Origin: Verrucomicrobiota bacterium | Lineage (GTDB): Bacteria; Verrucomicrobiota; Verrucomicrobiia; Palsa-1439 | Direction of reading: 5' to 3' | Assembly (NCBI GenBank): GCA_003164675.1 | Contig: PLTX01000034.1 | Location: 9,680 to 73,679 of the forward strand | Length of the DNA: 64,000 bases | Shown: positions 1 to 64,000 of the stretch, one piece after another | How the letters are laid out: each line of letters starts with the position of its first letter | Numbering within the stretch: position 1 is the first letter of the stretch | The notes under the pieces: model-generated | Databases searched by the model: none | What the model saw: only the letters and a program-made list of their open reading frames with translations | What the model was told of the DNA's origin: nothing | Position numbers and translations under genes: made by a program

Positions 1-351
1 TGGTGTTCGTGCGGAGTTGATAGGCTTTGAAATTGTAATAGATTTTTGAACCGCCGGCCAGCGCCGTGTACAGGACGGACGAGTTGCGGATCTCAGCCGT
101 ACCAGGATAGCCCTGAGCCCCTGCCGTAACCCGGGGGCCTGCGGTCCACGGGTAAGCTCCGTTGTCGTCCTTGTAATGCTCCAAGGCCATTTCCATCGTG
201 GCAATCTCGGCCTGCCCTCGCGAAATAGCGGCCTTGGTGAGGGCATACTTCGCCACGCCGACTGTCAGCGCCGTCAGCGTCGCAATGATGATCACGACCA
301 CCAGCATCTCGATGATCGTAAAACCGGCAGGGGAAGAGTTCCGAAGGTTCA
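1..351 (-). CDS. Prepilin-type N-terminal cleavage/methylation domain protein (type II secretion/type IV pilin-like pseudopilin); 3' end runs off the window
   Basis: Minus-strand translation reads VNLRNSSPA|GFTIIEMLVVVIIIATLTALTVGVAKYAL, the classic G|FT(L/I)IE leader-peptidase motif followed by a hydrophobic helix. A GTG start lies near 351. Missed by the ORF track because it is truncated by the window edge. Confidence 0.6.
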
Positions 352-578
352 CCCCAAAAGCTTCCGGGTAGGGGGAACTGCGATCCTTTCGGATCCTCGG
401 CACCCCTGACGTCCGCTTCTCGCCCTCGGCCCTCCAGCCTCTTTCCCCCGCCGCATTTTTTCCTGTTTCCGCCTTCATCAATTTCGTTTCCGCCGCCCTG
501 TTGTAGTCACGGCGCTCTGTCGCCGTGTCAAAACGCGCCCCGGCAGAGCGGGGCGGCTACACGGCCGACCCTTCTCAT

Positions 579-860
579 TTATCTATTTCCCCGATCGCGC
601 AATTCGTCCTCCATCCGCTCGCTGATCCATTGTTTGATCATGCTTTGATAATTCAAATACCGCGAACGCGCCAGGCGTTTAATTCGCGCCAGCATCCGCG
701 GATCCATCCGCAACGTAATGGTCGTCGACTCGGATTGGTCCGTGCCCACCACCGACCGCTCCATCAACTTCGAGTCGAGCCGATGCAATTGCCAAAACTT
801 GGCCTCGTCGTGCTCGCACACAAACTGCGGTATCTCTTCCCATTCCGTTACGACGTCCAT
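579..860 (-). CDS. brnA: BrnA-like antitoxin (RHH/CopG-type, COG3514), partner of BrnT
   Basis: 93 aa lying immediately downstream of the BrnT gene and overlapping it by 13 nt. The C-terminal region TITLRMDPRMLARIKRLARSRYLNYQSMIKQWISERMED resembles the BrnA ribbon-helix-helix family. Confidence 0.55.
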   Translation of the reverse strand: MDVVTEWEEIPQFVCEHDEAKFWQLHRLDSKLMERSVVGTDQSESTTITLRMDPRMLARIKRLARSRYLNYQSMIKQWISERMEDELRDRGNR

Positions 861-1132
861 TCCGACACCTTCCTGCTGTAAAAATAATCCTCTTCCTCGG
901 TCATCTGTCTGGACCCGATCACGCGCACACGCTTGCCATCCGAACGAAATACGTTGAAAATCCCGCGTCCAGTCAGGGTTCGACCCAGAGAGAATGCCCG
1001 CGACTCCTTCGCGAACCGCCCGGAATCGGGAATCATGCGGATGCCGAGGGGGTCCTCGAACGACTCTTCGATCTCGCGAAGCGTCGGCGAGTCTTTTGGA
1101 TTGAATGGCGGATCTGACCAGTCAAATTCCAT
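848..1132 (-). CDS. brnT: BrnT toxin (DUF497/COG2929 ribonuclease toxin)
   Basis: 94 aa. MEFDWSDPPFNPKDSPTLREIEESFEDPL...RVRVIGSRQMTEEE matches the BrnT/DUF497 pattern (MEFEWDxxK...HGVSFEEA...RIISARxATxxE). Confidence 0.7.
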   Translation of the reverse strand: MEFDWSDPPFNPKDSPTLREIEESFEDPLGIRMIPDSGRFAKESRAFSLGRTLTGRGIFNVFRSDGKRVRVIGSRQMTEEEDYFYSRKVSEWTS

Positions 1133-1160
1133 ACTCAGTACCCATATTGTATGTACAATG

Positions 1161-1180
1161 TCTTGACAATCCTGTCAAGA
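1161..1180. promoter_or_regulatory. Perfect 8-4-8 palindrome tcttgaca-atcc-tgtcaaga upstream of brnT; candidate antitoxin operator overlapping a TTGACA -35-like hexamer
   Basis: Read directly from the sequence. It lies about 30 bp upstream of the brnT start on the coding side. Confidence 0.3.
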
Positions 1181-1299
1181 TGGATCATAGTCAAATATGA
1201 AAAATTGCTTCTGAGTTGCGTGCCTGGCATGAGCAATGTCACGACAAATAACGAACAAGGATCGTCCTTGACGAACCCCACGAGGGCGCGTAGTTAGGG

Positions 1300-2097
1300 A
1301 TGTCGCAGCGTTGGAAGGACACGATGCAAACCACCAAGAATCATCGCTCTCGAGGTTTCACACTGATTGAACTTCTCACGGTCATCAGCATTATCGGCAT
1401 TCTGGCTGCCATGCTGATGCCCGCACTGAGTAGCGCTCGCGAAAGGGGAAAACAAGTCGCGTGCGCGGCCAATCTTCACCAGATCGGCATCGCGATTCTG
1501 GTGTATTCGGGCGATTACCAAAACCACACCCCCCCCGCGTTTCAAATGATCAACGGAGCAACTCTCACGTGGTACAAGGCACTGATCACCAACAGCTACG
1601 CAACAGCGAAAGTCTTCCAGTGTCCCGATGATCGGCGGTTTCAGACAGTGCAGAACGGCCAGACCATCACACCCCGTTCCTACGCAATGGTCATCGGCTA
1701 CGGAAACGGAAGTACATACCAGCAGAATTACTGGATTGGCGGCTCGCGGCTGACTTGCCCGTGGCTGACAAATAGCTCGGTCGCGGTCGTCGCGGAATAC
1801 TATTCGGACAACGTCAAGCCCTTTGTCGAAGACCAGGGCACCATCAGCCCCTTCGTAACGAGTTCGCTTGAGAATTTCAATGGTACTACTCAAGTCCCCC
1901 CTTGGTCGAAGCATGTAAATGACTCGACGCATCTAAAGGGCAATTACCTCTTTCTGGATGGCCATGTGGAATTTGTAAACGGCCTAATAGGACCTGGGTC
2001 ATATGGGCCACCCCCGAGCGACCCGCTTGCGGCCCAAATGTTCCCGGCAGTTCCGGTGGCATCAGGGGCTCCCACTCCCTATACTCCCTGCCCGTAA
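1300..2097 (+). CDS. Prepilin-type N-terminal cleavage/methylation domain protein with DUF1559/H-X9-DG-like C-terminal motif (PVC-type pseudopilin family)
   Basis: ...KNHRSRG|FTLIELLTVISIIGILAAMLMPALSSARE (pilin leader plus helix). The C-terminus THLKGNYLFLDGHVEFV is a H-Xn-DG motif. An alternative start is the ATG at 1324. Confidence 0.7.
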   Translation: MSQRWKDTMQTTKNHRSRGFTLIELLTVISIIGILAAMLMPALSSARERGKQVACAANLHQIGIAILVYSGDYQNHTPPAFQMINGATLTWYKALITNSYATAKVFQCPDDRRFQTVQNGQTITPRSYAMVIGYGNGSTYQQNYWIGGSRLTCPWLTNSSVAVVAEYYSDNVKPFVEDQGTISPFVTSSLENFNGTTQVPPWSKHVNDSTHLKGNYLFLDGHVEFVNGLIGPGSYGPPPSDPLAAQMFPAVPVASGAPTPYTPCP

Positions 2098-2269
2098 CGG
2101 CTGGCAGCGTCGGCGGACATTTCCAACTGAGCGTTCCTGACATTTCGGATATTCGATCCTCTCACTGCATGGCCAATTTCGGCCTTATTCTCCCGCTTGA
2201 ACTCTCGAAAAGCCCGTTTTTCCTGCCTTGTAAGCCCGTGGCATGACGAGTGCTAAATTCAATACCCAC

Positions 2270-2626
2270 ATGAAGATTTTGATTGCTGACGATACTGATT
2301 CGGTCCGATTTGCCTTGCGTCTGGCCCTCGAATACCTCGGCCACGAGGTCGTTGGCTTCGCCTGCGATGGTCACGAAGCCATTGAAAAATATGCCAGCAT
2401 GCGCCCGGATTTGGTCGTCATGGATGTCCGCATGCCCCGCATGGATGGCCTCACCTGCACCTCCTTGCTTTCCAAGAGCGACCCGTCCGCCAGGGTCGTC
2501 GTCGTCACCGGCAGCCGCACCACCGAAAGCGAAGCCCGCGAAGCCGGCGCCCGCGGCTTCCTCGAAAAACCCTTCGACGTCAGCGATCTCGATCGCGCCA
2601 TCCACTGCGCGTTGGCCGCCGCCTAG
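2270..2626 (+). CDS. Single-domain response regulator (CheY-like receiver)
   Basis: MKILIADDTDSVRFALRLALEYLGHEVVGFACDGHEAIEKY...DLVVMDVRMPRMDGL..K has the receiver-domain hallmarks (DD, D-phosphorylation site, K). The ORF opens at 2243 but the canonical start is MKILIADD at 2270. Confidence 0.7.
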   Translation: MKILIADDTDSVRFALRLALEYLGHEVVGFACDGHEAIEKYASMRPDLVVMDVRMPRMDGLTCTSLLSKSDPSARVVVVTGSRTTESEAREAGARGFLEKPFDVSDLDRAIHCALAAA

Positions 2627-2654
2627 CCGCACAAATCCTTTTTTTCTCGCCACA

Positions 2655-2670
2655 CCACACACCTGTGTGG
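2655..2670. promoter_or_regulatory. 16-bp palindrome ccacaca-cc-tgtgtgg 14 bp upstream of the lexA start; candidate LexA operator (non-E. coli type)
   Basis: A perfect inverted repeat read from the sequence, positioned where autoregulatory SOS boxes usually sit. Confidence 0.3.
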
Positions 2671-2683
2671 TATCGCTGTCCCC

Positions 2684-3304
2684 GTGCCAGAACCACTGAC
2701 TCCCCCGCAGCAAAAGCTGCTCACGTACATTCTCGACAGCATCCGCGGCGCCGGTCGTCCCCCGACCGTCCGCGAAATCTGCCACGCCTTCGGCTATCGC
2801 TCGACGGGAACCGCCCGCGACCATCTCCGCGCCCTCGAGACGAAAGGCCACCTCAAAAAACTTCCCGGCAAATCGCGCGGCCTCGTCCCGCGCAACTGGC
2901 CGGACATCCTCCAGGAAAAATTCCCGCCCATGCCGATTCTCGGACGCGTTCCCGCCGGCGGCCCGTTGCTCGCCGAGGAAAACATCGAGGGCACGCTCGA
3001 TCTGTCCGAGGAATTCGCCGGCCAGAAGGTCTTTGCCCTCAAGGTCCACGGCGACTCGATGATCGACGCGGGGATCTGCGAGGACGACCTCGTGGTCGTC
3101 CGCGCCCAAAACCACGCCGAGCCGGGCGAGATCGTCGTCGCCCTCGTCGATGGCGAGTCCACAGTCAAGCGTCTGGCCCGCCGCAACGGAAAACTCTGGC
3201 TCCAGCCCGCCAACCCCCGCTACCAGCCGATCCCCGTCGAAGGCGACACGAAAGTGCTTGGCAAGGTCATCGGCGTCATCCGCAGCTACGAACGCAAGTT
3301 CTGA
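2684..3304 (+). CDS. lexA: LexA repressor (SOS regulator, S24 peptidase)
   Basis: 206 aa with a GTG start. The N-terminal winged HTH is LTPPQQKLLTYILDSIRGAGRPPTVREICHAFGYRST. A cleavage-site region and the catalytic Ser/Lys domain (GDSMIDAGI...VVALVDGESTVKRL) are present. Confidence 0.9.
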   Translation: MPEPLTPPQQKLLTYILDSIRGAGRPPTVREICHAFGYRSTGTARDHLRALETKGHLKKLPGKSRGLVPRNWPDILQEKFPPMPILGRVPAGGPLLAEENIEGTLDLSEEFAGQKVFALKVHGDSMIDAGICEDDLVVVRAQNHAEPGEIVVALVDGESTVKRLARRNGKLWLQPANPRYQPIPVEGDTKVLGKVIGVIRSYERKF

Positions 3305-3393
3305 ACGGTGTTGCCGAACGCCGCGCCCGTTTCACCGCTTGCGCAACCGACATGCCCGCCGTACTATCTTCCCCGAGGAAATCAATCCCGTTT

Positions 3394-4089
3394 ATGGAAA
3401 ACGAAATCATGACGCTCCGCGAGGTCGCCGAGTACCTCAAACTGAGCGAAAAAGCCGTCAGCCGCATGGCGCAGGAAGGCCGCATCCCCGCGCAAAAACT
3501 CGCCCGCCAGTGGCGCTTCCAGCGCGACCTGATCAACTCATGGATGATCGACCCCAACCGCGTGCCCGCCGACCAGCAGCAGTTGCCGCCCGAATCCACC
3601 GGCATGTCGCAACCCCTGACCGTGGCCAGTGTCATTACCCCCGCGCACATCAGCCTCAACCTCACCGCGCCCGACAAGAACGGCGTGCTCCGCGAGTTGT
3701 GCGCGCTCGTGATCGACCCGCGCGAGGAGCGGCTGTTTGAAACGCTCTTCCAGGCGCTCAAGTCCCGCGAAGACCTCTGCCCCACATGCGTCAGTGAAGG
3801 CGTCGCCATCCCGCACGCCCGCAACGCCCTCATCGGCCTCGTCGACAACCCTGTGCTCGCCTATGGACGCCACAACAAGGGTGTCGACTTTGGCGCGCTC
3901 GACGGCAAACCCGTGTACCATTTCTTCCTGCTCTGTGCCCCGAATGTGCGCCAACACCTGCGACTGCTCTCGCGCCTGTCCCGGCTGGTCAATAACACCA
4001 ACTTCCGCGCCCGGCTCATGACGGCGCAACAACCCGATGACATCATCGCGCTGATCAGCGAAGTCGAACCGACCATCCCCGGGGCCTGA
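3394..4089 (+). CDS. Fusion protein: excisionase/MerR-type HTH DNA-binding domain plus PTS EIIA type-2 (PtsN/EIIA-Ntr-like) domain
   Basis: N-terminus MTLREVAEYLKLSEKAVSRMAQEGRIPAQKLARQWRF is an HTH_17/excisionase-family domain. The C-terminal domain carries the EIIA-2 phospho-His signature GVAIPHAR. It is the in-frame downstream part of ORF 2665..4089; the upstream part overlaps lexA and is rejected. Confidence 0.65.
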   Translation: MENEIMTLREVAEYLKLSEKAVSRMAQEGRIPAQKLARQWRFQRDLINSWMIDPNRVPADQQQLPPESTGMSQPLTVASVITPAHISLNLTAPDKNGVLRELCALVIDPREERLFETLFQALKSREDLCPTCVSEGVAIPHARNALIGLVDNPVLAYGRHNKGVDFGALDGKPVYHFFLLCAPNVRQHLRLLSRLSRLVNNTNFRARLMTAQQPDDIIALISEVEPTIPGA

Positions 4090-4092
4090 CCC

Positions 4093-5079
4093 GTGCGCTT
4101 TCCGATCTATCGCCCGCGACGGCTGCGCCAAAACGCGAAACTCCGCGCGCTCGTCCGCGAGACCGAGTTGTCCGTCAGCGGCCTGGTGATGCCGCTGTTC
4201 GTGCGCGAAGGATCGCGCCTTCGCAAACCCATCAGCTCCATGCCCGGACAATTCCAGCTTTCCGTGGACGAACTCGTGAAAGAGGCCGGGCGGGCGGCAA
4301 AGCTCGGCGTGCCCGCGGTCATTCTGTTCGGTATTCCCGACAAGAAAGATGAGAAAGCGAGCGGGGCCTACGCGTCAAACGGCATCGTGCCGAAGGCGGT
4401 TCGCGCCCTGAAAAAAGAGTTGCCCGAACTCATCGTCATCTGCGACGTGTGCCTCTGCGAATACATGAGCCACGGCCATTGCGGCATCGTTCGCAAGACG
4501 GGCCGCAATTGGCAGATTGACAACGACGCTTCGTTGGACCTCCTCGCGAAATCCGCGCTGGCCTACGCCGAGGCCGGCGCCGACATCGTGGCCCCGAGCG
4601 ACATGATGGACGGACGCGTTGCCGCCATTCGCGCCACCCTCGACAAAACCGGTTTTCCCGGCACGCCGATCATGAGCTACGCCGCAAAATTCGCGTCGGC
4701 TTACTACGGCCCGTTCCGCGAAGCCGCCGAATCGCCGCCGCAATTCGGTGACCGGCGCACCTACCAGATGGATTACGCCAACGCCGACGAAGCCCTGCGC
4801 GAAGTCGCCCTCGACATCGAGGAAGGCGCCGACATCGTGATGGTCAAGCCCGCGCTCGGCTATCAGGACCTGATCTGGCGCGTGAAAGAGAAATTCCGTT
4901 ATCCCGTGGCGTGTTACAACGTCAGCGGCGAATACGCAATGGTCAAGGCCGCCGCGCAAAATGGCTGGCTCGACGAAAAACAGGTCGTCCTCGAAATGCT
5001 CACCGGTTTCCACCGTTCCGGCGCCGACATCATCCTCACCTACTGGGCCCAACAAGCCGCCCGGTGGCTGGCGGACTAG
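4093..5079 (+). CDS. hemB: Porphobilinogen synthase (delta-aminolevulinate dehydratase)
   Basis: 328 aa. RPRRLR...PLFV.EG...PISSMPG, the metal-site region [17 protein letters not shown] and the active-site Lys region are typical HemB. Confidence 0.9.
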
Positions 5080-5246
5080 AGCGGGTCTCAAAGACGGATC
5101 ATAAGGCCGGAGTACTGCTTGGTGTGGTAGATCGCCTCGTCACCGCGTCGTCCACACTGGCCAGGTATGCAGTGATTCGGGATTCAATCGAGCAGGCGAT
5201 GAGTGCCGCGTAGGACGCGCGAGGAAATCAGCCGGCGCGGCGCCGC

Positions 5247-5759
5247 CTACTTCATCTGGAAGAAGCTGTACGCGAACCACACGAGGGTGAGCACGGCGAT
5301 AAGTCCTAGGCCGAGCACCGCCCACACCACGCCCTTCGAGCCGCCGCCGCCGCGTGCTTTCCGTCCAAACGGCGAGGCCGAACCGAACGCCGGGGGAGGA
5401 CCTTCGGCTTTGCCCAACTCGGCGATGTCCACGCCCGCTTGCGATGGCGGTAACGGCTGACTTGTCTTCTTCAGGTCGGATTCGTAGCGCATCTCGACGG
5501 ATCCCACGCGGACCTGGTCGCCATTGGTCAGTTTCGTCTCGGCGATGCGCATGGTGTTAACGCGCGTGCCATTGGTGGAATTGAGATCGCGGAGCTTGTA
5601 ACCGTCGCCATCGAGCACAAACATCGCGTGATGATGCGAGACGGTACCGTCCTCCAGACGGATCTTGTTGTCCAACGCGCGGCCAACACCCACGCGTTCT
5701 TCCAGCAAATCAAAAACCTTCCCCTCCAATTGGCCCGACAGGATGTGCAATTTAGGCAT
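5247..5759 (-). CDS. FHA domain protein with C-terminal transmembrane anchor
   Basis: N-terminal FHA-like fold (GRALDNKIRLEDGTVSHHHAMFVLDGDGYKLRDLNSTNGTRVN), then a Gly-rich linker and the TM helix VVWAVLGLGLIAVLTLVWFAY. Confidence 0.6.
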   Translation of the reverse strand: MPKLHILSGQLEGKVFDLLEERVGVGRALDNKIRLEDGTVSHHHAMFVLDGDGYKLRDLNSTNGTRVNTMRIAETKLTNGDQVRVGSVEMRYESDLKKTSQPLPPSQAGVDIAELGKAEGPPPAFGSASPFGRKARGGGGSKGVVWAVLGLGLIAVLTLVWFAYSFFQMK

Positions 5760-6006
5760 TTATGCGCCTCTGGCGTATTCCGCATTCTTTGTGACAGCTA
5801 CCCCAACGTGACCCGCATGATGCTTGCTTGCCCCCGCCAAGTCAATTTTGATTTTTTGCGATTGCGTTTTCGTCCCGCGTGTATGAGGTTTCCTGAGACG
5901 GATGGACGCTTCTGGCGGAAACAGGCCCGGGCATTGGCTGTTGACCTTGAACGTCGGCTCGAACCGAGCGTCCAACTCCATGGAGGCGGAGGAACTGCTG
6001 TCGATT

Positions 6007-7170
6007 ATGAAGACAAAATCATTGATTTCACTGGGTGCAGCGCTGGTACTGCTGTCTCTGGCGGCCAGCGAGTCGAGCGCGGGCGTCAGCTGGTCGGTCG
6101 GCGTCTTCGACGGCCCGCTCGGAGCCTGCGGCCACTGGGTCAGCAGGCCGGGGTACGGACGTTGCTGGCACCCGGCGTACGTCTCGTCGAATTGGTACCC
6201 GTACTGCGAGGGCTACTGGATGTGGACGGACTGCGGCTGGTACTGGGTCAGCAGCGAACCGTGGGCTTGGGCCACGTACCACTATGGTCGCTGGGCGAAC
6301 GACCCCTACGAAGGCTGGGTCTGGGTGCCGGACACCGAGTGGGGCGCGTCCTGGGTCTGCTGGCGCGAAGGGGGCGGATATTGTGGTTGGGCGCCGCTGC
6401 CGCCCGGCGCGGTCTTTCGACCGGGGGGCGATATCGTCTACCGCAATGGTCCTGTTCCGGACCGGTTCTTTGTCTTCGTTGAACTCGGTCACTTCTCCGA
6501 ACCCATCCATCGACGCGGCGTGATCGTCAACAACACCGTCATCATCAACAAGACCGTCAACATCAACAGGACCACCCGCGTCAACAACGTGGTCGTCAAC
6601 GGCGGCCCGAAAGTGGACGAAATCCAAAAGGTCAGCGCCCGCAAATTGACCGAGGCGCCACCGCGCGCCGCCCTCGAACGCGCCGCCACGACCCGATCCA
6701 GAGGGACGTTGCCGCAAGTCATCAAACCAAACGCCAGCGAGCCCGGACGTGAACCGGCGAAGGTTGAGAAGGCCAGCAAAGGTGAGCCGGAGATCATTCG
6801 CAGCGGCACCGGCGAACGCGTGCATGAGAACAAGCAATCGGGGAATCAACGCGTCGAACCCCAACCGACCGTGTCCAAGCCGTCCGTCGAGAAATCGGAG
6901 CGTCCCGTGAAGGGCGAAGAGAAATCTTCAGGCAGGCCCCGATCCGATCAAGGCCAGCAGGGATCTCATCAGAATTTTGGCTCACGCGGCTCGTCGCGGT
7001 ATTCGCCCGCCGCGCCCGATTCCATTCAACCCCGTCAGCGTACCACTCGCGAGCCGACTCCGCAGAGTCAGCCGTCGCGGGAGCAACGGGCCACCGAAAA
7101 ACAATCCCAACCTGGCACGAACCAGGGTCGCGAAGAGACTCCGAAAAAAGGCCAACAGGGCGGGAATTAG
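6007..7170 (+). CDS. Secreted protein with Trp-rich YXWGXW/WXXGXW-type repeats and Lys/Glu/Pro/Ser/Gln-rich low-complexity tail
   Basis: Signal peptide MKTKSLISLGAALVLLSLAASESSA. Repeats include GYWMWTDCGWYWV, HYGRWANDPYEGWVWVPDTEWGASWVCW and VIVNNTVIINKTVNINRTTRVNNVVVNGG. The ORF opens at 5902 but the start at 6007 is preferred because it begins the signal peptide. Confidence 0.55.
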   Translation: MKTKSLISLGAALVLLSLAASESSAGVSWSVGVFDGPLGACGHWVSRPGYGRCWHPAYVSSNWYPYCEGYWMWTDCGWYWVSSEPWAWATYHYGRWANDPYEGWVWVPDTEWGASWVCWREGGGYCGWAPLPPGAVFRPGGDIVYRNGPVPDRFFVFVELGHFSEPIHRRGVIVNNTVIINKTVNINRTTRVNNVVVNGGPKVDEIQKVSARKLTEAPPRAALERAATTRSRGTLPQVIKPNASEPGREPAKVEKASKGEPEIIRSGTGERVHENKQSGNQRVEPQPTVSKPSVEKSERPVKGEEKSSGRPRSDQGQQGSHQNFGSRGSSRYSPAAPDSIQPRQRTTREPTPQSQPSREQRATEKQSQPGTNQGREETPKKGQQGGN

Positions 7171-7324
7171 GCGGCATCACATGCCTTGGGTGTCGTGGGA
7201 GGGCGAGGGTTTTCGGCGGGCCTTGACCTCCCAGTCTGTTTATGAAGGGTTGCGCGCACAAGAGCGCGCCCCAACCGAATTTCCTTTTGTTCTATGCGAT
7301 TTACTGCCATTTTATGCGCAACCC

Positions 7325-8176
7325 ATGGGAAAGAACTCCAGCATTGAGTGGACAGATCACACATTCAACCCATGGTGGGGCTGCGCAAAAGTTTCGCCTG
7401 CCTGTACCAACTGTTACGCCGAAGCGTGGTCACGGCGGGTGGGGGCCGACATCTGGGGCGCGGGCGCAAGTCGACGTTTCTTTGGCACAAAGCATTGGCA
7501 GGAGCCGCTAAAATGGAATGAAGATGCCAAGAGAGAAGGGCGTCACAAGCGTGTGTTTTGCGCCTCCATGGCCGATGTGTTTGAAGAGCGCCCCGACTTG
7601 CATGCCACTCGTCGAAAACTGTGGCAATGGATTCATCTGACTCCTTGGCTGGATTGGCTTCTGCTGACGAAGAGACCCGAGAACGTCGGTCTCATGGTTC
7701 CTTGGAAGGATAAGTGGCCTACGAATGTTTGGCTTGGTACTTCCGTCGAAAATCAGGAATGGGTTAAGCAGCGCCTTCCTCTACTGCTGACCTATCCAGC
7801 CCAATGCCGGTTCCTTTCTTGCGAGCCATTGCTGGGTTCTCTCGACCTTCGTGCATGGATCGAAAGCCGTCCGGCGAAACTGTATCCAATCAACTGGGTG
7901 ATTGCAGGAGGGGAGAGCGGCCCAGGTGCCAGACCAATGCTCCCGGGGTGGGCGAGGAACGTACGTGACCAGTGCCAAGCTGCTGGCATCCCGTTTCATT
8001 TCAAGCAATGGGGGCATTGGGCCCCTGTTTCGGCCCCGAAACGTGAGGGTCCACTAGTACGTAAATTCTGGGACGAAGTGGCGGGCATGGAAATCTTCAT
8101 GGCCGCAAAGGGGAAGAAGATTGCTGGACGCCGGCTAGATGGAATGACGTGGGATCAACTCCCCGTAACGGCATGA
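7325..8176 (+). CDS. DUF5131 (phage Gp37/Gp68 family, PF07505) three-Cys-motif protein
   Basis: MGKNSSIEWTDHTFNPWWGCAKVSPACTNCYAEAWSRR matches the family N-terminus (IEWTDxTWNPxxGC...S.xC.xCYAE). Later conserved WLLLTKRPEN and FLSCEPLLG are present. The ORF opens at 6977 but overlaps the previous gene; the start at 7325 is preferred. Confidence 0.75.
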   Translation: MGKNSSIEWTDHTFNPWWGCAKVSPACTNCYAEAWSRRVGADIWGAGASRRFFGTKHWQEPLKWNEDAKREGRHKRVFCASMADVFEERPDLHATRRKLWQWIHLTPWLDWLLLTKRPENVGLMVPWKDKWPTNVWLGTSVENQEWVKQRLPLLLTYPAQCRFLSCEPLLGSLDLRAWIESRPAKLYPINWVIAGGESGPGARPMLPGWARNVRDQCQAAGIPFHFKQWGHWAPVSAPKREGPLVRKFWDEVAGMEIFMAAKGKKIAGRRLDGMTWDQLPVTA

Positions 8177-9063
8177 GTGCTGAAGACTTTCTCTTTGAGC
8201 TTCCACCAGCCGATCTAAAGATCGCTGAAAGAAAGTTCAAAGAGCGCAACCCGATCTGGACGGGGTGCAAGGCGAGACTCATCGAGCGCTATCTTTTTTA
8301 CTTTGTTCAAATCACTTACCATGGGACTTACATCGACGCTTTTGCGGGGCCGCAAGAATGCGACAAACATGAGATGTGGTCGGCGAAACTCGTGATGGAA
8401 AGCTCGCCGAGGTGGCTGAAAAACTTCTTCCTTTTTGAACTCAAAGATTCGCAAGTGAAGTTGCTTAGGCAGATGTGCAATAGCCAGCCGCCCCCTGATA
8501 AGACGAAGAAGGAACCGAATCGAAAAATCAAAATCTATCCGGGGGACTTTAATCAGAACATCCTCATGATGCTGCGTGAGAATCCGATTCGAGATAAAGA
8601 AGCCACGTTCTGTCTGCTAGATCAGAGAACCTTCGAGTGCGACTGGGCGTCCGTCAAAGCCATTGCTGACCACAAACGGGGCGGAAACAAAATCGAGCTG
8701 TTTTATTTCTTTCCAGAGGGTTGGATCAACCGAAGCATGAAAGCGAAGAAAATTGACAAGGATGAAGCTCTCAAAAAATGGTGGGGTGATTCGTCTTGGC
8801 CCGAACTGATGAAGAGGCAAGGGGCTGTCCGCGCTCAATATGTTTGCGACCGATTTAAATCGGAACTGAAATACAAACACGTTTATCCATTTCCGATTTA
8901 TGAGAAACCCGACAAAGGCGGCAGAATCATGTATTACATGATACATACGTCAGACCACGACGAAGCGCCATTATTAATGAATCGTGCGTATGGAAAAGCC
9001 CTTGACATCAAAGAGACACCCGAACAACTGGATTTGCTGAAGGTTTCTCTCGCCAAGAATTGA
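8173..9063 (+). CDS. Probable three-Cys-motif partner protein (TcmP-like), partner of DUF5131
   Basis: 296 aa, translationally coupled to the DUF5131 gene by an ATGA overlap. GC is markedly lower than in the neighbours. It contains YIDAFAGPQ, resembling the TcmP (TIGR04474) family that is regularly found next to PF07505 genes. The assignment rests on synteny and size and no HMM was run. Confidence 0.45.
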   Translation: MSAEDFLFELPPADLKIAERKFKERNPIWTGCKARLIERYLFYFVQITYHGTYIDAFAGPQECDKHEMWSAKLVMESSPRWLKNFFLFELKDSQVKLLRQMCNSQPPPDKTKKEPNRKIKIYPGDFNQNILMMLRENPIRDKEATFCLLDQRTFECDWASVKAIADHKRGGNKIELFYFFPEGWINRSMKAKKIDKDEALKKWWGDSSWPELMKRQGAVRAQYVCDRFKSELKYKHVYPFPIYEKPDKGGRIMYYMIHTSDHDEAPLLMNRAYGKALDIKETPEQLDLLKVSLAKN

Positions 9064-9082
9064 TGCGCGACGCACCACTCTG

Positions 9083-11251
9083 TCAGCGATCTGTGCGCAA
9101 CCGTTCCTGCAACCGGCTGAAACGGGCTGCAGTTTTGTTATTGCGCACCGCAATGGCCAGCGCCTTTTTCGATCCGATAAGGATCACGAGCTTCTTGCCG
9201 CGCGTGATCGCGGTGTACAGCAGGTTCCGCTGCAGCAGCACGAAATGCTGCGTGAGCAGCGGCACAATGACGCACGGGTATTCGTTGCCCTGCGATTTGT
9301 GGACGCTGATGGCGTACGCGGGCAGCAGTTCGTCCATGTCCGTGAACTCGTAGGGAATCTCGCGTTCATCAACCTCGACGATGACCTGCTGCTCGACCAG
9401 ATCGATCCTCTTGACGCGGCCCAGATCGCCGTTGAACACATCCTTGTCGTAATTGTTGCGGATCTGCATCACCCGGTCGCCGACGCGGTACGTGCGCCCG
9501 AACCGCTGCACGTTCGGCCCGCTCGGATTCAGCGTCGATTGCAGTTCGCGATTCAAATTCTCCGAGCCGCACAATCCCTTGTGCATCGGCGTCAGCACCT
9601 GCACGTCGCGCATCGGGTCGAACCCGAATTTCTTCGGCACGCGCTCGCCGCACAACGTCTTGATCGTCGCCAGCACCTTCTCGGGTTGTTCCTCGGCTAT
9701 GAAGAAAAAGTCGGCTTCCTGCTGCGCGTCCAACACCGGCATCTGGCCTTCATTGACGAGATGCGCATTCGTGATAATAAAACTGTTCTTGGCCTGTCGG
9801 AAAATCTCGGTCAATCGCACCACGGGCACCCGGTCGGAATCGATCACATCCCGCAGGAAATTGCCCGGTCCCACCGACGGCAACTGGTCCACGTCGCCGA
9901 CGAACACGACCGACGCCGTCAGCGGAATCGCCTTCAACAGGTGATAGGCGAGGGGAATGTCGAGCATCGATGTCTCGTCGATGATGATCATGTCGCCCTG
10001 GAGCGGACGCCGCTCGTTGTGCGTGAACCCGCCTTCGCGCGGCTCGTACTTCAGCAGGCGGTGGATCGTCTGCGCGGGCGCACCCGTCGCCTCGCTCATT
10101 CGTTTGGCCGCGCGTCCCGTCGGCGCGGCGAGCAATACCTTGCCGTTCTTGGCCCGCAGAATCTTGACGATGTTGTTGACGATGGTCGTCTTGCCCACGC
10201 CGGGTCCGCCCGTTATCACCGAAATCTTCGACGTGAGCGCGGTCTGGATGGCGTTCCGCTGCGCGGCGGCCAGTTCCACGCGGGTCTTCTGCTGCACCCA
10301 GACAAGCGCCTTCTCGAAATCGATCGTCGGCAGCGTCAACGGCGCGGCGCGCAGTTCGTGAATCTTGGTGGCGACCCCGCGCTCCGACTTGCACAACCGG
10401 GCCAGGTAGACATAGTCATCCTCGATCACCACGTCGCCGCCCACCGATAATTGGTCAATGGCCTTCTCGATAGGCGCGATCTCGACTTCCAACAATTCGC
10501 GCGCGGCTTCGATCAATCGCTCGCGCGGCAGGCACGTGTGACCCTCGTCGGTCGCGCGGTCGAGCGCGTGCACCACACCCGCCTTCAATCGATGAATGGA
10601 ATCCTTCTCGATCCCCATCTTCGAGGCGATGCCGTCCGCCGTGCGGAAGCCGATGCCGGAAATGTCCTTGGCGAGCCGGTACGGGTTCTCCTGCACGATG
10701 GCCATCGCGTTCTCGCCGTATTGCTTGTAAATCTTCGCCGCGTGCGAGCTGCCAATGCCGTAGCCCTGCAGAAAAATCATGATGTCCCGCACGCTCTTCT
10801 GCGTCGTCCACGCTTCCTTGATCCGCTTGGCGCGTTCGGGACCGATCCCGTCCACTTCCCGCAACCGTGCCGAAAACGTGTCGATCACTTCCAGCGTGCG
10901 CTCGCCGAATTTCTCGACAATCCGGTCGGCGAACGTCTCGCCGATGCCTTTGATCAGGCCGCTGCCGAGATACTTCTTGATGCCAACGACCGTGCGCGGC
11001 AACACGGACTCGAATCGCTCGACCGCAAACTGTCGCCCCCATTGTTTGTGGTTCACCCAATGGCCCTGGGCGCGGACGCTCTCGCCAACATTCAGCGCCG
11101 CGAGATTGCCTACGATGGTGATCGGCTCGGTCCGCCGCGTGCCGCCTTCCGGCAGAAGTTGCGCCACGGTGTAATGGTTCTCCTCGTTGGAGTAAATGAC
11201 ATGCTCCAGCGTGCCTTCAACGGTCTGCAATGGTTCGTCTGCCGTGGCCAT
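9083..11251 (-). CDS. recD2: ATP-dependent RecD-like DNA helicase (RecD2 family, SF1B)
   Basis: 722 aa. Walker A GGPGVGKTT, motif DETSMLD, VGDVDQLPSVGPG, YAISVHKSQGNEYP. The N-terminal HhH and SH3-like region is typical of RecD2. Confidence 0.9.
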   Translation of the reverse strand: MATADEPLQTVEGTLEHVIYSNEENHYTVAQLLPEGGTRRTEPITIVGNLAALNVGESVRAQGHWVNHKQWGRQFAVERFESVLPRTVVGIKKYLGSGLIKGIGETFADRIVEKFGERTLEVIDTFSARLREVDGIGPERAKRIKEAWTTQKSVRDIMIFLQGYGIGSSHAAKIYKQYGENAMAIVQENPYRLAKDISGIGFRTADGIASKMGIEKDSIHRLKAGVVHALDRATDEGHTCLPRERLIEAARELLEVEIAPIEKAIDQLSVGGDVVIEDDYVYLARLCKSERGVATKIHELRAAPLTLPTIDFEKALVWVQQKTRVELAAAQRNAIQTALTSKISVITGGPGVGKTTIVNNIVKILRAKNGKVLLAAPTGRAAKRMSEATGAPAQTIHRLLKYEPREGGFTHNERRPLQGDMIIIDETSMLDIPLAYHLLKAIPLTASVVFVGDVDQLPSVGPGNFLRDVIDSDRVPVVRLTEIFRQAKNSFIITNAHLVNEGQMPVLDAQQEADFFFIAEEQPEKVLATIKTLCGERVPKKFGFDPMRDVQVLTPMHKGLCGSENLNRELQSTLNPSGPNVQRFGRTYRVGDRVMQIRNNYDKDVFNGDLGRVKRIDLVEQQVIVEVDEREIPYEFTDMDELLPAYAISVHKSQGNEYPCVIVPLLTQHFVLLQRNLLYTAITRGKKLVILIGSKKALAIAVRNNKTAARFSRLQERLRTDR

Positions 11252-11332
11252 CAGCGTGTGTTCGACGTGCGGGGAGTGCGGCCTTAGCGGGTTGGCTTCG
11301 CGTCAGGGTACGGGCCAAGAAACCGTTCGCCG

Positions 11333-12244
11333 TTAAAATGGATCATGTGTGTCGGAGATTCCGCCACCCAGACCTCCGTTTCCCAAGAGATTTGCCCGAG
11401 GTGTGCGACCATACCCAACCATGTCTCCGGACTGGCCGCTCGATGTGAAGATCGTCACAGTCTGCGGCTTAATTCTCGTTTTGACCGCATGAATGATGAC
11501 GTTCTCCTGCAAGACATCGGCGTCATTGAACGCAGCCTTTCGTGACTCGAAGAGATGGATGGACCTAATAGCCATCTCGTCCAGAAAGAATCGGCGAAAT
11601 GGCGCGTGATACGGGCCGTTGCAAAAACTGCGCGGCGTGATCGCCACCAATTCTCCATCGTCCGCCACCAGCTTCACAACAAGCCCGAGAAAGGCAGTGT
11701 AGAGATTGACGACCGGCAATCCCACGCCCTCAAGGTGCTTTCGATCCGCCGAATTCGTGGCGATTTTACGATAGGGTGGATTCAGGATTGCCGCATCGTA
11801 ACGCTGGCGCTCGCTGCCAAAAAGGTCATCCCGCAACGCCAAGCTCGCATCGGAGATGAAGTCAGTGCGGTGAATCACATGCGAAAAGTAAACGCCGACT
11901 CTAGCAAGATGTTTAGCACAAAGCTCCAGCGTGTCGTGCAAGTGGTTGGCAAGCTCTGGATCAATCTCGAATGCGTCCACATGAAGCGACGTAGGCCGCT
12001 CGTCGCTCTGAAGAATCCGTTCGACGACAGCAGCGGTCAACGATCCGATTCCCGCGCCCGGGTCGAGCAAACGAATTGAGGCGCGATGCAGCGACAGTCT
12101 CTCTGCCATCAACTTCGCGACGAAATGCGGTGTTAGGATTTGCCCCAAGTTTGACCGTTGTTTGAGGTCAAGGCGGTTCGTGGCTGCTACCCGCGCGATG
12201 TCGACGGTTTCGCCCAAATCTGCTAGTGCGACGCTCGCATGCAT
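11333..12244 (-). CDS. Gamma-class N6-adenine DNA methyltransferase catalytic domain (Eco57I/TaqI-like); target-recognition domain absent, possibly truncated
   Basis: [16 protein letters not shown] (motif X), [10 protein letters not shown] (motif I/FxGxG) and ILNPPYRKI (motif IV NPPY). At 303 aa it ends shortly after the catalytic core with an atypical tail [16 protein letters not shown]. Confidence 0.7.
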
Positions 12245-12292
12245 CGGCTAAATACTAGCAAAGAAGACGGTCATTTAGCAATCAGCCTCGAT

Positions 12293-13519
12293 TCACACCT
12301 TACGCGTCAGTTCCGCCACGGCCTCGCAGTGGGCGGTCTGGGGAAACATGTCGAACGGCGTGACGCGCTCCAGTCGATACCCGTGCGCAACCAACTGCTT
12401 GATGTCCCGCGCCAGCATCGGCGGCGCGCATGACACGTAAATGATCTTGCGGGGTTTCTGTTCGCGCAACGTCTTGCGTACTACAGGGGCGCAACCCGAC
12501 CGCGGCGGATCGAGAATCAGGCACGTCTTGTTCAGATCGCACTGTCGCAATGTATAGAATAGCAGCCGCTCGGTCTTGCCGGGGTAAAAATCATAGCTTT
12601 TCAGGCCGAGGCGTTGCGCGTTCTCGTTGGCGGCCTTGATGGCTTTCGCGTCCTCTTCGATTCCATACACGTGCTCGGCGAGATCGGCCAGCATCAGGGC
12701 GAACAAACCGACCCCGCAATAGGCATCCACCAGAATCTTGCAACCAGTGTCGGCAAATATCTTGCGAGCATGTTGTAGCGCCAGCTCGATGACCTCGCGG
12801 TTGACCTGAAAAAACGAGCCGAGCGGCACCTGCAGCGTTTTGCCAAGAACGTTTTCGGTGATTGTTTCGACGACCGTTGGTTCCGCCGACTCTTCGGCAT
12901 CGAGCGGATCCACATTGGCTCGTCGGCGTTCCTCGTACAGCCACACCTGCCGCGCGGAGTTGGAGCGAATTGTCAAATGCACGTTCTCCAACGATTGCTG
13001 GGCGACCTCCGCCAGCTTCGCGTTCACTTCTTCGCCGGCGATAGGACATTGCTCGATGCCGATAATGGACCGCCCGCGCACGCTCCAGAAACCGGGCTTA
13101 CCGGGACCGTGCACGACAATCTTGTTGCGGTAGTGGTACTCACGCGGCGAGCCAACGACCGCTTCGATGGGCGGATTGGCAATTTTGCCAATGCGCTCGA
13201 ACACATCCCGAATCTGGCGGCGCTTCAGTTCGAGTTGGTGCTCGTAAGCGATATGCTGGTATTGGCAGCCGGCGCATTTCGCGTAGTACGGGCAGCGCGG
13301 CTCCACGCGCCGCGGTGACGGCGTGATCACCCGCACAAGGTCAGCCGTCGCGTAGCGGCGCTTGACCTCCACGATCTCGACCTCGACGCGTTCGCCCTCG
13401 ATCACGAACGGCACAAACACCACGAAATTGTCCACGCGCCCGATGCCGTCGCCGCCGAACGCGACCGTCGTGATATCCAGTTCGAGCCGCTGACCGACCT
13501 GCACGCCCGCGGTCGTCAT
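12293..13519 (-). CDS. rlmD: 23S rRNA (uracil-5-)-methyltransferase RlmD/RumA family (TRAM + Fe-S + MTase)
   Basis: Start MTTAGVQVGQRLELDITTVAFGGDGIGRVD (TRAM domain), a Cys cluster CPYYAKCAGCQYQH and a C-terminal SAM MTase (LVDAYCGVGLF...ILDPPRSG...YVSCAP). The ORF opens at 13813 but the ATG at 13519 matches the conserved N-terminus. Confidence 0.8.
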   Translation of the reverse strand: MTTAGVQVGQRLELDITTVAFGGDGIGRVDNFVVFVPFVIEGERVEVEIVEVKRRYATADLVRVITPSPRRVEPRCPYYAKCAGCQYQHIAYEHQLELKRRQIRDVFERIGKIANPPIEAVVGSPREYHYRNKIVVHGPGKPGFWSVRGRSIIGIEQCPIAGEEVNAKLAEVAQQSLENVHLTIRSNSARQVWLYEERRRANVDPLDAEESAEPTVVETITENVLGKTLQVPLGSFFQVNREVIELALQHARKIFADTGCKILVDAYCGVGLFALMLADLAEHVYGIEEDAKAIKAANENAQRLGLKSYDFYPGKTERLLFYTLRQCDLNKTCLILDPPRSGCAPVVRKTLREQKPRKIIYVSCAPPMLARDIKQLVAHGYRLERVTPFDMFPQTAHCEAVAELTRKV

Positions 13520-13872
13520 GGTTGCTTGTCGCCTGACTTGGTGGTCAGCGCGGAAACGCTGCCGGTCAACGCCCAGATCCAGGCGATGAGAAAAAGGACG
13601 ACTCCCGCAACCGCCATCCCAAAAGAGCTGCCGAGCTGTTCGGGGAGTTCGTTCGTTCGGAGGAACTTGTCGAGCAGGGGCGCTCCCCCGACCATCGTCA
13701 ATGCGAAGCCACCCAGGGCGAGGACGATCTGAATGGCGGCCTTGAGGGGTTGCCGAACAATCAACGAACCCAATCCCGGTAACACGAACAGGTTGAGCAA
13801 GAGACACACCCACGCAGCCAGTCGCTTCACCGGCTTCGGTGATGGGGAAATGACTGGCGGTTGGTCAACCAT
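13516..13872 (-). CDS. Small hypothetical membrane protein
   Basis: MVDQPP...LAAWVCLLLNLFVLPGLGSLIV... has three predicted TM helices and overlaps the rlmD start by 4 nt. Confidence 0.35.
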   Translation of the reverse strand: MVDQPPVISPSPKPVKRLAAWVCLLLNLFVLPGLGSLIVRQPLKAAIQIVLALGGFALTMVGGAPLLDKFLRTNELPEQLGSSFGMAVAGVVLFLIAWIWALTGSVSALTTKSGDKQP

Positions 13873-14821
13873 GGTGGCTTGTCGGCTCGATGATTTGGGA
13901 TCCAAGGAGGTCCTCGTACGCATACAACTTGGCCGCGATCCCGATCGGAAGCGTGGCAAACACACCAACACAGCAGGCAATCACGCCCAACGCACTGATC
14001 AGCCCCGCCACGATAAACAGTGCGAACAGGATCCACCACTGCCGCGTCACGGTTTTTCGGCTCAACTCCATGGCCTCCCAGAAACCCATTCGCTTGTCGA
14101 TCACCAACGGCAACGTGAATTTCCAGGCCACGCCCAGATAAATGCCCGGCAGAATACAGCAGAGAAATCCAAAACCGACCAACACGCCGCTGACAACATG
14201 GGCCAGCAGCAGCGGGATGAACGCGCTGCCAAATCCCGCGAACGCGTCGCCAATATCCGCCGGCTGTCCGCGCATGAGCTTCAGATAATAATTGTACAGT
14301 CCACCCATCAGTGGTCCGCTCGCCACCAGATTCCACAAGATGTTGACCAGGATGCCCGGCCATTGAGCCACGATCGCCTCCCATGGGTGGCCACGATGCG
14401 CAACCAGCGGCACGCCAAGCGCGAAATTGACCGTGAAACCCAGCGCTACGCCCACGCCACCCAGAAGTACCAAAATTAATAGCGATGTGCCGACCAACCT
14501 CCAGAAATTGCCGGTCAACAGTGTCCAGGCGCGCCTAATGCACGCGCCTATATCCACTTCATAACCTCGGGACGTGACTTGGGCAGCCAGCGTGTCGGCA
14601 TCAACAGACCCGACCGCCGGTGGTGCTCCAGACGACGGAGAGGGCCCACCAGCCAAATCGGCAAATTCGGGAAACGCGGAAATCGGTTTCCATTCGGTGG
14701 TGCCCTCGGCCTGCGCCTTGGTCTGCGCGTTGGCCCGCCCCTCGCGAATCCATTGCCGCAGTTGCTCTGCCGTAACCGGGCCGTATTCGCGTCCGTCAAC
14801 TCCAAGGATCTTATACATGTC
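13865..14821 (-). CDS. GYF_2 (DUF4339) domain membrane protein, paralog 1 (large polytopic C-terminal domain)
   Basis: N-terminus MYKILGVDGREYGPVTAEQLRQWIREGRANAQTKAQAEGTTEWKPISAFPEF is followed by about 250 aa with multiple TM helices. Confidence 0.6.
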   Translation of the reverse strand, partial: DMYKILGVDGREYGPVTAEQLRQWIREGRANAQTKAQAEGTTEWKPISAFPEFADLAGGPSPSSGAPPAVGSVDADTLAAQVTSRGYEVDIGACIRRAWTLLTGNFWRLVGTSLLILVLLGGVGVALGFTVNFALGVPLVAHRGHPWEAIVAQWPGILVNILWNLVASGPLMGGLYNYYLKLMRGQPADIGDAFAGFGSAFIPLLLAHVVSGVLVGFGFLCCILPGIYLGVAWKFTLPLVIDKRMGFWEAMELSRKTVTRQWWILFALFIVAGLISALGVIACCVGVFATLPIGIAAKLYAYEDLLGSQIIEPTSHHG

Positions 14822-15305
14822 AGAACCAGCCCTTCTTGTTCCGGACGTACGTTTGGACAAACTCCTCATCGGATTTCGTCAGATAAATGAGCCCTTCAAT
14901 GAGGGAGATCACCCACATGACTACACCGCCAATACCACAGGTGAGCACGGTGATTAGCAACATCGTGATGCCGGCACCGGTATAGCCGAGGACGAACTTG
15001 TGGATGCCCAGGCATCCGGTGTATGGAATCAGGGCCAGCACGCCCGCCACGATCTTTTTGTCCGCACCGGGCGGCCGTGTCGCGCCGTACGCCGGCACCG
15101 GCGGCGAGATCGGCGGAGGTGCGCCGTCGGAGATACCGAGTGACGCCTGGAATTCTGGAAAGTTGGCCAGATGTTTCCACTCAGCTTGGCCCTCACCTTG
15201 CACCTTCGTCTGCGCATTGGCGCGGCCTTCTCGAATCCATTGCGCTAGTTGTTCCGCTGTGACCGGTCCGTACTCTTTGCCATCGGCTCCGATAATTTTG
15301 TACAT
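14820..15305 (-). CDS. GYF_2 (DUF4339) + TM2-domain membrane protein, paralog 2
   Basis: MYKIIGADGKEYGPVTAEQLAQWIREGRANAQTKVQGEGQAEWKHLANFPEF, then the TM2-like GVLALIPYTGCLGIHKFVLGYTGAGITMLL. Confidence 0.6.
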   Translation of the reverse strand: MYKIIGADGKEYGPVTAEQLAQWIREGRANAQTKVQGEGQAEWKHLANFPEFQASLGISDGAPPPISPPVPAYGATRPPGADKKIVAGVLALIPYTGCLGIHKFVLGYTGAGITMLLITVLTCGIGGVVMWVISLIEGLIYLTKSDEEFVQTYVRNKKGWF

Positions 15306-15339
15306 GTCAACCTCCGTCAGAATCGTTCCGGTCTTAACA

Positions 15340-15708
15340 TTATGGCGCCAATAGCGTAAATGGGTATGCGGGAATGTTGCGCAGCACGCCGAACGCGACA
15401 ATTACCACGAGCAGCAACCAGATCCAGGCCGGTTTCAACGTGCTGGCGTCGCCGCGTACGATCAGGTAGCCGGCCACCGGCACCATGGACATCGACAGCG
15501 CATTGAATCGAAATGCCGCCGCCAGATTTCCATGCAAAAGCAGGTGAAGCGCGCGCGTCGTCCCGCAACCGGGACACCACAGACCGGTCATCTCGTGGAA
15601 CAAACATCGTGGATACAGCATGGTGGTTGCGGGATCGAAAAAGAACAGCACGACTCCGACACCCGCCGCCGCCGCGAGGACAGCGACCATGGAAAGCGAT
15701 TTCCTCAT
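15340..15708 (-). CDS. DUF2752 family membrane protein
   Basis: CPGCGTTRALHLLLHG motif with flanking TM helices. It sits inside the GYF_2 paralog array. Confidence 0.5.
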   Translation of the reverse strand: MRKSLSMVAVLAAAAGVGVVLFFFDPATTMLYPRCLFHEMTGLWCPGCGTTRALHLLLHGNLAAAFRFNALSMSMVPVAGYLIVRGDASTLKPAWIWLLLVVIVAFGVLRNIPAYPFTLLAP

Positions 15709-15742
15709 GGTTGGCTGATGCGCGTCCACTCGATTCTCCCGC

Positions 15743-16258
15743 TCACGTGCGCCATTGACGCCAGTGCATGTAGTACTGCCTCCAGGGCTTCCACGTCCCC
15801 AGCCGCATACCGAGTATCAGCAACGCTATCAGGCCGATAATCGACAGGATCAAACCAGCAATGGCCATCCCTCTGCCGGTCTGCTGCGATGGATCGCGCT
15901 TGATTTGCGACAAACCCACGCTCGAAAAAACAATGCCCAGCACGCTAAAGATGGGACCACAGCACAGCCAGCCCCCCATCAACCCGATCAGCCCGAAGAT
16001 CAGCCCGGTGACCGCCATGCTATTCGTCACGGGGCGTGTGGCGGGACCTGCCGGCGCTCCCGGTGGCATCGAGGGCGGGATGGGCGGTGGCGCCGTCGGG
16101 GCAAATTCCGGGTGTTGGCCGAGCGGCTTCCACTCGACGCTGCCTTCGGCTTGGGCCAGGGTCTGCGCGTTGGCGCGACCCTCGGCGATCCATTGGCGTA
16201 TCTGGTCCGCGCTGACAGGGCCGTAGGGCCGGCCATCACCACCGATGATCTTGAACAT
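15743..16258 (-). CDS. GYF_2 (DUF4339) + DUF4190-like membrane protein, paralog 3
   Basis: MFKIIGGDGRPYGPVSADQIRQWIAEGRANAQTLAQAEGSVEWKPLGQHPEF, a Pro-rich linker and two C-terminal TM helices. Confidence 0.6.
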   Translation of the reverse strand: MFKIIGGDGRPYGPVSADQIRQWIAEGRANAQTLAQAEGSVEWKPLGQHPEFAPTAPPPIPPSMPPGAPAGPATRPVTNSMAVTGLIFGLIGLMGGWLCCGPIFSVLGIVFSSVGLSQIKRDPSQQTGRGMAIAGLILSIIGLIALLILGMRLGTWKPWRQYYMHWRQWRT

Positions 16259-16314
16259 TGGGCTCCTTGCTCCCCTGGTTCAACGCCAACTCCAAGTTGC
16301 GAACAATTTTCACG

Positions 16315-17538
16315 CTACGCCAGCGCCTTGCGCAACTCCAGCTTTAATTTTTCCAATCCCTCTCCCGCAAGCGCGGAGATTTCCAATACCTTTTGTCGCG
16401 CAGGCTTGCCCGCCGGCTTCTTCTTCGACGTTCGGGATGCTCGTCCCGCCAGCTTGCGCTTGAACGCCGCCAGGTTCTTCTTCGCGTCAGGCAGGTCCAT
16501 CTTATTGGCTACCACGAGCCGTTTCTTCTCCAGAATCTCGGGATTGTACAGTTTCAGTTCGTCGAGCAATTGCTGGTAATCATCCTGCGGCTTGCGGCCA
16601 TCGACGCCCGCCATGTCCAGCAATACCACCAGCAGTTGGCAACGCTCGATGTGCCGCAGGAAATCATGTCCCAGCCCCTTGCCCCGATGCGCGCCTTCGA
16701 TCAGCCCCGGAATGTCGGCGATCCGAATGCGCTCGAAATCGCCGTAGCTGAGGATTCCCACATTCGGCGTCAGCGTCGTGAACGGATACGAGGCGACTTT
16801 CGGGTGCGCGTTGGTGATCTTCGAGATCAGCGTCGATTTGCCCGCGTTCGGGAAACCGATCAGCCCCGCGTCCGCCAGCGTCTTCAGTTCCAATTCGACT
16901 TCGAGTTGCTCGCCCGGCTCGCCGTACTCGAACTCGCGCGGCGCCTGGTGTGCCGAACTCTTGAACGCCGCGTTGCCGCGTCCGCCGCGTCCGCCCTTCG
17001 CCAGCACAAACTGCTGGCCGTCCTCCACAAGATCGGCAATCAGTTCACGGCCGGTCTCAACAGGAGGAGCATCCACTACTTCGACAACCGGGACGCCGAG
17101 AGGCGCATCGGCACGCGATGCCTCCACCAACTGCTTCGCCCGTCCCGGCGTGAATGGCATTCCGACGGTTACTCTCGGGTCGAATTCCTCCGTCGCCGCT
17201 GCCGGATGATAACTCGACGGCGCGCGCTGTTTCACCGGCGCGGTCAGCCGGAAAATTTGCGTGCCGATGGGCACTCTCGCGATGACGTTTCGCGCGCCCC
17301 GGCCAAAGCAATTCTTCCCGCGCCCGTGGACGCCGTGTTTGGCCACCAGCCGTGGCGAATAATAAAAATCCGAAAGATCGGTGATGTTCTTGTCCGCCAC
17401 CACCACCACGTCGCCGCCCTTGCCGCCGTCGCCGCCGTCCGGCCCGCCCCGATCGATATATTTCTCCCGCCGAAACGATACACACCCGTTCCCGCCATCC
17501 CCCGCCTTGACCCGTATTTTGACCTTGTCGACGAACAT
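16315..17538 (-). CDS. obg: GTPase Obg/CgtA
   Basis: MFVDKVKIRVKAGDGGNGCVSFRREKYIDRGGPDGGDGGKGGDVV (Obg fold), G1 GFPNAGKST, G3 DIPGLIEGA. Confidence 0.9.
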   Translation of the reverse strand: MFVDKVKIRVKAGDGGNGCVSFRREKYIDRGGPDGGDGGKGGDVVVVADKNITDLSDFYYSPRLVAKHGVHGRGKNCFGRGARNVIARVPIGTQIFRLTAPVKQRAPSSYHPAAATEEFDPRVTVGMPFTPGRAKQLVEASRADAPLGVPVVEVVDAPPVETGRELIADLVEDGQQFVLAKGGRGGRGNAAFKSSAHQAPREFEYGEPGEQLEVELELKTLADAGLIGFPNAGKSTLISKITNAHPKVASYPFTTLTPNVGILSYGDFERIRIADIPGLIEGAHRGKGLGHDFLRHIERCQLLVVLLDMAGVDGRKPQDDYQQLLDELKLYNPEILEKKRLVVANKMDLPDAKKNLAAFKRKLAGRASRTSKKKPAGKPARQKVLEISALAGEGLEKLKLELRKALA

Positions 17539-17653
17539 GCAGTCAGCATAGCCGCAAAAACCGCAAGCGGGAAGGGGAAAGCCGGTTGACTCTGGAAGTG
17601 GTCTGGCGACCGTGTGGCCGCACCGGATTTGCCACGAGTCGGGCGTTGACCCG

Positions 17654-18253
17654 CTACGAGGGGTTAGTAGCTGCGACGTTTTGTGCGTCGCGTATAACTT
17701 CGTAAACGGTGCCCGAGTCTTGAATTAAGTCGAAGCAAGGAAAAGAGAATTGGCCAGCGTTAGGTGACGCCAGTCGCCAGGATCGCATCGGTCCTCCGCG
17801 CTCTGCGGGCCCAAAAATGATCGTCCCCGACCCATCTGATTTCTGTTCCAGAGAGAGGTCGGTTATCGTACGCAAGTTTATGGATTTTACGGTGTGGCCA
17901 AAAAGTCCCGAAATAATCAGACAGCGCTGGTTTGTGACCCCGTAACAAGTTCTCTCCCTCAACTTGGCGTCGTATATAAAGCGCCCGAACATCATGTAGA
18001 GACCGACCGCCACAAACGGAATTCCCCATAGCCTCATGAAGATTGGGCCACCTGTCTTGATTGCCATTGCCTCCCAGAAAATGGCAAATCCACCCCACAG
18101 GATGCTAAATGGTATTGTAGCCATGTCAGACTTGCGCAACCTGATGCCTTGCAACGGACTGCCGCTCCAAAGCAATTTCTCACCCGATCCCAGTTCCGCC
18201 GAGACGACTGAGTTCGAGTCCGTCCAAATTACTTGTCCAGAGATAGCTCTCAC
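17654..18253 (-). CDS. Hypothetical membrane protein (2 TM + soluble C-domain; possibly bPH_2/DUF304-like), low GC
   Basis: The TM helices are IPFSILWGGFAIFWEAMAI and LWGIPFVAVGLYMMFGRFIY. GC is visibly lower than in the flanking obg and midA-like genes. Confidence 0.4.
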   Translation of the reverse strand: MRAISGQVIWTDSNSVVSAELGSGEKLLWSGSPLQGIRLRKSDMATIPFSILWGGFAIFWEAMAIKTGGPIFMRLWGIPFVAVGLYMMFGRFIYDAKLRERTCYGVTNQRCLIISGLFGHTVKSINLRTITDLSLEQKSDGSGTIIFGPAERGGPMRSWRLASPNAGQFSFPCFDLIQDSGTVYEVIRDAQNVAATNPS

Positions 18254-18318
18254 CTACTTGATTCCAGTATGCAATGAATACCCGATGCTTGCAACGGCAG
18301 TTAAGACCGACGTGCGGA

Positions 18319-19410
18319 TCATGAGCCAATCTTCCTCTGCACGAGCACCTGGAACGTCCGGCCCATCATTTCGGGATGGAGAAGTTGCTGGATCGCCGCG
18401 CGTTCTTTGCTGGGTTGGCCGGCGGTGCGTTCGACAATCTCGGCAATCTCGGCCTCTCCGATCTGCAACAGGTAGTGTGACTGGTCGGTGAACAAAATCG
18501 GTTCAAGCCCGAGCTTCTTGCCATGTTCGATCAACGAGGTGAATTCGACGTGCGCCGTCATGTCTTGTTCGCCAATGTGCGCATACGGATTCTCGCTCTT
18601 GGTGTGTCGGAAATAGCACAGCAACGTGCCGTCGCGATGGTGCGGCGCGAAATACCTAGGCCGCTCGTAACCGTAGTCGATGGTGACGATCCACCCGCGT
18701 TTCAGTCGCTTTGCCACGTCCGCGAGCCAATCCATGGCGCGCAAGTTCACCTCGGTGCGATAGCCTTCCATGTGCTGAACGGGCAGGTCGCTCAGAAAGT
18801 CCGCCAGACGCGGCGTCGAGAGCGGCCCGAGGACTTCTTCAAAGAGCTTCAACCCCTCACCCGAACCCTCTCCCCCAAGGGGAGAGGGGCGAAGACTTCG
18901 CACATACACCTCCTGCCACGTTCCATCTTTTACCTGAACAACGTGAACCGGCAACGCGTCGAGAAACTCGTTGGAGAACACGCAACCGACAATCGAATCG
19001 GGAAGGGAATCACCCGTCTCGATGATGCGATATCGCAGGTCCGGGGTAGCCGCGAGGACGTCGGCGCGCAATTGGCCACGGTGTCCGCCAAACTCGACAA
19101 CCTCGAACTCGGCCGGGTTGCCCAATTCTCCTCGAAAATTCAGAAACTGTTTCGCGAGCAGTTTTCCAAACAGTGGCCCAACGCTCACGCTGGTGAAGAA
19201 ATCGCCGTGTTTCCCGACCTTTTCGCGACTGCCGATGTAATATCCGACTTGGGGGTGATACAGCGCCAGTTCCATGAATCGCTCGAAAGTGATCCGCCCG
19301 CCGCCCGCGTCGATTTCGCGCCGGATTTCACGAACCAAATCGGGATTGCCGTCCACGCGCCCACGATAGCCGAGCCGCGCGCGTGGATGAAGCCGAAAGA
19401 ACACTTGCAA
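18319..19410 (-). CDS. SAM-dependent methyltransferase, MidA/DUF185 family (NDUFAF7 homolog)
   Basis: ITFERFMELALYHPQVGYY..., VVEFGGHRGQL, FSNEFLDALPVH and IDYGY are MidA hallmarks. It is divergent from nuoA. Confidence 0.8.
   Translation of the reverse strand: MQVFFRLHPRARLGYRGRVDGNPDLVREIRREIDAGGGRITFERFMELALYHPQVGYYIGSREKVGKHGDFFTSVSVGPLFGKLLAKQFLNFRGELGNPAEFEVVEFGGHRGQLRADVLAATPDLRYRIIETGDSLPDSIVGCVFSNEFLDALPVHVVQVKDGTWQEVYVRSLRPSPLGGEGSGEGLKLFEEVLGPLSTPRLADFLSDLPVQHMEGYRTEVNLRAMDWLADVAKRLKRGWIVTIDYGYERPRYFAPHHRDGTLLCYFRHTKSENPYAHIGEQDMTAHVEFTSLIEHGKKLGLEPILFTDQSHYLLQIGEAEIAEIVERTAGQPSKERAAIQQLLHPEMMGRTFQVLVQRKIGS
18844..18881. repeat. REP-like palindromic element (family A: ccctcac...ccctctcccc-loop-ggggagaggg) embedded in-frame in the MidA-like CDS
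   Basis: A 10-bp perfect stem ccctctcccc/ggggagaggg with a caa loop at 18857-18879, preceded by cccctcaccc. It is translated as PSPLGGEGSGEG in the host gene. Confidence 0.6.
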
Positions 19411-19494
19411 GCGGTGCGAGTTTTGGTAGGTTCCTTGTGAAAAATGTCACAAAGTCCACCTGTTGGCGTGACGGGCGAACCGAGTGTAGTTTTC

Positions 19495-19965
19495 ATGGCT
19501 GAGCAATTACAACAGTACGTGCCTGTCGGGCTTCTATTGCTGGTTGCAATTGGATTTGCCGCCGCCGCCATGCTGGCGCCGCTGATTATCGGCAAGCCAC
19601 GCGTCCACGACCCGATCAAGGACAGCGCGTACGAGTGCGGTCTGCCGCCGATGGCCGATGCGCACACGCGTTTCAGCGTCAAATTCTACCTCATCGCGAT
19701 GTTGTTCATCATATTCGACATCGAAGTGGTGTTCATGTTGGGATGGGGCGCGGTGTTCCGCGACTTGATCAAACCCGTCGCCGAAGGCGGCATCGGTATA
19801 AAAATGCTGTTGGGGGCGCTGCTGTTTCTCGGAATTCTCGAAGTCGGCCACATTTACGCCTGGAAAAAGGGCGCACTCGACTGGGCTCCGCGCAAGGAAC
19901 GCATGCCCGAGCCAAAACCCGTTGCAGCGAAGGGAGAGAAGAAGCCGGAGTTGGTAGCGTCATGA
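19495..19965 (+). CDS. nuoA: NADH-quinone oxidoreductase subunit A
   Basis: YECGLPP...[25 protein letters not shown] is the NuoA signature. The ORF opens at 19444 but the ATG at 19495 is the likelier start. Confidence 0.8.
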
Positions 19966-20546
19966 GCCAACGGCTCGAAACCGGATTCGACCCCAAGGTG
20001 GAAGGCCGAGACGTGATTGTCACAAGCGTGGATGCCGCGATCGACTGGGTCCGCAAAAACTCCTGCTGGCCGATGCCGATGGGTCTCGCTTGTTGCGCGA
20101 TCGAATTGATGGCCGCGGGCGCCAGCCGCTTCGATATCGCGCGGTTCGGCTCGGAAGTGATGCGCTTCTCGCCGCGACAGTCCGACCTGATGATCGTGGC
20201 CGGCACCTGCGTGTACAAAATGGCGGGCGTGGTCAAGCGCGTATGGGACCAGATGCCCAACCCGAAGTGGTGTATTGCGATGGGCGCGTGTGCCAGTTCG
20301 GGCGGCATGTATCGCAGCTACGCCGTCGTGCAAGGGGTGGACCATTTTCTGCCCGTGGACGTGTATATCTCCGGTTGCCCGCCGCGTCCCGAAGCGCTCC
20401 TGGAAGGTTTGATGGCGATCCAGCGCAAGATCGCCCACGAGAAGGCCGTCGTGAATATGAAAAAGGGTGATGGCCCCGGGATTTCCGCTCCCATCAGCGG
20501 ACCGATCATCGTGCGTGGCGAATACGCGCCGAAGCTCAGGGGTTGA
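19962..20546 (+). CDS. nuoB: NADH-quinone oxidoreductase subunit B
   Basis: [15 protein letters not shown]...GTCVYKMAG...[12 protein letters not shown]...[16 protein letters not shown] overlap with nuoA. Confidence 0.9.
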
Positions 20547-20553
20547 CGACACG

Positions 20554-21186
20554 ATGACCCTGCAAGCGGCCATCGACAGATTGAAGGTGCGACTCGGGGA
20601 AGCGGTTTCCGGCCCCGTCGAATTCCGCGGCGAAACCACCCTCACCGTGTCGCCCGGGAAGATTGTCGCCGCCTGCGAATTCTTCAAGAAGGAATGCGGC
20701 TTCGACATGCTGACGGACCTTTCGGGCGTGGACAATTACGGCGAGGACCCGAGATACGAGGTCGACTACCTGTTGTACTCGCTGGCGCAACGGTGCCATG
20801 TGCGGTTGAAGGTGCGTGTGTCCGAGGAGGACATGGTGGTGGACAGCGTCACCAGCGTCTGGCGGGGAGCGGATTGGCACGAGCGCGAAGCGTTCGACAT
20901 GTTCGGCATCCGCTTTCGCGGACACCCGAACTTGAAACGCATCCTGATGTGGGAAGGCTATCCGCATCATCCGTTGCGAAAAGACTTCCCGCTCGCCGGC
21001 ATCCCGGCCGAACTGCCGGAGTCGGCGGTCAATGCCGACACGGTGCGCAGCGCGCCGATGTTGGGCGGGCCGTTCGTGGCTTCCGATGGCACGCGCAGTT
21101 CGATCCGCCGCGAGCCGCGCCAGTACGACACCCTTGCCGAGCGACAGGAGAAACTGGCGCACCCGACAAAGAAGGAATCGGTATGA
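20554..21186 (+). CDS. nuoC: NADH-quinone oxidoreductase subunit C
   Basis: WHEREAFDMFGIRFRGHPNLKRILMWEGYPHHPLRKDFPL. Confidence 0.85.
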   Translation: MTLQAAIDRLKVRLGEAVSGPVEFRGETTLTVSPGKIVAACEFFKKECGFDMLTDLSGVDNYGEDPRYEVDYLLYSLAQRCHVRLKVRVSEEDMVVDSVTSVWRGADWHEREAFDMFGIRFRGHPNLKRILMWEGYPHHPLRKDFPLAGIPAELPESAVNADTVRSAPMLGGPFVASDGTRSSIRREPRQYDTLAERQEKLAHPTKKESV

Positions 21187-21188
21187 AA

Positions 21189-21248
21189 TTGTAGCCGCGA
21201 AACTTTTTCGCGGCAATTGAATGACCGCGAATGTGATTCGCGGCTACA
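21189..21248. repeat. Palindromic repeat family C (tgtagccgcgaa ... ttcgcggctaca nested hairpins) in the nuoC-nuoD spacer
   Basis: ttgtagccgcgaa-actttt-ttcgcggca-attgaatg-accgcgaa-tgtga-ttcgcggctaca. A second copy with the same architecture is at 38367..38425. Confidence 0.6.
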
Positions 21249-21254
21249 AATGAT

Positions 21255-22493
21255 ATGACCACGAAGCATGAAATGGAGTTGATCGATTCCGCCGCTCGCG
21301 CGCAGCAGGTGATGGAAGAAGAGCTGGCCGGCGAGAAGATGGTCATCAACATGGGGCCGCAGCACCCGAGCACGCACGGGGTGTTGCGCGTCGTGCTCGA
21401 ACTCGACGGCGAAGAGATCGTCAACGCCTGGCCGGATGTCGGTTACCTGCATCGCGGCGACGAGAAGATCGCCGAGAACATGACGTACACGCAGTTCATT
21501 CCGTATACCGACCGCCTCGATTATCTGGCGCCGCTGGCCAACAATGTCACCTATGCCTACGCCGTCGAGAAACTGCTGGGGATGGATGTGCCGCCGCGCT
21601 GCAAATACATTCGCGTCATCTGCGCGGAACTCGCGCGTATCAGTTCGCATCTGCTCGGCCTGGGCAGCTTCGGCATGGATGTCGGGGCGATGACCGTGTT
21701 CCTCTACACGTTTCGCGAACGCGAGAAGATTTACGACATGGCCGAATGCATCAGCGGCGCGCGGTTCACGACCAGCTACACCCGCATCGGCGGACTGGCG
21801 CACGATATGCCGCCGGAGTTCGTGCCGATGCTGCGCAAGTTTCTGAAGGAATTTCCTGCGACCATTGATGAGGTCGACAAACTGCTCACGCGCAATCGAA
21901 TTTTCTGCGAGCGCGCGCGTGGGATCGGGATGCTTACGAAGGCAGACGCGATTGATCTCGGAGTCACGGGTCCATGCCTGCGCGGATCGGGCGTGGATTG
22001 GGATATCCGCAAGGCACATCCCTACAGCAGCTATGAGGATTTCGAATTTGAGGTGCCCCTTGGCTCGGTCGGGGACAGTTACGACCGCTATCTGGTGCGC
22101 ATGGAGGAGATGCGGCAGAGCGTGCGCATTCTCCAGCAGGCCATCGATAATCTGCCCGATGGCCCGGTGAATTCGCCGGACGCCAAGATTCTGCTGCCGG
22201 ACAAGGAAGCCGTGCTGACGAAAATGGAGGAGTTGATTCATCACTTCATCAACGTCACGGAAGGCATCAACGCGCCTCCGGGCGAGGTCTATTTCTCCGC
22301 GGAAAATCCGAAGGGCGAACTCGGGTTCTACATCGTCAGTAAAGGAGGCGGCACGCCACATCGCTTGAAGATTCGTTCACCGTCGTTCGTCAACCTGCAG
22401 GCGCTGCCCATCATGGCCAAAGGCCACATGATGAGCGACATGGTCACCATCCTCGCGAGCCTCGATTTCGTGATGGGAGAGTGCGACCGGTAG
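21255..22493 (+). CDS. nuoD: NADH-quinone oxidoreductase subunit D
   Basis: INMGPQHPSTHGVLRVVLELDGE and the C-terminus of the 49-kDa subunit. Confidence 0.9.
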   Translation: MTTKHEMELIDSAARAQQVMEEELAGEKMVINMGPQHPSTHGVLRVVLELDGEEIVNAWPDVGYLHRGDEKIAENMTYTQFIPYTDRLDYLAPLANNVTYAYAVEKLLGMDVPPRCKYIRVICAELARISSHLLGLGSFGMDVGAMTVFLYTFREREKIYDMAECISGARFTTSYTRIGGLAHDMPPEFVPMLRKFLKEFPATIDEVDKLLTRNRIFCERARGIGMLTKADAIDLGVTGPCLRGSGVDWDIRKAHPYSSYEDFEFEVPLGSVGDSYDRYLVRMEEMRQSVRILQQAIDNLPDGPVNSPDAKILLPDKEAVLTKMEELIHHFINVTEGINAPPGEVYFSAENPKGELGFYIVSKGGGTPHRLKIRSPSFVNLQALPIMAKGHMMSDMVTILASLDFVMGECDR

Positions 22494-22508
22494 GCATCTG
22501 ATTTTTCA

Positions 22509-24320
22509 ATGGCACTGAACGTTCCAACAGAACTCGAGCAGCACATCGACGAGGTCATCACGCACTACCCGCAGCAGCACAAACGGGCGGCGGTGCTGTG
22601 GCTGTTGCATCTTTTGCAGGAACATTTCGGCCACCTCGGCAAGGAGCAGGTCGAGTGGACCGCGACAAAACTCGGCTTGCAGCCGATCAACGTGTGGGAG
22701 TTGATCACGTTCTACCCGATGTTCACGGCCAAACCGCGGGGCAAGTTCCACATCAAGGTGTGCCGCACGCTTTCGTGCGAACTCTGCGGTTGTGGCGGCA
22801 TCCTCGAACGATTGCAAAGGAAACTCGGCGTCAAGCCGGATGAGAACACGAGCGATGGTCTGTTCACGATTTCCACGGTCGAATGTCTGGCGGCCTGCGG
22901 CACCGGCCCGGTGATGATGGTCAACGACGAGTTGTTTGAAAACCTCACGCCCGACAAGGCCGAGGCGATCATCAACCGGATCAAGACCACGGGCAAACTG
23001 GAGCCGCAACCATTGCCGCCCGTATTGCCCGCTCATCCGTTGGAGAAGCGCGTCCTGCTGGCCAACATGAGCAAGCCCGGGTACAAGGGCGCGATCGAGG
23101 ACTACATTCGCGAGGGCGGCTATAAGGCGTTGCCGAAAGCGCTCGGCATGAAACCCGAAGAGATCGTGGCCGAGGTCAAGAACAGCGGGGTTCGTGGGCG
23201 AGGCGGCGCGGGTTTCCCCTGCGGCATGAAGTGGAGTTTTCTCGCCAAGGGCGCCGGCCAGCCAATTTATCTGGTTTGTAACGCCGACGAGTCTGAGCCC
23301 GGCACGTTCAAGGACCGGCAGCTTCTCCATTACGATCCGCACCAGCTTATCGAAGGCATCCTCGTATCCTGCTACGCCGTCGGCGCGCATGCCGCATACA
23401 TTTACATCCGGGGCGAGATGCCCTATGGCGCGAAGATTCTCATCAGGGCCATCGAAGAGGCGCGCGCAAGGAATTTCCTGGGTAAGAACATTCTTCGCAA
23501 GGGGTTCGACTGCGAGATTTTCGTGCATCGAGGCGCGGGCGCGTACATCTGTGGTGAGGAAACCGGTCTCATTGAATCGCTGGAAGGCAAGCGCGCTTAT
23601 CCGCGCATCAAGCCGCCGTTCCCGGCGGTGGTCGGACTGTTCGGCTGTCCGACCGTCGTGAACAACGTCGAGACACTGTCGAATATCCCGCATATCATCA
23701 ACAATGGCGCGGCGTGGTTCAGGGGAATGGGGGTGCCCGGCTCCACCGGCACGCGCTTGGTTTGCGTCAGCGGCCCGGTGAAACGGCCCGGCTACTACGA
23801 GTTCGAGATGGGCAAGCTGACGATGCGCCAACTCATTTACGATTTGTGCGGCGGACTCCAGGAGGGTCGCCAACTGAAGGGCGTTGTGCCGGGCGGCAGC
23901 TCGATGCCCGTGCTGAAAGCCGACCAGATTGATGTGGCGCTGGATTTCGAATCACTCCGCAAGGCCGGCACGATGGCCGGCTCGGGTGGCGTGATCGTGC
24001 TGGATGATACGGTCGATATCGTGCAGAGCACGCTCAATGTCGCGCAGTTTTACGCGCACGAATCCTGCGGCCAGTGCACGCCGTGCCGCGAAGGCACGCT
24101 GTGGATGGAGAAAATGCTCCACCGCGTCAAACACGGCCACGGTCGCCCCGAAGACGTGGATTTGCTGTGGGACGTCGCCGACAACGTCGACGGCAAGACG
24201 ATCTGCCCGCTCGGCGAAGCGGTCGCCTGGCCCGTGAAAGCTTTCGTCACGAAATACCGCGGCGAGTTTGAGAAGGCATGCAAGAAGAATGGAAAGGAAG
24301 CCACAGATGAACACAGATAA
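22509..24320 (+). CDS. nuoEF: Fused NADH-quinone oxidoreductase subunits E and F (NuoE-NuoF single polypeptide)
   Basis: The N-terminal 160 aa is NuoE (2Fe-2S Cys: CRTLSCELCGCGG ... CLAACGTGP). A linker leads into NuoF (GRGGAGFPCGMKW, FMN/NADH sites, ESCGQCTPCREG 4Fe-4S). 603 aa with no internal stop. Confidence 0.85.
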   Translation: MALNVPTELEQHIDEVITHYPQQHKRAAVLWLLHLLQEHFGHLGKEQVEWTATKLGLQPINVWELITFYPMFTAKPRGKFHIKVCRTLSCELCGCGGILERLQRKLGVKPDENTSDGLFTISTVECLAACGTGPVMMVNDELFENLTPDKAEAIINRIKTTGKLEPQPLPPVLPAHPLEKRVLLANMSKPGYKGAIEDYIREGGYKALPKALGMKPEEIVAEVKNSGVRGRGGAGFPCGMKWSFLAKGAGQPIYLVCNADESEPGTFKDRQLLHYDPHQLIEGILVSCYAVGAHAAYIYIRGEMPYGAKILIRAIEEARARNFLGKNILRKGFDCEIFVHRGAGAYICGEETGLIESLEGKRAYPRIKPPFPAVVGLFGCPTVVNNVETLSNIPHIINNGAAWFRGMGVPGSTGTRLVCVSGPVKRPGYYEFEMGKLTMRQLIYDLCGGLQEGRQLKGVVPGGSSMPVLKADQIDVALDFESLRKAGTMAGSGGVIVLDDTVDIVQSTLNVAQFYAHESCGQCTPCREGTLWMEKMLHRVKHGHGRPEDVDLLWDVADNVDGKTICPLGEAVAWPVKAFVTKYRGEFEKACKKNGKEATDEHR

Positions 24321-24561
24321 ACGCAGATGTTGTAGCGGCACTTCTGCGAAGCGCCGATCTGTGTCCCATCGGTGTAAATCTGTGGCTGACAAGACCGCGA
24401 TTCGTTGGGTGACTGCTCCGCAATCATCGTTACCCGGCGCGCCCGCCGTCCAGGGTGTTGCCCTTGCGCCCGGCAAGGATGTGGAGTGGTTCTGGACGCA
24501 CACGCCCAGCGGCAGCTACGTCAGCGGGTACAACATCGTTCGGGCGCGGACTCCCAAAGCT

Positions 24562-24646
24562 GTCATTCTGAGCGAAGCGAAGAATCTCAGTCGTTCCGGT
24601 CGCGCAGGGAAACGACAGAGACCCTTCACTGCGCTCAGGGTGACAG
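24562..24646. repeat. MITE-like element family B (imperfect TIRs gtcattctgagcgaagcgaagaatctc / gagacccttcactgcgctcagggtgac; 'HPERSEGS'-type repeat) in the nuoEF-nuoG spacer
   Basis: About 85 bp. A near-identical copy is at 27985..28074. It translates as HPERSEGS in one frame, which accounts for the spurious ORFs 24430..24681(-) and 27807..28025(+). Confidence 0.65.
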
Positions 24647-24669
24647 ACTCTGAAATCGAGTGATCGAGA

Positions 24670-26376
24670 ATGGCAGAGCAAACAGTCAAACTAACGATCG
24701 ACGGCAAAGAGGTCGCAGCCCCGAAGGGAATGAACCTGATCGAGGCGGCGAAGCTCGCGGGCATCGAGGTGCCGCATTATTGCTATCACCCGAAGCTGGC
24801 GGTGGTCGGCAACTGCCGCATGTGCCTCGTCGACGTCGGCATGCCGAAGATGGGCCTCGACAAGAAGCCGGAGATCGGCCCGGACAGTAAGCCCGTGATC
24901 ATGTTTGGGCCGAAACTTACCATCGGCTGCAATACGTCCGTTGCCGAAGGCATGGTCGTGCACACGCGTTCGCCGAAAGTGATCAAGGCGCGGGAAGGCG
25001 TGATGGAGTTTCTGCTGATCAATCACCCGCTCGATTGTCCGATCTGCGACCAAGCGGGCGAATGCCGGCTGCAGGAGTTCAGCGTCGACTACGGCAAGGG
25101 CCAGAGCCGTTTTGTGGAAGAAAAGGTCCACAAACCGAAGAAGACGGAAATCGGCCCGAAGATCATGCTCGACGACGAGCGATGCATCCTTTGCTCACGG
25201 TGCGTCCGCTTCATGAGGGACGTGGCGGGTCAGGATTGTCTGGGTTTCGTGAATCGCGGCAGTTATTCCACACTCACCTGTTACCCCGGCATGGAACCGA
25301 ACACGAATTACGATCTCAATATCACCGACATTTGCCCCGTCGGCGCGCTCACAGCGAATGACTTCCGTTTCAAACAGCGCGTGTGGTTCCTCAAGGAGAC
25401 CAAGAGCGTGTGCCCAAATTGCGCGACGGGCTGCAATACCGTCTTGTGGTCGCGGGAAGGCGTCGTGCACCGACAGACGCCGCGCGACAATGATGCGGTC
25501 AATCAATGCTGGATGTGCGATTCGGGCCGGCTACACTACAAGTTTATCAATGATCCCCATCGCATTACCACGCCGACCGTAAAGTCGTCGGCGATGGGCG
25601 AGCGCCTTGCTTTGACGTGGCCCGAGGCGACGCGGCAAATCGCGGAGAAACTTATGCCGCTGAAGGGCAAGGGGTCGACAATCGCGGCCATCGGGACCGC
25701 GCGCGCGACGACCGAGGAGCTGTTCCTGTTCAACAAACTCATGCGTGAAATTCTGGGCGCCGAGTTGGTGGATTGCGTGCCCCACGTTGGCGAAGCCGAT
25801 AAATTCCTGCTCGATGCCGACCGCAATCCAAACACGAATGGCGCGAAGCTAACAGGCGTTGCGGGCGAACCGATTGGCAGCCGGATTCCGGCCATTGCCG
25901 AAGCAATCAAGTCGGGCAAGATCAAGACGCTCATCGTTCACGGCGAGAATGTTGTGAAATACGGGGTCACGGAGGAATTGCTCGCGAAGTTGGATTTGCT
26001 GGTGGTCATCGACACCCTGCCAAACAAGGTGACGGAACTGGCGCACTATGTCTTGCCCGGCGCGACCTTCGCGGAAAAGCGCGGCACGTTCATTAATGCC
26101 AGGAACCGCCTGCAACGCTTGAACGCGGCGATCCCATCGCCCGGCATCGCGCGGCCGGAATGGCAGACGTTCGCGGCGCTGCTGAACGAACTGGGCGGTG
26201 ATGGCGGCTACCTGACGATTGAAGATGTGTTCGCCGACATGGCGCGCTTGCTCGCGCCGTTGGCAGGACTGAATCTTTCCAAGATTGGCGATCTCGGTGT
26301 TGAACTGAAGCCCGCGACCGAAACAAAAGGTGAGGCGAAGACCGAGTCCACCGCCGCCGCGGGAGCGAAGACATGA
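24670..26376 (+). CDS. nuoG: NADH-quinone oxidoreductase subunit G (short 75-kDa form)
   Basis: 2Fe-2S N-terminus (YCYHPKLAVVGNCRMCLVDV), HPLDCPICDQAGECRLQ, CILCSRCVRF. Confidence 0.9.
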   Translation: MAEQTVKLTIDGKEVAAPKGMNLIEAAKLAGIEVPHYCYHPKLAVVGNCRMCLVDVGMPKMGLDKKPEIGPDSKPVIMFGPKLTIGCNTSVAEGMVVHTRSPKVIKAREGVMEFLLINHPLDCPICDQAGECRLQEFSVDYGKGQSRFVEEKVHKPKKTEIGPKIMLDDERCILCSRCVRFMRDVAGQDCLGFVNRGSYSTLTCYPGMEPNTNYDLNITDICPVGALTANDFRFKQRVWFLKETKSVCPNCATGCNTVLWSREGVVHRQTPRDNDAVNQCWMCDSGRLHYKFINDPHRITTPTVKSSAMGERLALTWPEATRQIAEKLMPLKGKGSTIAAIGTARATTEELFLFNKLMREILGAELVDCVPHVGEADKFLLDADRNPNTNGAKLTGVAGEPIGSRIPAIAEAIKSGKIKTLIVHGENVVKYGVTEELLAKLDLLVVIDTLPNKVTELAHYVLPGATFAEKRGTFINARNRLQRLNAAIPSPGIARPEWQTFAALLNELGGDGGYLTIEDVFADMARLLAPLAGLNLSKIGDLGVELKPATETKGEAKTESTAAAGAKT

Positions 26377-27410
26377 TTCCATTGCTGCTCATTCATCTCA
26401 TCAAGATTGCCTGTGTCATCGGTGTGATGCTTGGCATCGTTGCCTACACCGTGCTGGCGGAACGCAAGATTTGCGCGTGGATGCAGGATCGCATCGGTCC
26501 CAATCGGGTCGGGCCATTCGGCCTTTTGCAGCCCGTAGCCGATGGTTTGAAGTTCATTTTCAAAGAGGACGTGCTTCCGCATCACGTCAACAAGGTGTAT
26601 TTCACATTGGCACCCATGATTGCCATGATCCCCGCGCTGATCACGATCGCGGTGGTGCCGTGGGGTAGCCAGTTGGTGATTCCCAGCGTGTCGCACGATC
26701 CGATCCCGGGCGTGATTGCCAACCTGAATGTCGGCATCCTGTTCGTGTTCGCCATTTCCTCACTCGGCGTGTACGGCATCGTGCTGGCGGGATGGTCGAG
26801 CAACTCGAAGTATCCGTTCCTCGGCGGCATCCGATCGAGCGCGCAGATGATTTCCTACGAAGTTTGCCTCGGATTGAGCGTGGTACCGGTGTTCATGCAG
26901 GTCGGCTCGCTCAATCTCATGAAGGTGGTTGAATACCAGGCGCAGCACACATGGCTGGGGTTCACCCAGCCGCTGTCGTGTTTCATTTTCCTTGTGAGCG
27001 CGTTTGCCGAGACCAACCGCCTGCCGTTCGATTTGCCGGAGGCGGAACAGGAACTGGTCGGCGGATACCACACCGAGTACAGCTCCATGAAGTTCGCGAT
27101 GTTCTTTCTCGGTGAGTACGCCGCGATGTTCATGGCCTCGGCGCTGATGGCGACGCTGTTTTTCGGCGGTTGGTCGCTGCCGTTCGCGCCGTTCAACGCG
27201 CCCGCGCAAACCTTGACGGTGGGTTTGATTCACATCGGCATCTTCCTGGCGAAGGTGTGCGGTTTCCTGTTCTTCTTCATTTGGGTGCGGTGGACGATCC
27301 CGCGATTCCGTTATGACCAACTGATGACGTTGGGATGGAAGATATTCATCCCGCTGACGCTGTTGAATATTCTCATTTCCGGAGTCGTGCTGGCGGTGAT
27401 CACGAAATGA
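26373..27410 (+). CDS. nuoH: NADH-quinone oxidoreductase subunit H
   Basis: [32 protein letters not shown], polytopic membrane protein. Confidence 0.9.
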
Positions 27411-27973
27411 CCATGCAAGTCGAACGTCCAAAACTGACGATTTGGGAGCGGACGTATCTCCCGCAGATTCTGCACGGGCTGTGGTTGACGTTGAAACACA
27501 TCCCGCAGCGAAAGTTTACTCGTCAATATCCGGAGGAGAAACCGCCGCTCCATGGCGCGTATCGCGGCGCGCCGACGTTGGTCAAGGACCCGGAGGGGCG
27601 GGTCAAATGCGTTTCGTGCCAGTTGTGCGAATTCGTCTGTCCGCCGAAAGCGATCCGCATCACCCCGCGCGCGCGACCGGAGGATGTTCCGGACGCCAAT
27701 GTCGAAAAAGAACCCGAGGATTTCGTCATCGATATGTTGCGCTGCATTTATTGCGGGTACTGTGAGGAAGTGTGTCCCGAGGAAGCAATTTTCCTGAAGC
27801 AGGATTTTGCCATCGCGGGCTACACGCGCGAAGAATTGCGGTTTCACAAGGAGAAGTTGCTGGAATTGGGAGGCGTGCAACCGGACTCCATTTGGAAATG
27901 GAAATTCAAGGGGGCGCCGCCGCTGGATGCGCCGGGTGCGCCGAAGCGTGAGGGGGCTGGTCGGAAAGGATGA
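27407..27973 (+). CDS. nuoI: NADH-quinone oxidoreductase subunit I
   Basis: Two 4Fe-4S motifs CVSCQLCEFVCP and CIYCGYCEEVCP. ATGA overlap with nuoH. Confidence 0.9.
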   Translation: MTMQVERPKLTIWERTYLPQILHGLWLTLKHIPQRKFTRQYPEEKPPLHGAYRGAPTLVKDPEGRVKCVSCQLCEFVCPPKAIRITPRARPEDVPDANVEKEPEDFVIDMLRCIYCGYCEEVCPEEAIFLKQDFAIAGYTREELRFHKEKLLELGGVQPDSIWKWKFKGAPPLDAPGAPKREGAGRKG

Positions 27974-27984
27974 ATTCCCGATTT

Positions 27985-28074
27985 GTCATTCTGAGCGGAG
28001 CGAAGAATCTCAGTCGTTGAACTGATGGACAAAACGGCGAACAACAGAGACCCTTCGCTGCGCTCAGGGTGACA
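27985..28074. repeat. MITE-like element family B, second copy, filling the nuoI-nuoJ spacer
   Basis: gtcattctgagcggagcgaagaatctcagtcgtt...agagacccttcgctgcgctcagggtgaca. Confidence 0.65.
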
Positions 28075-28084
28075 ACGTAAAGAG

Positions 28085-28585
28085 ATGAACATGTACGACA
28101 TACTGTTCTGGTTTTTCAGCATCGCGATGCTGGTGTGCGGGTTGTTGGTGATTGCCAACCGCAATCCCGTCGCCAGCGCGCTGTTTCTCGTGCTGCTGTT
28201 TGTGTTCCTAGCCGGTCTGTTTGTCCTGCTCGAAGCGTTCTTCATCGCGGCGATCCAGGTGCTGGTGTATGCGGGCGCGATCATGGTGTTGTTCCTGTTC
28301 GTCATCATGTTGCTGGATATCAAGGCCAGCGAGCGCCGAAAGTTCCGGGCACTCGGTGTCGTTGGCGGAATCGCGGTGGCCGTGGCGTTCGTGTGGGAAT
28401 TGGTGATCATCCTCACCCGACCGCTGAAACCCCTGGCCACCGGCGGCGACGAACTGAGCGGCGGTCTGGAGCAGGTCGTCAAACCGCTGTTTGCCAATTA
28501 TATGTTGCCATTCGAGGTGACGGCGCTGCTGCTGCTGGTGGCGATGATCGGCGTGGTCTTGCTTTCCAAGAGGGAACTCAAGTGA
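28085..28585 (+). CDS. nuoJ: NADH-quinone oxidoreductase subunit J
   Basis: 166 aa polytopic membrane protein in the nuo gene order. Confidence 0.8.
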   Translation: MNMYDILFWFFSIAMLVCGLLVIANRNPVASALFLVLLFVFLAGLFVLLEAFFIAAIQVLVYAGAIMVLFLFVIMLLDIKASERRKFRALGVVGGIAVAVAFVWELVIILTRPLKPLATGGDELSGGLEQVVKPLFANYMLPFEVTALLLLVAMIGVVLLSKRELK

Positions 28586-28893
28586 CCAGCGCGATCACCC
28601 TCAATGATTATCTGATCGTCAGCGGATTGCTGTTCGCGCTCGGGATCGCCGGCGTGATCATCCGTCGCAATGCGCTCGTTATCTACATGGCGCTGGAGAT
28701 GAACCTCAATGCGGCGAATCTCGCGCTCATCGCGTTTTCCAAATTCAACAAGCTGGTCGAGGGCCAAATTCTGGTGTTCTTCGTCATTGCCATCGCGGCA
28801 GCGGAAGTCGCGGTCGGTTTGGCAATCATCGTGGCATTGTACCGCCGGAAACAAACCATCAGCGTGGACCAACTGACGACAATGCGGCTATGA
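28582..28893 (+). CDS. nuoK: NADH-quinone oxidoreductase subunit K
   Basis: GTGA overlap with nuoJ. LNDYLIVSGLLFALGIAGVIIRRNALVIYMALEMNLNAANLALIAFS is the typical NuoK sequence. Confidence 0.85.
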   Translation: MTSAITLNDYLIVSGLLFALGIAGVIIRRNALVIYMALEMNLNAANLALIAFSKFNKLVEGQILVFFVIAIAAAEVAVGLAIIVALYRRKQTISVDQLTTMRL

Positions 28894-30779
28894 ATCACTT
28901 GATCTACCTGTACGGCACCGACTGGGGCATGGGACAGTTTCCCATCTGCTCAGTTTGGATGATTCTTTTCACCCCGCTGGTGGCCGCCGCGCTGATTACG
29001 TTGCTCACAGGAAGGCAGAAAGGGCTGAGCGCCGCGTTGTCCATCGGCGCCATCTTGATTTCCTTCGCATTGTCGCTACGGCTGTTCCTGCTGTTTGCCC
29101 TCAAAGGCATCCAGCACCACCCGCATCCGATCCAGTGGCTTGTCGTAGGCAACACGGTTCGCATCAATTTCGGGATGACAACCGATGCGCTGGCTTTGTT
29201 GATGTTGCTGGTTGTCACCGGCGTTGGGTCGGCGATTCACATCTATTCGCTCGGCTACATGAAAGGCGACCCCGGCTTCTCGCGGTTCTTCGCCTGCATG
29301 TCGCTGTTCACTTTTTCGATGCTGGGGATCGTGATTTCGAGCAACTTCATCCAGATCTTCATCTTTTGGGAACTGGTCGGCGTGAGCAGCTATCTGCTGA
29401 TCGGTTACTGGTTCGAGAGACCCAGCGCCGCCGACGCCGGCAACAAAGCGTTTCTCACCACGCGCATCGGCGACGTCGGAATGATGCTGGGCATTCTGCT
29501 GCTCTGGTCGCATGCGCACACGTTCGAATTCACCGAATTGAAGGCGAAACTGCCGACGCTCGGTTTGCCGGTTGGCACCCTGGCGCTGATCGGCGCGTTG
29601 ATTTTCGCCGGCGCGGTGGGCAAGAGCGCGCAGGTGCCGTTGCACGTCTGGTTGCCGGATGCGATGGAAGGCCCGACACCCGTCAGCGCGCTCATTCATG
29701 CCGCAACGATGGTGGCAGCGGGCGTGTATATGCTCTGCCGCATCTCGTGGCTGATTCTGCCGAGTCAAACGGCCTTGTGGCTCATCGCCTGGATCGGCGC
29801 AATCACGGCGCTCATGGCGGCGACGATTGCCATCGCCCAGAACGACATCAAACGCATCCTGGCCTATTCGACGCTCTCGCAGCTCGGCTACATGGTGATG
29901 GCCGTCGGTCTCGGCGGGCCGACGCAGGCGATGTTTCATCTCACGACGCACGCGTTCTTCAAGGCGCTGCTATTCCTCGGCGCGGGCAGCGTGATCATCG
30001 CGCTGCACCACGAACAGGACATCTGGAAAATGGGCGGGTTGTGGAAGAAGACGCCGATCACGTTCTGGACATTCCTGATCGGCACGCTGGCCCTGGCTGG
30101 CGTGCCGCCGTTGAGCGGGTTTTACAGCAAGGACGAGATCTTGCTGCTGGCCATTGAGCGCAATCCGATGCTGTTTGTCATGGCCGTCGCGACGGCGTTT
30201 CTGACCGCCTACTACATGGGTCGCGAGGTGTTCGTGGTGTTCTTCGGCAAACCGCGCGACTACCACGCGTACGACCACGCGCAGGAATCGCCCTGGGTGA
30301 TGACGCTGCCGCTGATATTCCTGGCGGCGCTCTCGATTGTCGCCGGCTGGTACAGCAAAGTGCCCGACTTCCTCGGGCCGCCGCATGAAGCCCAGCGCCA
30401 TTCCTCATTGTTGACGGGCGGCCTGATCCTCGTGCCGTTGTTCGGTTTCCTTGTCGCGGCGAAGATTTATTGGAAGGCCGAACCGAGCGACGCGCCCGTG
30501 AAAGTCGCGCTCGGCAACCTCTGGACGCTGGTCGAGAACAAATACTATTTCGACGAGTTGTATCACTGGATCATCCAATACGTGCAGGGCACGATTGCGA
30601 TTGTATGTGATGTCTTCGACCGCTGGATACTTCAGCGGCTCGGCATCGGCGGCCTGTCGGTCGGCACGGGCCTGCTCGGGCGCACCGTGCGCCTCCTGCA
30701 AACCGGCAGCATCTCCGGCTACGCCTTCCTCATCGGCCTCGGCGTGACGGTAATTATTTATTATGCGGTGGTGAGGTGA
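28890..30779 (+). CDS. nuoL: NADH-quinone oxidoreductase subunit L
   Basis: 629 aa antiporter-like subunit (WLPDAMEGPTPVSALIHAATMV). Confidence 0.9.
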   Translation: MNHLIYLYGTDWGMGQFPICSVWMILFTPLVAAALITLLTGRQKGLSAALSIGAILISFALSLRLFLLFALKGIQHHPHPIQWLVVGNTVRINFGMTTDALALLMLLVVTGVGSAIHIYSLGYMKGDPGFSRFFACMSLFTFSMLGIVISSNFIQIFIFWELVGVSSYLLIGYWFERPSAADAGNKAFLTTRIGDVGMMLGILLLWSHAHTFEFTELKAKLPTLGLPVGTLALIGALIFAGAVGKSAQVPLHVWLPDAMEGPTPVSALIHAATMVAAGVYMLCRISWLILPSQTALWLIAWIGAITALMAATIAIAQNDIKRILAYSTLSQLGYMVMAVGLGGPTQAMFHLTTHAFFKALLFLGAGSVIIALHHEQDIWKMGGLWKKTPITFWTFLIGTLALAGVPPLSGFYSKDEILLLAIERNPMLFVMAVATAFLTAYYMGREVFVVFFGKPRDYHAYDHAQESPWVMTLPLIFLAALSIVAGWYSKVPDFLGPPHEAQRHSSLLTGGLILVPLFGFLVAAKIYWKAEPSDAPVKVALGNLWTLVENKYYFDELYHWIIQYVQGTIAIVCDVFDRWILQRLGIGGLSVGTGLLGRTVRLLQTGSISGYAFLIGLGVTVIIYYAVVR

Positions 30780-32332
30780 TGGCGCAACTTCTCACCATCG
30801 CCGTCCTGCTCCCGCTGATTGCGGCGTTTGTGTTGTTCCTGTTTCCGGCGAACAACCCGAAGGCGATTCGGGCGCTGGCGATCTTTGCCACGGGCGTGTC
30901 GCTGCTGATCACGCTAACGCTGTTTGCGGGGTTTGACCGGACCAAGAGCGGATATCAATTCGTCCACAGTATCCCGTGGCTGCCGAGTTACGGCTGCTCG
31001 CTGAAATTCGGCGTGGACGGCATTTCGATGACGTTGCTGTTGCTGGTTGGGTTCGTATCGTTTTGCGGATCGTTCATTTCCAGCGAAATCCACGAGCGCG
31101 AGAAGGAGTACTACATTCTGTTTCTCGTGTTGACGACGGGCATTAGCGGGACGTTCGCGACGATGGACCTGTTTTTCTTCTATTTCTTCTACGAGCTGGC
31201 GGTGATCCCGATGTACCTGTTGATCGGCATGTGGGGATCGCTGCCGCCGGGCAAGCATGGGCGCACGAAAGAGTACGCAACGATGAAGTTGACGCTGTAT
31301 CTGACGGCGGGCGCGGTGCTGGCGTTGATCGGGCTGCTGGGCATCTACTTCGTGGGCGGCACCTTGGACATCGAGCGGTTGCAGCACAACATCTGGTTGG
31401 CGCGGAGCACTCAAATGTGGGCGTTCCCGTGTTTGCTGTTCGGATTCGGCTTCCTGGCGTCGATGTGGCCGTTTCACACTTGGTCGCCGCTCGGATACGC
31501 CGCCGCGCCGACCGCGGCTTCGATGATGCACGCGGGCGTGCTGAAAAAGCTCGGCGCGTACGGCATCATTCGGCTGGCGCTGCCGCTCCTGCCCGAAGGC
31601 GCGCGGCATTGGGCCAATCTCCTCGCGATCCTGGCGTGTTTCAACATTCTGTATGCCGGCTGGGCGGCGTTGACCCAGAAGGACTGGAAATTCGTCATCG
31701 GCTACAGCTCGGTGAGCCACATGGGTTACGTGTTACTGGGAATCGCCACGCTGAACGTCGTCGGCGTAAGCGGGGCGGTGCTGCTGATGTTTGCGCATGG
31801 GGTGATGGCGGCGCTGACGTTCTCGTTGATCGGCTTTTTTTACCATCAGACGCACAATCGGTTCGTGCCCGACCTCAGCGGGCTCGCGCGCAAGATTCCG
31901 TTCATCGGCACGTGCATGGTGATGGCGGTGATGGCGTCGAGCGGGTTGCCCGGCTTTGCCAATTTCGCCAGCGAAGTGTTGGTATTCCTGGGTTCGTGGC
32001 AGCAGGGATCGACGCTGTTTCGCGTGGCGACAATCTGCGCCGTGTGGGGCATTGTCGTGACGGCGACCTACCTGCTGCGGGCGGTGCGGACGAGTTTCTT
32101 CGGGCCGTTCGATGAGAAATGGTCGATGCTCAAGGACGCGGTGACTTTCAAACAGAAGTTCCCGTACGCGTTGCTTCTGGCGGTTTTGTTGACGGTCGGC
32201 TTTTATCCGCGGCTGCTGACGGACATCATCAAACAAAGCGTGGCGACATCCATCGTCAACCGCTTGTCCACGGGTAACGAAGCGAATGCCGCGTCCGCGG
32301 ACACAGCCAACAATGGCAGGACGACGCCATGA
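30776..32332 (+). CDS. nuoM: NADH-quinone oxidoreductase subunit M
   Basis: 518 aa antiporter-like subunit. Overlaps nuoL by 4 nt. Confidence 0.9.
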   Translation: MMAQLLTIAVLLPLIAAFVLFLFPANNPKAIRALAIFATGVSLLITLTLFAGFDRTKSGYQFVHSIPWLPSYGCSLKFGVDGISMTLLLLVGFVSFCGSFISSEIHEREKEYYILFLVLTTGISGTFATMDLFFFYFFYELAVIPMYLLIGMWGSLPPGKHGRTKEYATMKLTLYLTAGAVLALIGLLGIYFVGGTLDIERLQHNIWLARSTQMWAFPCLLFGFGFLASMWPFHTWSPLGYAAAPTAASMMHAGVLKKLGAYGIIRLALPLLPEGARHWANLLAILACFNILYAGWAALTQKDWKFVIGYSSVSHMGYVLLGIATLNVVGVSGAVLLMFAHGVMAALTFSLIGFFYHQTHNRFVPDLSGLARKIPFIGTCMVMAVMASSGLPGFANFASEVLVFLGSWQQGSTLFRVATICAVWGIVVTATYLLRAVRTSFFGPFDEKWSMLKDAVTFKQKFPYALLLAVLLTVGFYPRLLTDIIKQSVATSIVNRLSTGNEANAASADTANNGRTTP

Positions 32333-33780
32333 TGAGCCTGTATGCCATCCAGTTGGAGTGCCTGATCTCGATCTGGGGAATCCTGATTCTGCTCGTGGAT
32401 GCGTTCAAGCCGATCCCGAACAAGCGGACAGTGGGATATCTGGCGGCCGGGTTCGTAGCCGTGGCGCTGCTGTACAGTTTTGCGATGCAGCCTGTGCCGG
32501 ACACATTCTTTCATGGGATGTTCCGCCTCGACCCGTTCGCGTTGTATTTCAAGCGGCTGTTCCTGTTGGCGCTGGCGGCGGTGCTCCTGATGGCAGCGGA
32601 GTTTTCGCCGCGCATCGAATCGGGCGTGGCCGAATTCTATGCGCTGCTGATGTTCTGCGCGGTGGGAATGCTGCTGATCGCGTCCGTGAATGATTTCATC
32701 CTGCTGTTCGTGTCGCTGGAGTTGGTCACCATTACGTTCTACGTGCTCGCGAGCTATCTGCGGCGGCAGATCCCGTCCCTGGAAGCAGGAACGAAATACC
32801 TGATCCTCGGCGCGCTCTCCAGCGGGTTCACGGTGTACGGCATCGCCTACATCTTCGGGACGACCGGCACGACGAACTTCGACAAACTCGCCGAGATTCT
32901 CAACTCCCAGACGGGACCGCCGGCCTCGGCGTTCATTTTCGGCATGTTGCTGGTGTTGACCGGTCTCGGATTCAAGATTGCCAGCGTCCCGTTCCAGGTT
33001 TGGGCGCCGGATGTGTACCAGGGCGCGCCAACGCCCGTGACGGCATTTCTCGCCGTGGGCAGCAAGGCGGCGGGGTTTGCGCTGCTGTTGCGTGTCTTGT
33101 ACACAGGACTGCTCCCCGTGAGCCTGTCCTGGAACGCGCTGATTGCCGTCCTCGCAGGCGCGACCCTGCTCTATGGAAATCTGGGCGCCATTCCGCAGCA
33201 TAATATCAAGCGACTGCTGGGCTATTCGTCGATCGGACACGCGGGCTACATGCTGATGGGGGTCGCGGCGGTCAACGCGCTTGGCGCGGGCGCGGTGCTG
33301 TTCTACCTGGGCCAATACGCCTTCACCAATCTCTGCGCGTTCCTGGCGATCATCGCGGTGACGGCGGCGACGGGCAGCGATGAAATCCCCAGTTTCTCGG
33401 GTCTCGGCAAACGCTCGCCGATTCTCGGCCTGGCGTTGTTCCTGTCGATGATGTCGTTGGCAGGCATCCCGCCGTTGAGCGGGTTTTTCGGCAAGTTCCA
33501 GTTGTTCGCCGCAGTGGTCCAACGGGCGCAGACGGATTCGAAGTATTATGTGCTGGCGGCCATTGGCGCCGTGGCGGTGGTCATCTCGCTGTACTTTTAT
33601 CTCGGCGTGGGGCGCGCGATTTACCTGCAGGAGGCCGAGGACGCCACGCCGATCGTTGTCAGCAAACCGATGCGGTTCGGGTTGGTCGTGTGCATGGTGG
33701 CGATGATCGGGATCGGGATTTTCCAGCGTCCGCTGGTTCACGCGTCGATAATGGCTGCAAAGGTCTTTTCCTTGCATTAG
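32329..33780 (+). CDS. nuoN: NADH-quinone oxidoreductase subunit N
   Basis: 483 aa antiporter-like subunit (FQVWAPDVYQGAPTPVTAFL). Confidence 0.9.
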   Translation: MMSLYAIQLECLISIWGILILLVDAFKPIPNKRTVGYLAAGFVAVALLYSFAMQPVPDTFFHGMFRLDPFALYFKRLFLLALAAVLLMAAEFSPRIESGVAEFYALLMFCAVGMLLIASVNDFILLFVSLELVTITFYVLASYLRRQIPSLEAGTKYLILGALSSGFTVYGIAYIFGTTGTTNFDKLAEILNSQTGPPASAFIFGMLLVLTGLGFKIASVPFQVWAPDVYQGAPTPVTAFLAVGSKAAGFALLLRVLYTGLLPVSLSWNALIAVLAGATLLYGNLGAIPQHNIKRLLGYSSIGHAGYMLMGVAAVNALGAGAVLFYLGQYAFTNLCAFLAIIAVTAATGSDEIPSFSGLGKRSPILGLALFLSMMSLAGIPPLSGFFGKFQLFAAVVQRAQTDSKYYVLAAIGAVAVVISLYFYLGVGRAIYLQEAEDATPIVVSKPMRFGLVVCMVAMIGIGIFQRPLVHASIMAAKVFSLH

Positions 33781-33844
33781 AGTTGGGCCGTGAAACGGAA
33801 GACGGATCCATCAACGTTCAACGTTGAGAGCTAAGGAGGGTTCC

Positions 33845-35254
33845 ATGACCACACGCATCGAAAAAGATTCCATGGGTCCGCTGGAAGTGCCGGCGGACGC
33901 GTATTACGGCGTCCAGACGCAGCGGGCGGTGACGAATTTTCCCATTAGCGGCTGGCCGTTGCCGCCGCGGCTCATCCACGCGATGGGCCGCATCAAACGC
34001 GCCGCGGCAAAGACCAACCTCGAACTCGGCCTGATCGACAAGAAAGTGTCCGATGCCATCGTGCAGGCGGCGACGGAAGTGGTCGACGGCAAGCTTGATC
34101 CCCAGTTTCCCGTGGACATTTTCCAGACGGGATCGGGCACGTCGACGAACATGAACACCAACGAGGTGATCGCCAGCCGGGCCAACGAAATCCTCGGCGG
34201 CAAACGCGGCGATAAATCGCCGGTTCATCCCAACGACCACGTCAATCTCTGCCAATCCAGCAACGATGTGTTTCCGACGGCGATCCACATCAGCGTGATC
34301 GCAGCCATTCATGAAGAGTTGCTGCCCGCGCTGCAACATTTACAGGAAGCGCTGGCGGAGAAGGCGGGCGAATTTGACAATGTGATGAAGATTGGCCGCA
34401 CGCATTTGCAGGACGCCACGCCGATTCGGCTCGGGCAGGAATTTTCCGGGTATGCGGCGCAACTGACGTATGCGTACGAACGCGCCGAGGAGGCGATCGA
34501 GACGCTCGACACACTGCCGCTCGGCGGAACGGCGGTCGGGACGGGATTGAACGCCCATCCGGAGTTTGCGAAGCGGACGATCGAGAAACTGTCCCGGGAA
34601 CTGGGGATTCCGCTGCACGAAGAGCACAACCACTTCGAAGCGGCGGCGACGCGTGACGCGTGCGTGGCGGCGAGCGGCCGGTTGAAAACCATCGCGGTGA
34701 GTCTCGCGAAGATCGCCAATGACATTCGGCTGCTCGGCAGCGGGCCGCGATGCGGGATCGGCGAGTTGAAGATTCCGCCCGTGCAACCCGGCAGTTCGAT
34801 CATGCCCGGCAAGGTCAACCCGGTGATTGCGGAAAGCCTGATTCAGGTGTGTCTGTGGGTCATCGGCGCGGACGTATCGATCACGCTTGGCGGATTGCAG
34901 AGTTTCTTCGAGTTGAACGTGGCGATGCCACTCATCGGCGCGCAGATGCTGGAGAGCGTCCATCTGCTGGCAGCGGGGTCGCGCAATTTCGCCGATGCGT
35001 GCGTAAAGGGCATCGAAGCTGATCGCGAACGGTGCGAATCGCTCGTCGAACAAAGCCTCGCCATGTGCACGCCGCTCGCGCCTGTGATTGGGTACGACAA
35101 AGCCGCCGAGATCGCCAAGAAAGCTTACAAGGAAGGCAAGACCGTCCGCGAAGTCGCCCGCGAAGTTTCGGGATTGAGCGAGAAACAGCTCGACGAGATT
35201 TTCAACCTGCGCGCGCTGACGGAGCCGGGAATTCGCGGCAAGGGCGGGGAGTGA
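33845..35254 (+). CDS. fumC: Class II fumarate hydratase / aspartate ammonia-lyase family lyase (FumC-like)
   Basis: GSSIMPGKVNP signature, GRTHLQDATPIRLGQEF, GSGTSTNMNTNEV. An AGGAGG lies 7 nt upstream of the ATG at 33845, so 33824 is rejected. FumC versus AspA cannot be settled without alignment. Confidence 0.75.
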   Translation: MTTRIEKDSMGPLEVPADAYYGVQTQRAVTNFPISGWPLPPRLIHAMGRIKRAAAKTNLELGLIDKKVSDAIVQAATEVVDGKLDPQFPVDIFQTGSGTSTNMNTNEVIASRANEILGGKRGDKSPVHPNDHVNLCQSSNDVFPTAIHISVIAAIHEELLPALQHLQEALAEKAGEFDNVMKIGRTHLQDATPIRLGQEFSGYAAQLTYAYERAEEAIETLDTLPLGGTAVGTGLNAHPEFAKRTIEKLSRELGIPLHEEHNHFEAAATRDACVAASGRLKTIAVSLAKIANDIRLLGSGPRCGIGELKIPPVQPGSSIMPGKVNPVIAESLIQVCLWVIGADVSITLGGLQSFFELNVAMPLIGAQMLESVHLLAAGSRNFADACVKGIEADRERCESLVEQSLAMCTPLAPVIGYDKAAEIAKKAYKEGKTVREVAREVSGLSEKQLDEIFNLRALTEPGIRGKGGE

Positions 35255-35517
35255 GTGCCGACGATTCAAAAAACGACCTTGTGCTGCTGAAGCTCAAAGG
35301 CAAAGACATGCCGTTCTTGCCGCTCGGCGACAGTGACAACATCGAAGCCGGTATTCTGCAGGCGGTCGATAAGACCAACAAGCGACTGAAAGAATAGCCA
35401 GATTCGCTGAGCGGCGGGATGGGGAGGTCTACGGTCGGTGGCGGTGCGGGGTCGAGAGACCTTCACACAACCGAGGGCTTGTGAATTCACCGCACTCTTT
35501 GTAGTTTATCTTGCGTC

Positions 35518-35838
35518 ATGGTCAGGCGGCGGCAAATTCGGGCGTATGCGGCGGAGATCGCGCGGGAGTTTCGTCCGCGGCGGATCATCCTGTTTGGTTC
35601 TTACGCCTACGGAAGACCGACTCGTGACTCGGACGTGGATTTGTTGGTGATCATGCCGCACAAGGGGTGTGGTGCCGACAAAGCCACGGAGATTCGCCTG
35701 AGGGTGCGCGCGCCGTTCCCGATGGACTTGCTTGTGCGCTCGCCGCAGAAGATTCGTCAGCGACTGGCATGGGGTGACTGCTTCGTTCAGGAAGTTCTCG
35801 ACAGGGGCGAGGTTCTTTATGAAGGCAGCCACCGCTGA
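35518..35838 (+). CDS. Nucleotidyltransferase (MNT-type) antitoxin-like protein
   Basis: RIILFGSYAYGRPTRDSDVDLLV is the minimal nucleotidyltransferase motif (GS...D.D). Confidence 0.65.
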   Translation: MVRRRQIRAYAAEIAREFRPRRIILFGSYAYGRPTRDSDVDLLVIMPHKGCGADKATEIRLRVRAPFPMDLLVRSPQKIRQRLAWGDCFVQEVLDRGEVLYEGSHR

Positions 35839-36283
35839 GTGGGTGGAGAAGGCGGAGGGCGATTTTCGTTCTGCCCAGCGAGAGCTGCGTGTTCGCAGTC
35901 GTCCGAACCATGATCTGGTGTGTTTTCTCTGTCAGCAGTGCTCCGAGAAATATCTCAAGGGGCTGTTGACGGAAGCGAGTATTCCGTTTCGCAAGATACA
36001 CGACCTCGAGGAGCTGCTGGACGCGCTGTTGCCCGTTGCGCCTCAGTTGCAGGCGTTTCGCAAAGGTTTGGCTTCACTAACCGATCACGCTGTGGATTTT
36101 CGCTATCCTGGCGAATCGGCCACGGAGGAGGTTGCCAAGAGGGCCTTTGCCAACTGTCGTGCCGTGCGAAAGGAGATTCGGAAGATTCTCGGCTTGGATG
36201 AGCCGCCATCCGCGCAAATGAATCTGCGTATCAAGGAGAAGCGGGCGCGTTACAAGGTGCGCCGCAAGAAGAAGCGGCCGTAA
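35819..36283 (+). CDS. HEPN domain toxin-like protein
   Basis: About 154 aa, overlapping the MNT gene by 20 nt. HEPN-like helices with a conserved RYPGE-type region (HAVDFRYPGESAT). Confidence 0.55.
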   Translation: MKAATAEWVEKAEGDFRSAQRELRVRSRPNHDLVCFLCQQCSEKYLKGLLTEASIPFRKIHDLEELLDALLPVAPQLQAFRKGLASLTDHAVDFRYPGESATEEVAKRAFANCRAVRKEIRKILGLDEPPSAQMNLRIKEKRARYKVRRKKKRP

Positions 36284-36370
36284 CTGAATGCTGCGCCTGA
36301 CTTCTAGGCCCAAAAACATTCGGGTCAAGCCCAGGGTGACAAACACGGTGGAATTGGGCTATAGTGACGG

Positions 36371-36754
36371 GTGACGATGGTCGCGGAAACTCCAACTCAA
36401 GCGGCGCCACGCACCGGCTCGGAGAAGCTGATCAAGCTGACCGAGGCGGCGGGGCGGAAGGTGTCGCAATTGATGCAGCGCGACGGCGTGGCGGATGGCG
36501 CGTTGCGGGTGAAGATCGTCGGGGGCGGGTGCGCGGGGCTGGAGTACAAGATGGATTTCGAGAAGAACCCGGCGACGCCGAAGGACATTCTGATCCAGTC
36601 GGCGGGCGTGCGCGTGCTCGTGGATGTGAAGAGTGCGCTGTATGTGAGCGGGTCGGAGATTGATTTTCAGGACAAGATGATCGGCGGCGGATTCAAGATC
36701 CATAATCCGAATGCGACGGCCACGTGTTCCTGCGGCGAGAGCTTTTCGGTGTAA
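36371..36754 (+). CDS. erpA: Iron-sulfur cluster insertion/assembly protein (HesB/IscA/ErpA family)
   Basis: LRVKIVGGGCAGLEYKMDF...C-terminal CSCGESF (three Cys ligands). Confidence 0.8.
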   Translation: MTMVAETPTQAAPRTGSEKLIKLTEAAGRKVSQLMQRDGVADGALRVKIVGGGCAGLEYKMDFEKNPATPKDILIQSAGVRVLVDVKSALYVSGSEIDFQDKMIGGGFKIHNPNATATCSCGESFSV

Positions 36755-36783
36755 CGAGGGCTTTTTCGAAGGCTTTCGTCAAT

Positions 36784-36804
36784 CTGCGCTTCCTAGAAGC
36801 GCAG
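36784..36804. terminator. Hairpin ctgcgcttc-cta-gaagcgcag between the convergent erpA and downstream membrane-protein gene; candidate bidirectional terminator
   Basis: 9-bp perfect stem with a 3-nt loop. There is no strong U-tract on either side. Confidence 0.35.
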
Positions 36805-37617
36805 CTACAATAAATCGTCCGGTGCGGACGGCGGTTCGGTTTTTCGCATGTGATCGCGGCAGGCACTGGAGGCGCCGACGAGGAAGATCCCATACACGAT
36901 CAGGTAGACCAGCCATAGATTGAGGCTATGAAGGCGCATGGCCGCGTAGGCGGTGACGACGATGGCGGGGGGCGTGCAGGCGTGGATGGCGATGTTCAAC
37001 AATTGCGAGAGTTGCAGTGGCGCGGGCATCGAGCGTTCCATGAGTGATGCCGTTACCGAGAACAAGTAGGCCTGCAGCAGACAAGCGAGCATCCCAAACA
37101 GCACGAGAACCACCCAGCCGATCGGCACGAGCAGCCACAGCACGGCGCGGATCAGATGGCGGAAGTAGTCGCCATTGACCGCGCCGTCCGGAAACCCGCG
37201 GAGGCTCTGCAAGTGCGTGCTGACGGGCGCGGGCGCGTTCGACGGCGTCATCCAGTAGAGAAAACTGTCGGTGGTGAACAGGACGCCGAATGTCGCGTTG
37301 GTGTCGGGAGAGGCGACGGCGCTGGTGGTGTCGAGAATGAAGCGCAAGTTGTTATTGCCCCACGAGGCGGGTTGTGGCGCCTGCGTGATGACTTTCCCGT
37401 CGTGGATGGAAAAGTCCGGCCGGTGGTCATCGAAGAGACGTCCGAATGCATCAATCCCGTCCAGCGCCGCCGGAACGGCGCAGATGGCCAGCACCAGTGC
37501 CAACAGTGCCATCAACTTCACCAGGTGTTTGAGAGAGGTCGTCAGCGGCAAATCCCGGTACGGGCGATAAGCGGCAAACCCGCTGCACAACGCGATAACG
37601 GAACGAAGAAATTTCAT
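36805..37617 (-). CDS. Hypothetical polytopic membrane protein
   Basis: Start MKFLRSVIALCSGFAAYR with multiple TM helices. The ORF opens at 37803 but its Arg/Pro-rich N-terminus looks non-coding. Confidence 0.45.
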   Translation of the reverse strand: MKFLRSVIALCSGFAAYRPYRDLPLTTSLKHLVKLMALLALVLAICAVPAALDGIDAFGRLFDDHRPDFSIHDGKVITQAPQPASWGNNNLRFILDTTSAVASPDTNATFGVLFTTDSFLYWMTPSNAPAPVSTHLQSLRGFPDGAVNGDYFRHLIRAVLWLLVPIGWVVLVLFGMLACLLQAYLFSVTASLMERSMPAPLQLSQLLNIAIHACTPPAIVVTAYAAMRLHSLNLWLVYLIVYGIFLVGASSACRDHMRKTEPPSAPDDLL

Positions 37618-37660
37618 GGATTGGTTTCGGCCCTGGTCAGGACGGTGGCACGCGCGCGGC

Positions 37661-38278
37661 TCACAAGGAAGCCAGCCCCGCCTGGCGCGGGGCGGGCGAC
37701 CGTCGCCGCTTCGCGGTCTTTGGCAGCGCGGCGAGGGTTTCCTTCTCCATCTTCTTGAGCTTGCCGTCGAAGCTGGCGCGGGTGGCCGAGTCCATGCGAT
37801 CAATGAACAGCCTGCCGTTCAAGTGGTCGATCTCGTGCTGCGCGGCGCGGGCCAGCAGTCCGGTGCATTCGAAAACGATCTCCTGTCCGTCGAGCGTCTG
37901 GGCGCGGACAGTCACCCGTTCGGCGCGGCGGATGTCCGCGTTGACTTCCGGGATGCTGAGGCAACCTTCGGGTCCGACCTGTTCCCCTTGCGTATTGAGA
38001 ATCTGAGGATTGATGAGCATCAACGGCATGGATGACGCGAGGTCCTGGGGTTTGCCATCGATGAACAACTGGGACGGCCGGTCGGAGATGGCGACATCGA
38101 TCACGGTGAGCAGGAGCGCCTGGCCGACCTGCTGTGCCGCCAGCCCGAGCCCTTGCGCGGCGTACATGGTCTCCAGCATATCGTCGGCGAGCTTGCGAAT
38201 TTCGGGCGTGACGCGCTCGATGCGCTTGCCCTTCTGGCGCAATACCGGGTGACCGTATTTGACGATGTCCAAAGCCAC
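37661..38278 (-). CDS. def: Peptide deformylase
   Basis: GLGLAAQQVG, EGCLSIP and QHEIDHLNG are the three PDF motifs. GTG start at 38278 (VALDIVKYGHPVLRQK). An alternative ATG lies at 38362. Confidence 0.85.
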   Translation of the reverse strand: MALDIVKYGHPVLRQKGKRIERVTPEIRKLADDMLETMYAAQGLGLAAQQVGQALLLTVIDVAISDRPSQLFIDGKPQDLASSMPLMLINPQILNTQGEQVGPEGCLSIPEVNADIRRAERVTVRAQTLDGQEIVFECTGLLARAAQHEIDHLNGRLFIDRMDSATRASFDGKLKKMEKETLAALPKTAKRRRSPAPRQAGLASL

Positions 38279-38366
38279 ACCCTGAGTATACCCACAGACG
38301 CGTGAGCCGTCAAAGTGGAAGGCAACGGCCAGTCCTGCGCATGTGCATCTGAGCACTGCCATTAAA

Positions 38367-38425
38367 TTGTAGCCGCGAATCCTATTCGCGGTGTCTTCTG
38401 GCCGCGAAAGAGTTTCGCGGCTACA
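38367..38425. repeat. Palindromic repeat family C, second copy, upstream of def
   Basis: ttgtagccgcgaa-tcctat-ttcgcggtg-tcttctg-gccgcgaa-agagt-ttcgcggctaca. Confidence 0.6.
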
Positions 38426-38519
38426 AAAGTCGTCTTCCATCGGTGGCAGTGCTCAGATACGCCCGTCTTGCCCATCCATTGCGTCCTGTGCTAGAAAATG
38501 GGCCAAGGAGGTGCGGTTC

Positions 38520-39035
38520 GTGCCGTTGGAGGGATATCTCGTCAAGTTGGTGGAACTGATTATTGCGCCGTTTCGAGACTTCGGAGCGGTGTGGCTCGGC
38601 ATTGTCCCGCTCTACGTCTCACTGCTGCTGGGCGAATTGTACAAGAGCAAGGTGTCGTTCGGCCACGCGGTCGGCAACGGCTTCATCATGCTCTGGGCGG
38701 GTGTGAACTGGGCGCTGCACCTGTCGAATCTCGGTTTCTTCGCGTACTTGGGCGACGTCAAGAGCCGCACGGCGATCGCGTGGCTGGTGGCGGCGTGCGC
38801 GGTTGGGCTGGGGATTTTCACGATTGTGTTGGGCCTGCGGAAGAAAGATCGCACGCTGTGCCAGATTCTCGGCCACACGCGGTTCTCGGGTTACTTTCTG
38901 ATCACGTTGTATCCCATGCAGGTCGGTTTGGTGAGGTGGAACTGGCTGTCGCTCTCGTCCGTCCTTGTTTTTGCGTTGCCCGCGTGGCTGTTTATCTATC
39001 TGGTAGGCCGACTCCTGAGGGTTGTTATCAAATGA
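38520..39035 (+). CDS. Hypothetical membrane protein
   Basis: A GTG 9 nt after AAGGAGG. Four or five TM helices. Chosen over the overlapping high-GC frame ORF 38498..39523. Confidence 0.4.
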   Translation: MPLEGYLVKLVELIIAPFRDFGAVWLGIVPLYVSLLLGELYKSKVSFGHAVGNGFIMLWAGVNWALHLSNLGFFAYLGDVKSRTAIAWLVAACAVGLGIFTIVLGLRKKDRTLCQILGHTRFSGYFLITLYPMQVGLVRWNWLSLSSVLVFALPAWLFIYLVGRLLRVVIK

Positions 39036-39523
39036 GCAAACTCGAACTTCCCTACACGCGTGACTGCTTCGTCTGCGGCGCGCACAATCCACACGGACTT
39101 AAACTCCGTTTTCGCCGCGAAGGGGATGAAGTCCGCGCCGACTTCACGCCACAGCCGCAACACGCCGGTTTCCGCGGCATCGTCCACGGCGGGATCCTGT
39201 CCACGGTACTCGACGAAGCGATGTTCTGGGCGGCGGCTACGACGAAGAAACGCTTCTGCCTGGCCGCCGAACTCAATGTGCGGTTCATCAGCAAGGTCAG
39301 CGTGGGCCAACGGCTGGTGTGTGTCGCGCGGTTGAAGGCGGATCGCGGTCGGCTCTGGGAATCGGAAGCCGAGTTGCGCGACGAGGCCGGCAATGTTTGC
39401 GTCCGCGCCACCTGCAAACAGGTTCCGATGGATGTGTCGGCGATGAAGGACGCCGCCGTCGATTTCCAGTCCGACCCGGCGACGGTCGAGGGCATGAAAT
39501 TATTTGCCGAGATGGGGTTGTAG
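39034..39523 (+). CDS. Hotdog-fold thioesterase (PaaI/4HBT-like)
   Basis: DCFVCGAHNPHGLKLRF ... GIVHGGILSTVLDEAMFWAA. ATGA overlap with the upstream membrane-protein gene. Confidence 0.65.
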
Positions 39524-39749
39524 GCAGAGGATGCGGGTCGAGCATCGTCAGCGTAGGTTGTAGAGATACAGCGCCAAATATTGCTGTGGAGGTCAGTTGC
39601 GAAGAGCGGCAACGAATTCTTCTGAAGTAACGCCCGCTTGTTTCAGAACCCCGTGCAATGTTCCAACCTTCAGTTCACGGTGGAGCGGCACCACACAACG
39701 GCCCGCGCTCGGCGGTAGGATGCACGCCGAAAGCGGAAGGAGAATCGCG

Positions 39750-40046
39750 ATGGATCGTCTACATGTCTGCATTCTGTTTTCTGTCTTCGCTATTACCGCT
39801 GCCGGTGCGGGCGATACCAACGCGCCCGCTGCTACCAATGCTACCAGCAACGCCGCGCCCACTAGCGTCACGAGCAATGCTCTGCCTGCCAATATCACAA
39901 TCGACGGCATCGTCTATTCAAGCGTCACATGGCGCACAGTCACGGCTGCGACTGTCTCCATTTTCCACAGTACGGGTATTGCGGCGATTCCACTGTGGAA
40001 GTTGCCACCCGAACTTCAGAAGCGATTCGGATACGACCCTGGCTGA
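39750..40046 (+). CDS. Small secreted hypothetical protein (Ala/Thr/Asn-rich)
   Basis: A GGAAGGAGA SD, then MDRLHVCILFSVFAITAAGAG (signal peptide). Confidence 0.4.
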   Translation: MDRLHVCILFSVFAITAAGAGDTNAPAATNATSNAAPTSVTSNALPANITIDGIVYSSVTWRTVTAATVSIFHSTGIAAIPLWKLPPELQKRFGYDPG

Positions 40047-41331
40047 CTGTTATAGGGGAGCCGGGAGACGAGCATTTGCTGGAGAAGAAGACAGTTCGTG
40101 TTGATCTGCTGAATCTATCGTGTTTGTACTACAAGATGTCGAAGCTACAACAAATGTTGGATAAACGAGAGCGTGAAAAACAGAACGCCGACAGGCTGAA
40201 GTAGGGTGAGATGCTGGCCGAAAATGGAAGGAAGCGCGTCAACTATATCGTCTACGCATTGGGCTTAAAGGGACGGGTTAAAGGCAAGGTACTGGTCCCG
40301 TATCGCGAAGGGGATGGAACGTTTCCGATTTACTCGGAAGATCTTCAACGCAAGAACGTTAGCGACAAGATCCAGAAGGAGGAAAACAAAGTTGCTGGTG
40401 TATCCGATATTGCGAAAGCTGTTAGCCTAATCCGTGCGGGTGGTCATCGTTGGCGGTTGAAGGAATACGAAACAGGGCAGAAAAACATCTTCAAGCGCGA
40501 GCATATACGGATTCATGAAGTTTAGGCGAGCTTCTGGTGATCACAGCCGCTCCACTCCCTTGCTTCTCGACTCCGGTTTGACAACTCGCTCAGGTCGCCA
40601 GACGGGGCGTGACCCCGAAGGTCAGGAGCGCTCGCACGAGCAGGCCGCGCCTGAGGCAAGCAAGCCCACGATTCAAAGTGGATCGTCGCCCCGGATTAGG
40701 CTCGGTGTATCCTCCATTGAAAAATGACTGGACAGTAGATATATGATTGTGTATATTCGGGACGGTTCTTTGAAAACATGGTTAATGGGAAATGGCTGAT
40801 GGGACGCGAAGGAGACGACCGTTGCGAAGCCACGAATGACCCGGCCTTCGCTGAAGCTACGGCAGGCAAGCGCGAATCAGGCACGGATGGCACGAAGGAC
40901 GACGGTCGTGCGGAAGCCCGACCCTCCGAGCGGAAACGGTGGCCCCGACGTCGGAGTCGGGGTAAACTCGCCGGACGACCGGTCCGTGCCCACCGTGCGC
41001 GGCAAGGGCGACAGCAGCACGCAAGAAAGTGAAAATTGCAAAACGAAGCCAATTTTTCGGAGTGTTAGAGGATTTGGATGATATTGAGGGACAAGATGTT
41101 AGAGTGGCAAGTGGGACAAATTGTCACTTGGCTTCGTTTTGTCAAAAATGGCTTCGTTTGGGGCACCGGGGAGGGTGTTGGGGCGGGGTTATGTTGACGA
41201 ATGGCTTGCCGGACGCGGGTGGAGCCTGGGGACGACGTGGTTGCGTCTTGAAGACTCGGCTTGCGGCCTACAACGGCGCGGCTCACCGGGAGGTTCGCCC
41301 TCCCATTTGACTGCGCGTACGCCCCTCACCT

Positions 41332-41378
41332 TGATCCTCTCCCCCGAGGGGAGAGGAGAACGCCCTCCTACCAGGCTG
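41332..41378. repeat. REP-like palindromic element family A, intergenic copy
   Basis: gcccctcacc..tcctctcccc-cga-ggggagagga..gccctcc, a 10-bp perfect stem with a 3-nt loop. Confidence 0.6.
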
Positions 41379-41597
41379 CGCCCTACGGGTCGTATGCCTC
41401 GAGATTATTCAGGGGAAGGAGATGCGTTTGACGAAAGGCAACGCAGGGGCGTAAAATGCCGACGACGGGAAGAAGCAGTATGGAAGTCGACGGGAAAAAC
41501 TCTTCGCAATCGGCGTGGTTGATGGTCCAGACGGGCTTGTCCCTGTCGGTGACGGGCGCGATGGCGGTGGGTTTGCGGTCGCTGCCGGAGGTGGCAC

Positions 41598-42179
41598 ATG
41601 AGTGATCCACTGATTAACCGCCATGAGCAGGAGAAGCTATTACAGTGGGTGCGCGCGACGATGGAGGCGGCGGTGCGTGGCGAGCCACTGATGGAAATCT
41701 CCGACGCGGAACTTTCGGATCGTCTGCGCGCGCCGCATGGTGTTTTTGTGACGCTGAAAAAGGGCGGGGAACTGCGCGGGTGCATCGGCAAGATGGATTT
41801 CGAGCGACCGCTGTGGTCGAATGCGCTCGCCGCCGCGATCGCTTCGGCGTTGGAAGACCCGAGGTTCCCACCGGTGAAATCGTCCGAGCTTGGCGACATC
41901 TCGGTTGAGATTTCGATTTTGAACCCGCCGGAGGATTTGCCGCGACCCGAGATGTTCGACGTCACGCGGCATGGGATCATCGTGGAGAAAGGCTGGCGCC
42001 GCGCGCTGCTGTTGCCGAAGGTCGCGACCGAGCAGGGCTGGGACGCGACGAAGACGCTGGAGATGGTGTGTTGGAAGGCGGGCCTTCCGTCGGACGCGTG
42101 GCGCGATCCGTCGGCCCGACTGCAGGTTTTCACCGCATTTGATTTTGGCGAGGCAAAGCCTGGCGGTCCACTCGCATAA
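41598..42179 (+). CDS. AMMECR1 domain protein
   Basis: GVFVTLKKGGELRGCIG...RHGIIVEKGWRRALLLP is the AMMECR1 signature. Confidence 0.8.
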   Translation: MSDPLINRHEQEKLLQWVRATMEAAVRGEPLMEISDAELSDRLRAPHGVFVTLKKGGELRGCIGKMDFERPLWSNALAAAIASALEDPRFPPVKSSELGDISVEISILNPPEDLPRPEMFDVTRHGIIVEKGWRRALLLPKVATEQGWDATKTLEMVCWKAGLPSDAWRDPSARLQVFTAFDFGEAKPGGPLA

Positions 42180-42346
42180 GCATTGATCGCGCGGGCGGGA
42201 CATGGTGTTGCCGCCATGGGAGTTTGTTCGGTTAGAAACCGTGCCCGACGGTGACGGACAAACAATTCGCCGAGATCACGATCGAGATCAGTCACGCCAC
42301 GCCCGACGGCCTGCGCAATTACCTGCCGGCCGTTGTCATCCCGCGT

Positions 42347-43060
42347 TCAACGGGCCAGCGGACCCAGTAGCTTCCGAAAGCGTTGTCCGTCTTCCCTCAT
42401 CGCCACGTTGTTGAACATGCAGTAGATCGGTTGCCGGCTGTCAGTGATCACGTGGAGGCGTTCCAGTTCCTCGGTCGAATGGCGGTGATGCGGTCCTGTG
42501 GCGCCGTGGAGACGGAAATAGCGGATGGCGCCGACGGGGATTGGCTTGGCCTGAAGCGGGTCGACCACGGGGATCAAATCGAGTTCCCGGCACAACGACG
42601 TGATGAGCGCCGCATCCCAGTTTCCACGAGGTTCCCAGCCCATGTGAAATTTGCCGCGTTTCGCTCGCTCGAAGAAGCGACGCAAGTTCGCGATGTTCTC
42701 TTTCGTCGGGCGAAAACTTTGCGGGCACTGGAACAGAACCAATGCCACGCCAAGCGCCCTGGCCACGGCGAACGTTTCATCCCAAGCCCAGCGAATCGTC
42801 GGGTTGAACCCGAAATGGCCGCAATATTCGCGGTCACGCGGGTCCAGGCGCGTGCGGCGGTACGTGGGACTGGTCGCGCAATGAGTGATGACCTGCCAGG
42901 CTTTCAGCGAGAATTCAAAATCGGGCGGCGCCGTGGCACGCCAGCGCGCGGCGGTCTCGACCTTCGGAAGTTGATAGAAGCTCGAATCCACTTCCACGCA
43001 GGAAAACGCATGGAAGTATTTCTCCTGCGCCATCGCGAAACCGCAACAACCGACCCTCAC
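42347..43060 (-). CDS. DUF72 (UPF0759/YecE-like) family protein
   Basis: VRVGCCGF...FYQLP...FEFSLKAW...IRYFRLHG. GTG start at 43060; the longer ORF extending to 43264 is rejected. Confidence 0.7.
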   Translation of the reverse strand: MRVGCCGFAMAQEKYFHAFSCVEVDSSFYQLPKVETAARWRATAPPDFEFSLKAWQVITHCATSPTYRRTRLDPRDREYCGHFGFNPTIRWAWDETFAVARALGVALVLFQCPQSFRPTKENIANLRRFFERAKRGKFHMGWEPRGNWDAALITSLCRELDLIPVVDPLQAKPIPVGAIRYFRLHGATGPHHRHSTEELERLHVITDSRQPIYCMFNNVAMREDGQRFRKLLGPLAR

Positions 43061-43159
43061 ATTCGGACGCCTGGTTGGCACGGCGACGGATGCTAGCAGG
43101 AATGTTCGGACTTGCAAAGCCCCCGTGCTGGCGGCATCTTGTACGAAGGTAATTTCGAT

Positions 43160-43708
43160 ATGACTACGGAGCCAGTGAAGACGGTGACCGATGAGGGGGC
43201 GGTGACCGCCAGCGACATCGTGTTTGACTGTCCCGCTTGCGGGAAGAGTCTGGTCGTGGATCAAGCGGCGGAGGGCATGATCGTTGACTGCCCGCAGTGT
43301 CGCACCAACGTGATTGTCCCGCCGAAATCAACCAAAGCGGCGGCCTCATCGTCATTGAAGAAGGAAGAATCCAAAGCCAGTGAGCCAACGAAATCGGCTC
43401 CCTCGGATGCGGCGGAAGATTCCTTGCAGAAACGTCTATCGGTGCTGGCCGGCCAACTCAAGGAAATCCAGGCGCAACGCACCGAAGTCACCGGCCGGAT
43501 TGCCGCGCGCCTGAACGACGTCAACCGCGATCTGGTGATCATCGCGCGCCTGGAGACTTCCCAGCAGCAGATCTTCAGCGAGTGGAACCAGTTGGTTGGA
43601 AAAATCTCCTCGGGCCGAGCGATCGCGGAATCCGATGCGGCAAAACCCGTCGTGATCGGCGCGAGCGTCAACCCTAGTGACCGGACGCGCGTCTCATTCC
43701 GCCAGTAA
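43160..43708 (+). CDS. Hypothetical protein with N-terminal zinc-ribbon (CPACG...CPQC) and coiled-coil
   Basis: The four-Cys ribbon is FDCPACGKSLVVDQAAEGMIVDCPQCRT. Confidence 0.45.
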   Translation: MTTEPVKTVTDEGAVTASDIVFDCPACGKSLVVDQAAEGMIVDCPQCRTNVIVPPKSTKAAASSSLKKEESKASEPTKSAPSDAAEDSLQKRLSVLAGQLKEIQAQRTEVTGRIAARLNDVNRDLVIIARLETSQQQIFSEWNQLVGKISSGRAIAESDAAKPVVIGASVNPSDRTRVSFRQ

Positions 43709-43711
43709 CGC

Positions 43712-45049
43712 TCAGTTTGTCAGGGGTGTCAGCGCGGGTTCTCGCGGCAGAGCCGCCGGTGAGACCGGTGCCGTCAAACTCTTCACCAACACCTTCGAAT
43801 TGCGGCCGCTTTGCTCGTATTTCTCGCGACGCGCGGGCGGCAGGTCTTCGGTTGTCCCCTCCGTGTATCCCAGTTTGTGCTGGAAAAAGGTGAACGTCTG
43901 CGTCGACAGGCAGAAGATCCGCTCCGCGCCCTGCTCGCGCGCGAGGTTCTCGACGAACAACGCCAGCTTGGTGCCGATGCCCCGATTCTCATGAGCGGGG
44001 CTGACGGCCAGGCTCGCCAGTTCGGCCATTTTCTGCTCCGGGTGCGGGTGAAGCGCGATCAGGCCGACGATGTTGTTGTCGATCTCGAAGACAAAATACT
44101 CGCCGATGTGTTTGTCGAGGCTGCTGCGCGTCCGCTTGATGAGTTGCTCTTCCTGGATCGACGGCTTGATGAGCGCCATGATGTGGCGAAGGTCCTTGCG
44201 CATCGCTTTGCGGATCGCCTGATATTCGTCCGTATAAATCAACGTCCCGATACCCTCGTTCGAGAACACCTCGGCCAGCAGACCTTCGTCCACCTGGCCG
44301 CTGATGATGTGCACGCGCGGGACGCCGCTTTGGCTGGCCTGGAGCGCATGCTGCGCCTTGGACATCATTTCGGGCACAAACTTGTCCGCGAAATTCTTCA
44401 GCGCCGCTTCCAGTTCCTTGACCGATATTTGTGGCACGACCTTGCCGTCGATTTCGAGGCCGTTCCCGCTGCCGATGAACATCAGCTTGACCGCGCCGAG
44501 CTCGCGGGCCATTTCGACCGCGACCGCGTCCGAATTCAGGCGGTAGGTGTGACCGTTTCCGTCGAATCCGAGCGGAGGGATGACGGGCACAATGCCCTTG
44601 TCGAGCAGCGTGCGCAGCATCTCGATATCCACCTGATGGACCTTGCCCGTGTGCTGGTGGTCGATGCCTTTGATGATGCCGAGCGGCACGGCTTCGACAG
44701 CGTTGGTCTGCGCGGCGCGAATGTCGTTGAGTTTCAAGCCTTCGAGAATCTCGTGCGTGACGTTCGTGGCCGCCGTGATGGCGATGCCGAGCGTGGCCGC
44801 ATCCGTCACACCGGCGCCGTCGTAATTGGAAATCGGCTCCTGAAGGCGTTCCGACAATATCTTGATCTGGTGGCCGGCTCCGTGGACGAGCACGATGCGG
44901 ATGTTCAGGCTGCGCAACACCGCGACATCAAGCAGCAGGTTGCCGAAATTTTCATCCGCCACCACCGCGCCGTCGATGGCGATGATGAACACCCGGTCCC
45001 GAAACTGCGGGACGTAATGCAGGATTTCACGAAGATCGGTCGGTTTCAT
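43712..45049 (-). CDS. argA: Amino-acid N-acetyltransferase (N-acetylglutamate synthase; amino-acid kinase + GNAT domains)
   Basis: 445 aa. AAK-fold N-terminus (FIIAIDGAVV...IVLVHGAGHQI) and C-terminal GNAT (ASLAVSPAHENRGIGTKL). Same architecture and length as E. coli ArgA. Confidence 0.85.
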   Translation of the reverse strand: MKPTDLREILHYVPQFRDRVFIIAIDGAVVADENFGNLLLDVAVLRSLNIRIVLVHGAGHQIKILSERLQEPISNYDGAGVTDAATLGIAITAATNVTHEILEGLKLNDIRAAQTNAVEAVPLGIIKGIDHQHTGKVHQVDIEMLRTLLDKGIVPVIPPLGFDGNGHTYRLNSDAVAVEMARELGAVKLMFIGSGNGLEIDGKVVPQISVKELEAALKNFADKFVPEMMSKAQHALQASQSGVPRVHIISGQVDEGLLAEVFSNEGIGTLIYTDEYQAIRKAMRKDLRHIMALIKPSIQEEQLIKRTRSSLDKHIGEYFVFEIDNNIVGLIALHPHPEQKMAELASLAVSPAHENRGIGTKLALFVENLAREQGAERIFCLSTQTFTFFQHKLGYTEGTTEDLPPARREKYEQSGRNSKVLVKSLTAPVSPAALPREPALTPLTN

Positions 45050-45270
45050 TTGTGCCTGTGCAACTTATACGCACCATACGCGACTTTTTCAACTGGTGAT
45101 TTGCGACCGTGAGGAATGTGTCGCGGGGAATCGCAACCATCCAGCAGCAAATTGTTGCGATGTTCTTGCCATGATTGAATTTGACCGCAAATCCGTTTGC
45201 TGGTATGCACTGCCTTCACAGCAAGACCCGCGTTCGCGGGAACGACGAAACTCAACCATTTGGAGGACTT

Positions 45271-46332
45271 ATGAGCATGACCAAGATCACGTACGCGCTA
45301 TTCTCACTATCACTGGCAGTCGTGGCTGCATCGGTTGCTCGCGCGCAGTCTGCCGCGTCCACACCGAACAACACGGGCCCGTATCACGTCTCGCAGACCT
45401 TTCACGTCGGAGGCGAAGGCGGCTGGGATTATCTGACCGTCGATCCCGAGCACAAGCTCTTGTACGTCCCGCGCTCGTCGCACACGATGGTTCTCGATGC
45501 CGCCACCGGCAAGACCGTTGCCGACATCCCCGGCCAGAAACGCAACCACGGCGTGGCCATCGCGCCCAGCGCCAGCCGCGGCTTCATCACCGATGGCCAG
45601 GATGGTTCCGTCACGGTATTCGACCTGAAGACCTACGCGGTGCTCGGCAAGGTCAAAGCGGCTGACGACGCCGACGGCGTCATCTACGACGCGGCCAGCG
45701 GCAAGGTGCTGGTGGCCTGCGGGGACGCCGGTGTGGTGGTCCCGATTTCGGCAGACGTGGATCTCAAGACGGGCAAGGCGGACGCGGCGGTTGACCTGGG
45801 CGGCAAACCCGAGTTTCTCGCTGCCGACGGCCAGGGCAAGGCGTTCATCAATCTCGAAGACAAGGACCAGATCGCGGTGGTGGACACCAAGACGATGAAA
45901 GTCGTCAACAAATGGCCCGTCAGTCCCGGCGGTTCGCCCGTCGGCATGGCCATGGATACCGCGCATCGCCGCCTGTTCATCGGTTGCCGCAAACCGCAGA
46001 AGCTGATCGTCATGAACGCCGATGACGGCAAAGTTTTGGCCGACCTCCCGATTGGCGCCGGCGTCGATGCCACGGCATTCGCCAATGGCGATGCTTTTGT
46101 CAGTTGCGGCGACGGCACGCTCGCCGTGGCCCGCGAGACCGCGCCCGGCAAATTCGAGATCGTCCAGACTGTTCAAACGCTGCGGGGCGCGCGCACCATG
46201 GGTATCGATCCATCAACCCGTACCATCTATCTTCCCACGGCGGAATTCGGTCCCCCGGTCGAAGGCCAACGTCGACCTCCGGCCAAACCCGGCACCTTCA
46301 TGGTCGTGGTGGTAAGCCCCACGGGGAAGTAA
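45271..46332 (+). CDS. Secreted YncE/YVTN-type beta-propeller repeat protein
   Basis: GGAGG SD and a signal peptide MSMTKITYALFSLSLAVVAASVARA. Repeated blade-like segments (LLYVPRSS, GFITDGQDGSVTVFD, VLVACGD). Confidence 0.6.
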   Translation: MSMTKITYALFSLSLAVVAASVARAQSAASTPNNTGPYHVSQTFHVGGEGGWDYLTVDPEHKLLYVPRSSHTMVLDAATGKTVADIPGQKRNHGVAIAPSASRGFITDGQDGSVTVFDLKTYAVLGKVKAADDADGVIYDAASGKVLVACGDAGVVVPISADVDLKTGKADAAVDLGGKPEFLAADGQGKAFINLEDKDQIAVVDTKTMKVVNKWPVSPGGSPVGMAMDTAHRRLFIGCRKPQKLIVMNADDGKVLADLPIGAGVDATAFANGDAFVSCGDGTLAVARETAPGKFEIVQTVQTLRGARTMGIDPSTRTIYLPTAEFGPPVEGQRRPPAKPGTFMVVVVSPTGK

Positions 46333-46438
46333 CGAAACTGCATAGCTGCGGTAGTCATCCGTCTGGTCCTGAAGTGCGATGGCCGGCGGGACATTTGCAT
46401 TGCGCAGTCGACCAGTGGGTGACAGTATTGCGTAAGTC

Positions 46439-48712
46439 ATGAATACGAGCCGTTTCATCGGCGCGGTCGTGATATTTCTTTGTGCCTTATCCCAGGGAAC
46501 GGCACAGGAGCGCGCATCAGACAATCCGTATCCTTTGCTTGTACGTTTTTTGGGAAATCACCGAGCATTCAGTGCGACGCTTGTTTCCGTTGTTCAGTCA
46601 GAGGACGGCATGGTGATGGAAGGTGGGAGTTATCAATACACTTATCTGAACGGCAACGTTCGAATCGAATCGGCTTTTTCGTCGCAGTGGTCAGCACTGT
46701 TTGCCATCTCGCCTCCTGACACCAACGCGATCAAGCGTGCTGGACTGGATTTGATCGTGGAGGTGTTCGCACCTGATAGGAAGAAACTCTGCCTTATCTT
46801 CCCCAACGCGCGGGCCTACTGCGAAACGGAGATCCCCGCTGAGATTCATCCGCCGAAGGAAGGTGACCTGAAGATAGATCGCGTCCCGGACGGCTCGGAG
46901 ATCATAGATGGTCACCCTTGCGCCCGAACCAAGGTGACAATACACGAAACGAAGCCAACCCCCGGAACCGAGGAGAAAGTCACTGCGGTGTTATGGGCAG
47001 CACAGGACCTGGATGGCTTCCCAGTGAAGATTAAAGCACGCTTGGAAACCCCCATGGGTGTGTTCACATCCACTGAAGCTTTCACCGACATCAAGCTGGT
47101 GACTCCCGATAGTTCACTTTTTCATCCACCGCCCCACCTGAAGATCTATCGAAGCATGGACGAGTTCTCCGAAGCCATACAGAACGCGACGGCTACCGGT
47201 GAAGAGCGGACCCGGCGATTCTGGGCCGCCGTGGAAAAGGGCGATGTGGTTCAATTGGAGTCCTTTTCGAAAAAGGATCCAGAGCTGCTTCGGGCGCTCG
47301 CGAAGGACGATCAAACCCCGTTGCACGTTGCCGCCCGGGTAGGGCAGAAGGAGGTAGTCCAGTGGTTGGTTAACAAGAAGGCGGATGTGAATGCCCGAGA
47401 CGGACGGAAATCCACCCCGCTACACGAGGCTGCTGTAGGAAATTCAGCCGCCGTTATTGATATCCTGCTGAAGGCAGGGGCGAAACTTGAAGCCTTGGAC
47501 AATGATGGTCACACGCCTCTGCTTGTCGCGGCATCGAAGGGATCAAAGGAAACCGTTGAAGCCTTGTTACGGGCCGGGGCGAACGTCAGCCCGAGCGACA
47601 CGCAGGGGATGACATCACTTCATCTCGCAGCCGCTCGCGGGGAAAAAGATATTGTCACAATTCTGGTCTCTCATAAGGCCGATGTAAACGCCAAGAACAA
47701 ACAAGGTCTGACTCCCTTGTGGGAAGCTGTTTTACAGGGCTACGAAGGTGTAGTGGAAGTTCTCACAGCAGGCGGAGCCAACATCAATCAGATCGGGGTT
47801 GATGGACAAACACCTTTGCTCTGGGCCGTCGGAAACGACAGGAAGGCAATGGCGGGCACGCTTGTGGCCTGCAAGGCCGACGCGGCCACGAAGGACGCAT
47901 CCGGACAACCGATATTCCTCATTGCATTCCGCAACGGCAATTTGGAACTTGCTCGAAAACTTGTGGCAGAGCCGACGGACGTGAACCTCAAAGGACGTGG
48001 AGGCTTCACGGCAGCGCATCTGGCGGCGGCTCACGATTGGGTGGATGTCTTGAAAATCCTGATCGCTCGGAAGGCCGACATTGGTGCGGTGGACGATTTC
48101 GGTACCCGTCGTCCGTTACACTTGGCCATTGAAAGGGGCTCCCAATCAGCGGCTGAGTTCCTCGCGCACGTCGATCCGGATCTGGAGGCACGAGACGCTC
48201 ATGGAAGGACTCCATTGCAGATGGCCGCTGAGAAGGGCTGGACGAATGTTGTGGAGGCGTTGTTGACTGAAGGCGCCGAGCCGTGTGCCCGCACCGGTGA
48301 CAGGATGACTCCGGCGATGCTTGCGGAGAGAGCCGGTCATCAGGAAATCGCGATTAAACTCAAGCAACAGGAAGAGCAATGCGATAATACAGTGCGCAAA
48401 CTCGAAGATTCTCTTCACGCCGCCGATACTTCGGAACTGAAAACCCTGCTGGAAGCCCGCCCGCATTTGATCAATCATCGAAACCAACAAGGCCAGTCAC
48501 TTGTTCAGCAGGCGGTTCTGGCCGGCAGCGCATCTGCGGTTGGGTTGCTTCTGGCGCAGGGGACGAATTGGGCTCTGAATCGGGAGCCCAACCATATTCT
48601 GAACGATGCAGCACGTCGTGGGGACAGTCAGATCGTCGAGCTATTGTTGGCACATGGAGCACCACGCAGACGTCAACGAGGGGGATGGCAGGCTCTTGCA
48701 CGTGGCTGCTGA
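46439..48712 (+). CDS. Secreted ankyrin-repeat protein (N-terminal about 270-aa non-ANK domain + about 14 ANK repeats); apparent 3' part of the same gene continues in another frame
   Basis: Signal peptide MNTSRFIGAVVIFLCALSQGTAQE, followed by tandem G.TPLH.AA..G...VV..LL..GADVN repeats. Confidence 0.75.
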   Translation: MNTSRFIGAVVIFLCALSQGTAQERASDNPYPLLVRFLGNHRAFSATLVSVVQSEDGMVMEGGSYQYTYLNGNVRIESAFSSQWSALFAISPPDTNAIKRAGLDLIVEVFAPDRKKLCLIFPNARAYCETEIPAEIHPPKEGDLKIDRVPDGSEIIDGHPCARTKVTIHETKPTPGTEEKVTAVLWAAQDLDGFPVKIKARLETPMGVFTSTEAFTDIKLVTPDSSLFHPPPHLKIYRSMDEFSEAIQNATATGEERTRRFWAAVEKGDVVQLESFSKKDPELLRALAKDDQTPLHVAARVGQKEVVQWLVNKKADVNARDGRKSTPLHEAAVGNSAAVIDILLKAGAKLEALDNDGHTPLLVAASKGSKETVEALLRAGANVSPSDTQGMTSLHLAAARGEKDIVTILVSHKADVNAKNKQGLTPLWEAVLQGYEGVVEVLTAGGANINQIGVDGQTPLLWAVGNDRKAMAGTLVACKADAATKDASGQPIFLIAFRNGNLELARKLVAEPTDVNLKGRGGFTAAHLAAAHDWVDVLKILIARKADIGAVDDFGTRRPLHLAIERGSQSAAEFLAHVDPDLEARDAHGRTPLQMAAEKGWTNVVEALLTEGAEPCARTGDRMTPAMLAERAGHQEIAIKLKQQEEQCDNTVRKLEDSLHAADTSELKTLLEARPHLINHRNQQGQSLVQQAVLAGSASAVGLLLAQGTNWALNREPNHILNDAARRGDSQIVELLLAHGAPRRRQRGGWQALARGC

Positions 48713-49946
48713 TACATGTAACACCGGAATAGTGGTTGTGCTCTTGGAGCACGGCGCCCGTGTTGCCGGGGACGACTATGCACGAGGACCAGCCTATACC
48801 AAGGACTGCGCCAACGTAATGGCTGATTTGATTAGACCCTATCGTGTTGCGCAGTCGGCACGGTTGATTTTCGAAGCGGCCGGCGCAGGAGACGTTGAAA
48901 CAACACGGAAACTTTTGTCTGCCGATACTGGTCTCATCAGCGCCACCAACCAGGATGGAGCAAATCCATTGTTCTCGGCCGCTCAGTCTGGGCGGCAAGA
49001 AGTCGCAGAACTGCTTTTGGCGAGCGGGGCTAATGTAAACGCCACAGCAAGGCCGAGCACCACGCCACTTTTTGTCGCTGTAGCCGGGCCGCACGAAAAA
49101 CTGGTTGAACTGCTGTTGGCGCATGGTGCATTCGTCGACGCGAAAGACAGTGACAATTGCACGCCATTACGCCTCGCTGCGATGGGCCCTTTTGCTGACA
49201 GGAACTATACACAAATCGTGCGAATGCTGCTGGCGAAGAATGCCAATCCCAATATTGCGGATAAGTGGGGTTGGACCCCATTACATTGCGCAGCTAGAAT
49301 GGGCCACACGGATGTAGTGCAAGCCCTCCTGGCATACAAGGCGGCCCTCGAACTCAAAACGAAAGAGGGTTATACGGCGCTATATCTTGCGGCGATGTAT
49401 GGGCACGGCGAAATCGTCGACGTTCTTGTACACGGCGGCGCTGAAATCAACGTGAAGGACAAGCACGATTCAACGCCTTTGCACGATGCAGCCGCCGGAG
49501 GACACGCCGGCTCGGTAAAGGCTCTCGTGACGAGCGGGGCTGCCGTCAATGTCACCAACGGGACTGGAGCTACACCGCTCCACGCGGCAACAACCAAGGA
49601 AGTCGCCGACATTCTCATCGCGAACGGAGCCAAAATCGGCACGTGCGATGCCCATGGCTTTACTCCTTTGCACTCCGCCGTCTCTGCAAATCGCATTGGA
49701 GTTATCCAGGTCCTTCTTGCGAACAATGCAAATCCCAACTCGAGGGAAAAGACCGGAAAGACCCCGCTGCACTTCGCAGCAAGCGAAGAGGCGGTGGATT
49801 TGCTCTTGGCGCATGGCGCAGATATCAACGCTGTTGCTGCCGACGGGTTGACCCCCATTGATGAGGCTAGGCATGCTAACAGGATCGACATCGCTACCTA
49901 CATGCACCAGCAATCTCTGGTGAATGCGAAGGCACACGGGAATTAG
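48606..49946 (+). CDS. Ankyrin-repeat protein (about 12 ANK repeats); likely the frameshifted continuation of 46439..48712
   Basis: Frame-0 ANK repeats begin exactly where the frame-2 ANK repeat of the upstream ORF is interrupted at about 48661-48668. Confidence 0.65.
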   Translation: MQHVVGTVRSSSYCWHMEHHADVNEGDGRLLHVAADTCNTGIVVVLLEHGARVAGDDYARGPAYTKDCANVMADLIRPYRVAQSARLIFEAAGAGDVETTRKLLSADTGLISATNQDGANPLFSAAQSGRQEVAELLLASGANVNATARPSTTPLFVAVAGPHEKLVELLLAHGAFVDAKDSDNCTPLRLAAMGPFADRNYTQIVRMLLAKNANPNIADKWGWTPLHCAARMGHTDVVQALLAYKAALELKTKEGYTALYLAAMYGHGEIVDVLVHGGAEINVKDKHDSTPLHDAAAGGHAGSVKALVTSGAAVNVTNGTGATPLHAATTKEVADILIANGAKIGTCDAHGFTPLHSAVSANRIGVIQVLLANNANPNSREKTGKTPLHFAASEEAVDLLLAHGADINAVAADGLTPIDEARHANRIDIATYMHQQSLVNAKAHGN

Positions 49947-50081
49947 ACGTGTGTTTCACCCCGCCGCCGTTCATACTCCACAAACGACCACTCTGTTCGA
50001 TCTTCCCTTGCGGTTTCGGTCCATGCGTTTCGGTCGTAGGCGGGGAACGTTGTGTCGCGGGGGACGTGGCGGTGCGGCGTG

Positions 50082-51623
50082 TCAGCCGTCGCGGTGTGAG
50101 CGCGGGTGAGGCTGCGTCTCGTCGGCCTTGGGGTCGGCTTGGGCCGGGGGAGTCGACGGATTGAAGAAGAGGGTCTCGGTCTTGACCTCGGTGTGGCGTG
50201 GCTTCAGTTGGACGGGTTGGGCCAGGGCTGTGCGCTCGCGTCCGAAGAGGATTGTCTTGAAGGTTTTTACCAGGACGTACATGTCGAGGAAGAACGACAT
50301 GTGCTTGATGTAGTAGAGGTCGAATTGAAGTTTGCGTCGTGATTCCTCGATGCTGGCGGCGTAGGGATACATGACCTGAGCCCAACCCGTGATGCCGGGC
50401 GGGACGAGCAATCGTTCGGCGTAGAACGGAATTTTTTCCGAGAGCTTGCGAATGAAGATTTCGCGTTCGGGACGCGGGCCGACCAGGCTCATGTCGCCGC
50501 GCAAGACGTTGAGAAGCTGCGGAATCTCGTCGATGCGGAATTTCCGGAGCCACTTGCCTGCGCGGGTGATGCGCGGGTCGTTCTCGGTGGCCCAGACGGG
50601 GCCGGTTACGCGCTCGGCGTCCACGCGCATCGTGCGGAATTTGAACAGCATGAACGGGACGCTCTCGCGGCCAAGGCGCTCCTGCTTGAAGAGGATCGGG
50701 CCGGGTGAATCCAGTTTGACCAGAACCACGGCGATGGCGGCGAGCGGGGCGGTGATCAACAGCCCGGCCAACGCCACCAGCATGTCCGTCAAGCGTTTGA
50801 GGCGGCGGATGTGGATCCGCGAGTTGTTCATCGACGCCATGAACAGCCATTCATCGTTGATGTGGTCGAGAGGAATCTCCTGGGCGAGTTCCTCGCTGAG
50901 CGCGACGAAATCCACCAACTCGATGCCGCGATAGCGGAAGGGGCGCAGTTGGCGCAACAGGATGGGCTCCGATTCCTGTCCAGCCGCCAGGACCAGGCGT
51001 TCGACGTCATACAGGTCGACGAATCGTTCCAGCGTGTCGAGGGTTCCGAGGACGGGATATTCGTCAAAGAACCTGCCAATGCGGTCCCGGTCGTTGCCAC
51101 AATGGATCAAACCGAGGATGCGAAGATTGGCGTGGGCGTGCTGGCCGATCAACTCGATGGCCTTGCGGGCTTCGCTGGTTGTGCCGATGATCAGACAGCG
51201 TTGCGCCATGAACCCGTGGCGGCTGGCCGCCACGTACAGCATGCGCATGGAGACAACGGCCACGAACACGAACGCCGCGAACCCGAGAAAAATGCCGCGG
51301 CCGATCTCAATCGAGAACGTCGCGTAAAAGAAGCCCGTGATGAGCACGGCGCCGACGGCGACAGAAATCACGGTTGCCGCGACCGTTTTGCCAAGGCTCT
51401 GCAGGCGCTCGGATTCGTATAGGCCGCCAATGTAAAAGGCGAGGACGAACACGCCCCAGGAGATCAGGATGGCTGACTGGCGAGCCTGGAGATACTCGAT
51501 GCCGCTGGTCCAGCCCAGCCGCAGCATGACGGCCGCGACCATGGCGAGGGCGGTGCAAACAGCGTCGCCAGCAGCCAGTAAAAGCTTTTTACGCGGTAAT
51601 CGGCTGGACCGGGATACAATCAT
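50082..51623 (-). CDS. Exopolysaccharide/O-antigen polyprenyl-phosphate glycosyl-1-phosphate transferase (bacterial sugar transferase, WbaP/EpsL-like)
   Basis: N-terminal TM helices, then the C-terminal PF02397 domain (RLTDMLVALAGLLITAPL...LFKQERLGRESVPFMLFKFRTM...DEIPQL.NVLRGDMSLVGPRP). Confidence 0.8.
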   Translation of the reverse strand: MIVSRSSRLPRKKLLLAAGDAVCTALAMVAAVMLRLGWTSGIEYLQARQSAILISWGVFVLAFYIGGLYESERLQSLGKTVAATVISVAVGAVLITGFFYATFSIEIGRGIFLGFAAFVFVAVVSMRMLYVAASRHGFMAQRCLIIGTTSEARKAIELIGQHAHANLRILGLIHCGNDRDRIGRFFDEYPVLGTLDTLERFVDLYDVERLVLAAGQESEPILLRQLRPFRYRGIELVDFVALSEELAQEIPLDHINDEWLFMASMNNSRIHIRRLKRLTDMLVALAGLLITAPLAAIAVVLVKLDSPGPILFKQERLGRESVPFMLFKFRTMRVDAERVTGPVWATENDPRITRAGKWLRKFRIDEIPQLLNVLRGDMSLVGPRPEREIFIRKLSEKIPFYAERLLVPPGITGWAQVMYPYAASIEESRRKLQFDLYYIKHMSFFLDMYVLVKTFKTILFGRERTALAQPVQLKPRHTEVKTETLFFNPSTPPAQADPKADETQPHPRSHRDG

Positions 51624-51777
51624 GGCGGACTATTTACGTGAAGCGCTTCCACGAGGATGTTTCTGGCGACTTGGCCAACCACGGTGTTTCTTCGCATACA
51701 CAGTTACTCAGCAAAAATCGAGCCGCCTTTACACAAGACAAGTCCACTGTTAGCTGCTATATTTCAAGCACTTCGGA

Positions 51778-53247
51778 ATGAATCGCGATCTATTGGCGCT
51801 GTCCGGTCAGTACTTTGACCTCTTGGTCATTGGCGGCGGTATCTTTGGAGCCGCCGTCGCCCGCGACGCAGCCCTGCGGGGACTGCGCGTGGCGCTCATC
51901 GAGAAATCGGATTTTGCCAGCGGAACTTCGAGTCGCACGTCCAAATTGATTCACGGCGGCTTCCGCTATCTCCAACAACGTGATTTCCGTCTCGTGTTTG
52001 AGTCGTGCCGTGAACGACACATTTTGCAGCAAACTGCTCCCCATCTCGTGCGGCCGCTCCCGTTTTTGTTCCCGATCTACGAGGGCGGAGAGATTTCGCT
52101 CACAACGCTGCGACTCGGCATGAGCCTGTATGATTGGCTGGCGCTTCGCCGCAATGTCGCCCCGCACCAAACACTTTCCGTCGAGCGGACCCTGATGAAC
52201 GAGCCCTCGCTGTCACGCAAGGGCCTGCGGGGTGCCGTGGCCTTTTACGATTGCCAGGAGGACGACGCTCGTTTCTGCATCGACCATATCCTCCACGTCT
52301 CCGAATTGGGAGCCTCGTGTATCAACTACTGCTCGCTGACCGGCCTCATTACCCGCGAGGACCGGATCGTGGCGGCGCGCGTGCGGGATGAAGTGGGCTT
52401 GTGCACGTTTGAAATCTCCGCCCGGGTATTCGTCAATGCGACGGGACCGTGGGTGGAACAGGTGTGCGGGCTGACGCCGTTCGACGCCGGAGCGGTGCGC
52501 CTCAGCCCGGCCAAGGGCGTTCATCTGGTCGTGCCGCGGCTCACGCGGCAACACGCCATCGCGTTTCAGGCCCGGAGCGATCATCGCATCCTGTTTGTGA
52601 TTCCGTGGGGCGACTACTCGTTGCTGGGCACAACCGACACCAATTTCGGTGGTGATCCCGCCCAAGCGCGAGTCGAGCAGGCGGAGATCGATTATCTGTC
52701 GGCGGAAGCGCGGGCGATTTTCCCCGATGCGCCACTTTCCGATTCGGATGTGATTACCACAACGGTCGGCGTGCGTTCGGTTGCCGCGTCGGCGCTGGCG
52801 TCGCCGTCAGCGCGTTCCCGCGAACACCGCGTGGTGCGAACGGGGCGCAATCTTTTGAGCATCATTGGAGGTAAGTACACCACCCATCGGGTCATCGCGC
52901 AGCAAACCGTTGACGCAACCTATGGGCTTCTCGGTGTGGCGGCCCCGCCGTGTCGCACTGCGGAGGTTCTCGTGCCGAATCGCCGGCCCGCGGCCGCCGG
53001 GGAGAAAATATCCGAGGCTCCGAAGGTACACGCCAGCGACATTATCCACGCCTGCCAACAGGAGATGGTCGTAACGCTCGAGGACGTCATGCGGCGGCGC
53101 ACGCCTCTGGCGCTGAGCCGGGCGGGCGGTCCGGAAGTCGCCTCGACGGTGGCGCATCTGATGGCGCCGCTGATGAATTGGAGCTCCGATGAAGAGCGCT
53201 CCCAGTTCGAGCGCTACGTGGAAGAATGGAAGCGTAGCCTGCCGTGA
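51778..53247 (+). CDS. glpD: FAD-dependent glycerol-3-phosphate dehydrogenase
   Basis: FDLLVIGGGIFGAAVARDAALRGLRVALIEKSDFASGTSSRTSKLIHGGFRYL closely matches the GlpD N-terminus. Confidence 0.8.
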   Translation: MNRDLLALSGQYFDLLVIGGGIFGAAVARDAALRGLRVALIEKSDFASGTSSRTSKLIHGGFRYLQQRDFRLVFESCRERHILQQTAPHLVRPLPFLFPIYEGGEISLTTLRLGMSLYDWLALRRNVAPHQTLSVERTLMNEPSLSRKGLRGAVAFYDCQEDDARFCIDHILHVSELGASCINYCSLTGLITREDRIVAARVRDEVGLCTFEISARVFVNATGPWVEQVCGLTPFDAGAVRLSPAKGVHLVVPRLTRQHAIAFQARSDHRILFVIPWGDYSLLGTTDTNFGGDPAQARVEQAEIDYLSAEARAIFPDAPLSDSDVITTTVGVRSVAASALASPSARSREHRVVRTGRNLLSIIGGKYTTHRVIAQQTVDATYGLLGVAAPPCRTAEVLVPNRRPAAAGEKISEAPKVHASDIIHACQQEMVVTLEDVMRRRTPLALSRAGGPEVASTVAHLMAPLMNWSSDEERSQFERYVEEWKRSLP

Positions 53248-53933
53248 CGACACAGCCCTTGATTATCGCGCACCGCGGCTTCAGCGGTCGCTATCCGGAA
53301 AACACACTGGCCTCCGTGCAGGCCGCCCTCCAGCTTGGCGTTGATTTTGTGGAGATCGACGTGCAGGAAACGGCGGACAGTGAGTTGATTGTCTTTCACG
53401 ATTACGGGCTTCGACGGCTCTGTGGCGTACGCGGCCGGGTCCGCGACAAGACGCTGGCGAAAATCCGCCGGCTGAATCCCCAGGTGCCGACGTTGCGGCA
53501 GGTCTTGCATGCCTGTCGGGGAAAGGCCCGGGTGCTCATTGAAATCAAGCGGGCCGATCCATGCAAGGTGGCCGCGGTGGTCAGCGAGACGCGCATGGAG
53601 AACAACGTGATTGTGTTTTCGTTGTCGATCCGGCGGATGAAAGAGATCGCGGCGGCGAACCCACGGATTCCGCGGTTTGGGTTAGTGGCGCGGCGTTTGC
53701 CCTTGGCCGTGGCGCGTCTCGAGACGGTCGGTATCGAGGGTATCGGATTGAGTCGGCGGCTTGTCCGTTCGCAGCGCGTTGTGCGACGGATTCACAAACG
53801 GGGCTGGAAACTTTTTGTGTGGACAGTCAACCGCGAAGCCGAGATGAACAAGCTGTCAGGTTGGGGCGTCGATGGCCTCATTACGAACCATCCTGACATT
53901 GCAAAGGAATGTAACCAGAACTTCGGACAATAA
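53244..53933 (+). CDS. glpQ: Glycerophosphodiester phosphodiesterase
   Basis: IIAHRGFSGRYPENT...VEIDVQETADSELIVFHD (GP-PDE active site H-R...E-D-H). GTGA overlap with glpD. Confidence 0.8.
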   Translation: MTTQPLIIAHRGFSGRYPENTLASVQAALQLGVDFVEIDVQETADSELIVFHDYGLRRLCGVRGRVRDKTLAKIRRLNPQVPTLRQVLHACRGKARVLIEIKRADPCKVAAVVSETRMENNVIVFSLSIRRMKEIAAANPRIPRFGLVARRLPLAVARLETVGIEGIGLSRRLVRSQRVVRRIHKRGWKLFVWTVNREAEMNKLSGWGVDGLITNHPDIAKECNQNFGQ

Positions 53934-54017
53934 CCCTCACGCTGACCCTCTCCCTTACACAGCAAGGGAGAGGGGAGTCTCCTCTCCCCTCCGGGGGTAG
54001 AGGATTAAGGTGAGGGG
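53934..54017. repeat. REP-like element family A, compound copy (outer ccctcac/gtgaggg arms enclosing two ccctctccc hairpins)
   Basis: ccctcac-gctga-ccctctccc-ttacacagcaa-gggagaggg-gagt-ctcctctcccc-tcc-gggggtagagga-ttaag-gtgaggg. Confidence 0.6.
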
Positions 54018-54074
54018 GATTCGTGGCTAAATCTTGTCTTGCGGAGCGGTGAGCTTCCGCTATGCTTTGACCGT

Positions 54075-54425
54075 ATGCTGCAGATCATTTTCAACCCCGT
54101 AAGCGCCAAAGAACTGGCGGCGCTGCCGCGCAAGCTCCAGCTGGAAATCATCGATGGCTTCCAGTTGTTCCCGCACGATTTCGAGAAGGACGACGAGAAA
54201 TTTGGGCAACTCACTCGCGCCGGGAAGAAGATTTATCGGTACCGCGTGAAGGATTACCGGATCTACTTCGAGCGCAATGGCGACATCATCAACGTGCGCT
54301 GCATTCTCAGCAAGAATACGCTGAAGGACTTCTTCTTTCGCAGCAAACTCCCGATTTCCGAGGACCAGCTTCTTCAAGAGAATCCGAAATTCTGGCAGTT
54401 GCTCGAGTCGAGCGCGGAGAAGTAG
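54075..54425 (+). CDS. RelE/ParE-family toxin-like protein with a roughly 30-aa C-terminal extension
   Basis: AGKKIYRYRVKDYRIYFERNGDIINVRCILSKN matches the RelE/ParE core (G..lyElRv.dyRiiY....d..i.il.i.hR). There is no HTH/RHH partner upstream, where a repeat element sits. The gene is low GC. Confidence 0.5.
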   Translation: MLQIIFNPVSAKELAALPRKLQLEIIDGFQLFPHDFEKDDEKFGQLTRAGKKIYRYRVKDYRIYFERNGDIINVRCILSKNTLKDFFFRSKLPISEDQLLQENPKFWQLLESSAEK

Positions 54426-54430
54426 CGGTT

Positions 54431-54748
54431 GTGGAATCCGAACAAAACAGCAAGATGACGGGGCTGATGGCTTCCCTCCCACTCCTTTTGGGTTGCACCG
54501 GCTTGTGTTTTTGTGCCATCTATCAGCTACAGCGTACCGGCTGTTTTCTTCATTCATTCTATTCGTTCGACCGGTTCATCCAGCATCATCTCGATGGCGT
54601 TGGCGGCTCCGCTTCTCTTGCGGGGATACTCGGTGCGTTGCTGGGCTTGGTGATTCTTCGCATTCGAGGCCGAAGTCAGATTGTCACCTATGGGACAGTT
54701 TCTTCAATTCTCGCAGTACTGTGGTCAGTGTTTGGCTTGTCGCTTTAG
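54431..54748 (+). CDS. Small hypothetical membrane protein
   Basis: Three predicted TM helices. Low GC. Lies immediately downstream of the RelE-like gene. Confidence 0.3.
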   Translation: MESEQNSKMTGLMASLPLLLGCTGLCFCAIYQLQRTGCFLHSFYSFDRFIQHHLDGVGGSASLAGILGALLGLVILRIRGRSQIVTYGTVSSILAVLWSVFGLSL

Positions 54749-54829
54749 GGTAACTATTTCCTAACCGAATCACAGCCCGCTCAAAGACGAACGCGACTCG
54801 CCCGCCGAAGCACCAGAAGCAGCGGTGAT

Positions 54830-57800
54830 TCACGCCTTCAGTGCCGCTGTAAACCTCGGCACAGTCTCAAACAAATCACCCACAATAGGCACAACCTTGG
54901 GCCGGGCGCGGCGTTTGTTCAACGTCATCAGGGGCGCATCGGCGTCCTTGTTGAAGGCGATGATGGTGGCTTGTTCGCCGATGTAATCGACGTGTTGCGG
55001 CGCGCCGCTGACGCCGATGGAGATGATGAGCTTCGGGTTGACGGCGGTGCCGGTCTGGCCGATCTGTTGCTCGAAGGTAAGCAGCTTCAATTCCTCGACG
55101 ACTTTACGGGTGCCACCGAGCATGACGTTCTTCACCCCAATTTCCTCGAGGCGTTTCTTGAGCGGCAGGATCACCAAATCGAAATTCTCCCGATTGCGCA
55201 CGGCGTAGCCGACATCAATGATGAACTCGGCATCGGCAATGGATTTCACGCCACTGTCGTCGTGCGTGGCTCGTAGCGCTTGGGCCAGTTCGTCGGTTGC
55301 GGCATCGTATTCAAACTCCAGTGGAACCAGAAACACATGCTTCTCGCTCTCCGCTCTTCCCTTTCCTCTCTCCGCTTCACCCGCCACGGTCATAGCCAGC
55401 GGATGCTCGGCGATTTGTCCGATGGTCGCGACGCGTTGGACCTTGCCGCCGAAGGCCGGGGAGACGAGATCGACGCTGCCATTGCGGGAAACGGCCTCGA
55501 CCACGTTGTAGCGGGCTTGCACACGCGGGAACGTCCGGGCGAATTGCGCAAGAAGTTCGTTGGCCCACGTGCCGGAAGCCAGCACAGCGGGCAACAGATC
55601 CTTCCATATGGTTTGCAGCGCCGCGAGTAGGGCGGATGAAGTGGAATTTTGCAGATGTTCAGAACTGACGAAGTAAATGGAATCAGCGTTTACGCGGGCG
55701 GCGACCGAGCGGACGGATGCTTCGTCAAAGCAGCCGAGCATCAATACGTGAAAGGGCAGAGACAGCACGGCGGCCGTCGCGGCAGCGGTTTCGACGCCGT
55801 CAAGTTTATCGGGCGTGGCGACGAACACGGCTGCGTTACGCCCCGGGAGTTTGTCCGGGGTGATTGACTCGATTTTGCCCGAGAACGAGCCGCTGCCCCG
55901 TGTCATTGTTTCAACACGCGCGATCTTCCGCACCAAGGCAGCAACGGCTTCGGGCGTTGTTTCCATGCCCTCTGCGACGGTTGGTTTCCCGGGTAATCGG
56001 TAGCGCAGATCAAACTGCGGACCAGTCGCGAGTTGTGCGGCATCGACGACTTCGAGGGGCTTGGTCAATGCGTCGAGATAATCATCGACGCTGAACTCGA
56101 GGTCGGTCGAGGAATCGGCCATGGCGAGGACGACAGGGCCATCGGTGGCGATCGAAACATCGAGTTTTTGCAGGCTAAGTTTTGTTTGATCGCCGGCAAT
56201 GATGAAGCCCTTGACGTTGGAAAAATGCGCCTGGCCGAGATTGCCCGCGAGAACGGCGGCGAGAACGGCGTCGCCACACAAGACGAGGTCGCAGGGTAAT
56301 TGCTTCTGGCCGGCGAGATCGGCAATAAGCCGCGCGGCATCGTGCGGGCTGTCGAGAAGATCGTCAGTTTTGATCAAGGCAGCGTTGTCGGCGCCAAGCG
56401 CGAGGGCACGGAGCAATGATTCCGTGGCGAATTGTGGAGCGGCGGCGATCGCGGTGACCGTGACGTTGTCGGAAGCGGATTTCAATTCGATGGCGTGTTG
56501 GAGTGCCGAGCGACTGGCCGCGTCGATGTCAAAATGCGTTTCCAACAACTCGCCGTTGATGACGCGAGGTCGCGGCGAGAGAACGGGCGCGATGTTCAAC
56601 ACGACCAGCACGTGCAGCGGGTGCGTCACGCGGTGGGCGGGGCGGGCGCGGTGTTCGGTTTCGCGGCCTTCGTGCGCTTGCAGCGATAATTGCGCGACTC
56701 GGATGTCGGGCGGGTAGAGGCCTTGCTTGAGCAATGTGAGATCGCGCTCGAATTCTGACTGGAGCCGCTCGATCTCGCGTTTGGCGTAGTCGAGATAGGC
56801 CTGGCAGGATTGTTCTGCAAATGTGCGATGAGAGGCATCGGTGTCCGCGCAATTCTGTTTGAGCCACTTGGTGCGCCAAAGGGCGGAGTCCACCACTTTT
56901 AGGTAACCCGCGATCTCGGCGAGCTTGAACATGATGGGCTGGAAATTCGCATTCTGCCAGGTTTGCGCGCCGAAGGTGTCGGCAGCGCGGCGCAACGTGC
57001 GGAGGAAGGTAACCCGGGCTGCTTCCAGCGGATCGGCTGGCAGCTCGCCCTCCAGTTTTGCCTGCGGTAGTACGTGGTCGAGCAAGTCGCGGAGGATGAG
57101 GAAGCGTTGGACTTCGTTGGTGCCTTCGTAGATGTTCAGGACGCGGGCGTCGCGGCGATGCTTTTCCAATTCGTGCATCTGGGTACTACCTTCGATGCCC
57201 ATGATCTTTTCGGCAGCACGGATGGTGCGATGGAGGGCTTCGCTGGCGTAATATTTGCCGATGGCGGACTCGGTGCGGACGGATTTCGTGCCGTGATGAT
57301 CGGCGCGGCCAATGAGTTCATAGGCAAGCGACTCGGTGGCGTATAACTCGGTGGCCATGCCGCCGAGGATTTGCAGGGCCCATTCTTCCTTGTCGAGTTT
57401 GTGGTCGAGAATGAACGCGCGGGTTTGTTCGACGATTTTCGCCATCATCGACACGGCGCTGACACAGAGGCCGAGGCGGCCGACATTGAGGGTCTCGAGC
57501 GCATTGACCTGGCCGCGGCCTTCGATGCCGATGACGTTTTCGCGCGGGACGCGGACGCTGGTGAGGCCGAGTTCGTTGGTCGGCGAGCCGCGCTGGCCCA
57601 TTTTCTCCTCGTCTTTGCCAACGACAAGCCCTTCGGCGTGACGATCAACCATGAAACCGGTCGGACCTTCCTTCGTGCGGGCGTACAGACAGAAAACGCC
57701 GGCGACATGGCCGTTGGTGATCCACATCTTCGCGCCGTTGAGCTCGTAATACTCGTAGAACTCCTCGTCGCCGTCGCGGCGGATTTGCGCGATGTCGTGG

Positions 57801-60800
57801 ATGGGGATGCGCTTGCCATTGTGTTGGTAGTAACGGAACTTCGTCGGGTCGTCGGTCTTGTAGTCGTACTCGCTATAATCAATCTTCGAGAGATCGACGG
57901 TCGCGGCGTCGATGATGTTTTTGCGGTCCGTGCCGAGCATGAAATATTTCGCGCCGTCGGCGTCGGTGAGGACCTCGACCCTTTTCAATTCGGCGCGGGT
58001 CTGAATTCCGCCGGAATCGGAGCCGGCGCTGGGTTCGGTCAGGGCGAACGCGCTGATCTGGCCGGCGGAGATGAGACGGAGAAAAAATTTGTGGGCCTCG
58101 GCGCGGCGGTCGAGTTCGGCAATGACGGCTTCGGCGCGGGGTTGGAGCGAATCGAGTGTGGCGAGCGACTTTTGAAGTTCGCTCTTGAACGCGACGAGGT
58201 CGGTACGCAGGCCGGCGCGGCCGGCATCCATGAAATGAGAGAGAAAATCGCTGGCGATGGCGCGGAGCATCGGTTTCTTGCCGATGTCAGTCTTCACTCT
58301 TTCGCCCAAGTCGGTGAAGACTTTCTTCACCTTGAGCGCTTCCGGTGATTCCAACATGCGAAGGATCCGCGAGATTTCCGATTTGAGATTGGAGAGGAGC
58401 GACGTGTTGGACAGAAACTCCTGCAGATCGGCTTTGGCGCGCGGCAGATCCTGGTTGAGGCCGAGTAGGATCGGCGTGGTGCCGATGCTCGAATGGGCCA
58501 TGATCGTCAGCGCGTACGACGGGTCGGCGTAGCGCATCGAGAGTGGGCAGAGGATGTAGTAGTGCGCCTTGAGCAGGCCTTCGCCGCCGAATTCCTTCGG
58601 GATGTACATACGGGTGAAACCGCGGGCAATCATGTCGCGTACGTCGGGGAGCGGGACCATGTGCAGTTTCTCGACGAGGCGGTGATAGGGCAGGCCATCG
58701 AAACGGGCGTTCCAGAATTTCTCGGTGAAATATTTGTGGAGCTCGTTGAAATAGGCATTGAGCTCGGCGTCAGCGTGCAGCATTTCGGGCGTGAAGCGCC
58801 AGGAGTTGGCGTCGAATGGTTTTACGAGGAAATCGCCGTAGTCGTATTCCTGTTTCGTGTCGAGTGCTTCGCGGTAATTGAATGCGGGCGGGCGTTGGAG
58901 AGGTGCTTCGATGTAGCCATGTTCAAGAACGGATGCGCCAAGGCCGGTGGGATGGGGTATGGGCGTTGCGCCCGTGAACATTTTGGCGAGTTCGGCGTCG
59001 AGTTCGCTGGTGATGGGGAGGGGGCGAATGGCGGCTTGCGAGAAGGCGGAGAGTTTGGCGTTGACCTCCGGACCGACTTGGCGACGGAGTTCCTCGTTGT
59101 CGTAGAGCAGATACGCGAAGCTGACGCTGTCGCGATAGAATTTGGAGAGAACATCGTCTTCGCTGTAAGCGGTGCCGCCGAAGATCTGGCCGGCGTTGTA
59201 GGTGAGGCTGCCGGGATCAGGTCCGAGAGCCTCCGAAGCGAGCAGTTTGACCAGCGCGGGTTCCTTGTCGGCCTGTGGGAGCAACGCCTTCAGAAGATGG
59301 ACCTGTGCTTCCATTTCGCTCAGGAGTTTTTTGACGGAGCCGAACTTGATGATGCCGTCATGCCCATCTTCGTCCTTAAAGAGCCCCGGGAATTGAACGC
59401 GGCTCGTGGCGTGCTGGTGGCAGCGTTCCAACAACATTTCGCCCGCGCCGAGCGCGATGGCGCAGAGGTCGGTGGCGGTTTGCTGCAGTGTCAGGGTTTG
59501 TTCCGGCACAAATTCTTTCCACACACTGCGGGCAGCCGTGAGGCCGATCCATGGGTGCTCCGCGAGTTCGGGTCGGGCGGCGACCTGTGCGGAGTAAATT
59601 CCGGAAACAAGCGCGGCCAGCGCCGGGTCGCGGCGGGCGAGTTCGCGCAGGATGATGTCCCGCGGCGGCGACGCGGCCTCGGCCAGGACGTGCAGGAAGT
59701 TCCTCTGTTCCTGCGCGAGCGGGTTGCCGTGTTCGAGGTCTTTGATGGCCTGTTTCGAAAAAAGCTTTTCGAGACGCGCCACCATGGCGATGCGCGTTTG
59801 GAGCGGTCGGTCGACGGGCGGCACGGGTGGCGGCGGGAGATGTTCCAGCAACTGGCGCGCGTCGGCCTCGGCCCAGAAGAATTTGCGGCGCTTGGCGTGG
59901 ACGACGATGCGAGCGATCTGCTGGTCGATGCGCGGGTTCTTGATGTCGGCGGCGATGGGTTGCGCCTCAACGAGCAGATGCTGCAACCAGCGGGTACGGC
60001 CGGCGTCGACGTAGCGTGGCCCGGCGTAGACGGTTTCGGAGAATTCGTGGAGTTTGGCGGAGAGCGCGAGGACCTTGTCGGGCTTTGTGTTCAGAGCGAG
60101 ACCAGTAATGTCGACTTCGCGGGGGAGACTTCTTGTGTTATCCGGCGCGGTGGACTTTTGCAGCGCGAGAAGTTTCGCATTGGCGATGGTTGGGGCGCTG
60201 TAAATCAGGCGCTGCTTGCGCTGACGGGTCCAATCAACGTCATTCGGGGCGGAGCGCCAGCAGGTTTCGCATTTGACGCAGTTTTCAAAATTGACGACGA
60301 GCTGCGACTGGCCGAGGTCGTCGGTGAGACATTCGTAGACCCTGGCGGGGCAAACGTGCCAGAGCGGGGACTCGGCGATCTTGGCGCGGTTCTCGAAGTT
60401 CTCGGGACGGAAGACCTTGATGTGCGAGTGATGCTCGGAGAAATAGCGGATGAGCGAAAGCTTTTCCTCCCACGGCTGCTCGATTCTCACAGCGTCGGGG
60501 TCAAGCTTCACGCGGTCACGGGTGAGTGCACGATATTTCTGGAAGAAGCCGGAGAGGAATTTCTCAGGTGAAGGGCGCGTGATAATGAGCCAGATGAGTT
60601 CGCAGATCCATTGGATCGGCATTAGCACGAGCAACAGTGCGGCGAAGACAGGGAAGGCGATGTGGTCGAACAAGCTCAAGCTATGTCTGGCGGAACGGAT
60701 GGCCCGGGAAAGCTTGACGGGCAACGTTGTGTCATCGTTGCGATACAAGTGGTCGGCGGCGACGGCGAGAATTTGTGGCGCTTTACGGAACAGAACCGAA

Positions 60801-62284
60801 ATGGGCGGAAGGAAACTGGATAGCGGCTCGCCATCGACGCAGAAATCGAGATGGAGTTTGCCGCCGGCGGATGAAGATATGATGAATGATTTTGCGGAGG
60901 GCTTGGTGGCGGCCTTCAGACCGAGCGCGTCGCGTTGTTCGCGAAGATCGCGAAAGAGCGGGACCCATTGTTTCAGAGGTAATGTTTCGCGGGTGAACTT
61001 GGCGAGTTGCCAGAGTTTCTGGTGCGTGCCAAGCGAGGGATTGCTGGCGATGTAGAGCGTGCCGGTGGCCAGGTCGGCGGCGCGACCGAAAAACACGCGC
61101 GTATGCTCGACGTAGTGCGGCCATTTTTCCAGGAACTCGACGTTTTTGAAATAATGCGTGTTGCGGAGCGGACGTTCGTAGAGTTCTTCGAGGCGCGCGC
61201 GAGAGAAGGTTCTGTCGGTTGTGCGGATTTCCAGAATTGCGTGGGCAAACAGGTGCCCCATCGCCGTGGCCGGGCCGGTGAAATTGGGGTAGGGGAAATC
61301 GAGACCGACGCCGGTGGCGGCGCCGCCGATGGCCAGGCCGTTGTCGACGAGTTGCGGGAGTTCGCGAACGCCCCCGCCACGGATGATTTTCGCGCCGTAG
61401 GCGGTCGAGCGACTGTTGTTGGTCCAGCGTTTGACTTCGGGCAGGCCCTTGAACCATTCCATGAGACGGTTGTGGTCGCCGCCGAACTCTTTGCTGAGAT
61501 TCTCAAGCGGCAGCACAAGGCCAAGCGAGATGCTGGACTTGTTCGTGTACAGGAAGCCGCCCATGTTGAGATTGGCCGTGCGATTGTGGATCGAGCCGTT
61601 GCGCAGCAGGATTTCGAAGGCGGCGCCTTCGCCTTTTGGCAGCGCGAACGTGTGCTCGATGTAATCGGGGTCGACCTCGATGATTTCCTTGATGCCCTGG
61701 AGGAAATGCGGCGCGCCGGGGTCGGTGGTGCGTTCGTAGCCTTCCTTCGAGACGAGCTGCGATGCGTCGCCTTCGGCGAGGAACACCACGTCGGCATAGA
61801 TGGAGCCACGGTCGGTATGAACGCCGATGATGCGGTTGTTCTCGTCGCGGAGCAGGCCGTCGACCGTCGTCTCCGTGAGAATGTGCGCGCCGAAAGATTT
61901 CGCGAGTTCGGCGAGGTAGTGATCGTAGGTGGGGCGCAGAACGGTGTAGCAATTGGTGAAGGTGGAAGGGTTGCGGTAGCTGAGTCCGGCGAGCGAGTGG
62001 CCATTGTAGATGTAGAAGCCACGTTTGGTGACGGGACGTTCGTGGGCGGAGTTGCGAACCACCTCTTCGCCAAGGACATCCGGTTGGGCGAGGTTCTCGG
62101 TGAAATAGACCGCGCCCGACCAATTCTCCGCCCCGGGAAACGCGCCGGCCTCGATGACAAGGACAGGGATGTCCGCCTTCGCCAGAGCGATGGCGGCGGT
62201 GATACCGGCTGGTCCTGCCCCCACGATGACGACGTCATATTCCCAGGAAGCCATGCGCGGATCATTATAGAGAGTCCGTAGCAT
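54830..62284 (-). CDS. 2484-aa multidomain megaprotein: ETF-ubiquinone oxidoreductase (FixC/FixX-like) + acyl-CoA dehydrogenase + ETF beta + ETF alpha fused in one ORF
   Basis: Uninterrupted 7455-nt ORF. The N-terminus YDVVIVGAGPAGITAAIALAKADIPVLVIE (FAD Rossmann) runs through a membrane-association helix to VCPARVYEC...NFENCVKCETCW (ETF-QO 4Fe-4S domain, about aa 650-690). The ACAD core follows at about aa 1250-1760 (AFALTEPSAGSDSGG, NGAKMWITNG, YEGTNEVQRFLILRDLL). An ETF-beta-like block is VLVVLNIAPV...ALGADNAALI. The ETF-alpha C-terminal FAD domain is QIGQTGTAVNPKLIISIGVSGAPQHVDYIGEQATIIAFNKDADAPLM...IVGDLFETVP. Confidence 0.85.
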   Translation of the reverse strand: MLRTLYNDPRMASWEYDVVIVGAGPAGITAAIALAKADIPVLVIEAGAFPGAENWSGAVYFTENLAQPDVLGEEVVRNSAHERPVTKRGFYIYNGHSLAGLSYRNPSTFTNCYTVLRPTYDHYLAELAKSFGAHILTETTVDGLLRDENNRIIGVHTDRGSIYADVVFLAEGDASQLVSKEGYERTTDPGAPHFLQGIKEIIEVDPDYIEHTFALPKGEGAAFEILLRNGSIHNRTANLNMGGFLYTNKSSISLGLVLPLENLSKEFGGDHNRLMEWFKGLPEVKRWTNNSRSTAYGAKIIRGGGVRELPQLVDNGLAIGGAATGVGLDFPYPNFTGPATAMGHLFAHAILEIRTTDRTFSRARLEELYERPLRNTHYFKNVEFLEKWPHYVEHTRVFFGRAADLATGTLYIASNPSLGTHQKLWQLAKFTRETLPLKQWVPLFRDLREQRDALGLKAATKPSAKSFIISSSAGGKLHLDFCVDGEPLSSFLPPISVLFRKAPQILAVAADHLYRNDDTTLPVKLSRAIRSARHSLSLFDHIAFPVFAALLLVLMPIQWICELIWLIITRPSPEKFLSGFFQKYRALTRDRVKLDPDAVRIEQPWEEKLSLIRYFSEHHSHIKVFRPENFENRAKIAESPLWHVCPARVYECLTDDLGQSQLVVNFENCVKCETCWRSAPNDVDWTRQRKQRLIYSAPTIANAKLLALQKSTAPDNTRSLPREVDITGLALNTKPDKVLALSAKLHEFSETVYAGPRYVDAGRTRWLQHLLVEAQPIAADIKNPRIDQQIARIVVHAKRRKFFWAEADARQLLEHLPPPPVPPVDRPLQTRIAMVARLEKLFSKQAIKDLEHGNPLAQEQRNFLHVLAEAASPPRDIILRELARRDPALAALVSGIYSAQVAARPELAEHPWIGLTAARSVWKEFVPEQTLTLQQTATDLCAIALGAGEMLLERCHQHATSRVQFPGLFKDEDGHDGIIKFGSVKKLLSEMEAQVHLLKALLPQADKEPALVKLLASEALGPDPGSLTYNAGQIFGGTAYSEDDVLSKFYRDSVSFAYLLYDNEELRRQVGPEVNAKLSAFSQAAIRPLPITSELDAELAKMFTGATPIPHPTGLGASVLEHGYIEAPLQRPPAFNYREALDTKQEYDYGDFLVKPFDANSWRFTPEMLHADAELNAYFNELHKYFTEKFWNARFDGLPYHRLVEKLHMVPLPDVRDMIARGFTRMYIPKEFGGEGLLKAHYYILCPLSMRYADPSYALTIMAHSSIGTTPILLGLNQDLPRAKADLQEFLSNTSLLSNLKSEISRILRMLESPEALKVKKVFTDLGERVKTDIGKKPMLRAIASDFLSHFMDAGRAGLRTDLVAFKSELQKSLATLDSLQPRAEAVIAELDRRAEAHKFFLRLISAGQISAFALTEPSAGSDSGGIQTRAELKRVEVLTDADGAKYFMLGTDRKNIIDAATVDLSKIDYSEYDYKTDDPTKFRYYQHNGKRIPIHDIAQIRRDGDEEFYEYYELNGAKMWITNGHVAGVFCLYARTKEGPTGFMVDRHAEGLVVGKDEEKMGQRGSPTNELGLTSVRVPRENVIGIEGRGQVNALETLNVGRLGLCVSAVSMMAKIVEQTRAFILDHKLDKEEWALQILGGMATELYATESLAYELIGRADHHGTKSVRTESAIGKYYASEALHRTIRAAEKIMGIEGSTQMHELEKHRRDARVLNIYEGTNEVQRFLILRDLLDHVLPQAKLEGELPADPLEAARVTFLRTLRRAADTFGAQTWQNANFQPIMFKLAEIAGYLKVVDSALWRTKWLKQNCADTDASHRTFAEQSCQAYLDYAKREIERLQSEFERDLTLLKQGLYPPDIRVAQLSLQAHEGRETEHRARPAHRVTHPLHVLVVLNIAPVLSPRPRVINGELLETHFDIDAASRSALQHAIELKSASDNVTVTAIAAAPQFATESLLRALALGADNAALIKTDDLLDSPHDAARLIADLAGQKQLPCDLVLCGDAVLAAVLAGNLGQAHFSNVKGFIIAGDQTKLSLQKLDVSIATDGPVVLAMADSSTDLEFSVDDYLDALTKPLEVVDAAQLATGPQFDLRYRLPGKPTVAEGMETTPEAVAALVRKIARVETMTRGSGSFSGKIESITPDKLPGRNAAVFVATPDKLDGVETAAATAAVLSLPFHVLMLGCFDEASVRSVAARVNADSIYFVSSEHLQNSTSSALLAALQTIWKDLLPAVLASGTWANELLAQFARTFPRVQARYNVVEAVSRNGSVDLVSPAFGGKVQRVATIGQIAEHPLAMTVAGEAERGKGRAESEKHVFLVPLEFEYDAATDELAQALRATHDDSGVKSIADAEFIIDVGYAVRNRENFDLVILPLKKRLEEIGVKNVMLGGTRKVVEELKLLTFEQQIGQTGTAVNPKLIISIGVSGAPQHVDYIGEQATIIAFNKDADAPLMTLNKRRARPKVVPIVGDLFETVPRFTAALKA

Positions 62285-62368
62285 TTGAAAAGTCTCGCTC
62301 GAAAATATCGCACAGGCTGTGGAACTTCTGTAGAGTGACGGGTGTCAGACTTCGATGGAGGGCAGATT

Positions 62369-63811
62369 ATGAAGCTACGCAGGCTGATGATTCCGCTGGC
62401 CGCTGTTCTTGCCGCCACGACCGCTCTCGCTGTCGATCAACCGCAAGAAGGTGTGGCGCTCACGATCTACAACCAGAACTTCGGCGTGGTGCGCGAGCGA
62501 CGCAAGGTCAAAGTCGAGGAGCAGATCGGCACGGTGCGGTTTTCCGATGTCGCGTCACAGATCGATGGCACGAGCGTGCAGTTCAAGTCGATCACCGACC
62601 CCGACGCCGCCGTGTTGGAGCAAAACTACGAGTACGACCTCGTTTCCGCCGACAAGCTGTTGGAGAAATACATCGACAAACAAATTGAGGTGCTGACGAA
62701 GGACGGCTCGCACTATTTGGGCACCTTGCAGAGTTTTGATGGCAACCAACTCGTCATTCGTCAGGCCGGCGAGAAAGCCGGGATTGTGATGGTGCAGCGC
62801 GGCGACAACGTGAAGGACATCCAGTTTGGCGCGTTGCCGGAGGGATTGATTACCAAACCCACACTGGTGTGGAAACTGGCCACGGAGAAGGTTGGGGAAC
62901 AGTTGATCGAGGTGGCGTATCAAACCGGCGGGATCAACTGGCAGGCGGATTACAACGCCGTGCTCAACGCGAAAGACACGGCACTCGATCTCGGCGGCTG
63001 GGTGACGATCAACAACCAATCAGGCGCGACCTACAAGGACGCGAAGTTGAAGTTGATTGCGGGAGATGTACGCCGCGTGCAGATGCCGGTGCCGCAAGGC
63101 GCAGTAGGTTCTTATCGCGCCATAGGCATGGCGAGAGAGGCTGCTGGCTTCGAGGAGAAGGCGTTCTTCGAGTATCACCTGTACACACTCGGGCGGCCGG
63201 CTACCGTGGCGCAGAATCAGACGAAGCAGATTGAACTGCTGAAAACGGCGGGCGTTCCCATGAAGAAAGTCTTTCTTTACGATGGCGCACCGCAGTTTCG
63301 ATTCTACGGTGGGTTGAACAGCGACGCCAGTTATGGCAGCGAAGAAGGCAACAAGAAGGTCAACGTCCTCATCGAGGTCAAGAACTCGAAGGACAACCAT
63401 ATGGGGATGGCGTTGCCGAAAGGGAAGGTGCGGTTGTACAAGCGCGACGAGGCGGACGGGTCGCTGGAGTTCGTCGGCGAGGACGAGATCGACCACACGC
63501 CGAAGGATGAAACGGTAAAGCTGCACATCGGTGACGCGTTCGACGTTGTGGGTGAGCGCAAGCGGACGAATTTCAGTATCGATGTCAATGCCCACGTGAT
63601 CACCGAGAGCTTCGAGACTCGCATCCGCAACCACAAGACCGAGCCCGTCGAAGTCCTCGTCAAGGAGACCCTTTACCGCTGGAACAACTGGGAAATCACC
63701 CAGTCGAACCAGAAGTGGACGAAGTACGACTCCAACACGATTCACTTCCCTGTGAAGGTGGATAAGGACGGTGAAGCGGTAGTGACGTACACGGTGAAGT
63801 ATACTTGGTGA
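62369..63811 (+). CDS. Secreted DUF4139/DUF4140-family protein (TIGR02231-like)
   Basis: Signal peptide MKLRRLMIPLAAVLAATTALA. Beta-rich, about 480 aa, with N- and C-terminal domains characteristic of the family. The ORF opens at 62342. Confidence 0.55.
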   Translation: MKLRRLMIPLAAVLAATTALAVDQPQEGVALTIYNQNFGVVRERRKVKVEEQIGTVRFSDVASQIDGTSVQFKSITDPDAAVLEQNYEYDLVSADKLLEKYIDKQIEVLTKDGSHYLGTLQSFDGNQLVIRQAGEKAGIVMVQRGDNVKDIQFGALPEGLITKPTLVWKLATEKVGEQLIEVAYQTGGINWQADYNAVLNAKDTALDLGGWVTINNQSGATYKDAKLKLIAGDVRRVQMPVPQGAVGSYRAIGMAREAAGFEEKAFFEYHLYTLGRPATVAQNQTKQIELLKTAGVPMKKVFLYDGAPQFRFYGGLNSDASYGSEEGNKKVNVLIEVKNSKDNHMGMALPKGKVRLYKRDEADGSLEFVGEDEIDHTPKDETVKLHIGDAFDVVGERKRTNFSIDVNAHVITESFETRIRNHKTEPVEVLVKETLYRWNNWEITQSNQKWTKYDSNTIHFPVKVDKDGEAVVTYTVKYTW

Positions 63812-64000
63812 TCCGCCTTCGCTGCAGCTACGGCGCGACAAGGCGGGACAGATCCAACGTTCAACGGTTAACGCTCAACGGTGAGGGAGCGACGGGCGTG
63901 GAGCCGAAATCGCCAAGGGCGCGCAATTGCGCGAGTTGAAACACTGGACTTGCGGTAGGGGCGCTTGTTACGATTCGGACATGTCGGGGGGTACAACGGC

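Follow-up and report, generated by a model that had tools for sequence, protein, structure and literature searches.

The question raised by this locus is whether a methyltransferase-like gene encoded head to head with a bacterial complex I (nuo) operon serves NuoD, one of the subunits encoded by that operon. In mitochondria NDUFAF7/MidA is a protein arginine methyltransferase that symmetrically dimethylates Arg85 of NDUFS2 (PMC3750175; PMC9006661). The same enzyme is responsible for the symmetric dimethyl-arginine (PMC9006661; PMC3750175), a modification demonstrated in bovine, human and Pichia complex I and also in the bacterium Paracoccus denitrificans (Nqo4 Arg65) (PMC3750175; PMC8042128). 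It lies beside cluster N2 and is among the few conserved modifications of complex I, where its role in assembly or in tuning of N2 is unsettled (PMC8042128). As the modification was already demonstrated in Paracoccus, the idea of a bacterial methylation is less new than the first-pass annotation implied; the bacterial origin of MidA and one gene unit of nuo with NDUFAF7 are published as well. We analyzed a window of 64,000 nucleotides from a Verrucomicrobiota bacterium, and all coordinates refer to this whole stretch. The product of the midA-like gene most likely modifies or chaperones NuoD, like its mitochondrial relative.

Table 1. Features of the midA-nuo locus with their coordinates in the window.
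Feature	Coordinates	Strand	Basis or remarks
midA-like gene, 363 aa from TTG 19410	18319..19410	(-)	PF02636, MidA/NDUFAF7 family
In-frame insertion in surface loop, residues about 171-189, RSLRPSPLGGEGSGEGLKL	18844..18900	(-)	repeat analysis
Short linker E131-TGDSLPDS, beta2 directly to beta4	18994..19020	(-)	alignments and AF2 model
Motif I, E106-F-G-G-H110-R-G112	19075..19095	(-)	alignment of clade members
Divergent midA-nuoA intergenic region	19411..19494	(.)	ORF coordinates
Perfect palindrome TGTGAaaaatgTCACA	19436..19451	(.)	TGTGA-N6-TCACA, CRP-type operator consensus
nuoA, 156 aa	19495..19965	(+)	PF00507
nuoB	19962-20546	(+)	ORF list, locus annotation
nuoC	20554-21186	(+)	ORF list, locus annotation
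nuoD, 412 aa, presumed substrate	21255..22493	(+)	PF00346, E=2.7e-120
Fused nuoE-F	22509-24320	(+)	
nuoG	24670-26376	(+)	
nuoH to nuoN	after nuoG, ending about 33780	(+)	identified solely from ORF sizes and gene order

In a Pfam profile search the midA ORF matched Methyltransf_28 (PF02636) with E=1.4e-49 and 169.3 bits (cut-off 23.3), and the match is split in two stretches because of an internal deletion. The divergent arrangement claimed in the first-pass annotation was borne out, with the PF02636 ORF on the minus strand opposite nuoA and the rest of the nuo genes following. The operon is complete with 14 functions, nuoE and nuoF being fused. Besides the TTG, translation of midA could start at GTG 19404 (361 aa) or at GTG 19356 (345 aa), and more distant homologs have an ATG at the position equivalent to the latter. 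GTG 19404 and ATG 19495 are the starts used by gene callers on identical contigs. With ATG 19495 for nuoA, the spacing is 84 bp from TTG 19410, 90 bp from GTG 19404 and 138 bp from GTG 19356, and the previously given distance of 85 bp thus holds for one pair of starts and not for the others. A longer nuoA ORF from ATG 19444 was discarded as an unlikely start; it begins inside the palindrome.

The homolog search yielded more than 4,800 homologs of midA. At least 120 of 58-100% identity all have the same internal deletion, 60 columns are invariant in an alignment of 78 clade members and the reading frame is intact in the window; by this pattern of conservation the gene is under purifying selection. 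JGI already labels it 'SAM-dependent MidA family methyltransferase', and the practical gain for genome annotation is therefore small. Pairwise sequence scores were 140 bits for a Burkholderia protein (4F3N), 73 for Rhodopseudomonas palustris (1ZKD) and 62 for Dictyostelium MidA, and the midA product may be an ortholog of NDUFAF7 or belong to a sister subfamily. Its functional link to NuoD is supported by gene context.

The AF2 model of the midA product (pLDDT 84, pTM 0.84) shows a class I core of seven beta-strands with family-specific inserted loops and a C-terminal helical region; residues 1-15 are disordered. With Foldseek the best PDB matches of the model were 4G67/4F3N, 5ZU0/5ZTZ and 1ZKD (TM 0.70-0.75). 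The top six all belong to COG1565/MidA/DUF185 (TM 0.68-0.75), and the next fall to TM about 0.3. The functionally uncharacterized COG1565 protein of Burkholderia thailandensis (4F3N; ligand-bound 4G67) is the best match by sequence (E=7e-40) and by structure (TM 0.75, 28-29% identity). Human NDUFAF7 and MidA of Dictyostelium discoideum (5ZU0, 5ZTZ, 5ZZW) share PF02636 and the fold (TM 0.71-0.72, E=3e-21, Foldseek). Identity is 20-21% to the Dictyostelium protein, whose motif I reads GPGRG in place of GGHRG, and 24% to MidA of R. palustris (Q6N1P6, 1ZKD), which belongs to the same family and also has the canonical GPGRG.

In this motif I the canonical E-x-G-x-G-x-G is broken, as His110 (codon 19081-19083) takes the place of the central Gly. 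All 78 clade members have G108 and G112, and 90% or more of them have H110, whereas the canonical relatives read G-A-G-x-G in an alignment of 84 sequences. When the window protein was aligned with its 142 nearest representatives, the central residue was G in 90, H in 28 and N in 13, and a central Gly was absent from 53 of these 143 sequences. Thirty full-length relatives likewise have H or N here, and the canonical GxGxG is found in some short forms with the deletion; the exchange of the Gly and the deletion are therefore separable and recurrent. The canonical motif I is typical of the MidA/NDUFAF7 family and not strictly defining. Human catechol O-methyltransferase (COMT, 3BWM) binds SAM with a Tyr at the center of ELGAYCG, where the window protein has EFGGHRG; as an unrelated small-molecule methyltransferase it provides a precedent for the motif only and is silent on substrate or family. 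By this analogy SAM binding tolerates a residue other than Gly at the center of motif I, and the His-containing motif may bind SAM. His110 was rejected as proof of lost SAM binding, given that H or N is common in near relatives and COMT has Tyr.

A second peculiarity follows beta2. The acidic residue ending this strand, E131 in YRIIE, is kept in 90% or more of the sequences, both within the clade and among canonical relatives. In class I methyltransferases this residue is a ligand of the ribose, and the alphaB-beta3 unit normally helps to enclose the adenine of SAM. The short linker stands where canonical MidA proteins have the alphaB helix and the beta3 strand with the segment E-x-S-x2-L-x3-Q ... 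v-x-W; a clade-wide deletion of ~25-40 residues has taken these out, so that only 16 residues separate E131 from N147, compared to 36-50 in canonical relatives. NDUFAF7/MidA keep the helix and beta3, and the Burkholderia protein combines a canonical GAGTG with an intact ELRARQRETL...VRWL segment, which the window protein lacks. The window protein aligns to 4F3N as two stretches, the gap is also seen in the 84-sequence alignment, and the AF2 strand order is 103-107, 127-130 and 140-147 with no strand between the last two. From alignments and model, the enzyme is an unusually trimmed MidA variant.

The remainder of the family signature is largely kept. Among 87 canonical relatives, 85 columns reach 80% conservation or more, and the window protein is identical at 79 of them, including GDF-x-T, SNE-x2-DA-x-PVH, DYG and G-x-QD-x-T-x-HV-x-F. 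The SAM-contacting residues of MidA were inferred from the usual features of this fold and not read off the MidA structure. As to their possible loss, a point raised in the first-pass annotation, E106, G108, G112 and E131 are kept, but the central Gly is His and alphaB-beta3 is deleted. SAM binding by the midA product is uncertain for these last two reasons, and catalytic competence can only be inferred.

The source of the in-frame insertion is a hairpin repeat rich in G and C, CCCTCTCCCC-caa-GGGGAGAGGG, at 18866-18888. Inserts at the same loop vary among homologs from none to about 70 residues, and the AF2 confidence is lower there.

The best PDB match for NuoD is Nqo4 of T. thermophilus (E=1e-137). 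The presumed substrate is the subunit orthologous to NDUFS2, with the same HRGxE arginine. It had been proposed that NuoD retains the target arginine in the context STHGVLRVVLELDGE (HGVLR). This residue is NuoD Arg45, the counterpart of bovine Arg63, and as a methylation site it is ruled out by the published bovine peptide KCDPHIGLLHRGTEK (residues 75-89), in which the modified Arg-85 sits in an HRGxE motif (PMC3750175; PMC8042128). The true counterpart is NuoD Arg67 (codon 21453-21455) in NAWPDVGYLHRGDEK (GYLHRGDEK), which shares 8 of 15 residues in register with the bovine peptide. The target arginine is therefore retained, aligned to NDUFS2 Arg85, although it is not the residue first named. 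It is also the equivalent of Arg65 in Paracoccus Nqo4, and all complete linked NuoD/NdhH examined read GYLHRG-x-EK or GFLHRG-x-EK. E. coli has the same arginine in unmethylated form (PMC3750175), and its retention alone is therefore weak evidence. By analogy, Arg67 is the candidate substrate residue of the midA product, and NuoD may be methylated in this bacterium.

Stronger evidence comes from the gene neighborhood. We surveyed 78 loci from the nearest 80 relatives listed (35-82% identity), which represent nearest relatives and not a census. The commonest neighbor families within 4 kb were NuoD/NdhH (28), NuoA (19) and NuoB (18), and no neighbor family other than those of nuo/ndh was common across phyla. 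In Verrucomicrobiia midA is divergent from nuoA in six loci (L004, L005, L008, L027, L084, L085) and from nuoB-C-D in L009, where no nuoA was detected; in L010 and L011 midA converges with a solitary nuoA. In Nitrospirota 13 of 17 loci have midA immediately before nuoA-G in the same orientation, and in Cyanobacteria 11 of 38 have a solitary ndhH no more than 3.3 kb from midA and likewise co-oriented, both counts being among the nearest relatives listed. No nuo gene was found within the flanks of P0105 (64% identity), of the 'Lentisphaerae'-labelled L006 and L007 (56%) or, among the nearest relatives listed, in Chthoniobacterales, Desulfuromonadales and most cyanobacterial loci. Downstream of midA a 199-aa ORF and then obg follow on the same strand, and since this block is also syntenic in the clade, adjacency to nuo within the clade is by itself no proof of selection. 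The pairing of nuo and midA recurs in Nitrospira and cyanobacteria, however, and it is this recurrence that makes service to NuoD the most likely role of the midA product. The hint at a complex-I-directed function that had been seen in the linkage is thus strongly supported, with NuoD/NdhH as top neighbor and arrangements differing among three phyla. A comparable unit is described for the heliorhodopsin clade C11, where an NDUFAF7/PF02636 gene follows an 11-subunit nuo operon (bioRxiv 10.1101/2021.02.01.429150). Compared by description only, both clusters join a PF02636 gene to a complex I operon, but in C11 this gene comes after the operon and shares its transcription unit, and here it is divergent from an operon of 14 functions with fused nuoE-F. 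In contrast to NDUFAF7/MidA, the window gene adjoins the operon of its presumed substrate. The literature that was searched contained no description of NdhH methylation or ndhH-midA linkage and nothing relevant on the gene context of COG1565/DUF185.

The spacer between midA and nuoA contains a palindrome whose center lies 51.5 bp upstream of nuoA ATG 19495. In a comparison of spacers it is conserved while the flanks diverge, and an exact TGTGA-N6-TCACA is present in the midA-nuoA spacer of eight related loci (L001-L005, L008, L027, L084), with only one other in the 87 loci compared (about 1.2 Mb). This conservation indicates that midA and the nuo operon are probably co-regulated by one Crp/Fnr-family regulator, for which the palindrome would be the putative operator. 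A simple scan of the spacer, uninformative for this phylum, detected no sigma-70 site. A second perfect copy of the palindrome is found at 11444, inside an ORF.

Taken by analogy with NDUFAF7 and Paracoccus Nqo4, it is reasonably probable that the midA product is a SAM-dependent protein arginine methyltransferase with NuoD as its client and Arg67 as the dimethylated residue. From the short spacer, midA and the nuo operon would be transcribed in opposite directions under the shared regulator. The midA product would bind newly made NuoD, the 49-kDa subunit whose gene is 2 kb distant, and symmetrically dimethylate Arg67 of HRGxE, and the modified NuoD would be released to join NuoB in assembly of the Q-module.

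The near-invariant His110 and the clade-wide loss of beta3 could also mean that the protein recognizes NuoD and chaperones it into the Q-module after having lost SAM binding or methyl transfer, and the retained nuo linkage would fit a role in binding no less than one in catalysis. We regard such a pseudo-methyltransferase as rather unlikely, because pseudoenzymes usually drift at the very family positions of which 79 are kept here, because H or N in long relatives and GxGxG in short forms uncouple the two changes, and because COMT binds SAM with Tyr at the same position. In addition, a methyltransferase-deficient Dictyostelium MidA fails to rescue the knockout (review PMC9006661). That the gene is a relic, disrupted when a segment was lost and a repeat element came in, is hardly credible: the deletion relative to canonical MidA and the repeat-derived insert are real, but the intact frame, the invariant columns, the homologs sharing the deletion, the confident structure prediction and the position of the insert in a variable surface loop effectively refute a pseudogene.

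An active methyltransferase might instead act on another substrate, such as a different protein, a ribosome-associated factor in view of the downstream obg, or nucleic acid, the position next to nuo being inherited synteny. The syntenic block with the 199-aa ORF and obg and the many relatives without nuo linkage are in line with this, and for Wolbachia MidA expressed in E. coli one study reported methylation of DNA adenine and cytosine (PMC12455994). Inherited synteny does not, however, account well for the fact that three phyla link the gene to nuo/ndh in different gene orders, the cyanobacteria to ndhH alone, and share no other neighbor family. For one given gene, adjacency within 3.3 kb to a gene of ~1.2 kb is estimated to occur by chance in about 0.1% of genomes (6-Mb genome). 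Moreover, experiments have established no substrate for the family other than NDUFS2 (PMC9006661; PMC3750175), and another substrate appears improbable, if still worth considering.

More broadly, we tentatively propose, at slightly less than even chances, that dimethylation of the N2-proximal arginine, or a MidA-dependent handling of this site, is an ancient and widespread maturation step of complex-I-type enzymes far outside proteobacteria and mitochondria, acting in Verrucomicrobiota and Nitrospirota and on cyanobacterial NdhH, and carried out in Verrucomicrobiia by a minimal enzyme that lacks beta3 and has G-x-H-x-G as its SAM loop. NdhH belongs to the photosynthetic NDH-1 of cyanobacteria, where an action of MidA would be unexpected. 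If the proposal is true in three further bacterial phyla, the modification would be older and broader than the picture of a 'proteobacterial origin', and cyanobacterial NDH-1, for which cryo-EM maps exist, would become worth inspecting for it. In its trimmed form the verrucomicrobial enzyme would then offer a natural minimal scaffold for the parts of MidA that are needed in SAM binding and NuoD recognition.

The midA gene is an intact open reading frame of 363 aa, and its product matches the Pfam family PF02636 (Methyltransf_28, MidA/NDUFAF7/DUF185) with E=1.4e-49 (169 bits, threshold 23.3). It lies back-to-back with the complex I operon, in which nuoE and nuoF are fused; the fusion is kept in the relatives at loci L002 and L085. 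The nuoF-nuoG gap is unusually long and holds repeat-like sequence, whose spurious translations (...ILRFAQNDS... and ...CHPERSEGS...) are typical of a dispersed intergenic repeat. The 199-aa ORF on the other side of midA is present in identical contigs; it had no Pfam match and no counterpart was seen beside midA in L085.

Features of the midA-nuo region and related elements (window coordinates)
Feature	Position	Strand	Remarks
midA	18319-19410	-	
nuoA	ATG 19495	+	PF00507
nuoB, nuoC, nuoD		+	in this order 3' of nuoA; nuoD PF00346, E=2.7e-120
NuoD Arg67 codon	21453-21455		
Fused nuoE-F	22509-24320	+	single 603-aa ORF; 2Fe-2S thioredoxin-like and 51-kDa domains
nuoF-nuoG gap	24321-24669		349 bp
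nuoG, then putative nuoH to nuoN	to ~33780	+	nuoH-nuoN assigned by ORF size and order
199-aa ORF	17654-18253	-	between midA and obg
Spacer palindrome	19436-19451		TGTGAaaaatgTCACA
Second perfect TGTGA-N6-TCACA	11444-11459		within 3' part of ORF 11333-12244
ORF with NPPY motif	11333-12244	-	motif typical of N6-adenine methyltransferases
Hairpin repeat in midA	18844-18900		CCCCTCACC-n5-CCTCTCCCCC-r-AGGGGAGAGG; hairpin 18866-18888
Second hairpin-repeat copy	41335-41357		

The strongest result of the analysis is the linkage of midA to nuo/ndh genes across phyla. One genome per species was scanned and the nearest 80 loci among the matches listed (35-82% identity; a sample, not a census) were compared. 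Neighbours were typed by tblastn with the Nuo proteins of the window, by unbiased clustering of ORFs within 4 kb and by Pfam checks, which all agree. Among these matches the commonest neighbour family is NuoD/NdhH, present at 28 of 78 loci; NuoA ranks second (19) and NuoB third (18). No unrelated family is found at more than 11 loci, and those 11 all belong to one cyanobacterial order.

Three architectures were found. In Verrucomicrobiia near the window (L004, L005, L008, L027) and in the annotated look-ups L084 and L085 midA is divergent from nuoA, and in L009 from nuoB-C-D; two genes sit between midA and nuoA in one relative and another is unlinked. Two further Verrucomicrobiia, L010 (2900-3337) and L011 (5613-6086), carry a solitary nuoA homolog convergent with midA (PF00507 confirmed for L011), and nuoB-N are absent from the flanks of these fetched loci; in L011 both genes overlap by 4 bp. 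In Nitrospirota, 13 of 17 loci (L014, L016, L022, L024, L028, L038-L040, L046, L071, L078-L080) have the midA homolog immediately 5' of nuoA-B-C-D-E/F-G in the same orientation; the gap is ~110-230 bp, and the homolog may be the first gene of the operon. In Cyanobacteria a solitary ndhH is found on the same strand within 3.3 kb of the midA homolog at 11 of 38 loci (L018, L020, L026, L029, L030, L035, L047, L052, L059, L060, L069), within 1 kb at eight of these, with no other ndh gene near any of the 11 pairs.

Adjacency inside the window's clade proves little by itself, as the downstream obg block is syntenic there too. By our own estimate, ~0.1% of 6-Mb genomes would place a given gene within ~3 kb of a particular gene of 1.2 kb. 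Chance is not a reasonable explanation for three architectures in three phyla, of which one involves the NuoD homolog specifically. Recurrent linkage of this kind strongly supports the suggestion of the first-pass annotation that the linkage hints at a function directed at complex I. The linkage is recurrent but not universal, since tblastn detected no nuo genes in the flanks of relatives from Chthoniobacterales, 'Lentisphaerae'-labelled MAGs, Desulfuromonadales, Brocadiaceae and Dehalococcoidia. At L084 (ENA contig_34219, 924 kb) the nuo genes beside midA look fragmented, with short nuoB and nuoD pieces, the nuoD product matches a PDDEXK_3 domain and midA has an IS110 transposase next to it; possible causes are disruption of the operon or an artefact of assembly or annotation.

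NuoD keeps the arginine in question, as had been claimed, but at another position. The proposed HGVLRVV context contains Arg45, whereas in the bovine protein the modification lies in KCDPHIGLLHRGTEK (residues 75-89, symmetric dimethyl-Arg85; PMC3750175), and its arginine belongs to the HRGxE motif adjoining Fe-S cluster N2 (PMC8042128). The counterpart here is Arg67 in NAWPDVGYLHRGDEK, identical to the bovine peptide in register at 8 of 15 residues, and GYLHRG-x-EK or GFLHRG-x-EK is present in all complete linked NuoD/NdhH sequences that were inspected. Methylation of bacterial complex I is already known from Arg65 of Paracoccus denitrificans Nqo4, whereas in E. coli NuoCD Arg249 is conserved yet unmodified and Thermus has Thr at this position (PMC3750175). 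Retention of the arginine is thus necessary, not diagnostic.

The midA-nuoA spacer contains a palindrome that fits the CRP-type operator consensus TGTGA-N6-TCACA. In an alignment of six species it is kept perfectly while the flanks have diverged. Exact copies occur in the spacers of eight related loci (L001-L005, L008, L027, L084), L085 shows one mismatch, and elsewhere in ~1.2 Mb of fetched loci there is a single other exact match. The palindrome overlaps the ATG at 19444, which argues for a nuoA start at 19495; its centre lies 51.5 bp upstream of the latter ATG. This conservation supports the shared promoter region proposed earlier and suggests that one Crp/Fnr-family protein co-regulates both divergent promoters. 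The reported 85-bp spacing holds for a midA start at TTG 19410; GTG 19404, which gene callers use on identical public contigs, gives 90 bp. As farther homologs start at the position of GTG 19356 (MDGNP...) and residues 1-15 of the AlphaFold2 model are disordered, the true spacer may be 138 bp.

More than 4,800 homologs of the midA product are detectable; the best 120 share 58-100% identity, and those with a named source are labelled as Verrucomicrobiia/Verrucomicrobiae MAGs. The names carried by close homologs point to Verrucomicrobiia as the source of the window. An alignment of 78 clade members has 60 invariant columns. The AlphaFold2 model built from the homolog alignment is confident (pLDDT 84, pTM 0.84) and matches Burkholderia COG1565 (4G67, 4F3N; TM 0.75), Dictyostelium MidA (5ZU0, 5ZTZ; TM 0.71-0.72) and R. 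palustris DUF185 (1ZKD, chains A and B; TM 0.68-0.70); beyond these six best PDB matches only generic methyltransferases follow (TM ~0.3). One surface loop of midA holds an in-frame insertion of a G/C-rich hairpin repeat. At this and two other loops, homologs have PSPxPSPPRGEG-rich inserts of 0 to ~70 residues, which marks the three loops as hot spots for the repeat.

Two features distinguish the clade, and they bear on the loss of SAM-binding residues that the first-pass annotation named as a refutation. Motif I reads E-F-G-G-H-R-G, with the nearly clade-invariant His110 replacing the central Gly of E-x-G-x-G-x-G, and the segment after beta2, which folds as a helix plus strand beta3 in canonical members (E-x-S-x2-L-x3-Q ... 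v-x-W), is deleted in the clade. Between E131 and N147 there are 16 residues instead of 36-50, and in the model beta2 (127-130) passes directly into beta4 (140-147). In a set made up of the window protein and its 142 nearest 50%-identity representatives, 90 sequences have G as the central residue, 28 have H and 13 have N, and non-Gly residues occur both with and without the deletion; L009-L011 of other Verrucomicrobiia show intermediate forms. Judged from these sequences, neither feature is a private accident.

We favour, with moderate confidence, a MidA-type arginine methyltransferase that would be expressed together with the nuo operon, bind nascent NuoD and dimethylate it at Arg67 ahead of its pairing with NuoB, in the way that NDUFAF7 acts on NDUFS2 (PMC9006661, PMC8042128). 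An active enzyme with another substrate and incidental nuo linkage is unlikely. In its favour are the syntenic obg block, relatives that lack the linkage and a study reporting that Wolbachia MidA methylates DNA (PMC12455994); against it stands the recurrence of the linkage across phyla. Somewhat less likely still is a catalytically dead NuoD chaperone. The motif I change and the loss of beta3 would fit, and since in class I methyltransferases the adenine pocket is normally closed with the help of beta3, the doubt about activity is real. However, catalytic-core residues are retained: of the 85 columns that reach 80% conservation or more across 87 canonical relatives, the window protein matches 79, including E106, G108, G112, the acidic E131 of beta2, SNE-x2-DA-x-PVH, DYG and G-x-QD-x-T-x-HV-x-F. 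Human COMT (ELGAYCG) also has a bulky central residue, so that this is compatible with SAM binding, and the protein is probably active. A decaying midA is highly improbable and was effectively excluded.

The MidA family, the substrate it acts on and its roots in bacteria are published (PMC9006661, PMC3750175), a nuo-NDUFAF7 gene unit has been reported in another bacterial clade (bioRxiv 10.1101/2021.02.01.429150), and JGI already labels homologs as MidA-family methyltransferases. Our literature search found no paper on NdhH methylation or on a pairing of ndhH with midA in Cyanobacteria, and no description of the Nitrospira midA-nuo arrangement, the beta3-less G-x-H-x-G variant or the conserved midA-nuoA palindrome. 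In photosynthetic NDH-1 the NuoD homolog is NdhH; from the ndhH-midA adjacency, the arginine of its GYLHRGMEK motif is predicted to be a client of MidA.

Follow-up and report, generated by a model that had tools for sequence, protein, structure and literature searches.

Paired hairpin repeats in a Verrucomicrobiia nuo operon are probable doublets of Ssn-related motifs

Background

Nucleases of the Ssn family, which is delimited by a single GIY-YIG domain (cd10448), bind the hairpins of NTS repeats and Ssn-related motifs (SRM) only as single-stranded DNA and cut upstream of them (Chenal et al. 2025, Nat Commun 16:2388, PMC11893778). Both the GTC tag before the palindrome and the C after it are critical for cutting and binding, and cleavage by SsnA was abolished by mutating exactly Y6, Y17 and E64 (PMC11893778). 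The same authors point out that the NTS-ssnA-NTS arrangement resembles an insertion sequence, and they built by hand, from 29 genomes, a search pattern for SRMs, HGTCWYN(0-2)YYVSBRHN(0-5)WNVSBRGN(0-2)RNCYNB (PMC11893778). Restriction of incoming single-stranded DNA in Neisseria is the only role of the family that has been shown experimentally (PMC11893778).

A second group with similar features is the superfamily of CGTC-tagged REPs, which includes Neisseria dRS3 and Rickettsia RPE-4 and RPE-6 (Di Nocera, De Gregorio, Rocco 2013, BMC Genomics 14:522, PMC3733652). The tag is “changed to TGTC in many repeats”. The stem measures 8-9 bp, starts with A-T pairs and is followed by a short unpaired tail, and the repeats mostly form inverted dimers, frequently with two different stems (heterodimers), across spacers of 20-100 bp; Di Nocera et al. 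could link them to no transposase (PMC3733652).

In the present study, we compare with these systems two short repeats in the nuo operon of an uncultured Verrucomicrobiia bacterium, within a 64-kb stretch of its DNA (hereafter, the window). A sequence-only reading had described the repeats as MITE-like elements and had suggested that they act as RNA structures, attenuators, processing sites, or internal terminators or promoters. Our analysis indicates, with a probability that we put at roughly 0.7, that they are gene-less, head-outward inverted doublets of an Ssn-related motif (a REP-type hairpin with a CGTC/TGTC tag) that would serve as an Ssn recognition site, i.e., non-autonomous relatives of longer gene-carrying units, inserted without target duplication. 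We assign them to this class because arms of the same kind bracket small GIY-YIG genes akin to SsnA.

Results and discussion

Both 85-90 bp elements are real and largely as first described. Copy 1 (positions 24561-24645, 85 bp) spans GTCA...TGAC at 24562-24644 plus a conserved outer T and A, and ends 24 nt before the ATG of nuoG; copy 2 (27984-28074, 91 bp, or 27985-28073 without the outer T/A) ends 10 nt before the ATG of nuoJ. Each is a convergent doublet of two hairpin arms, and copy 1 is a heterodimer. Its left arm (24561-24595, plus strand) has a T-GTC tag, the stem ATTCT/AGAAT, a tandem G.A, a GC-GAA-GC tip, a C and the inner extension TCAGTCGTT; after a 15-nt central spacer (24596-24610) follows the right arm (24611-24645), which when read on the minus strand has a T-GTC tag, the stem ACCCT/AGGGT, the tip GC-GCA-GT and the inner extension TCTGTCGTT. 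Copy 2 repeats this plan, with a left arm at 27984-28018 (plus strand; ATTCT/AGAAT, tip GC-GGA-GC), a 21-nt spacer at 28019-28039 and a right arm at 28040-28074 (minus strand; ACCCT/AGGGT, tip GC-GCA-GC).

The 35-nt arms of the two copies match at 34/35 and 33/35 positions (94-97%), whereas the centres are unrelated, and over the whole elements 74 of 91 aligned columns agree (81%), slightly lower than the identity of over 85% first claimed. The imperfect terminal inverted repeats are present as 36-nt inverted arms, 81% complementary in each copy. A 15-nt core occurs exactly four times in the window, each time as one of these arms, which argues against chance; the rest of the 64 kb holds no further copy, and loose regular-expression matches outside nuo (window position 53917; position 1948 of locus L210) proved spurious on inspection.

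Every element end can be described as a small hairpin with a TGTC tag, a stem A-NN-CT/AG-NN-T, a tandem G.A and a GC-GNA-GC tip, and all four window arms read T-GTC-A..CT...AG..T-C. Of 154 exact arms, which come from genomes in more than 10 phyla, 145 have Watson-Crick pairs at the variable NN/NN positions, against a shuffle mean of 54 and a maximum of 73. The same is true of 160 of 191 unique arms in loci that had been selected solely for protein homology (shuffle mean 53). This co-variation identifies the arm as a hairpin-forming inverted repeat in the 20-50-nt range. A single arm gains no folding energy over shuffled sequences (z about 0), so it is this co-variation that carries the case for the single-arm hairpin. 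Structure prediction, a check proposed with the sequence-only reading, shows that the whole elements fold far better than shuffles, both as RNA on either strand (z -6.4 to -7.5) and as DNA (z -4.8 and -5.9), and neither strand is favoured.

Arms of this variant occur in Verrucomicrobiota, Acidobacteriota, Chloroflexota, Saccharibacteria, Omnitrophota, Nitrospirales, Bacteroidales, Clostridia and others. They mostly form convergent pairs (73 “+-” versus 16 “-+”), with a median doublet length of 87 bp, T at -1 in 85% and A at +1 in 83%. Full-text literature searches with the arm sequences and GCGAAGC returned nothing relevant. A hammerhead-like core (CUGA...GAA) was considered and rejected, as the arm has CUGAGCG rather than CUGANGA and no Rfam match.

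Pfam assigns the genes around the elements to a fused nuoE-nuoF (22509-24320, 603 aa; 2Fe-2S_thioredx, Complex1_51K, NADH_4Fe-4S), nuoG (24670-26376), nuoI (27335-27973) and nuoJ (28085-28585), all on the plus strand. Copy 2 lies in the 111-bp nuoI-nuoJ spacer (27974-28084). The nuoEF-nuoG spacer (24321-24669), rightly singled out as unusually long at about 350 bp, measures 349 bp and consists of a palindrome at 24299-24387, a 175-bp orphan segment at 24388-24562 with no homologue in any fetched locus, and copy 1. The acacagat/atctgtgt inverted motif noted there is also real and belongs to this palindrome, which has 20-nt arms and is unrelated to copy 1. From the sequence comparison, the whole 349-bp spacer is evidently inserted DNA, since the nuoF stop and the nuoG start are only 1-2 bp apart in the related loci L207 and L209.

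Comparison with the nuo operons of relatives, the other check proposed, shows that the elements are variably present and their positions unconserved, not the fixed set of sites shared by every relative and used nowhere else that would have spoken against the sequence-only reading. A near-identical copy 1 doublet, central spacer included, sits in the nuoF-G spacer of L123-L126 and is absent from L121, L207, L208 and L209 (NuoH identity to the window is 97% for L121 and 95% for L123); copy 2 is absent from all sampled relatives and occurs in this window only. Across relatives with 79-97% NuoH identity, the nuoF|G and nuoL|M junctions are either empty, as in L207, L208 and L209, or the same arms appear in other nuo spacers (nuoB-C, G-H, L-M). 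We recovered no clean pair of filled and empty junctions: the nuoI-J spacers of relatives are replaced, not simply empty, most of them holding a different palindrome, and the sole palindrome-free relative, L209 (87%), is too diverged. Junctions that were once tight have been opened repeatedly in nuo by such insertions.

Such arms also enclose genes. Relatives carry ssn in the nuoL-M spacer, and in L121 and L123, the closest relatives, ssn lies inside the nuo operon between flanking arms identical to the left-arm core of the window. At L070, ssn is inside the arms, and HNH, PLD-like and PDC-S61-like genes are enclosed by arms in L121, L123 and L209; three different cargo genes were found within the same arm frame.

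These comparisons bear on whether the elements are a selected cis-acting RNA of the nuo transcript (a stabiliser, processing site or attenuator) that would set the relative expression of nuoA-F, nuoG-I and nuoJ-N. With genes of the same operon and direction on either side, both copies are probably transcribed, and that they are part of the nuo mRNA, as first proposed, is a reasonable inference. The RNA hairpins that they form on the sense strand are very stable (-49.1 and -47.2 kcal/mol; z -6.4 and -7.5), and E. coli REPs can stabilise upstream mRNA. According to Di Nocera et al., many REPs function at the RNA level (PMC3733652). An RNA role is nonetheless improbable. In relatives with 87-97% NuoH identity, one or both copies are missing or the junctions are tight. 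The motif recurs in identical form in unrelated contexts in different phyla, folding is just as good on the antisense strand, and the co-variation backs small arm hairpins, the putative Ssn targets in DNA, rather than a nuo-specific fold. The suggested attenuator, processing site, internal terminator or promoter finds no support either, given that neither element has a promoter-like or terminator-like site (a G+C hairpin with a T-run) or an Rfam match at gathering score, in addition to the lack of strand preference and of conserved sites. At E up to 10, Rfam gives on the elements only a spurious mir-61 (31 bits versus a cutoff of 77) and a 9.6-bit IRES_n-myc fragment in copy 2. The elements are not a nuo-specific regulator, and the strong hairpin that they add to the nuo mRNA is most likely incidental, being tolerated and not selected.

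Ssn-related motifs are the closest described counterpart. All four window arms have the 5' GTC flank and the C right after the palindrome; like NTS/SRM they pair convergently and carry an oriented (C/T)GTC tag and a stem that begins with ATTC...GAAT, and in both systems a gene for a single-domain GIY-YIG protein of ~95-115 aa is flanked on one or both sides. They differ in the inner stem, which is CTGAG/CGAAG (with the tandem G.A) here, topped by either a GNA tip or a variable apical hairpin, and G+C-rich CCCGCG/CGCGGG there, as well as in their setting, an uncultured Verrucomicrobiia host whose window has no ssn gene and an arm variant known from sequence alone. The published SRM pattern has no match in the window, where the arms would need 2-3 or more substitutions; it found 3 matches against 244 variant arms in 80 ssn loci, compared to all 9 NTS at the N. 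gonorrhoeae locus. As the pattern is a hand-made search tool from 29 genomes, this failure marks a variant rather than an exclusion: the window arms are a sequence variant of Ssn-related motifs that the pattern misses.

The features of CGTC-tagged REPs are likewise present, namely a TGTC tag, a 9-position stem ATTCTGAGC/GCGAAGAAT that includes two G.A pairs, a 3-nt tip, a CTC tail and mostly convergent dimers. The unpaired tag, A-T-first stem, short tail, inverted (hetero)dimers and lack of an associated transposase are shared with the surveyed families; those have 4-5-nt loops, fully paired stems and a CCA tail, unlike the arms described here, and come from five phyla, with no CGTC repeats reported for Verrucomicrobia, Acidobacteria, Chloroflexi or CPR bacteria (PMC3733652). 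Convergent doublets also occur at the N. gonorrhoeae ssnA locus, where they measure 105-183 bp. Neisseria intergenic mosaic elements and minimal mobile elements are short units bounded by dRS3 or NTS, with variable gene cassettes between conserved genes; they form large clusters near surface-protein genes, whereas here single doublets lie in an essential respiratory operon.

Evidence for the Ssn assignment also comes from the genes next to the arms. Among 80 metagenomic loci with a GIY-YIG homologue, an arm lies within 250 bp of the gene in 69 and on both sides in 52, counts for which the tblastn ranking of loci may favour genes that extend at their 3' end into an arm while leaving the upstream counts unbiased. 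Arm density at these loci is 5.33 per kb near the gene and 0.18 per kb farther off, a 30-fold difference. The linked proteins belong to Pfam GIY-YIG and have invariant Y6, Y17 and E64. Compared over their full length, they share 39-46% identity with the SsnA orthologue of N. gonorrhoeae (94 aa), whose gene has 9 canonical NTS repeats around it. Judged by this identity and these catalytic residues, the repeats adjoin Ssn-family genes. NCBIfam names none of the linked proteins, and their closest PDB relatives are only the UPF0213 proteins 1ZG2 and 1YWL. In the opposite direction, ssn is present in 3 of 120 genome loci and 1 of 103 viral loci with arms. When the 2283 ORFs lying no more than 1.5 kb from arms were clustered, histidine kinases formed the largest cluster and GIY-YIG was the one small conserved family; no transposase-like cluster was seen, with the smaller clusters only partly annotated.

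The term MITE-like fits the structure and behaviour of the elements, which are variably present and, like classical MITEs, short, gene-less, bounded by terminal inverted repeats and related to longer gene-carrying versions. It fails for a classical MITE in the strict sense: each “TIR” is a self-folding, REP-type hairpin, the linked protein is a GIY-YIG single-stranded DNA nuclease rather than a DDE transposase, and there is no target-site duplication, with no flanking direct repeat at 140 of 156 unique doublets (the others have 1-3 nt) nor at either window copy. An origin from a DDE transposon is thus very improbable even though the terminal inverted repeats look alike, and we give equally little credence to a REPIN mobilised by a RAYT, an IS200/IS605-like tyrosine transposase. 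The layout is exactly that of REPINs: ~90-bp inverted doublets of REP hairpins without target duplication, far more numerous than the one associated gene, which is itself repeat-flanked (Bertels and Rainey 2011, PMC3116915). REPINs have a GTAG tag and an HUH tyrosine transposase, in contrast to the TGTC tag and GIY-YIG nuclease found here. We found neither a GTAG tag nor a RAYT gene flanked by the repeats; the arms carry the TGTC/CGTC tag, for which no linked transposase is reported (PMC3733652), and GIY-YIG is the one small conserved family among the partly annotated ORF clusters near them.

Returning to Ssn-related doublets, a mechanism can be proposed by analogy with Neisseria SsnA. When the DNA becomes single-stranded, each arm would fold on the strand that reads TGTC-ATTCT...AGAAT-C, and an Ssn protein, assumed to be encoded elsewhere in this genome, would bind the hairpin and nick a few nucleotides 5' of the tag. 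In a doublet the nicks would fall just outside each end, one per strand. Subsequent repair or recombination may allow the elements, and DNA between arms, to spread, be exchanged or be deleted. The doublets would have entered the nuo spacers of this Verrucomicrobiia lineage by insertion without target duplication, breaking tight junctions. Against this stands that the one tested function of Ssn is to restrict incoming single-stranded DNA in Neisseria.

It is possible, though we doubt it, that the arms are host-serving DNA signals rather than mobile DNA, marking Ssn cuts in incoming single-stranded DNA and shaping recombination near nuo, with occupancy changing only by homologous exchange of spacers between strains. 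Spacers between conserved nuo genes do differ as whole cassettes among relatives, as do Neisseria minimal mobile elements, and Neisseria NTS repeats have the same convergent-doublet layout. Such a function would also match the sole experimentally shown role of Ssn (PMC11893778). On the other hand, the same arm type occurs in at least 5 different nuo spacers and at unrelated loci in many phyla, which implies de novo insertions at some point, and the arms vastly outnumber ssn.

A bolder version of the mobile reading, which we offer tentatively as an unlikely one, would make the doublets miniatures of a genuine transposon family with Ssn as its enzyme. Small genes for nucleases or defence (HNH, PLD-like, PDC-S61-like, ssn) would travel between the hairpin ends into spacers of essential, highly conserved operons, nuo among them, that would act as safe harbours, and CTGAG/CGAAG arms would define a distinct Ssn specificity group in more than 10 phyla and viral contigs. 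If true, Ssn would drive DNA transposition by a mechanism still to be demonstrated. The window arms, together with the ssn of the relatives' nuoL-M spacer, provide concrete substrates and a matched enzyme for asking whether Ssn only restricts single-stranded DNA or also moves DNA.

The present analysis removes the tempting but unsupported reading of a nuo-specific regulatory RNA and places the elements in the recently characterised system of Ssn and hairpin repeats. Beyond the published description, it adds a very widespread arm variant that the SRM pattern misses, natural cases of the same arm pair with different nuclease genes inside it at a single chromosomal site, and an essential operon whose once-tight junctions were repeatedly opened by such insertions. 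The recurrent HPERSEGS peptide, to which the sequence-only reading had drawn attention, is indeed encoded on the minus strand of both right arms (as CHPERSEGS at the copy 1 right arm) and is a by-product of the repeated DNA.

Two inverted-arm elements in the nuo operon

We find two short elements between genes of the window's complex I (nuo) operon, as the sequence-only reading had proposed. Copy 1 (24561-24645) lies within the 349-bp spacer between a fused nuoEF gene (22509-24320) and nuoG (24670-26376), and copy 2 (27984-28074) within the 111-bp spacer between nuoI (27335-27973) and nuoJ (28085-28585), all four genes being assigned by Pfam. The fusion of nuoE and nuoF into a single gene of ~600 aa is shared by the window and every relative sampled. 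In either copy, inverted arms of 36 nt are 81% complementary. The 35-nt arms of the two copies are identical at 34/35 and 33/35 positions, whereas their central parts (15 and 21 nt) are mutually unrelated, so that the overall identity is 81% (74/91 columns); the similarity reported earlier is real, but the figure of "over 85%" was too high. The minus strand of the right arm encodes the previously noted HPERSEGS peptide in both copies. Exactly four copies of the 15-nt arm core lie in the 64 kb, each in an arm of copy 1 or 2, and more sensitive searches revealed no further copies in the window. Whole elements fold far better than shuffled sequences, both as RNA (z -6.4 to -7.5, either strand) and as DNA (z -4.8 and -5.9).

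Each arm is a separate hairpin unit

The left arm reads ATTCT...AGAAT and the right arm ACCCT...AGGGT, and differences within a copy fall exactly where self-complementarity is preserved. Because the differences between arms maintain the self-complementarity of each, we regard the arm as the unit and the element as a doublet of two arms. From its outer end, an arm comprises a (T)GTC tag, a 5-bp stem (A-NN-CT/AG-NN-T), a tandem G.A (CTGAG/CGAAG), a GC-GNA-GC tip and a C; in many arms a longer G+C-rich hairpin substitutes for the tip.

A survey with this pattern, leaving the NN positions free and taking one genome per species, matched at least 120 stretches from Chloroflexota, Acidobacteriota, Saccharibacteria, Nitrospirales, Omnitrophota, Bacteroidales, Clostridia, Planctomycetes, Verrucomicrobia, Proteobacteria and others. 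Among the matches listed, NN/NN is Watson-Crick paired in 145/154 exact arms, in seven different combinations, versus 54 on average and 73 at most in shuffles. The support for the hairpin comes from this co-variation, since the predicted energies of single arms are no better than those of shuffles.

Arm pairs are mostly convergent (73 "+-" vs 16 "-+"). The 156 unique doublets have a median length of 87 bp, with T before GTC in 85% and A after GAC in 83%, and 140 of them lack a flanking direct repeat of the kind left by target duplication. Lineage-specific outer extensions lengthen the doublet palindrome, as acaggctgcggaaaaa...tttttccgcagcctgt in one group and agccccaccct...agggtggggct in the other (L008, L012, L040 and L056 from Acidobacteriota and Saccharimonadales; L001, L010 and L022 from Chloroflexota).

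Arms are linked to a GIY-YIG nuclease gene

Clustering of ORFs within 1.5 kb of arms gave a single small conserved family, a GIY-YIG protein of ~100 aa; the largest cluster consisted of ordinary histidine kinases. Among the matches listed, the GIY-YIG gene is present in 3/120 loci and is bracketed by arms in all three, one of which (L070) is a clean arm-gene-arm unit of ~400 bp. The reciprocal test started from 80 metagenomic loci that encode related proteins, and it is decisive for the linkage. An arm lies within 250 bp of the gene at 69/80 loci (upstream at 59, downstream at 62, on both sides at 52), and arm density is 5.33 per kb close to the gene versus 0.18 per kb farther out; the tblastn ranking of the loci may favor genes that extend into an arm at their 3' end, but the upstream counts are unaffected. 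No ssn gene, as genes of this family are called, was found within the 64-kb window.

On a Planktothrix agardhii plasmid (L212; NZ_LR882964.1, 17350-20622), an ssn homologue sits between an MmeI-type restriction-modification gene and the DISARM gene drmA, flanked by CTGAG/CGAAG-type arms with AT-rich variants; its product shares 66% identity with that of L070.

Relation to published repeat systems

Just such a pairing of nuclease and hairpin repeat was described by Chenal et al. 2025 (PMC11893778). Ssn proteins are single-domain GIY-YIG nucleases that bind the repeats exclusively in single-stranded form and cleave a few nucleotides upstream of them; Neisseria repeats go by the name NTS and those elsewhere by "Ssn-related motifs" (SRM), and SRMs lie close to 71% of Ssn homologues (PMC11893778). 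Cutting is governed by GTC upstream of the palindrome and binding by the C directly after it, and Chenal et al. 2025 likened NTS-ssnA-NTS to an insertion sequence (PMC11893778). The CGTC-tagged REPs defined by Di Nocera et al. 2013, which include dRS3, frequently carry TGTC as the tag, have 8-9 bp stems starting with A-T pairs, occur mainly as inverted dimers and had no known transposase in that description (PMC3733652).

The arm-linked proteins are 39-46% identical, over their full length, to a 94-aa protein of the N. gonorrhoeae locus. Chenal et al. mutated Y6, Y17 and E64 (PMC11893778); all three residues are present in the gonococcal protein and invariant among the arm-linked ones. The tag, stem ends of ATTC...GAAT and a C behind the palindrome are common to the window arms and SRM/NTS. 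The published degenerate SRM pattern misses the window arms; it recovers 9/9 NTS at the N. gonorrhoeae locus and has 3 matches in the 80 ssn loci, compared with 244 window-type arms there. On the strength of the shared tag, stem and C, together with the protein identity, we file copies 1 and 2 as Ssn-related motif doublets, of a sequence variant that lies beyond the published search pattern. The earlier label "MITE-like" was right in spirit, although the elements are better described as REPIN-like doublets (inverted REP pairs) of this motif.

One metagenomic contig (L185, 135-162 and 240-1000) has CTGAG/CGAAG-type doublets on either side of an ssn gene and, ~240 nt upstream of that gene, a canonical Neisseria-type NTS (CGTCATTCCCGCGCAGGCGGGAATCCAC), so the two arm classes can coexist. 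The PLSDB "plasmid" records NZ_CP119140.1 (L211, 1880778-1884050) and NZ_CP119142.1 are 2.17-Mb N. gonorrhoeae chromosomes; L211 is the gonococcal locus compared above, where the ssnA orthologue is unannotated and the nine NTS around it form convergent doublets of 105-183 bp.

The nuo operon as an insertion hotspot

The window belongs to an uncultured Verrucomicrobiia bacterium. We compared nuo operons of relatives at 79-97% NuoH identity, the best match to the window being 97%. In L207 and L209, nuoF and nuoG are only 1-2 bp apart, which marks the 349-bp spacer of the window as inserted DNA. Its doublet is missing from L121, L207, L208 and L209 and recurs in L123-L126 with a similar central spacer but different neighboring genes. 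Among the compared relatives, the nuoI-J doublet is confined to the window; most carry an unrelated palindrome in that spacer, and L209 has neither.

Arms occupy other junctions as well: nuoB-C, nuoG-H and nuoL-M in L210, and nuoL-M in three loci where the same arm pair encloses different cargo, namely an HNH gene (L121), a PLD-like gene (L123) and a PDC-S61-like gene (L209). Both L121 and L123 carry, after the enclosed gene, an ssn gene (~15351-15692 in L121) with its own arm. In the window and L208, nuoL and nuoM overlap with no insert. The arm core of L121 and L123 equals that of the window's left arm, and all three share the inner extension CTC(A/T)GTCGTT...AACGAC(A/T)GAG. The nuo spacers of eight loci hold 21 arms and their ~89 kb of flanking DNA no convincing arm; since the loci share ancestry, this comparison is descriptive only.

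Between its nuo genes, the complex I operon in this Verrucomicrobiia clade forms a hotspot for the insertion of small genes. Among their products are ORF6N (PADLOC candidate PDC-S05, E 2e-53), an HNH protein with homing-endonuclease repeats, a PLD/NgoFVII-like nuclease, a PDC-S61-like protein, PDDEXK_3 and Ssn, besides several that belong to no family. Inserts lie at 7719-8273 and 14464-15692 in L121, 7163-8297 and 14518-15897 in L123, 7749-8282 and 14346-14846 in L125, 14359-14793 in L207, 5585-5878 and 7707-8267 in L208, 14628-15416 in L209, and 7451-8116 in L210.

Regulation or mobility

Both elements are probably transcribed within the nuo mRNA, where they are predicted to form very stable hairpins. 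The suggestion that they act as terminators or promoters found no corresponding signal at either element, and a regulatory role in nuo is not borne out: the elements match no Rfam family, RNA folding favors neither of their strands, and their positions are not conserved in close relatives. A side effect on nuo expression, stabilizing or uncoupling, is possible.

The mobility we propose builds on the hairpin arms, doublet pairing, tight linkage to Ssn-family genes, variable occupancy and lack of target duplication seen here. Each arm would fold when the DNA is single-stranded, and an Ssn encoded elsewhere in this genome would bind it and nick just outside the tag; a doublet would then receive one nick beyond each end, on opposite strands, and subsequent repair or recombination could spread, swap or delete the unit. 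Predicted viral contigs also bear the exact arm pattern, on 103 stretches (L213-L315, IMG/VR), a possible route between phyla; just one of the 103 (L298) has an Ssn homologue.

Other repeats in the window

The 175 bp from the CCACAGAT palindrome to copy 1 (24388-24562) resemble no fetched locus, either as DNA or in translation, and the ORF at 24268-24663 has no Pfam match. A short palindrome at 53940-53995 (ccctctccc...gggagagggg / ctcctctcccctcc) is unrelated to the arms; a match to the arm pattern beside it was spurious. A second palindromic repeat, also unrelated to the arms (GAAGCCACAGATGnACACAGrTAAAC...ATCTGTGGC), adjoins the nuoEF stop codon at 24296-24392. In relatives at 79-97% NuoH identity it adjoins the nuoI stop instead (~11576-11645 in L121, L123, L124 and L207; ~11640-11705 in L210), and it has the look of a further small REP-type element that shifts between spacers.

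Follow-up and report, generated by a model that had tools for sequence, protein, structure and literature searches.

Long arrays of ankyrin (ANK) repeats are known in bacteria from the Dot/Icm Ank proteins of Legionella and Coxiella and from the ANK proteins of Wolbachia and Rickettsia, and Dot/Icm effectors are recognised through a C-terminal signal. The gene described here resembles both groups in its long bacterial ANK array, and its N-terminal domain, which is predicted to form an open half-barrel, resembles the LolA/LolB/LprG/ependymin superfamily including DUF4412. The gene is interrupted. It shares with prfB-type +1 frameshifting a downstream ORF in the +1 frame and a GGAG shortly upstream. 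With ordinary frameshift pseudogenes and truncated genes it shares a lesion that is not a multiple of three nucleotides, two overlapping ORFs collinear with an intact homologue and a variable, non-core position. Very few frameshifted genes in bacteria owe their shift to programming. We analysed the locus within a window of 64,000 nucleotides, the whole stretch of Verrucomicrobiota DNA examined here. The features are listed in the table.

Features of the split ANK locus (positions in the window)
Feature	Position	Strand	Description
Variable slot	46332-50070	.	Homology to the sister genome L019 (flanks 96.5% identity) ends at 46331 and resumes at 50071
ORF1	46439-48712	+	757 aa: 741 native residues ending ...IVELLLAHGA, then a 16-aa out-of-frame tail PRRRQRGGWQALARGC and a TGA stop at 48710-48712
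Sec-type signal peptide	46439-46504	+	Residues 1-22, MNTSRFIGAVVIFLCALSQGTA followed by QE; likely cleavage between GTA and QE; read by eye
LolA-superfamily domain, DUF4412-related, predicted open half beta-barrel	46526-47149	+	About residues 30-237; AlphaFold2, Foldseek, phmmer
ANK block A	47210-48358	+	About 12 repeats, residues about 258-640
ANK block B, first three repeats	48401-48661	+	ORF1 frame; ends ...LLLAHGA (Ala741)
Lesion interval	48659-48668	+	GCACCACGCA, +1 frame change; identical in the 12 fetched loci and L021
Gene remainder, within ORF2	48669-49946	+ (+1 frame)	DVNEGDG..., last block B repeat, linker, ANK block C, conserved C-terminal cap, stop
folA 3'-end remnant	49964-50065	-	Dihydrofolate reductase residues 124-157; tblastn 76% identity, E 8e-13; blastn 81% to L020

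Downstream of a TGA at 48600-48602 an open stretch of the +1 frame extends from 48603 to 49946 and reads ...HHADVNEGDGRLLHVAADTCNTG...; its first ATGs are at 48606 and 48654, and gene callers give ORF2 lengths of 446, 430, 400 or 375 aa. Comparison with homologues revealed that residues 1-741 of ORF1 match residues 5-787 of a 1218-aa homologue (P0316, the full-length form of P0002 and a single in-frame ORF) at 45% identity, while ORF2 matches residues 747-1216 of the same protein and reaches its C-terminus (E 1e-66). The two matches are collinear on P0002/P0316, the non-repeat C-terminal cap included. A second homologue, P0003, is likewise a complete single in-frame ORF, of 876 aa. The initial annotation had proposed an ANK gene split by a frameshift, and the collinearity of both ORFs with one intact homologue confirmed, at the level of sequence comparison, that they are two parts of one ANK gene split into the +1 frame at about 48659-48668. 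By the same kind of comparison the ancestral gene is a single ORF of about 1166-1169 codons. Removing any one base at 48661-48663 produces a single 1168-aa ORF with the junction LLLAHGAHADVN; the earlier proposal that removing a single C restores the ORF is thus correct for the reading frame, but besides a one-base insertion two other lesions fit the data.

The domain make-up that had been read from the sequence at the outset was borne out. The signal peptide is present by eye reading (MNTSRFIGAVVIFLCALSQGTA before QE), and P0003 and the extended P0002 likewise carry a hydrophobic segment and an A-QE motif. The N-terminal domain, put at 270 aa, was found at about 250-270 aa, and the count of about 26 ANK repeats is a fair one: a model derived from the protein's own repeats scores 22, to which come 4-5 that are degenerate or capping, and together they make up three blocks. 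Block C, with about 11 repeats, lies in the ORF2 frame. Pfam ANK families match ORF1 and ORF2 at E 1e-63 to 1e-68, scoring 228 bits (Ank_2) and 206 bits (Ank) for ORF1 and 221 bits (Ank) and 219 bits (Ank_2) for ORF2, all of which pass the cut-offs of 21-27 bits. With these thresholds exceeded, profile matching classes both ORFs as ankyrin repeat protein (Pfam Ank, Ank_2, Ank_4).

To the N-terminal domain we applied structure prediction and profile searches. The AlphaFold2 model has a mean pLDDT of 83.8 and a pTM of 0.75. A Foldseek comparison of the domain with the PDB gave 61 matches at E <= 1e-3, with LolA ranking first (8cgm_A, E 2e-8, target TM-score 0.60, probability 1.0); the top 50 are mostly LolA, ependymin-related and LprG/LppX structures, with target TM-scores mostly of 0.5-0.63. 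The model thus places the domain in the LolA superfamily at the level of the predicted fold, an open antiparallel half beta-barrel. The score of the domain against DUF4412 (PF14371), 12.2 bits (E 0.15), lies below the 21.6-bit gathering threshold. Searching with the domain by phmmer linked 560 proteins, most of which stand alone and have about 250 aa; all five of the stand-alone relatives scanned pass Pfam DUF4412 (32-39 bits), with phmmer E values of 1e-20 to 1e-24 to the window domain. Among the genome_contigs species representatives, relatives of the domain have only 28-31% identity and occur in MAGs of Verrucomicrobiota, Deltaproteobacteria and Nitrospirae.

The combination of a LolA-like domain with ANK repeats was found in only two other 50%-identity clusters at E <= 1e-30 in a HMMER search of 1.84 billion representatives. 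The protein had been called unusual for a free-living bacterium; large ANK proteins proved plentiful among the hits (1100-2000 aa, bacterial and metagenomic), whereas the architecture is indeed rare. Three NCBIfam models, AnkY, AnkH and AnkG, match the repeats at 70-130 bits against cut-offs of 450-1400, and among the NCBIfam equivalogs of Dot/Icm-type ANK effectors the best score, 132.8 bits (AnkY, cut-off 600), was below threshold; judged by these scores, the AnkY, AnkH and AnkG matches are generic repeat similarity only. Matches to the PADLOC defence models PDC-M72A, Ankyrin and MzaA were confined to the ANK segments of these profiles, none of them full-length. The window holds no secretion system near the gene, and literature searches on DUF4412, on ankyrin with LolA-like domains and on the MAG accession returned nothing. 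Together, the signal peptide, the LolA-like domain and the roughly 26 ANK repeats form a rare architecture, so far uncharacterised.

At least 24 JGI, ENA and Logan contigs carry the exact 757-aa product, its out-of-frame tail included (28 index blocks), and the 12 loci that were fetched were 100% identical to the window across 3508 nt, junction included. Variants with 1-2 amino-acid changes (P0001, P0126, P0127, P0129) retain the tail, which is found in seven of the seven variant proteins that extend to the junction, the NCBI MAG among them; the contig of this MAG (L021) differs from the window by 5 SNPs across 15.1 kb and retains the lesion. Such repeated recovery indicates that the frameshift is real and is in every copy retrieved, where "every copy retrieved" may mean a single local population, the samples possibly being largely from one site. 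The sequencing or homopolymer error that the initial annotation had listed first among its options is contradicted by the same frameshift in JGI, ENA, Logan, the NCBI MAG and all seven junction-reaching variants, and the supposed homopolymer at the junction is in fact a CC dinucleotide within CACCAC. It had also been held that an extra base in all reads, together with orthologues that are themselves two genes, would speak against a split gene: all assemblies do have the extra base, but each homologue is one gene and not a pair.

Within roughly the 15th repeat, the lesion falls in the loop that follows the second helix. Three changes fit the junction: an extra C (48662/48663), loss of CA from GCA-CAC-CAC-GCA, and seven extra bases, CCACGCA (48662-48668). 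Paralogous loops favour the seven-base gain, because in every regular loop listed a conserved Ala (usually Gly-Ala or Lys-Ala) is directly followed by x-V/I/P-N/D. Repeat length favours the lost CA, which gives 33 aa vs 32 for the one-base and 30 for the seven-base gain. Pairwise scores of the three models overlap (63-73 against P0316, 40-49 against P0003) and do not separate them. We had preferred the seven-base gain and withdrew it, since repeat length points to a lost CA and the homologue scores are non-discriminating. Neither an intact allele nor a close orthologue, with an identity between 45% and 100%, turned up by which to date or type the lesion, and +1, -2 and +7 nt all fit. The hypothetical repaired proteins (1166 aa, 1168 aa and a Met58 start) had no exact match in a collection that lacks real ORF2 proteins too. 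In metagenome_contigs, a collection without this organism, a junction pattern open to any gap length and a 34-mer from just past the junction matched nothing, not even the sequence of the window itself.

The slot in which the gene lies contains, in the window, the ANK gene and the folA remnant. In relatives with flanks 88-96.5% identical it holds XhoI-type or Eco57I-type restriction-modification genes, or a DUF4062 gene. From the alignments, the folA remnant is what is left of the thyA-folA pair found here in relatives, and the ANK gene is a strain-specific accessory gene in a hypervariable slot. The GC3 of the ANK gene is 0.60 vs 0.70-0.83 in 15 neighbouring genes; as proof of recent transfer this low value was weakened, homologues being equally low in their own genomes. 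The antisense ORFs at 48471-49124, 49370-49891 and 48146-48490 had no family match above threshold, and Rfam and tRNA scans of the window gave no matches.

We conclude with good confidence that the locus is a recently broken accessory gene, disrupted by an ordinary frameshift or truncation, in an uncultured Verrucomicrobiia bacterium; of the three options first offered, recent pseudogenisation fits best. When intact, the gene would have specified a protein for export, built of a Sec signal peptide, a LolA-superfamily (DUF4412-related) domain and, in three blocks, about 26 ANK repeats. By analogy with LolA, LprG and ependymin, this protein would serve as a scaffold in the periplasm or at the surface; its half-barrel may hold a hydrophobic ligand and its ANK solenoid may bind protein partners. 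After the +1-shifting lesion at 48659-48668, ribosomes would read 741 native and 16 junk residues and stop at 48710-48712. Cells probably still make and export the truncated product, which comprises the signal peptide, the LolA-like domain and about 15 repeats; given that a natural homologue has only 876 aa, this product may retain some function. The 430 codons downstream lack a signal peptide, no promoter was detected for them, and they most likely go untranslated, as a fragment of a very young pseudogene. Promoter-like and terminator-like sites were not found beyond chance. ORF2 has no further stop and is still fully open. Compared with L021, the gene carries only 3 SNPs, two non-synonymous in ORF1 and one synonymous in ORF2, too few to gauge selection.

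Less likely, and in our view improbable, is gene fission, by which ORF1 would have become an exported protein with the LolA-like domain and about 15 ANK repeats and ORF2 a cytoplasmic protein with about 12 ANK repeats, starting at the ATG at 48654 or 48606. ORF2 is open over 430-446 codons with an ATG (48654) exactly at the junction, and gene callers annotate it as a gene, but an open ORF2 is expected anyway after a very recent lesion, and its start, 56-106 nt before the ORF1 stop, falls within a translated region and has no promoter-like site upstream. Local genes generally have no Shine-Dalgarno motif, so initiation may not need one, and the absence of the motif at ORF2 is compatible with its translation. 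Family members differ naturally in how many ANK repeats they have (876 vs 1218 aa), but no homologue is split, and ORF2, with no signal peptide, would act in a compartment other than that of its ancestor. We would be surprised if the split were a working arrangement, whether by a low-level +1 shift at CGC-AGA-C, which would add some full-length exported protein to the abundant truncated form, or by separate translation of ORF2 as a cytoplasmic ANK protein; if it were, one locus would give two ANK products in two compartments.

Programmed +1 frameshifting, in which ribosomes would stall at AGA (48668-48670), a rare Arg codon downstream of the GGAG at 48656-48659, and a fraction of them would shift to give the full-length protein of about 1168 aa, is highly improbable. 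ORF2 does sit in the +1 frame, the GGAG is 5 nt upstream of CGC, the would-be P-site codon, and AGA is scarce in host genes (1.3 per 1000 codons), but inside the gene AGA (2.6 per 1000) and AGG (9.4 per 1000) are not avoided, and neighbouring genes make no use of Shine-Dalgarno motifs. At the site itself, GCA, CCA, CGC and AGA (48659-48670) would shift to CAC, CAC, GCA and GAC, none of them cognate or near-cognate, there is no prfB-type in-frame stop, and the local RNA fold is not unusual (z-score +0.26). The shift is not conserved, the homologues P0002/P0316 (1218 aa) and P0003 (876 aa) being in frame. The idea of a frameshift-regulated gene in the initial annotation is thus not supported, with no recoding signals and both homologues in-frame single ORFs. 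Scarcely credible is a sequencing or assembly artefact, be it a surplus base call or a chimera of similar ANK repeats, for which the lesion's place inside the most conserved repeat DNA (LLLAHGA-DVN), where paralogous repeats are alike, could be adduced, but against which stand the identical sequence in JGI, ENA (k119-named) and Logan contigs and the NCBI MAG, the lesion in SNP-bearing variants as well, a CACCAC without homopolymer at the site, and paralogous repeats at most 85% alike over 26 nt, with a longest exact repeat of 14 nt, judged too short to mislead assemblers.

For annotation, a recently broken accessory gene means that a single disrupted gene should replace the two "ankyrin repeat protein" calls at 46439-49946, and the same disruption is in every public assembly of the organism retrieved. 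Since sister genomes swap restriction-modification or DUF4062 genes at this hot spot, the locus is a tidy example of accessory gene gain and early decay, with no bearing on any long-standing open question. Compared with known systems, the protein differs from the Dot/Icm effectors in its N-terminal Sec signal and in its host, an environmental Verrucomicrobiia MAG. LolA structures are only 9-15% identical to its domain, so that the likeness is one of fold alone, and the solved LolA structures retrieved have no ANK fusion, whereas here a very long ANK array is fused. Unlike prfB-type genes, the site has neither a CUU-UGA-type site nor a re-pairing codon, and the homologues are in frame. Set against ordinary frameshift pseudogenes, the lesion here is in every assembly retrieved and no other disruption has accumulated yet, and the upstream part has a full predicted export signal and a predicted ligand-binding domain and may still work.

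The initial annotation had described an ankyrin-repeat (ANK) gene of about 26 repeats split by a frameshift, and this description proved correct. ORF1 ends in ...SQIVELLLAHGA, then PRRRQRGGWQALARGC, then TGA, and the +1 frame, which a TGA closes at 48600-48602 and which is open from there up to 49946 (ORF2), reads ...MEHHADVNEGDGRLLHVAADTCNTG...; deleting a single base anywhere in 48661-48663 yields an uninterrupted ORF of 1168 codons. Pfam ANK matches of both pieces were strong (E-values 1e-63 to 1e-68), and a model made from the repeats of the protein itself scored 22 repeats, which together with 4-5 degenerate or capping repeats gives the total of ~26.

Coordinates of the split ANK gene, its homologues, the variable slot and other features
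Feature	Position	Strand	Content
ORF1	46439-48712	+	757 aa
ANK repeat blocks (n=3)	residues ~258-640, 655-778, 800-1160		own-repeat model
LolA-like/ANK homologues	window 46439-49946; L013 8001-11495; L022 1679-4309		
Window slot	46332-50070		folA remnant, ANK gene
folA 3'-end remnant	49964-50065	-	102 nt, residues 124-157, 76% amino-acid identity to L020
L019 slot (flanks 96.5%)	9543-11560		XhoI-type nuclease gene interrupted by two in-frame stops, intact methylase
L019 nuclease gene	9631-10419		
L020 slot (flanks ~88%)	9507-12804		thyA, folA, XhoI-type restriction-modification pair
L025 slot	9546-14100		thyA, folA, Eco57I-like enzyme
L026/L027 slot	L027 4965-8716		thyA, folA, DUF4062 protein
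Multidomain ORF	54830-62284	-	2484 aa

Searching with the repaired protein (ORF1 and ORF2 joined by a one-base deletion), we found one homologue spanning 95% of it, P0002 (1164 aa, 42% identity), whose ORF reaches further upstream, taking in a signal peptide, and is recorded in a 1218-aa version as P0316. Residues 5-787 of P0316 align with ORF1 residues 1-741 (45% identity) and residues 747-1216 with ORF2 (E 1e-66), the latter alignment taking in the non-repeat C-terminal cap GADINA..GLTPxDEARxANRIDxATYxHQ..NAK. A second homologue, P0003, forms one complete 876-aa ORF, after which comes an unrelated gene. Given that P0316 matches both pieces and that P0003 is a single ORF, the ancestral state was one ORF, and C-terminal repeat number is naturally variable among LolA-like/ANK homologues.

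The junction sequence is GGA GCA [CCACGCA] GAC GTC AAC. In all regular ANK loops of the gene among those listed by the pattern, the conserved Ala, usually part of Gly-Ala or Lys-Ala, is directly followed by x-(V/I/P)-(N/D), as in GGC GCA GAT ATC AAC at 49800. This pattern of the paralogous repeats favours seven extra bases at the junction, although the resulting repeat has just 30 residues. Loss of CA from GCA-CAC-CAC-GCA implies a canonical 33-residue repeat and a single extra C implies one of 32 residues; alignment scores against the two homologues did not separate these models.

That the gene is instead regulated by programmed frameshifting at the ORF1/ORF2 junction is very improbable. Just two features could pass for recoding signals: the AGA codon at the site is rare (1.3 per 1000 codons across 15 host genes), and GGAG occurs 5 nt upstream of the codon preceding it. 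However, AGA and AGG are freely used within the ANK gene and Shine-Dalgarno use was not seen in neighbouring genes. Furthermore, +1 re-pairing of the tRNA is possible for none of the codons GCA, CCA, CGC and AGA (48659-48670), a prfB-type stop codon was not found at the site, the 121-nt region was no more stably folded than shuffled sequence (z +0.26), promoter-like and terminator-like matches were at chance level only, and both homologues are in frame.

The data exclude an error of sequencing or assembly. The exact 757-aa protein, junk tail and all, has index entries in 28 blocks and could be read from 24 contigs (JGI, ENA, Logan), and 12 of 12 fetched loci were 100% identical to the window across the 3508-nt gene, junction included; these samples may all represent one site. 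Five variants in the 90%-identity cluster carry one or two substitutions; the four of them that reach the junction all keep the tail, as do all remaining members of the cluster that reach it. The lesion is kept as well in L021, an NCBI MAG contig (PLOB01000098.1) with 5 SNPs relative to the window in 15.1 kb. The site is CC within CACCAC and no homopolymer, the one point on which the description in the initial annotation needs correcting. Chimeric assembly is not credible, since the longest exact match between paralogous repeats is 14 bases at most. Elsewhere in L021, an NN scaffold gap (6439-6441) replaces 31 nt (window 44857-44887) within the N-acetylglutamate synthase gene, which is therefore called as two pieces; this gap is an assembly artefact with no relation to the ANK lesion.

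The ANK gene lies in a slot bounded by a sugar transferase (Bac_transf) gene and a beta-propeller gene; NCBI MAGs list the neighbouring proteins under 'Verrucomicrobiia bacterium'. Homology to the sister genome L019 is lost exactly at 46331 and regained at 50071. The slot is a gene-replacement hot spot, with different cargo in closely related Verrucomicrobiia genomes. The thyA-folA pair is present in some relatives and deleted in others; the window lacks thyA and all of folA but the remnant, which sits between the ANK and Bac_transf stops. Because the window retains this remnant and relatives carry other cargo, the ANK gene is a derived occupant, most simply gained in the window's lineage. In L019, the N6/N4 methyltransferase gene adjoining the interrupted nuclease gene is intact and would thus encode an orphan methylase, its partner nuclease gene having decayed.

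GC3 of the ANK gene is 0.60, versus 0.70-0.83 in neighbouring genes. The three homologues, with mutual identity of just 42-46%, each have a GC3 of 0.57-0.60 versus mostly 0.72-0.82 in their own-genome neighbours. As the deficit recurs in both homologues of the window gene within their own genomes, low GC3 is a family trait, for which weak codon selection or repeated acquisition from a pool of lower GC are possible causes.

The N-terminal 287 residues matched 560 proteins, almost all of them stand-alone and 240-270 aa long, and only P0002 and P0003 reached E <= 1e-30. Pfam DUF4412 was passed by five of five stand-alone members scanned; the window domain scored 12.2 bits, below the Pfam threshold. 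An AlphaFold2 model (41-sequence alignment, pLDDT 83.8) resembled LolA, ependymin-related proteins and LprG (best match E 2e-8, target TM-score ~0.6), and a Sec-type signal was seen by eye at the N-terminus. The predicted role is that of an exported scaffold in which a pocket for a hydrophobic ligand is joined to a long solenoid that binds proteins. NCBIfam and PADLOC returned generic ANK similarity only, far under cut-offs.

Elsewhere in the window, the 2484-aa ORF, conserved at 2474-2502 aa in relatives (L019, L020, L025, L026), carries an N-terminal FAD oxidoreductase with ETF-QO 4Fe-4S, acyl-CoA dehydrogenase N, M and C, and ETF and ETF-alpha domains, and looks like an entire acyl-CoA-oxidation electron-transfer chain fused in one polypeptide. 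The ~1.8 kb at 39600-41400 showed no ORF >150 aa on either strand and no tRNA/Rfam match.

Translation of the split gene would yield the signal peptide, the LolA-like domain, block A, three block B repeats and 16 junk residues. Since the natural 876-aa homologue shows that one lineage at least can do without the last repeat block, the truncated product may remain partly functional. ORF2, located inside the translated region with no signal peptide and no detectable start signal, is probably silent; its open frame is as expected after a recent lesion. SNPs relative to L021 (two non-synonymous in ORF1, one synonymous in ORF2) are too few for a selection test. This gene family, of rare architecture, is uncharacterised; the split itself, a frameshift of recent origin within an accessory gene, is a real but ordinary feature in which a specialist would find nothing surprising.
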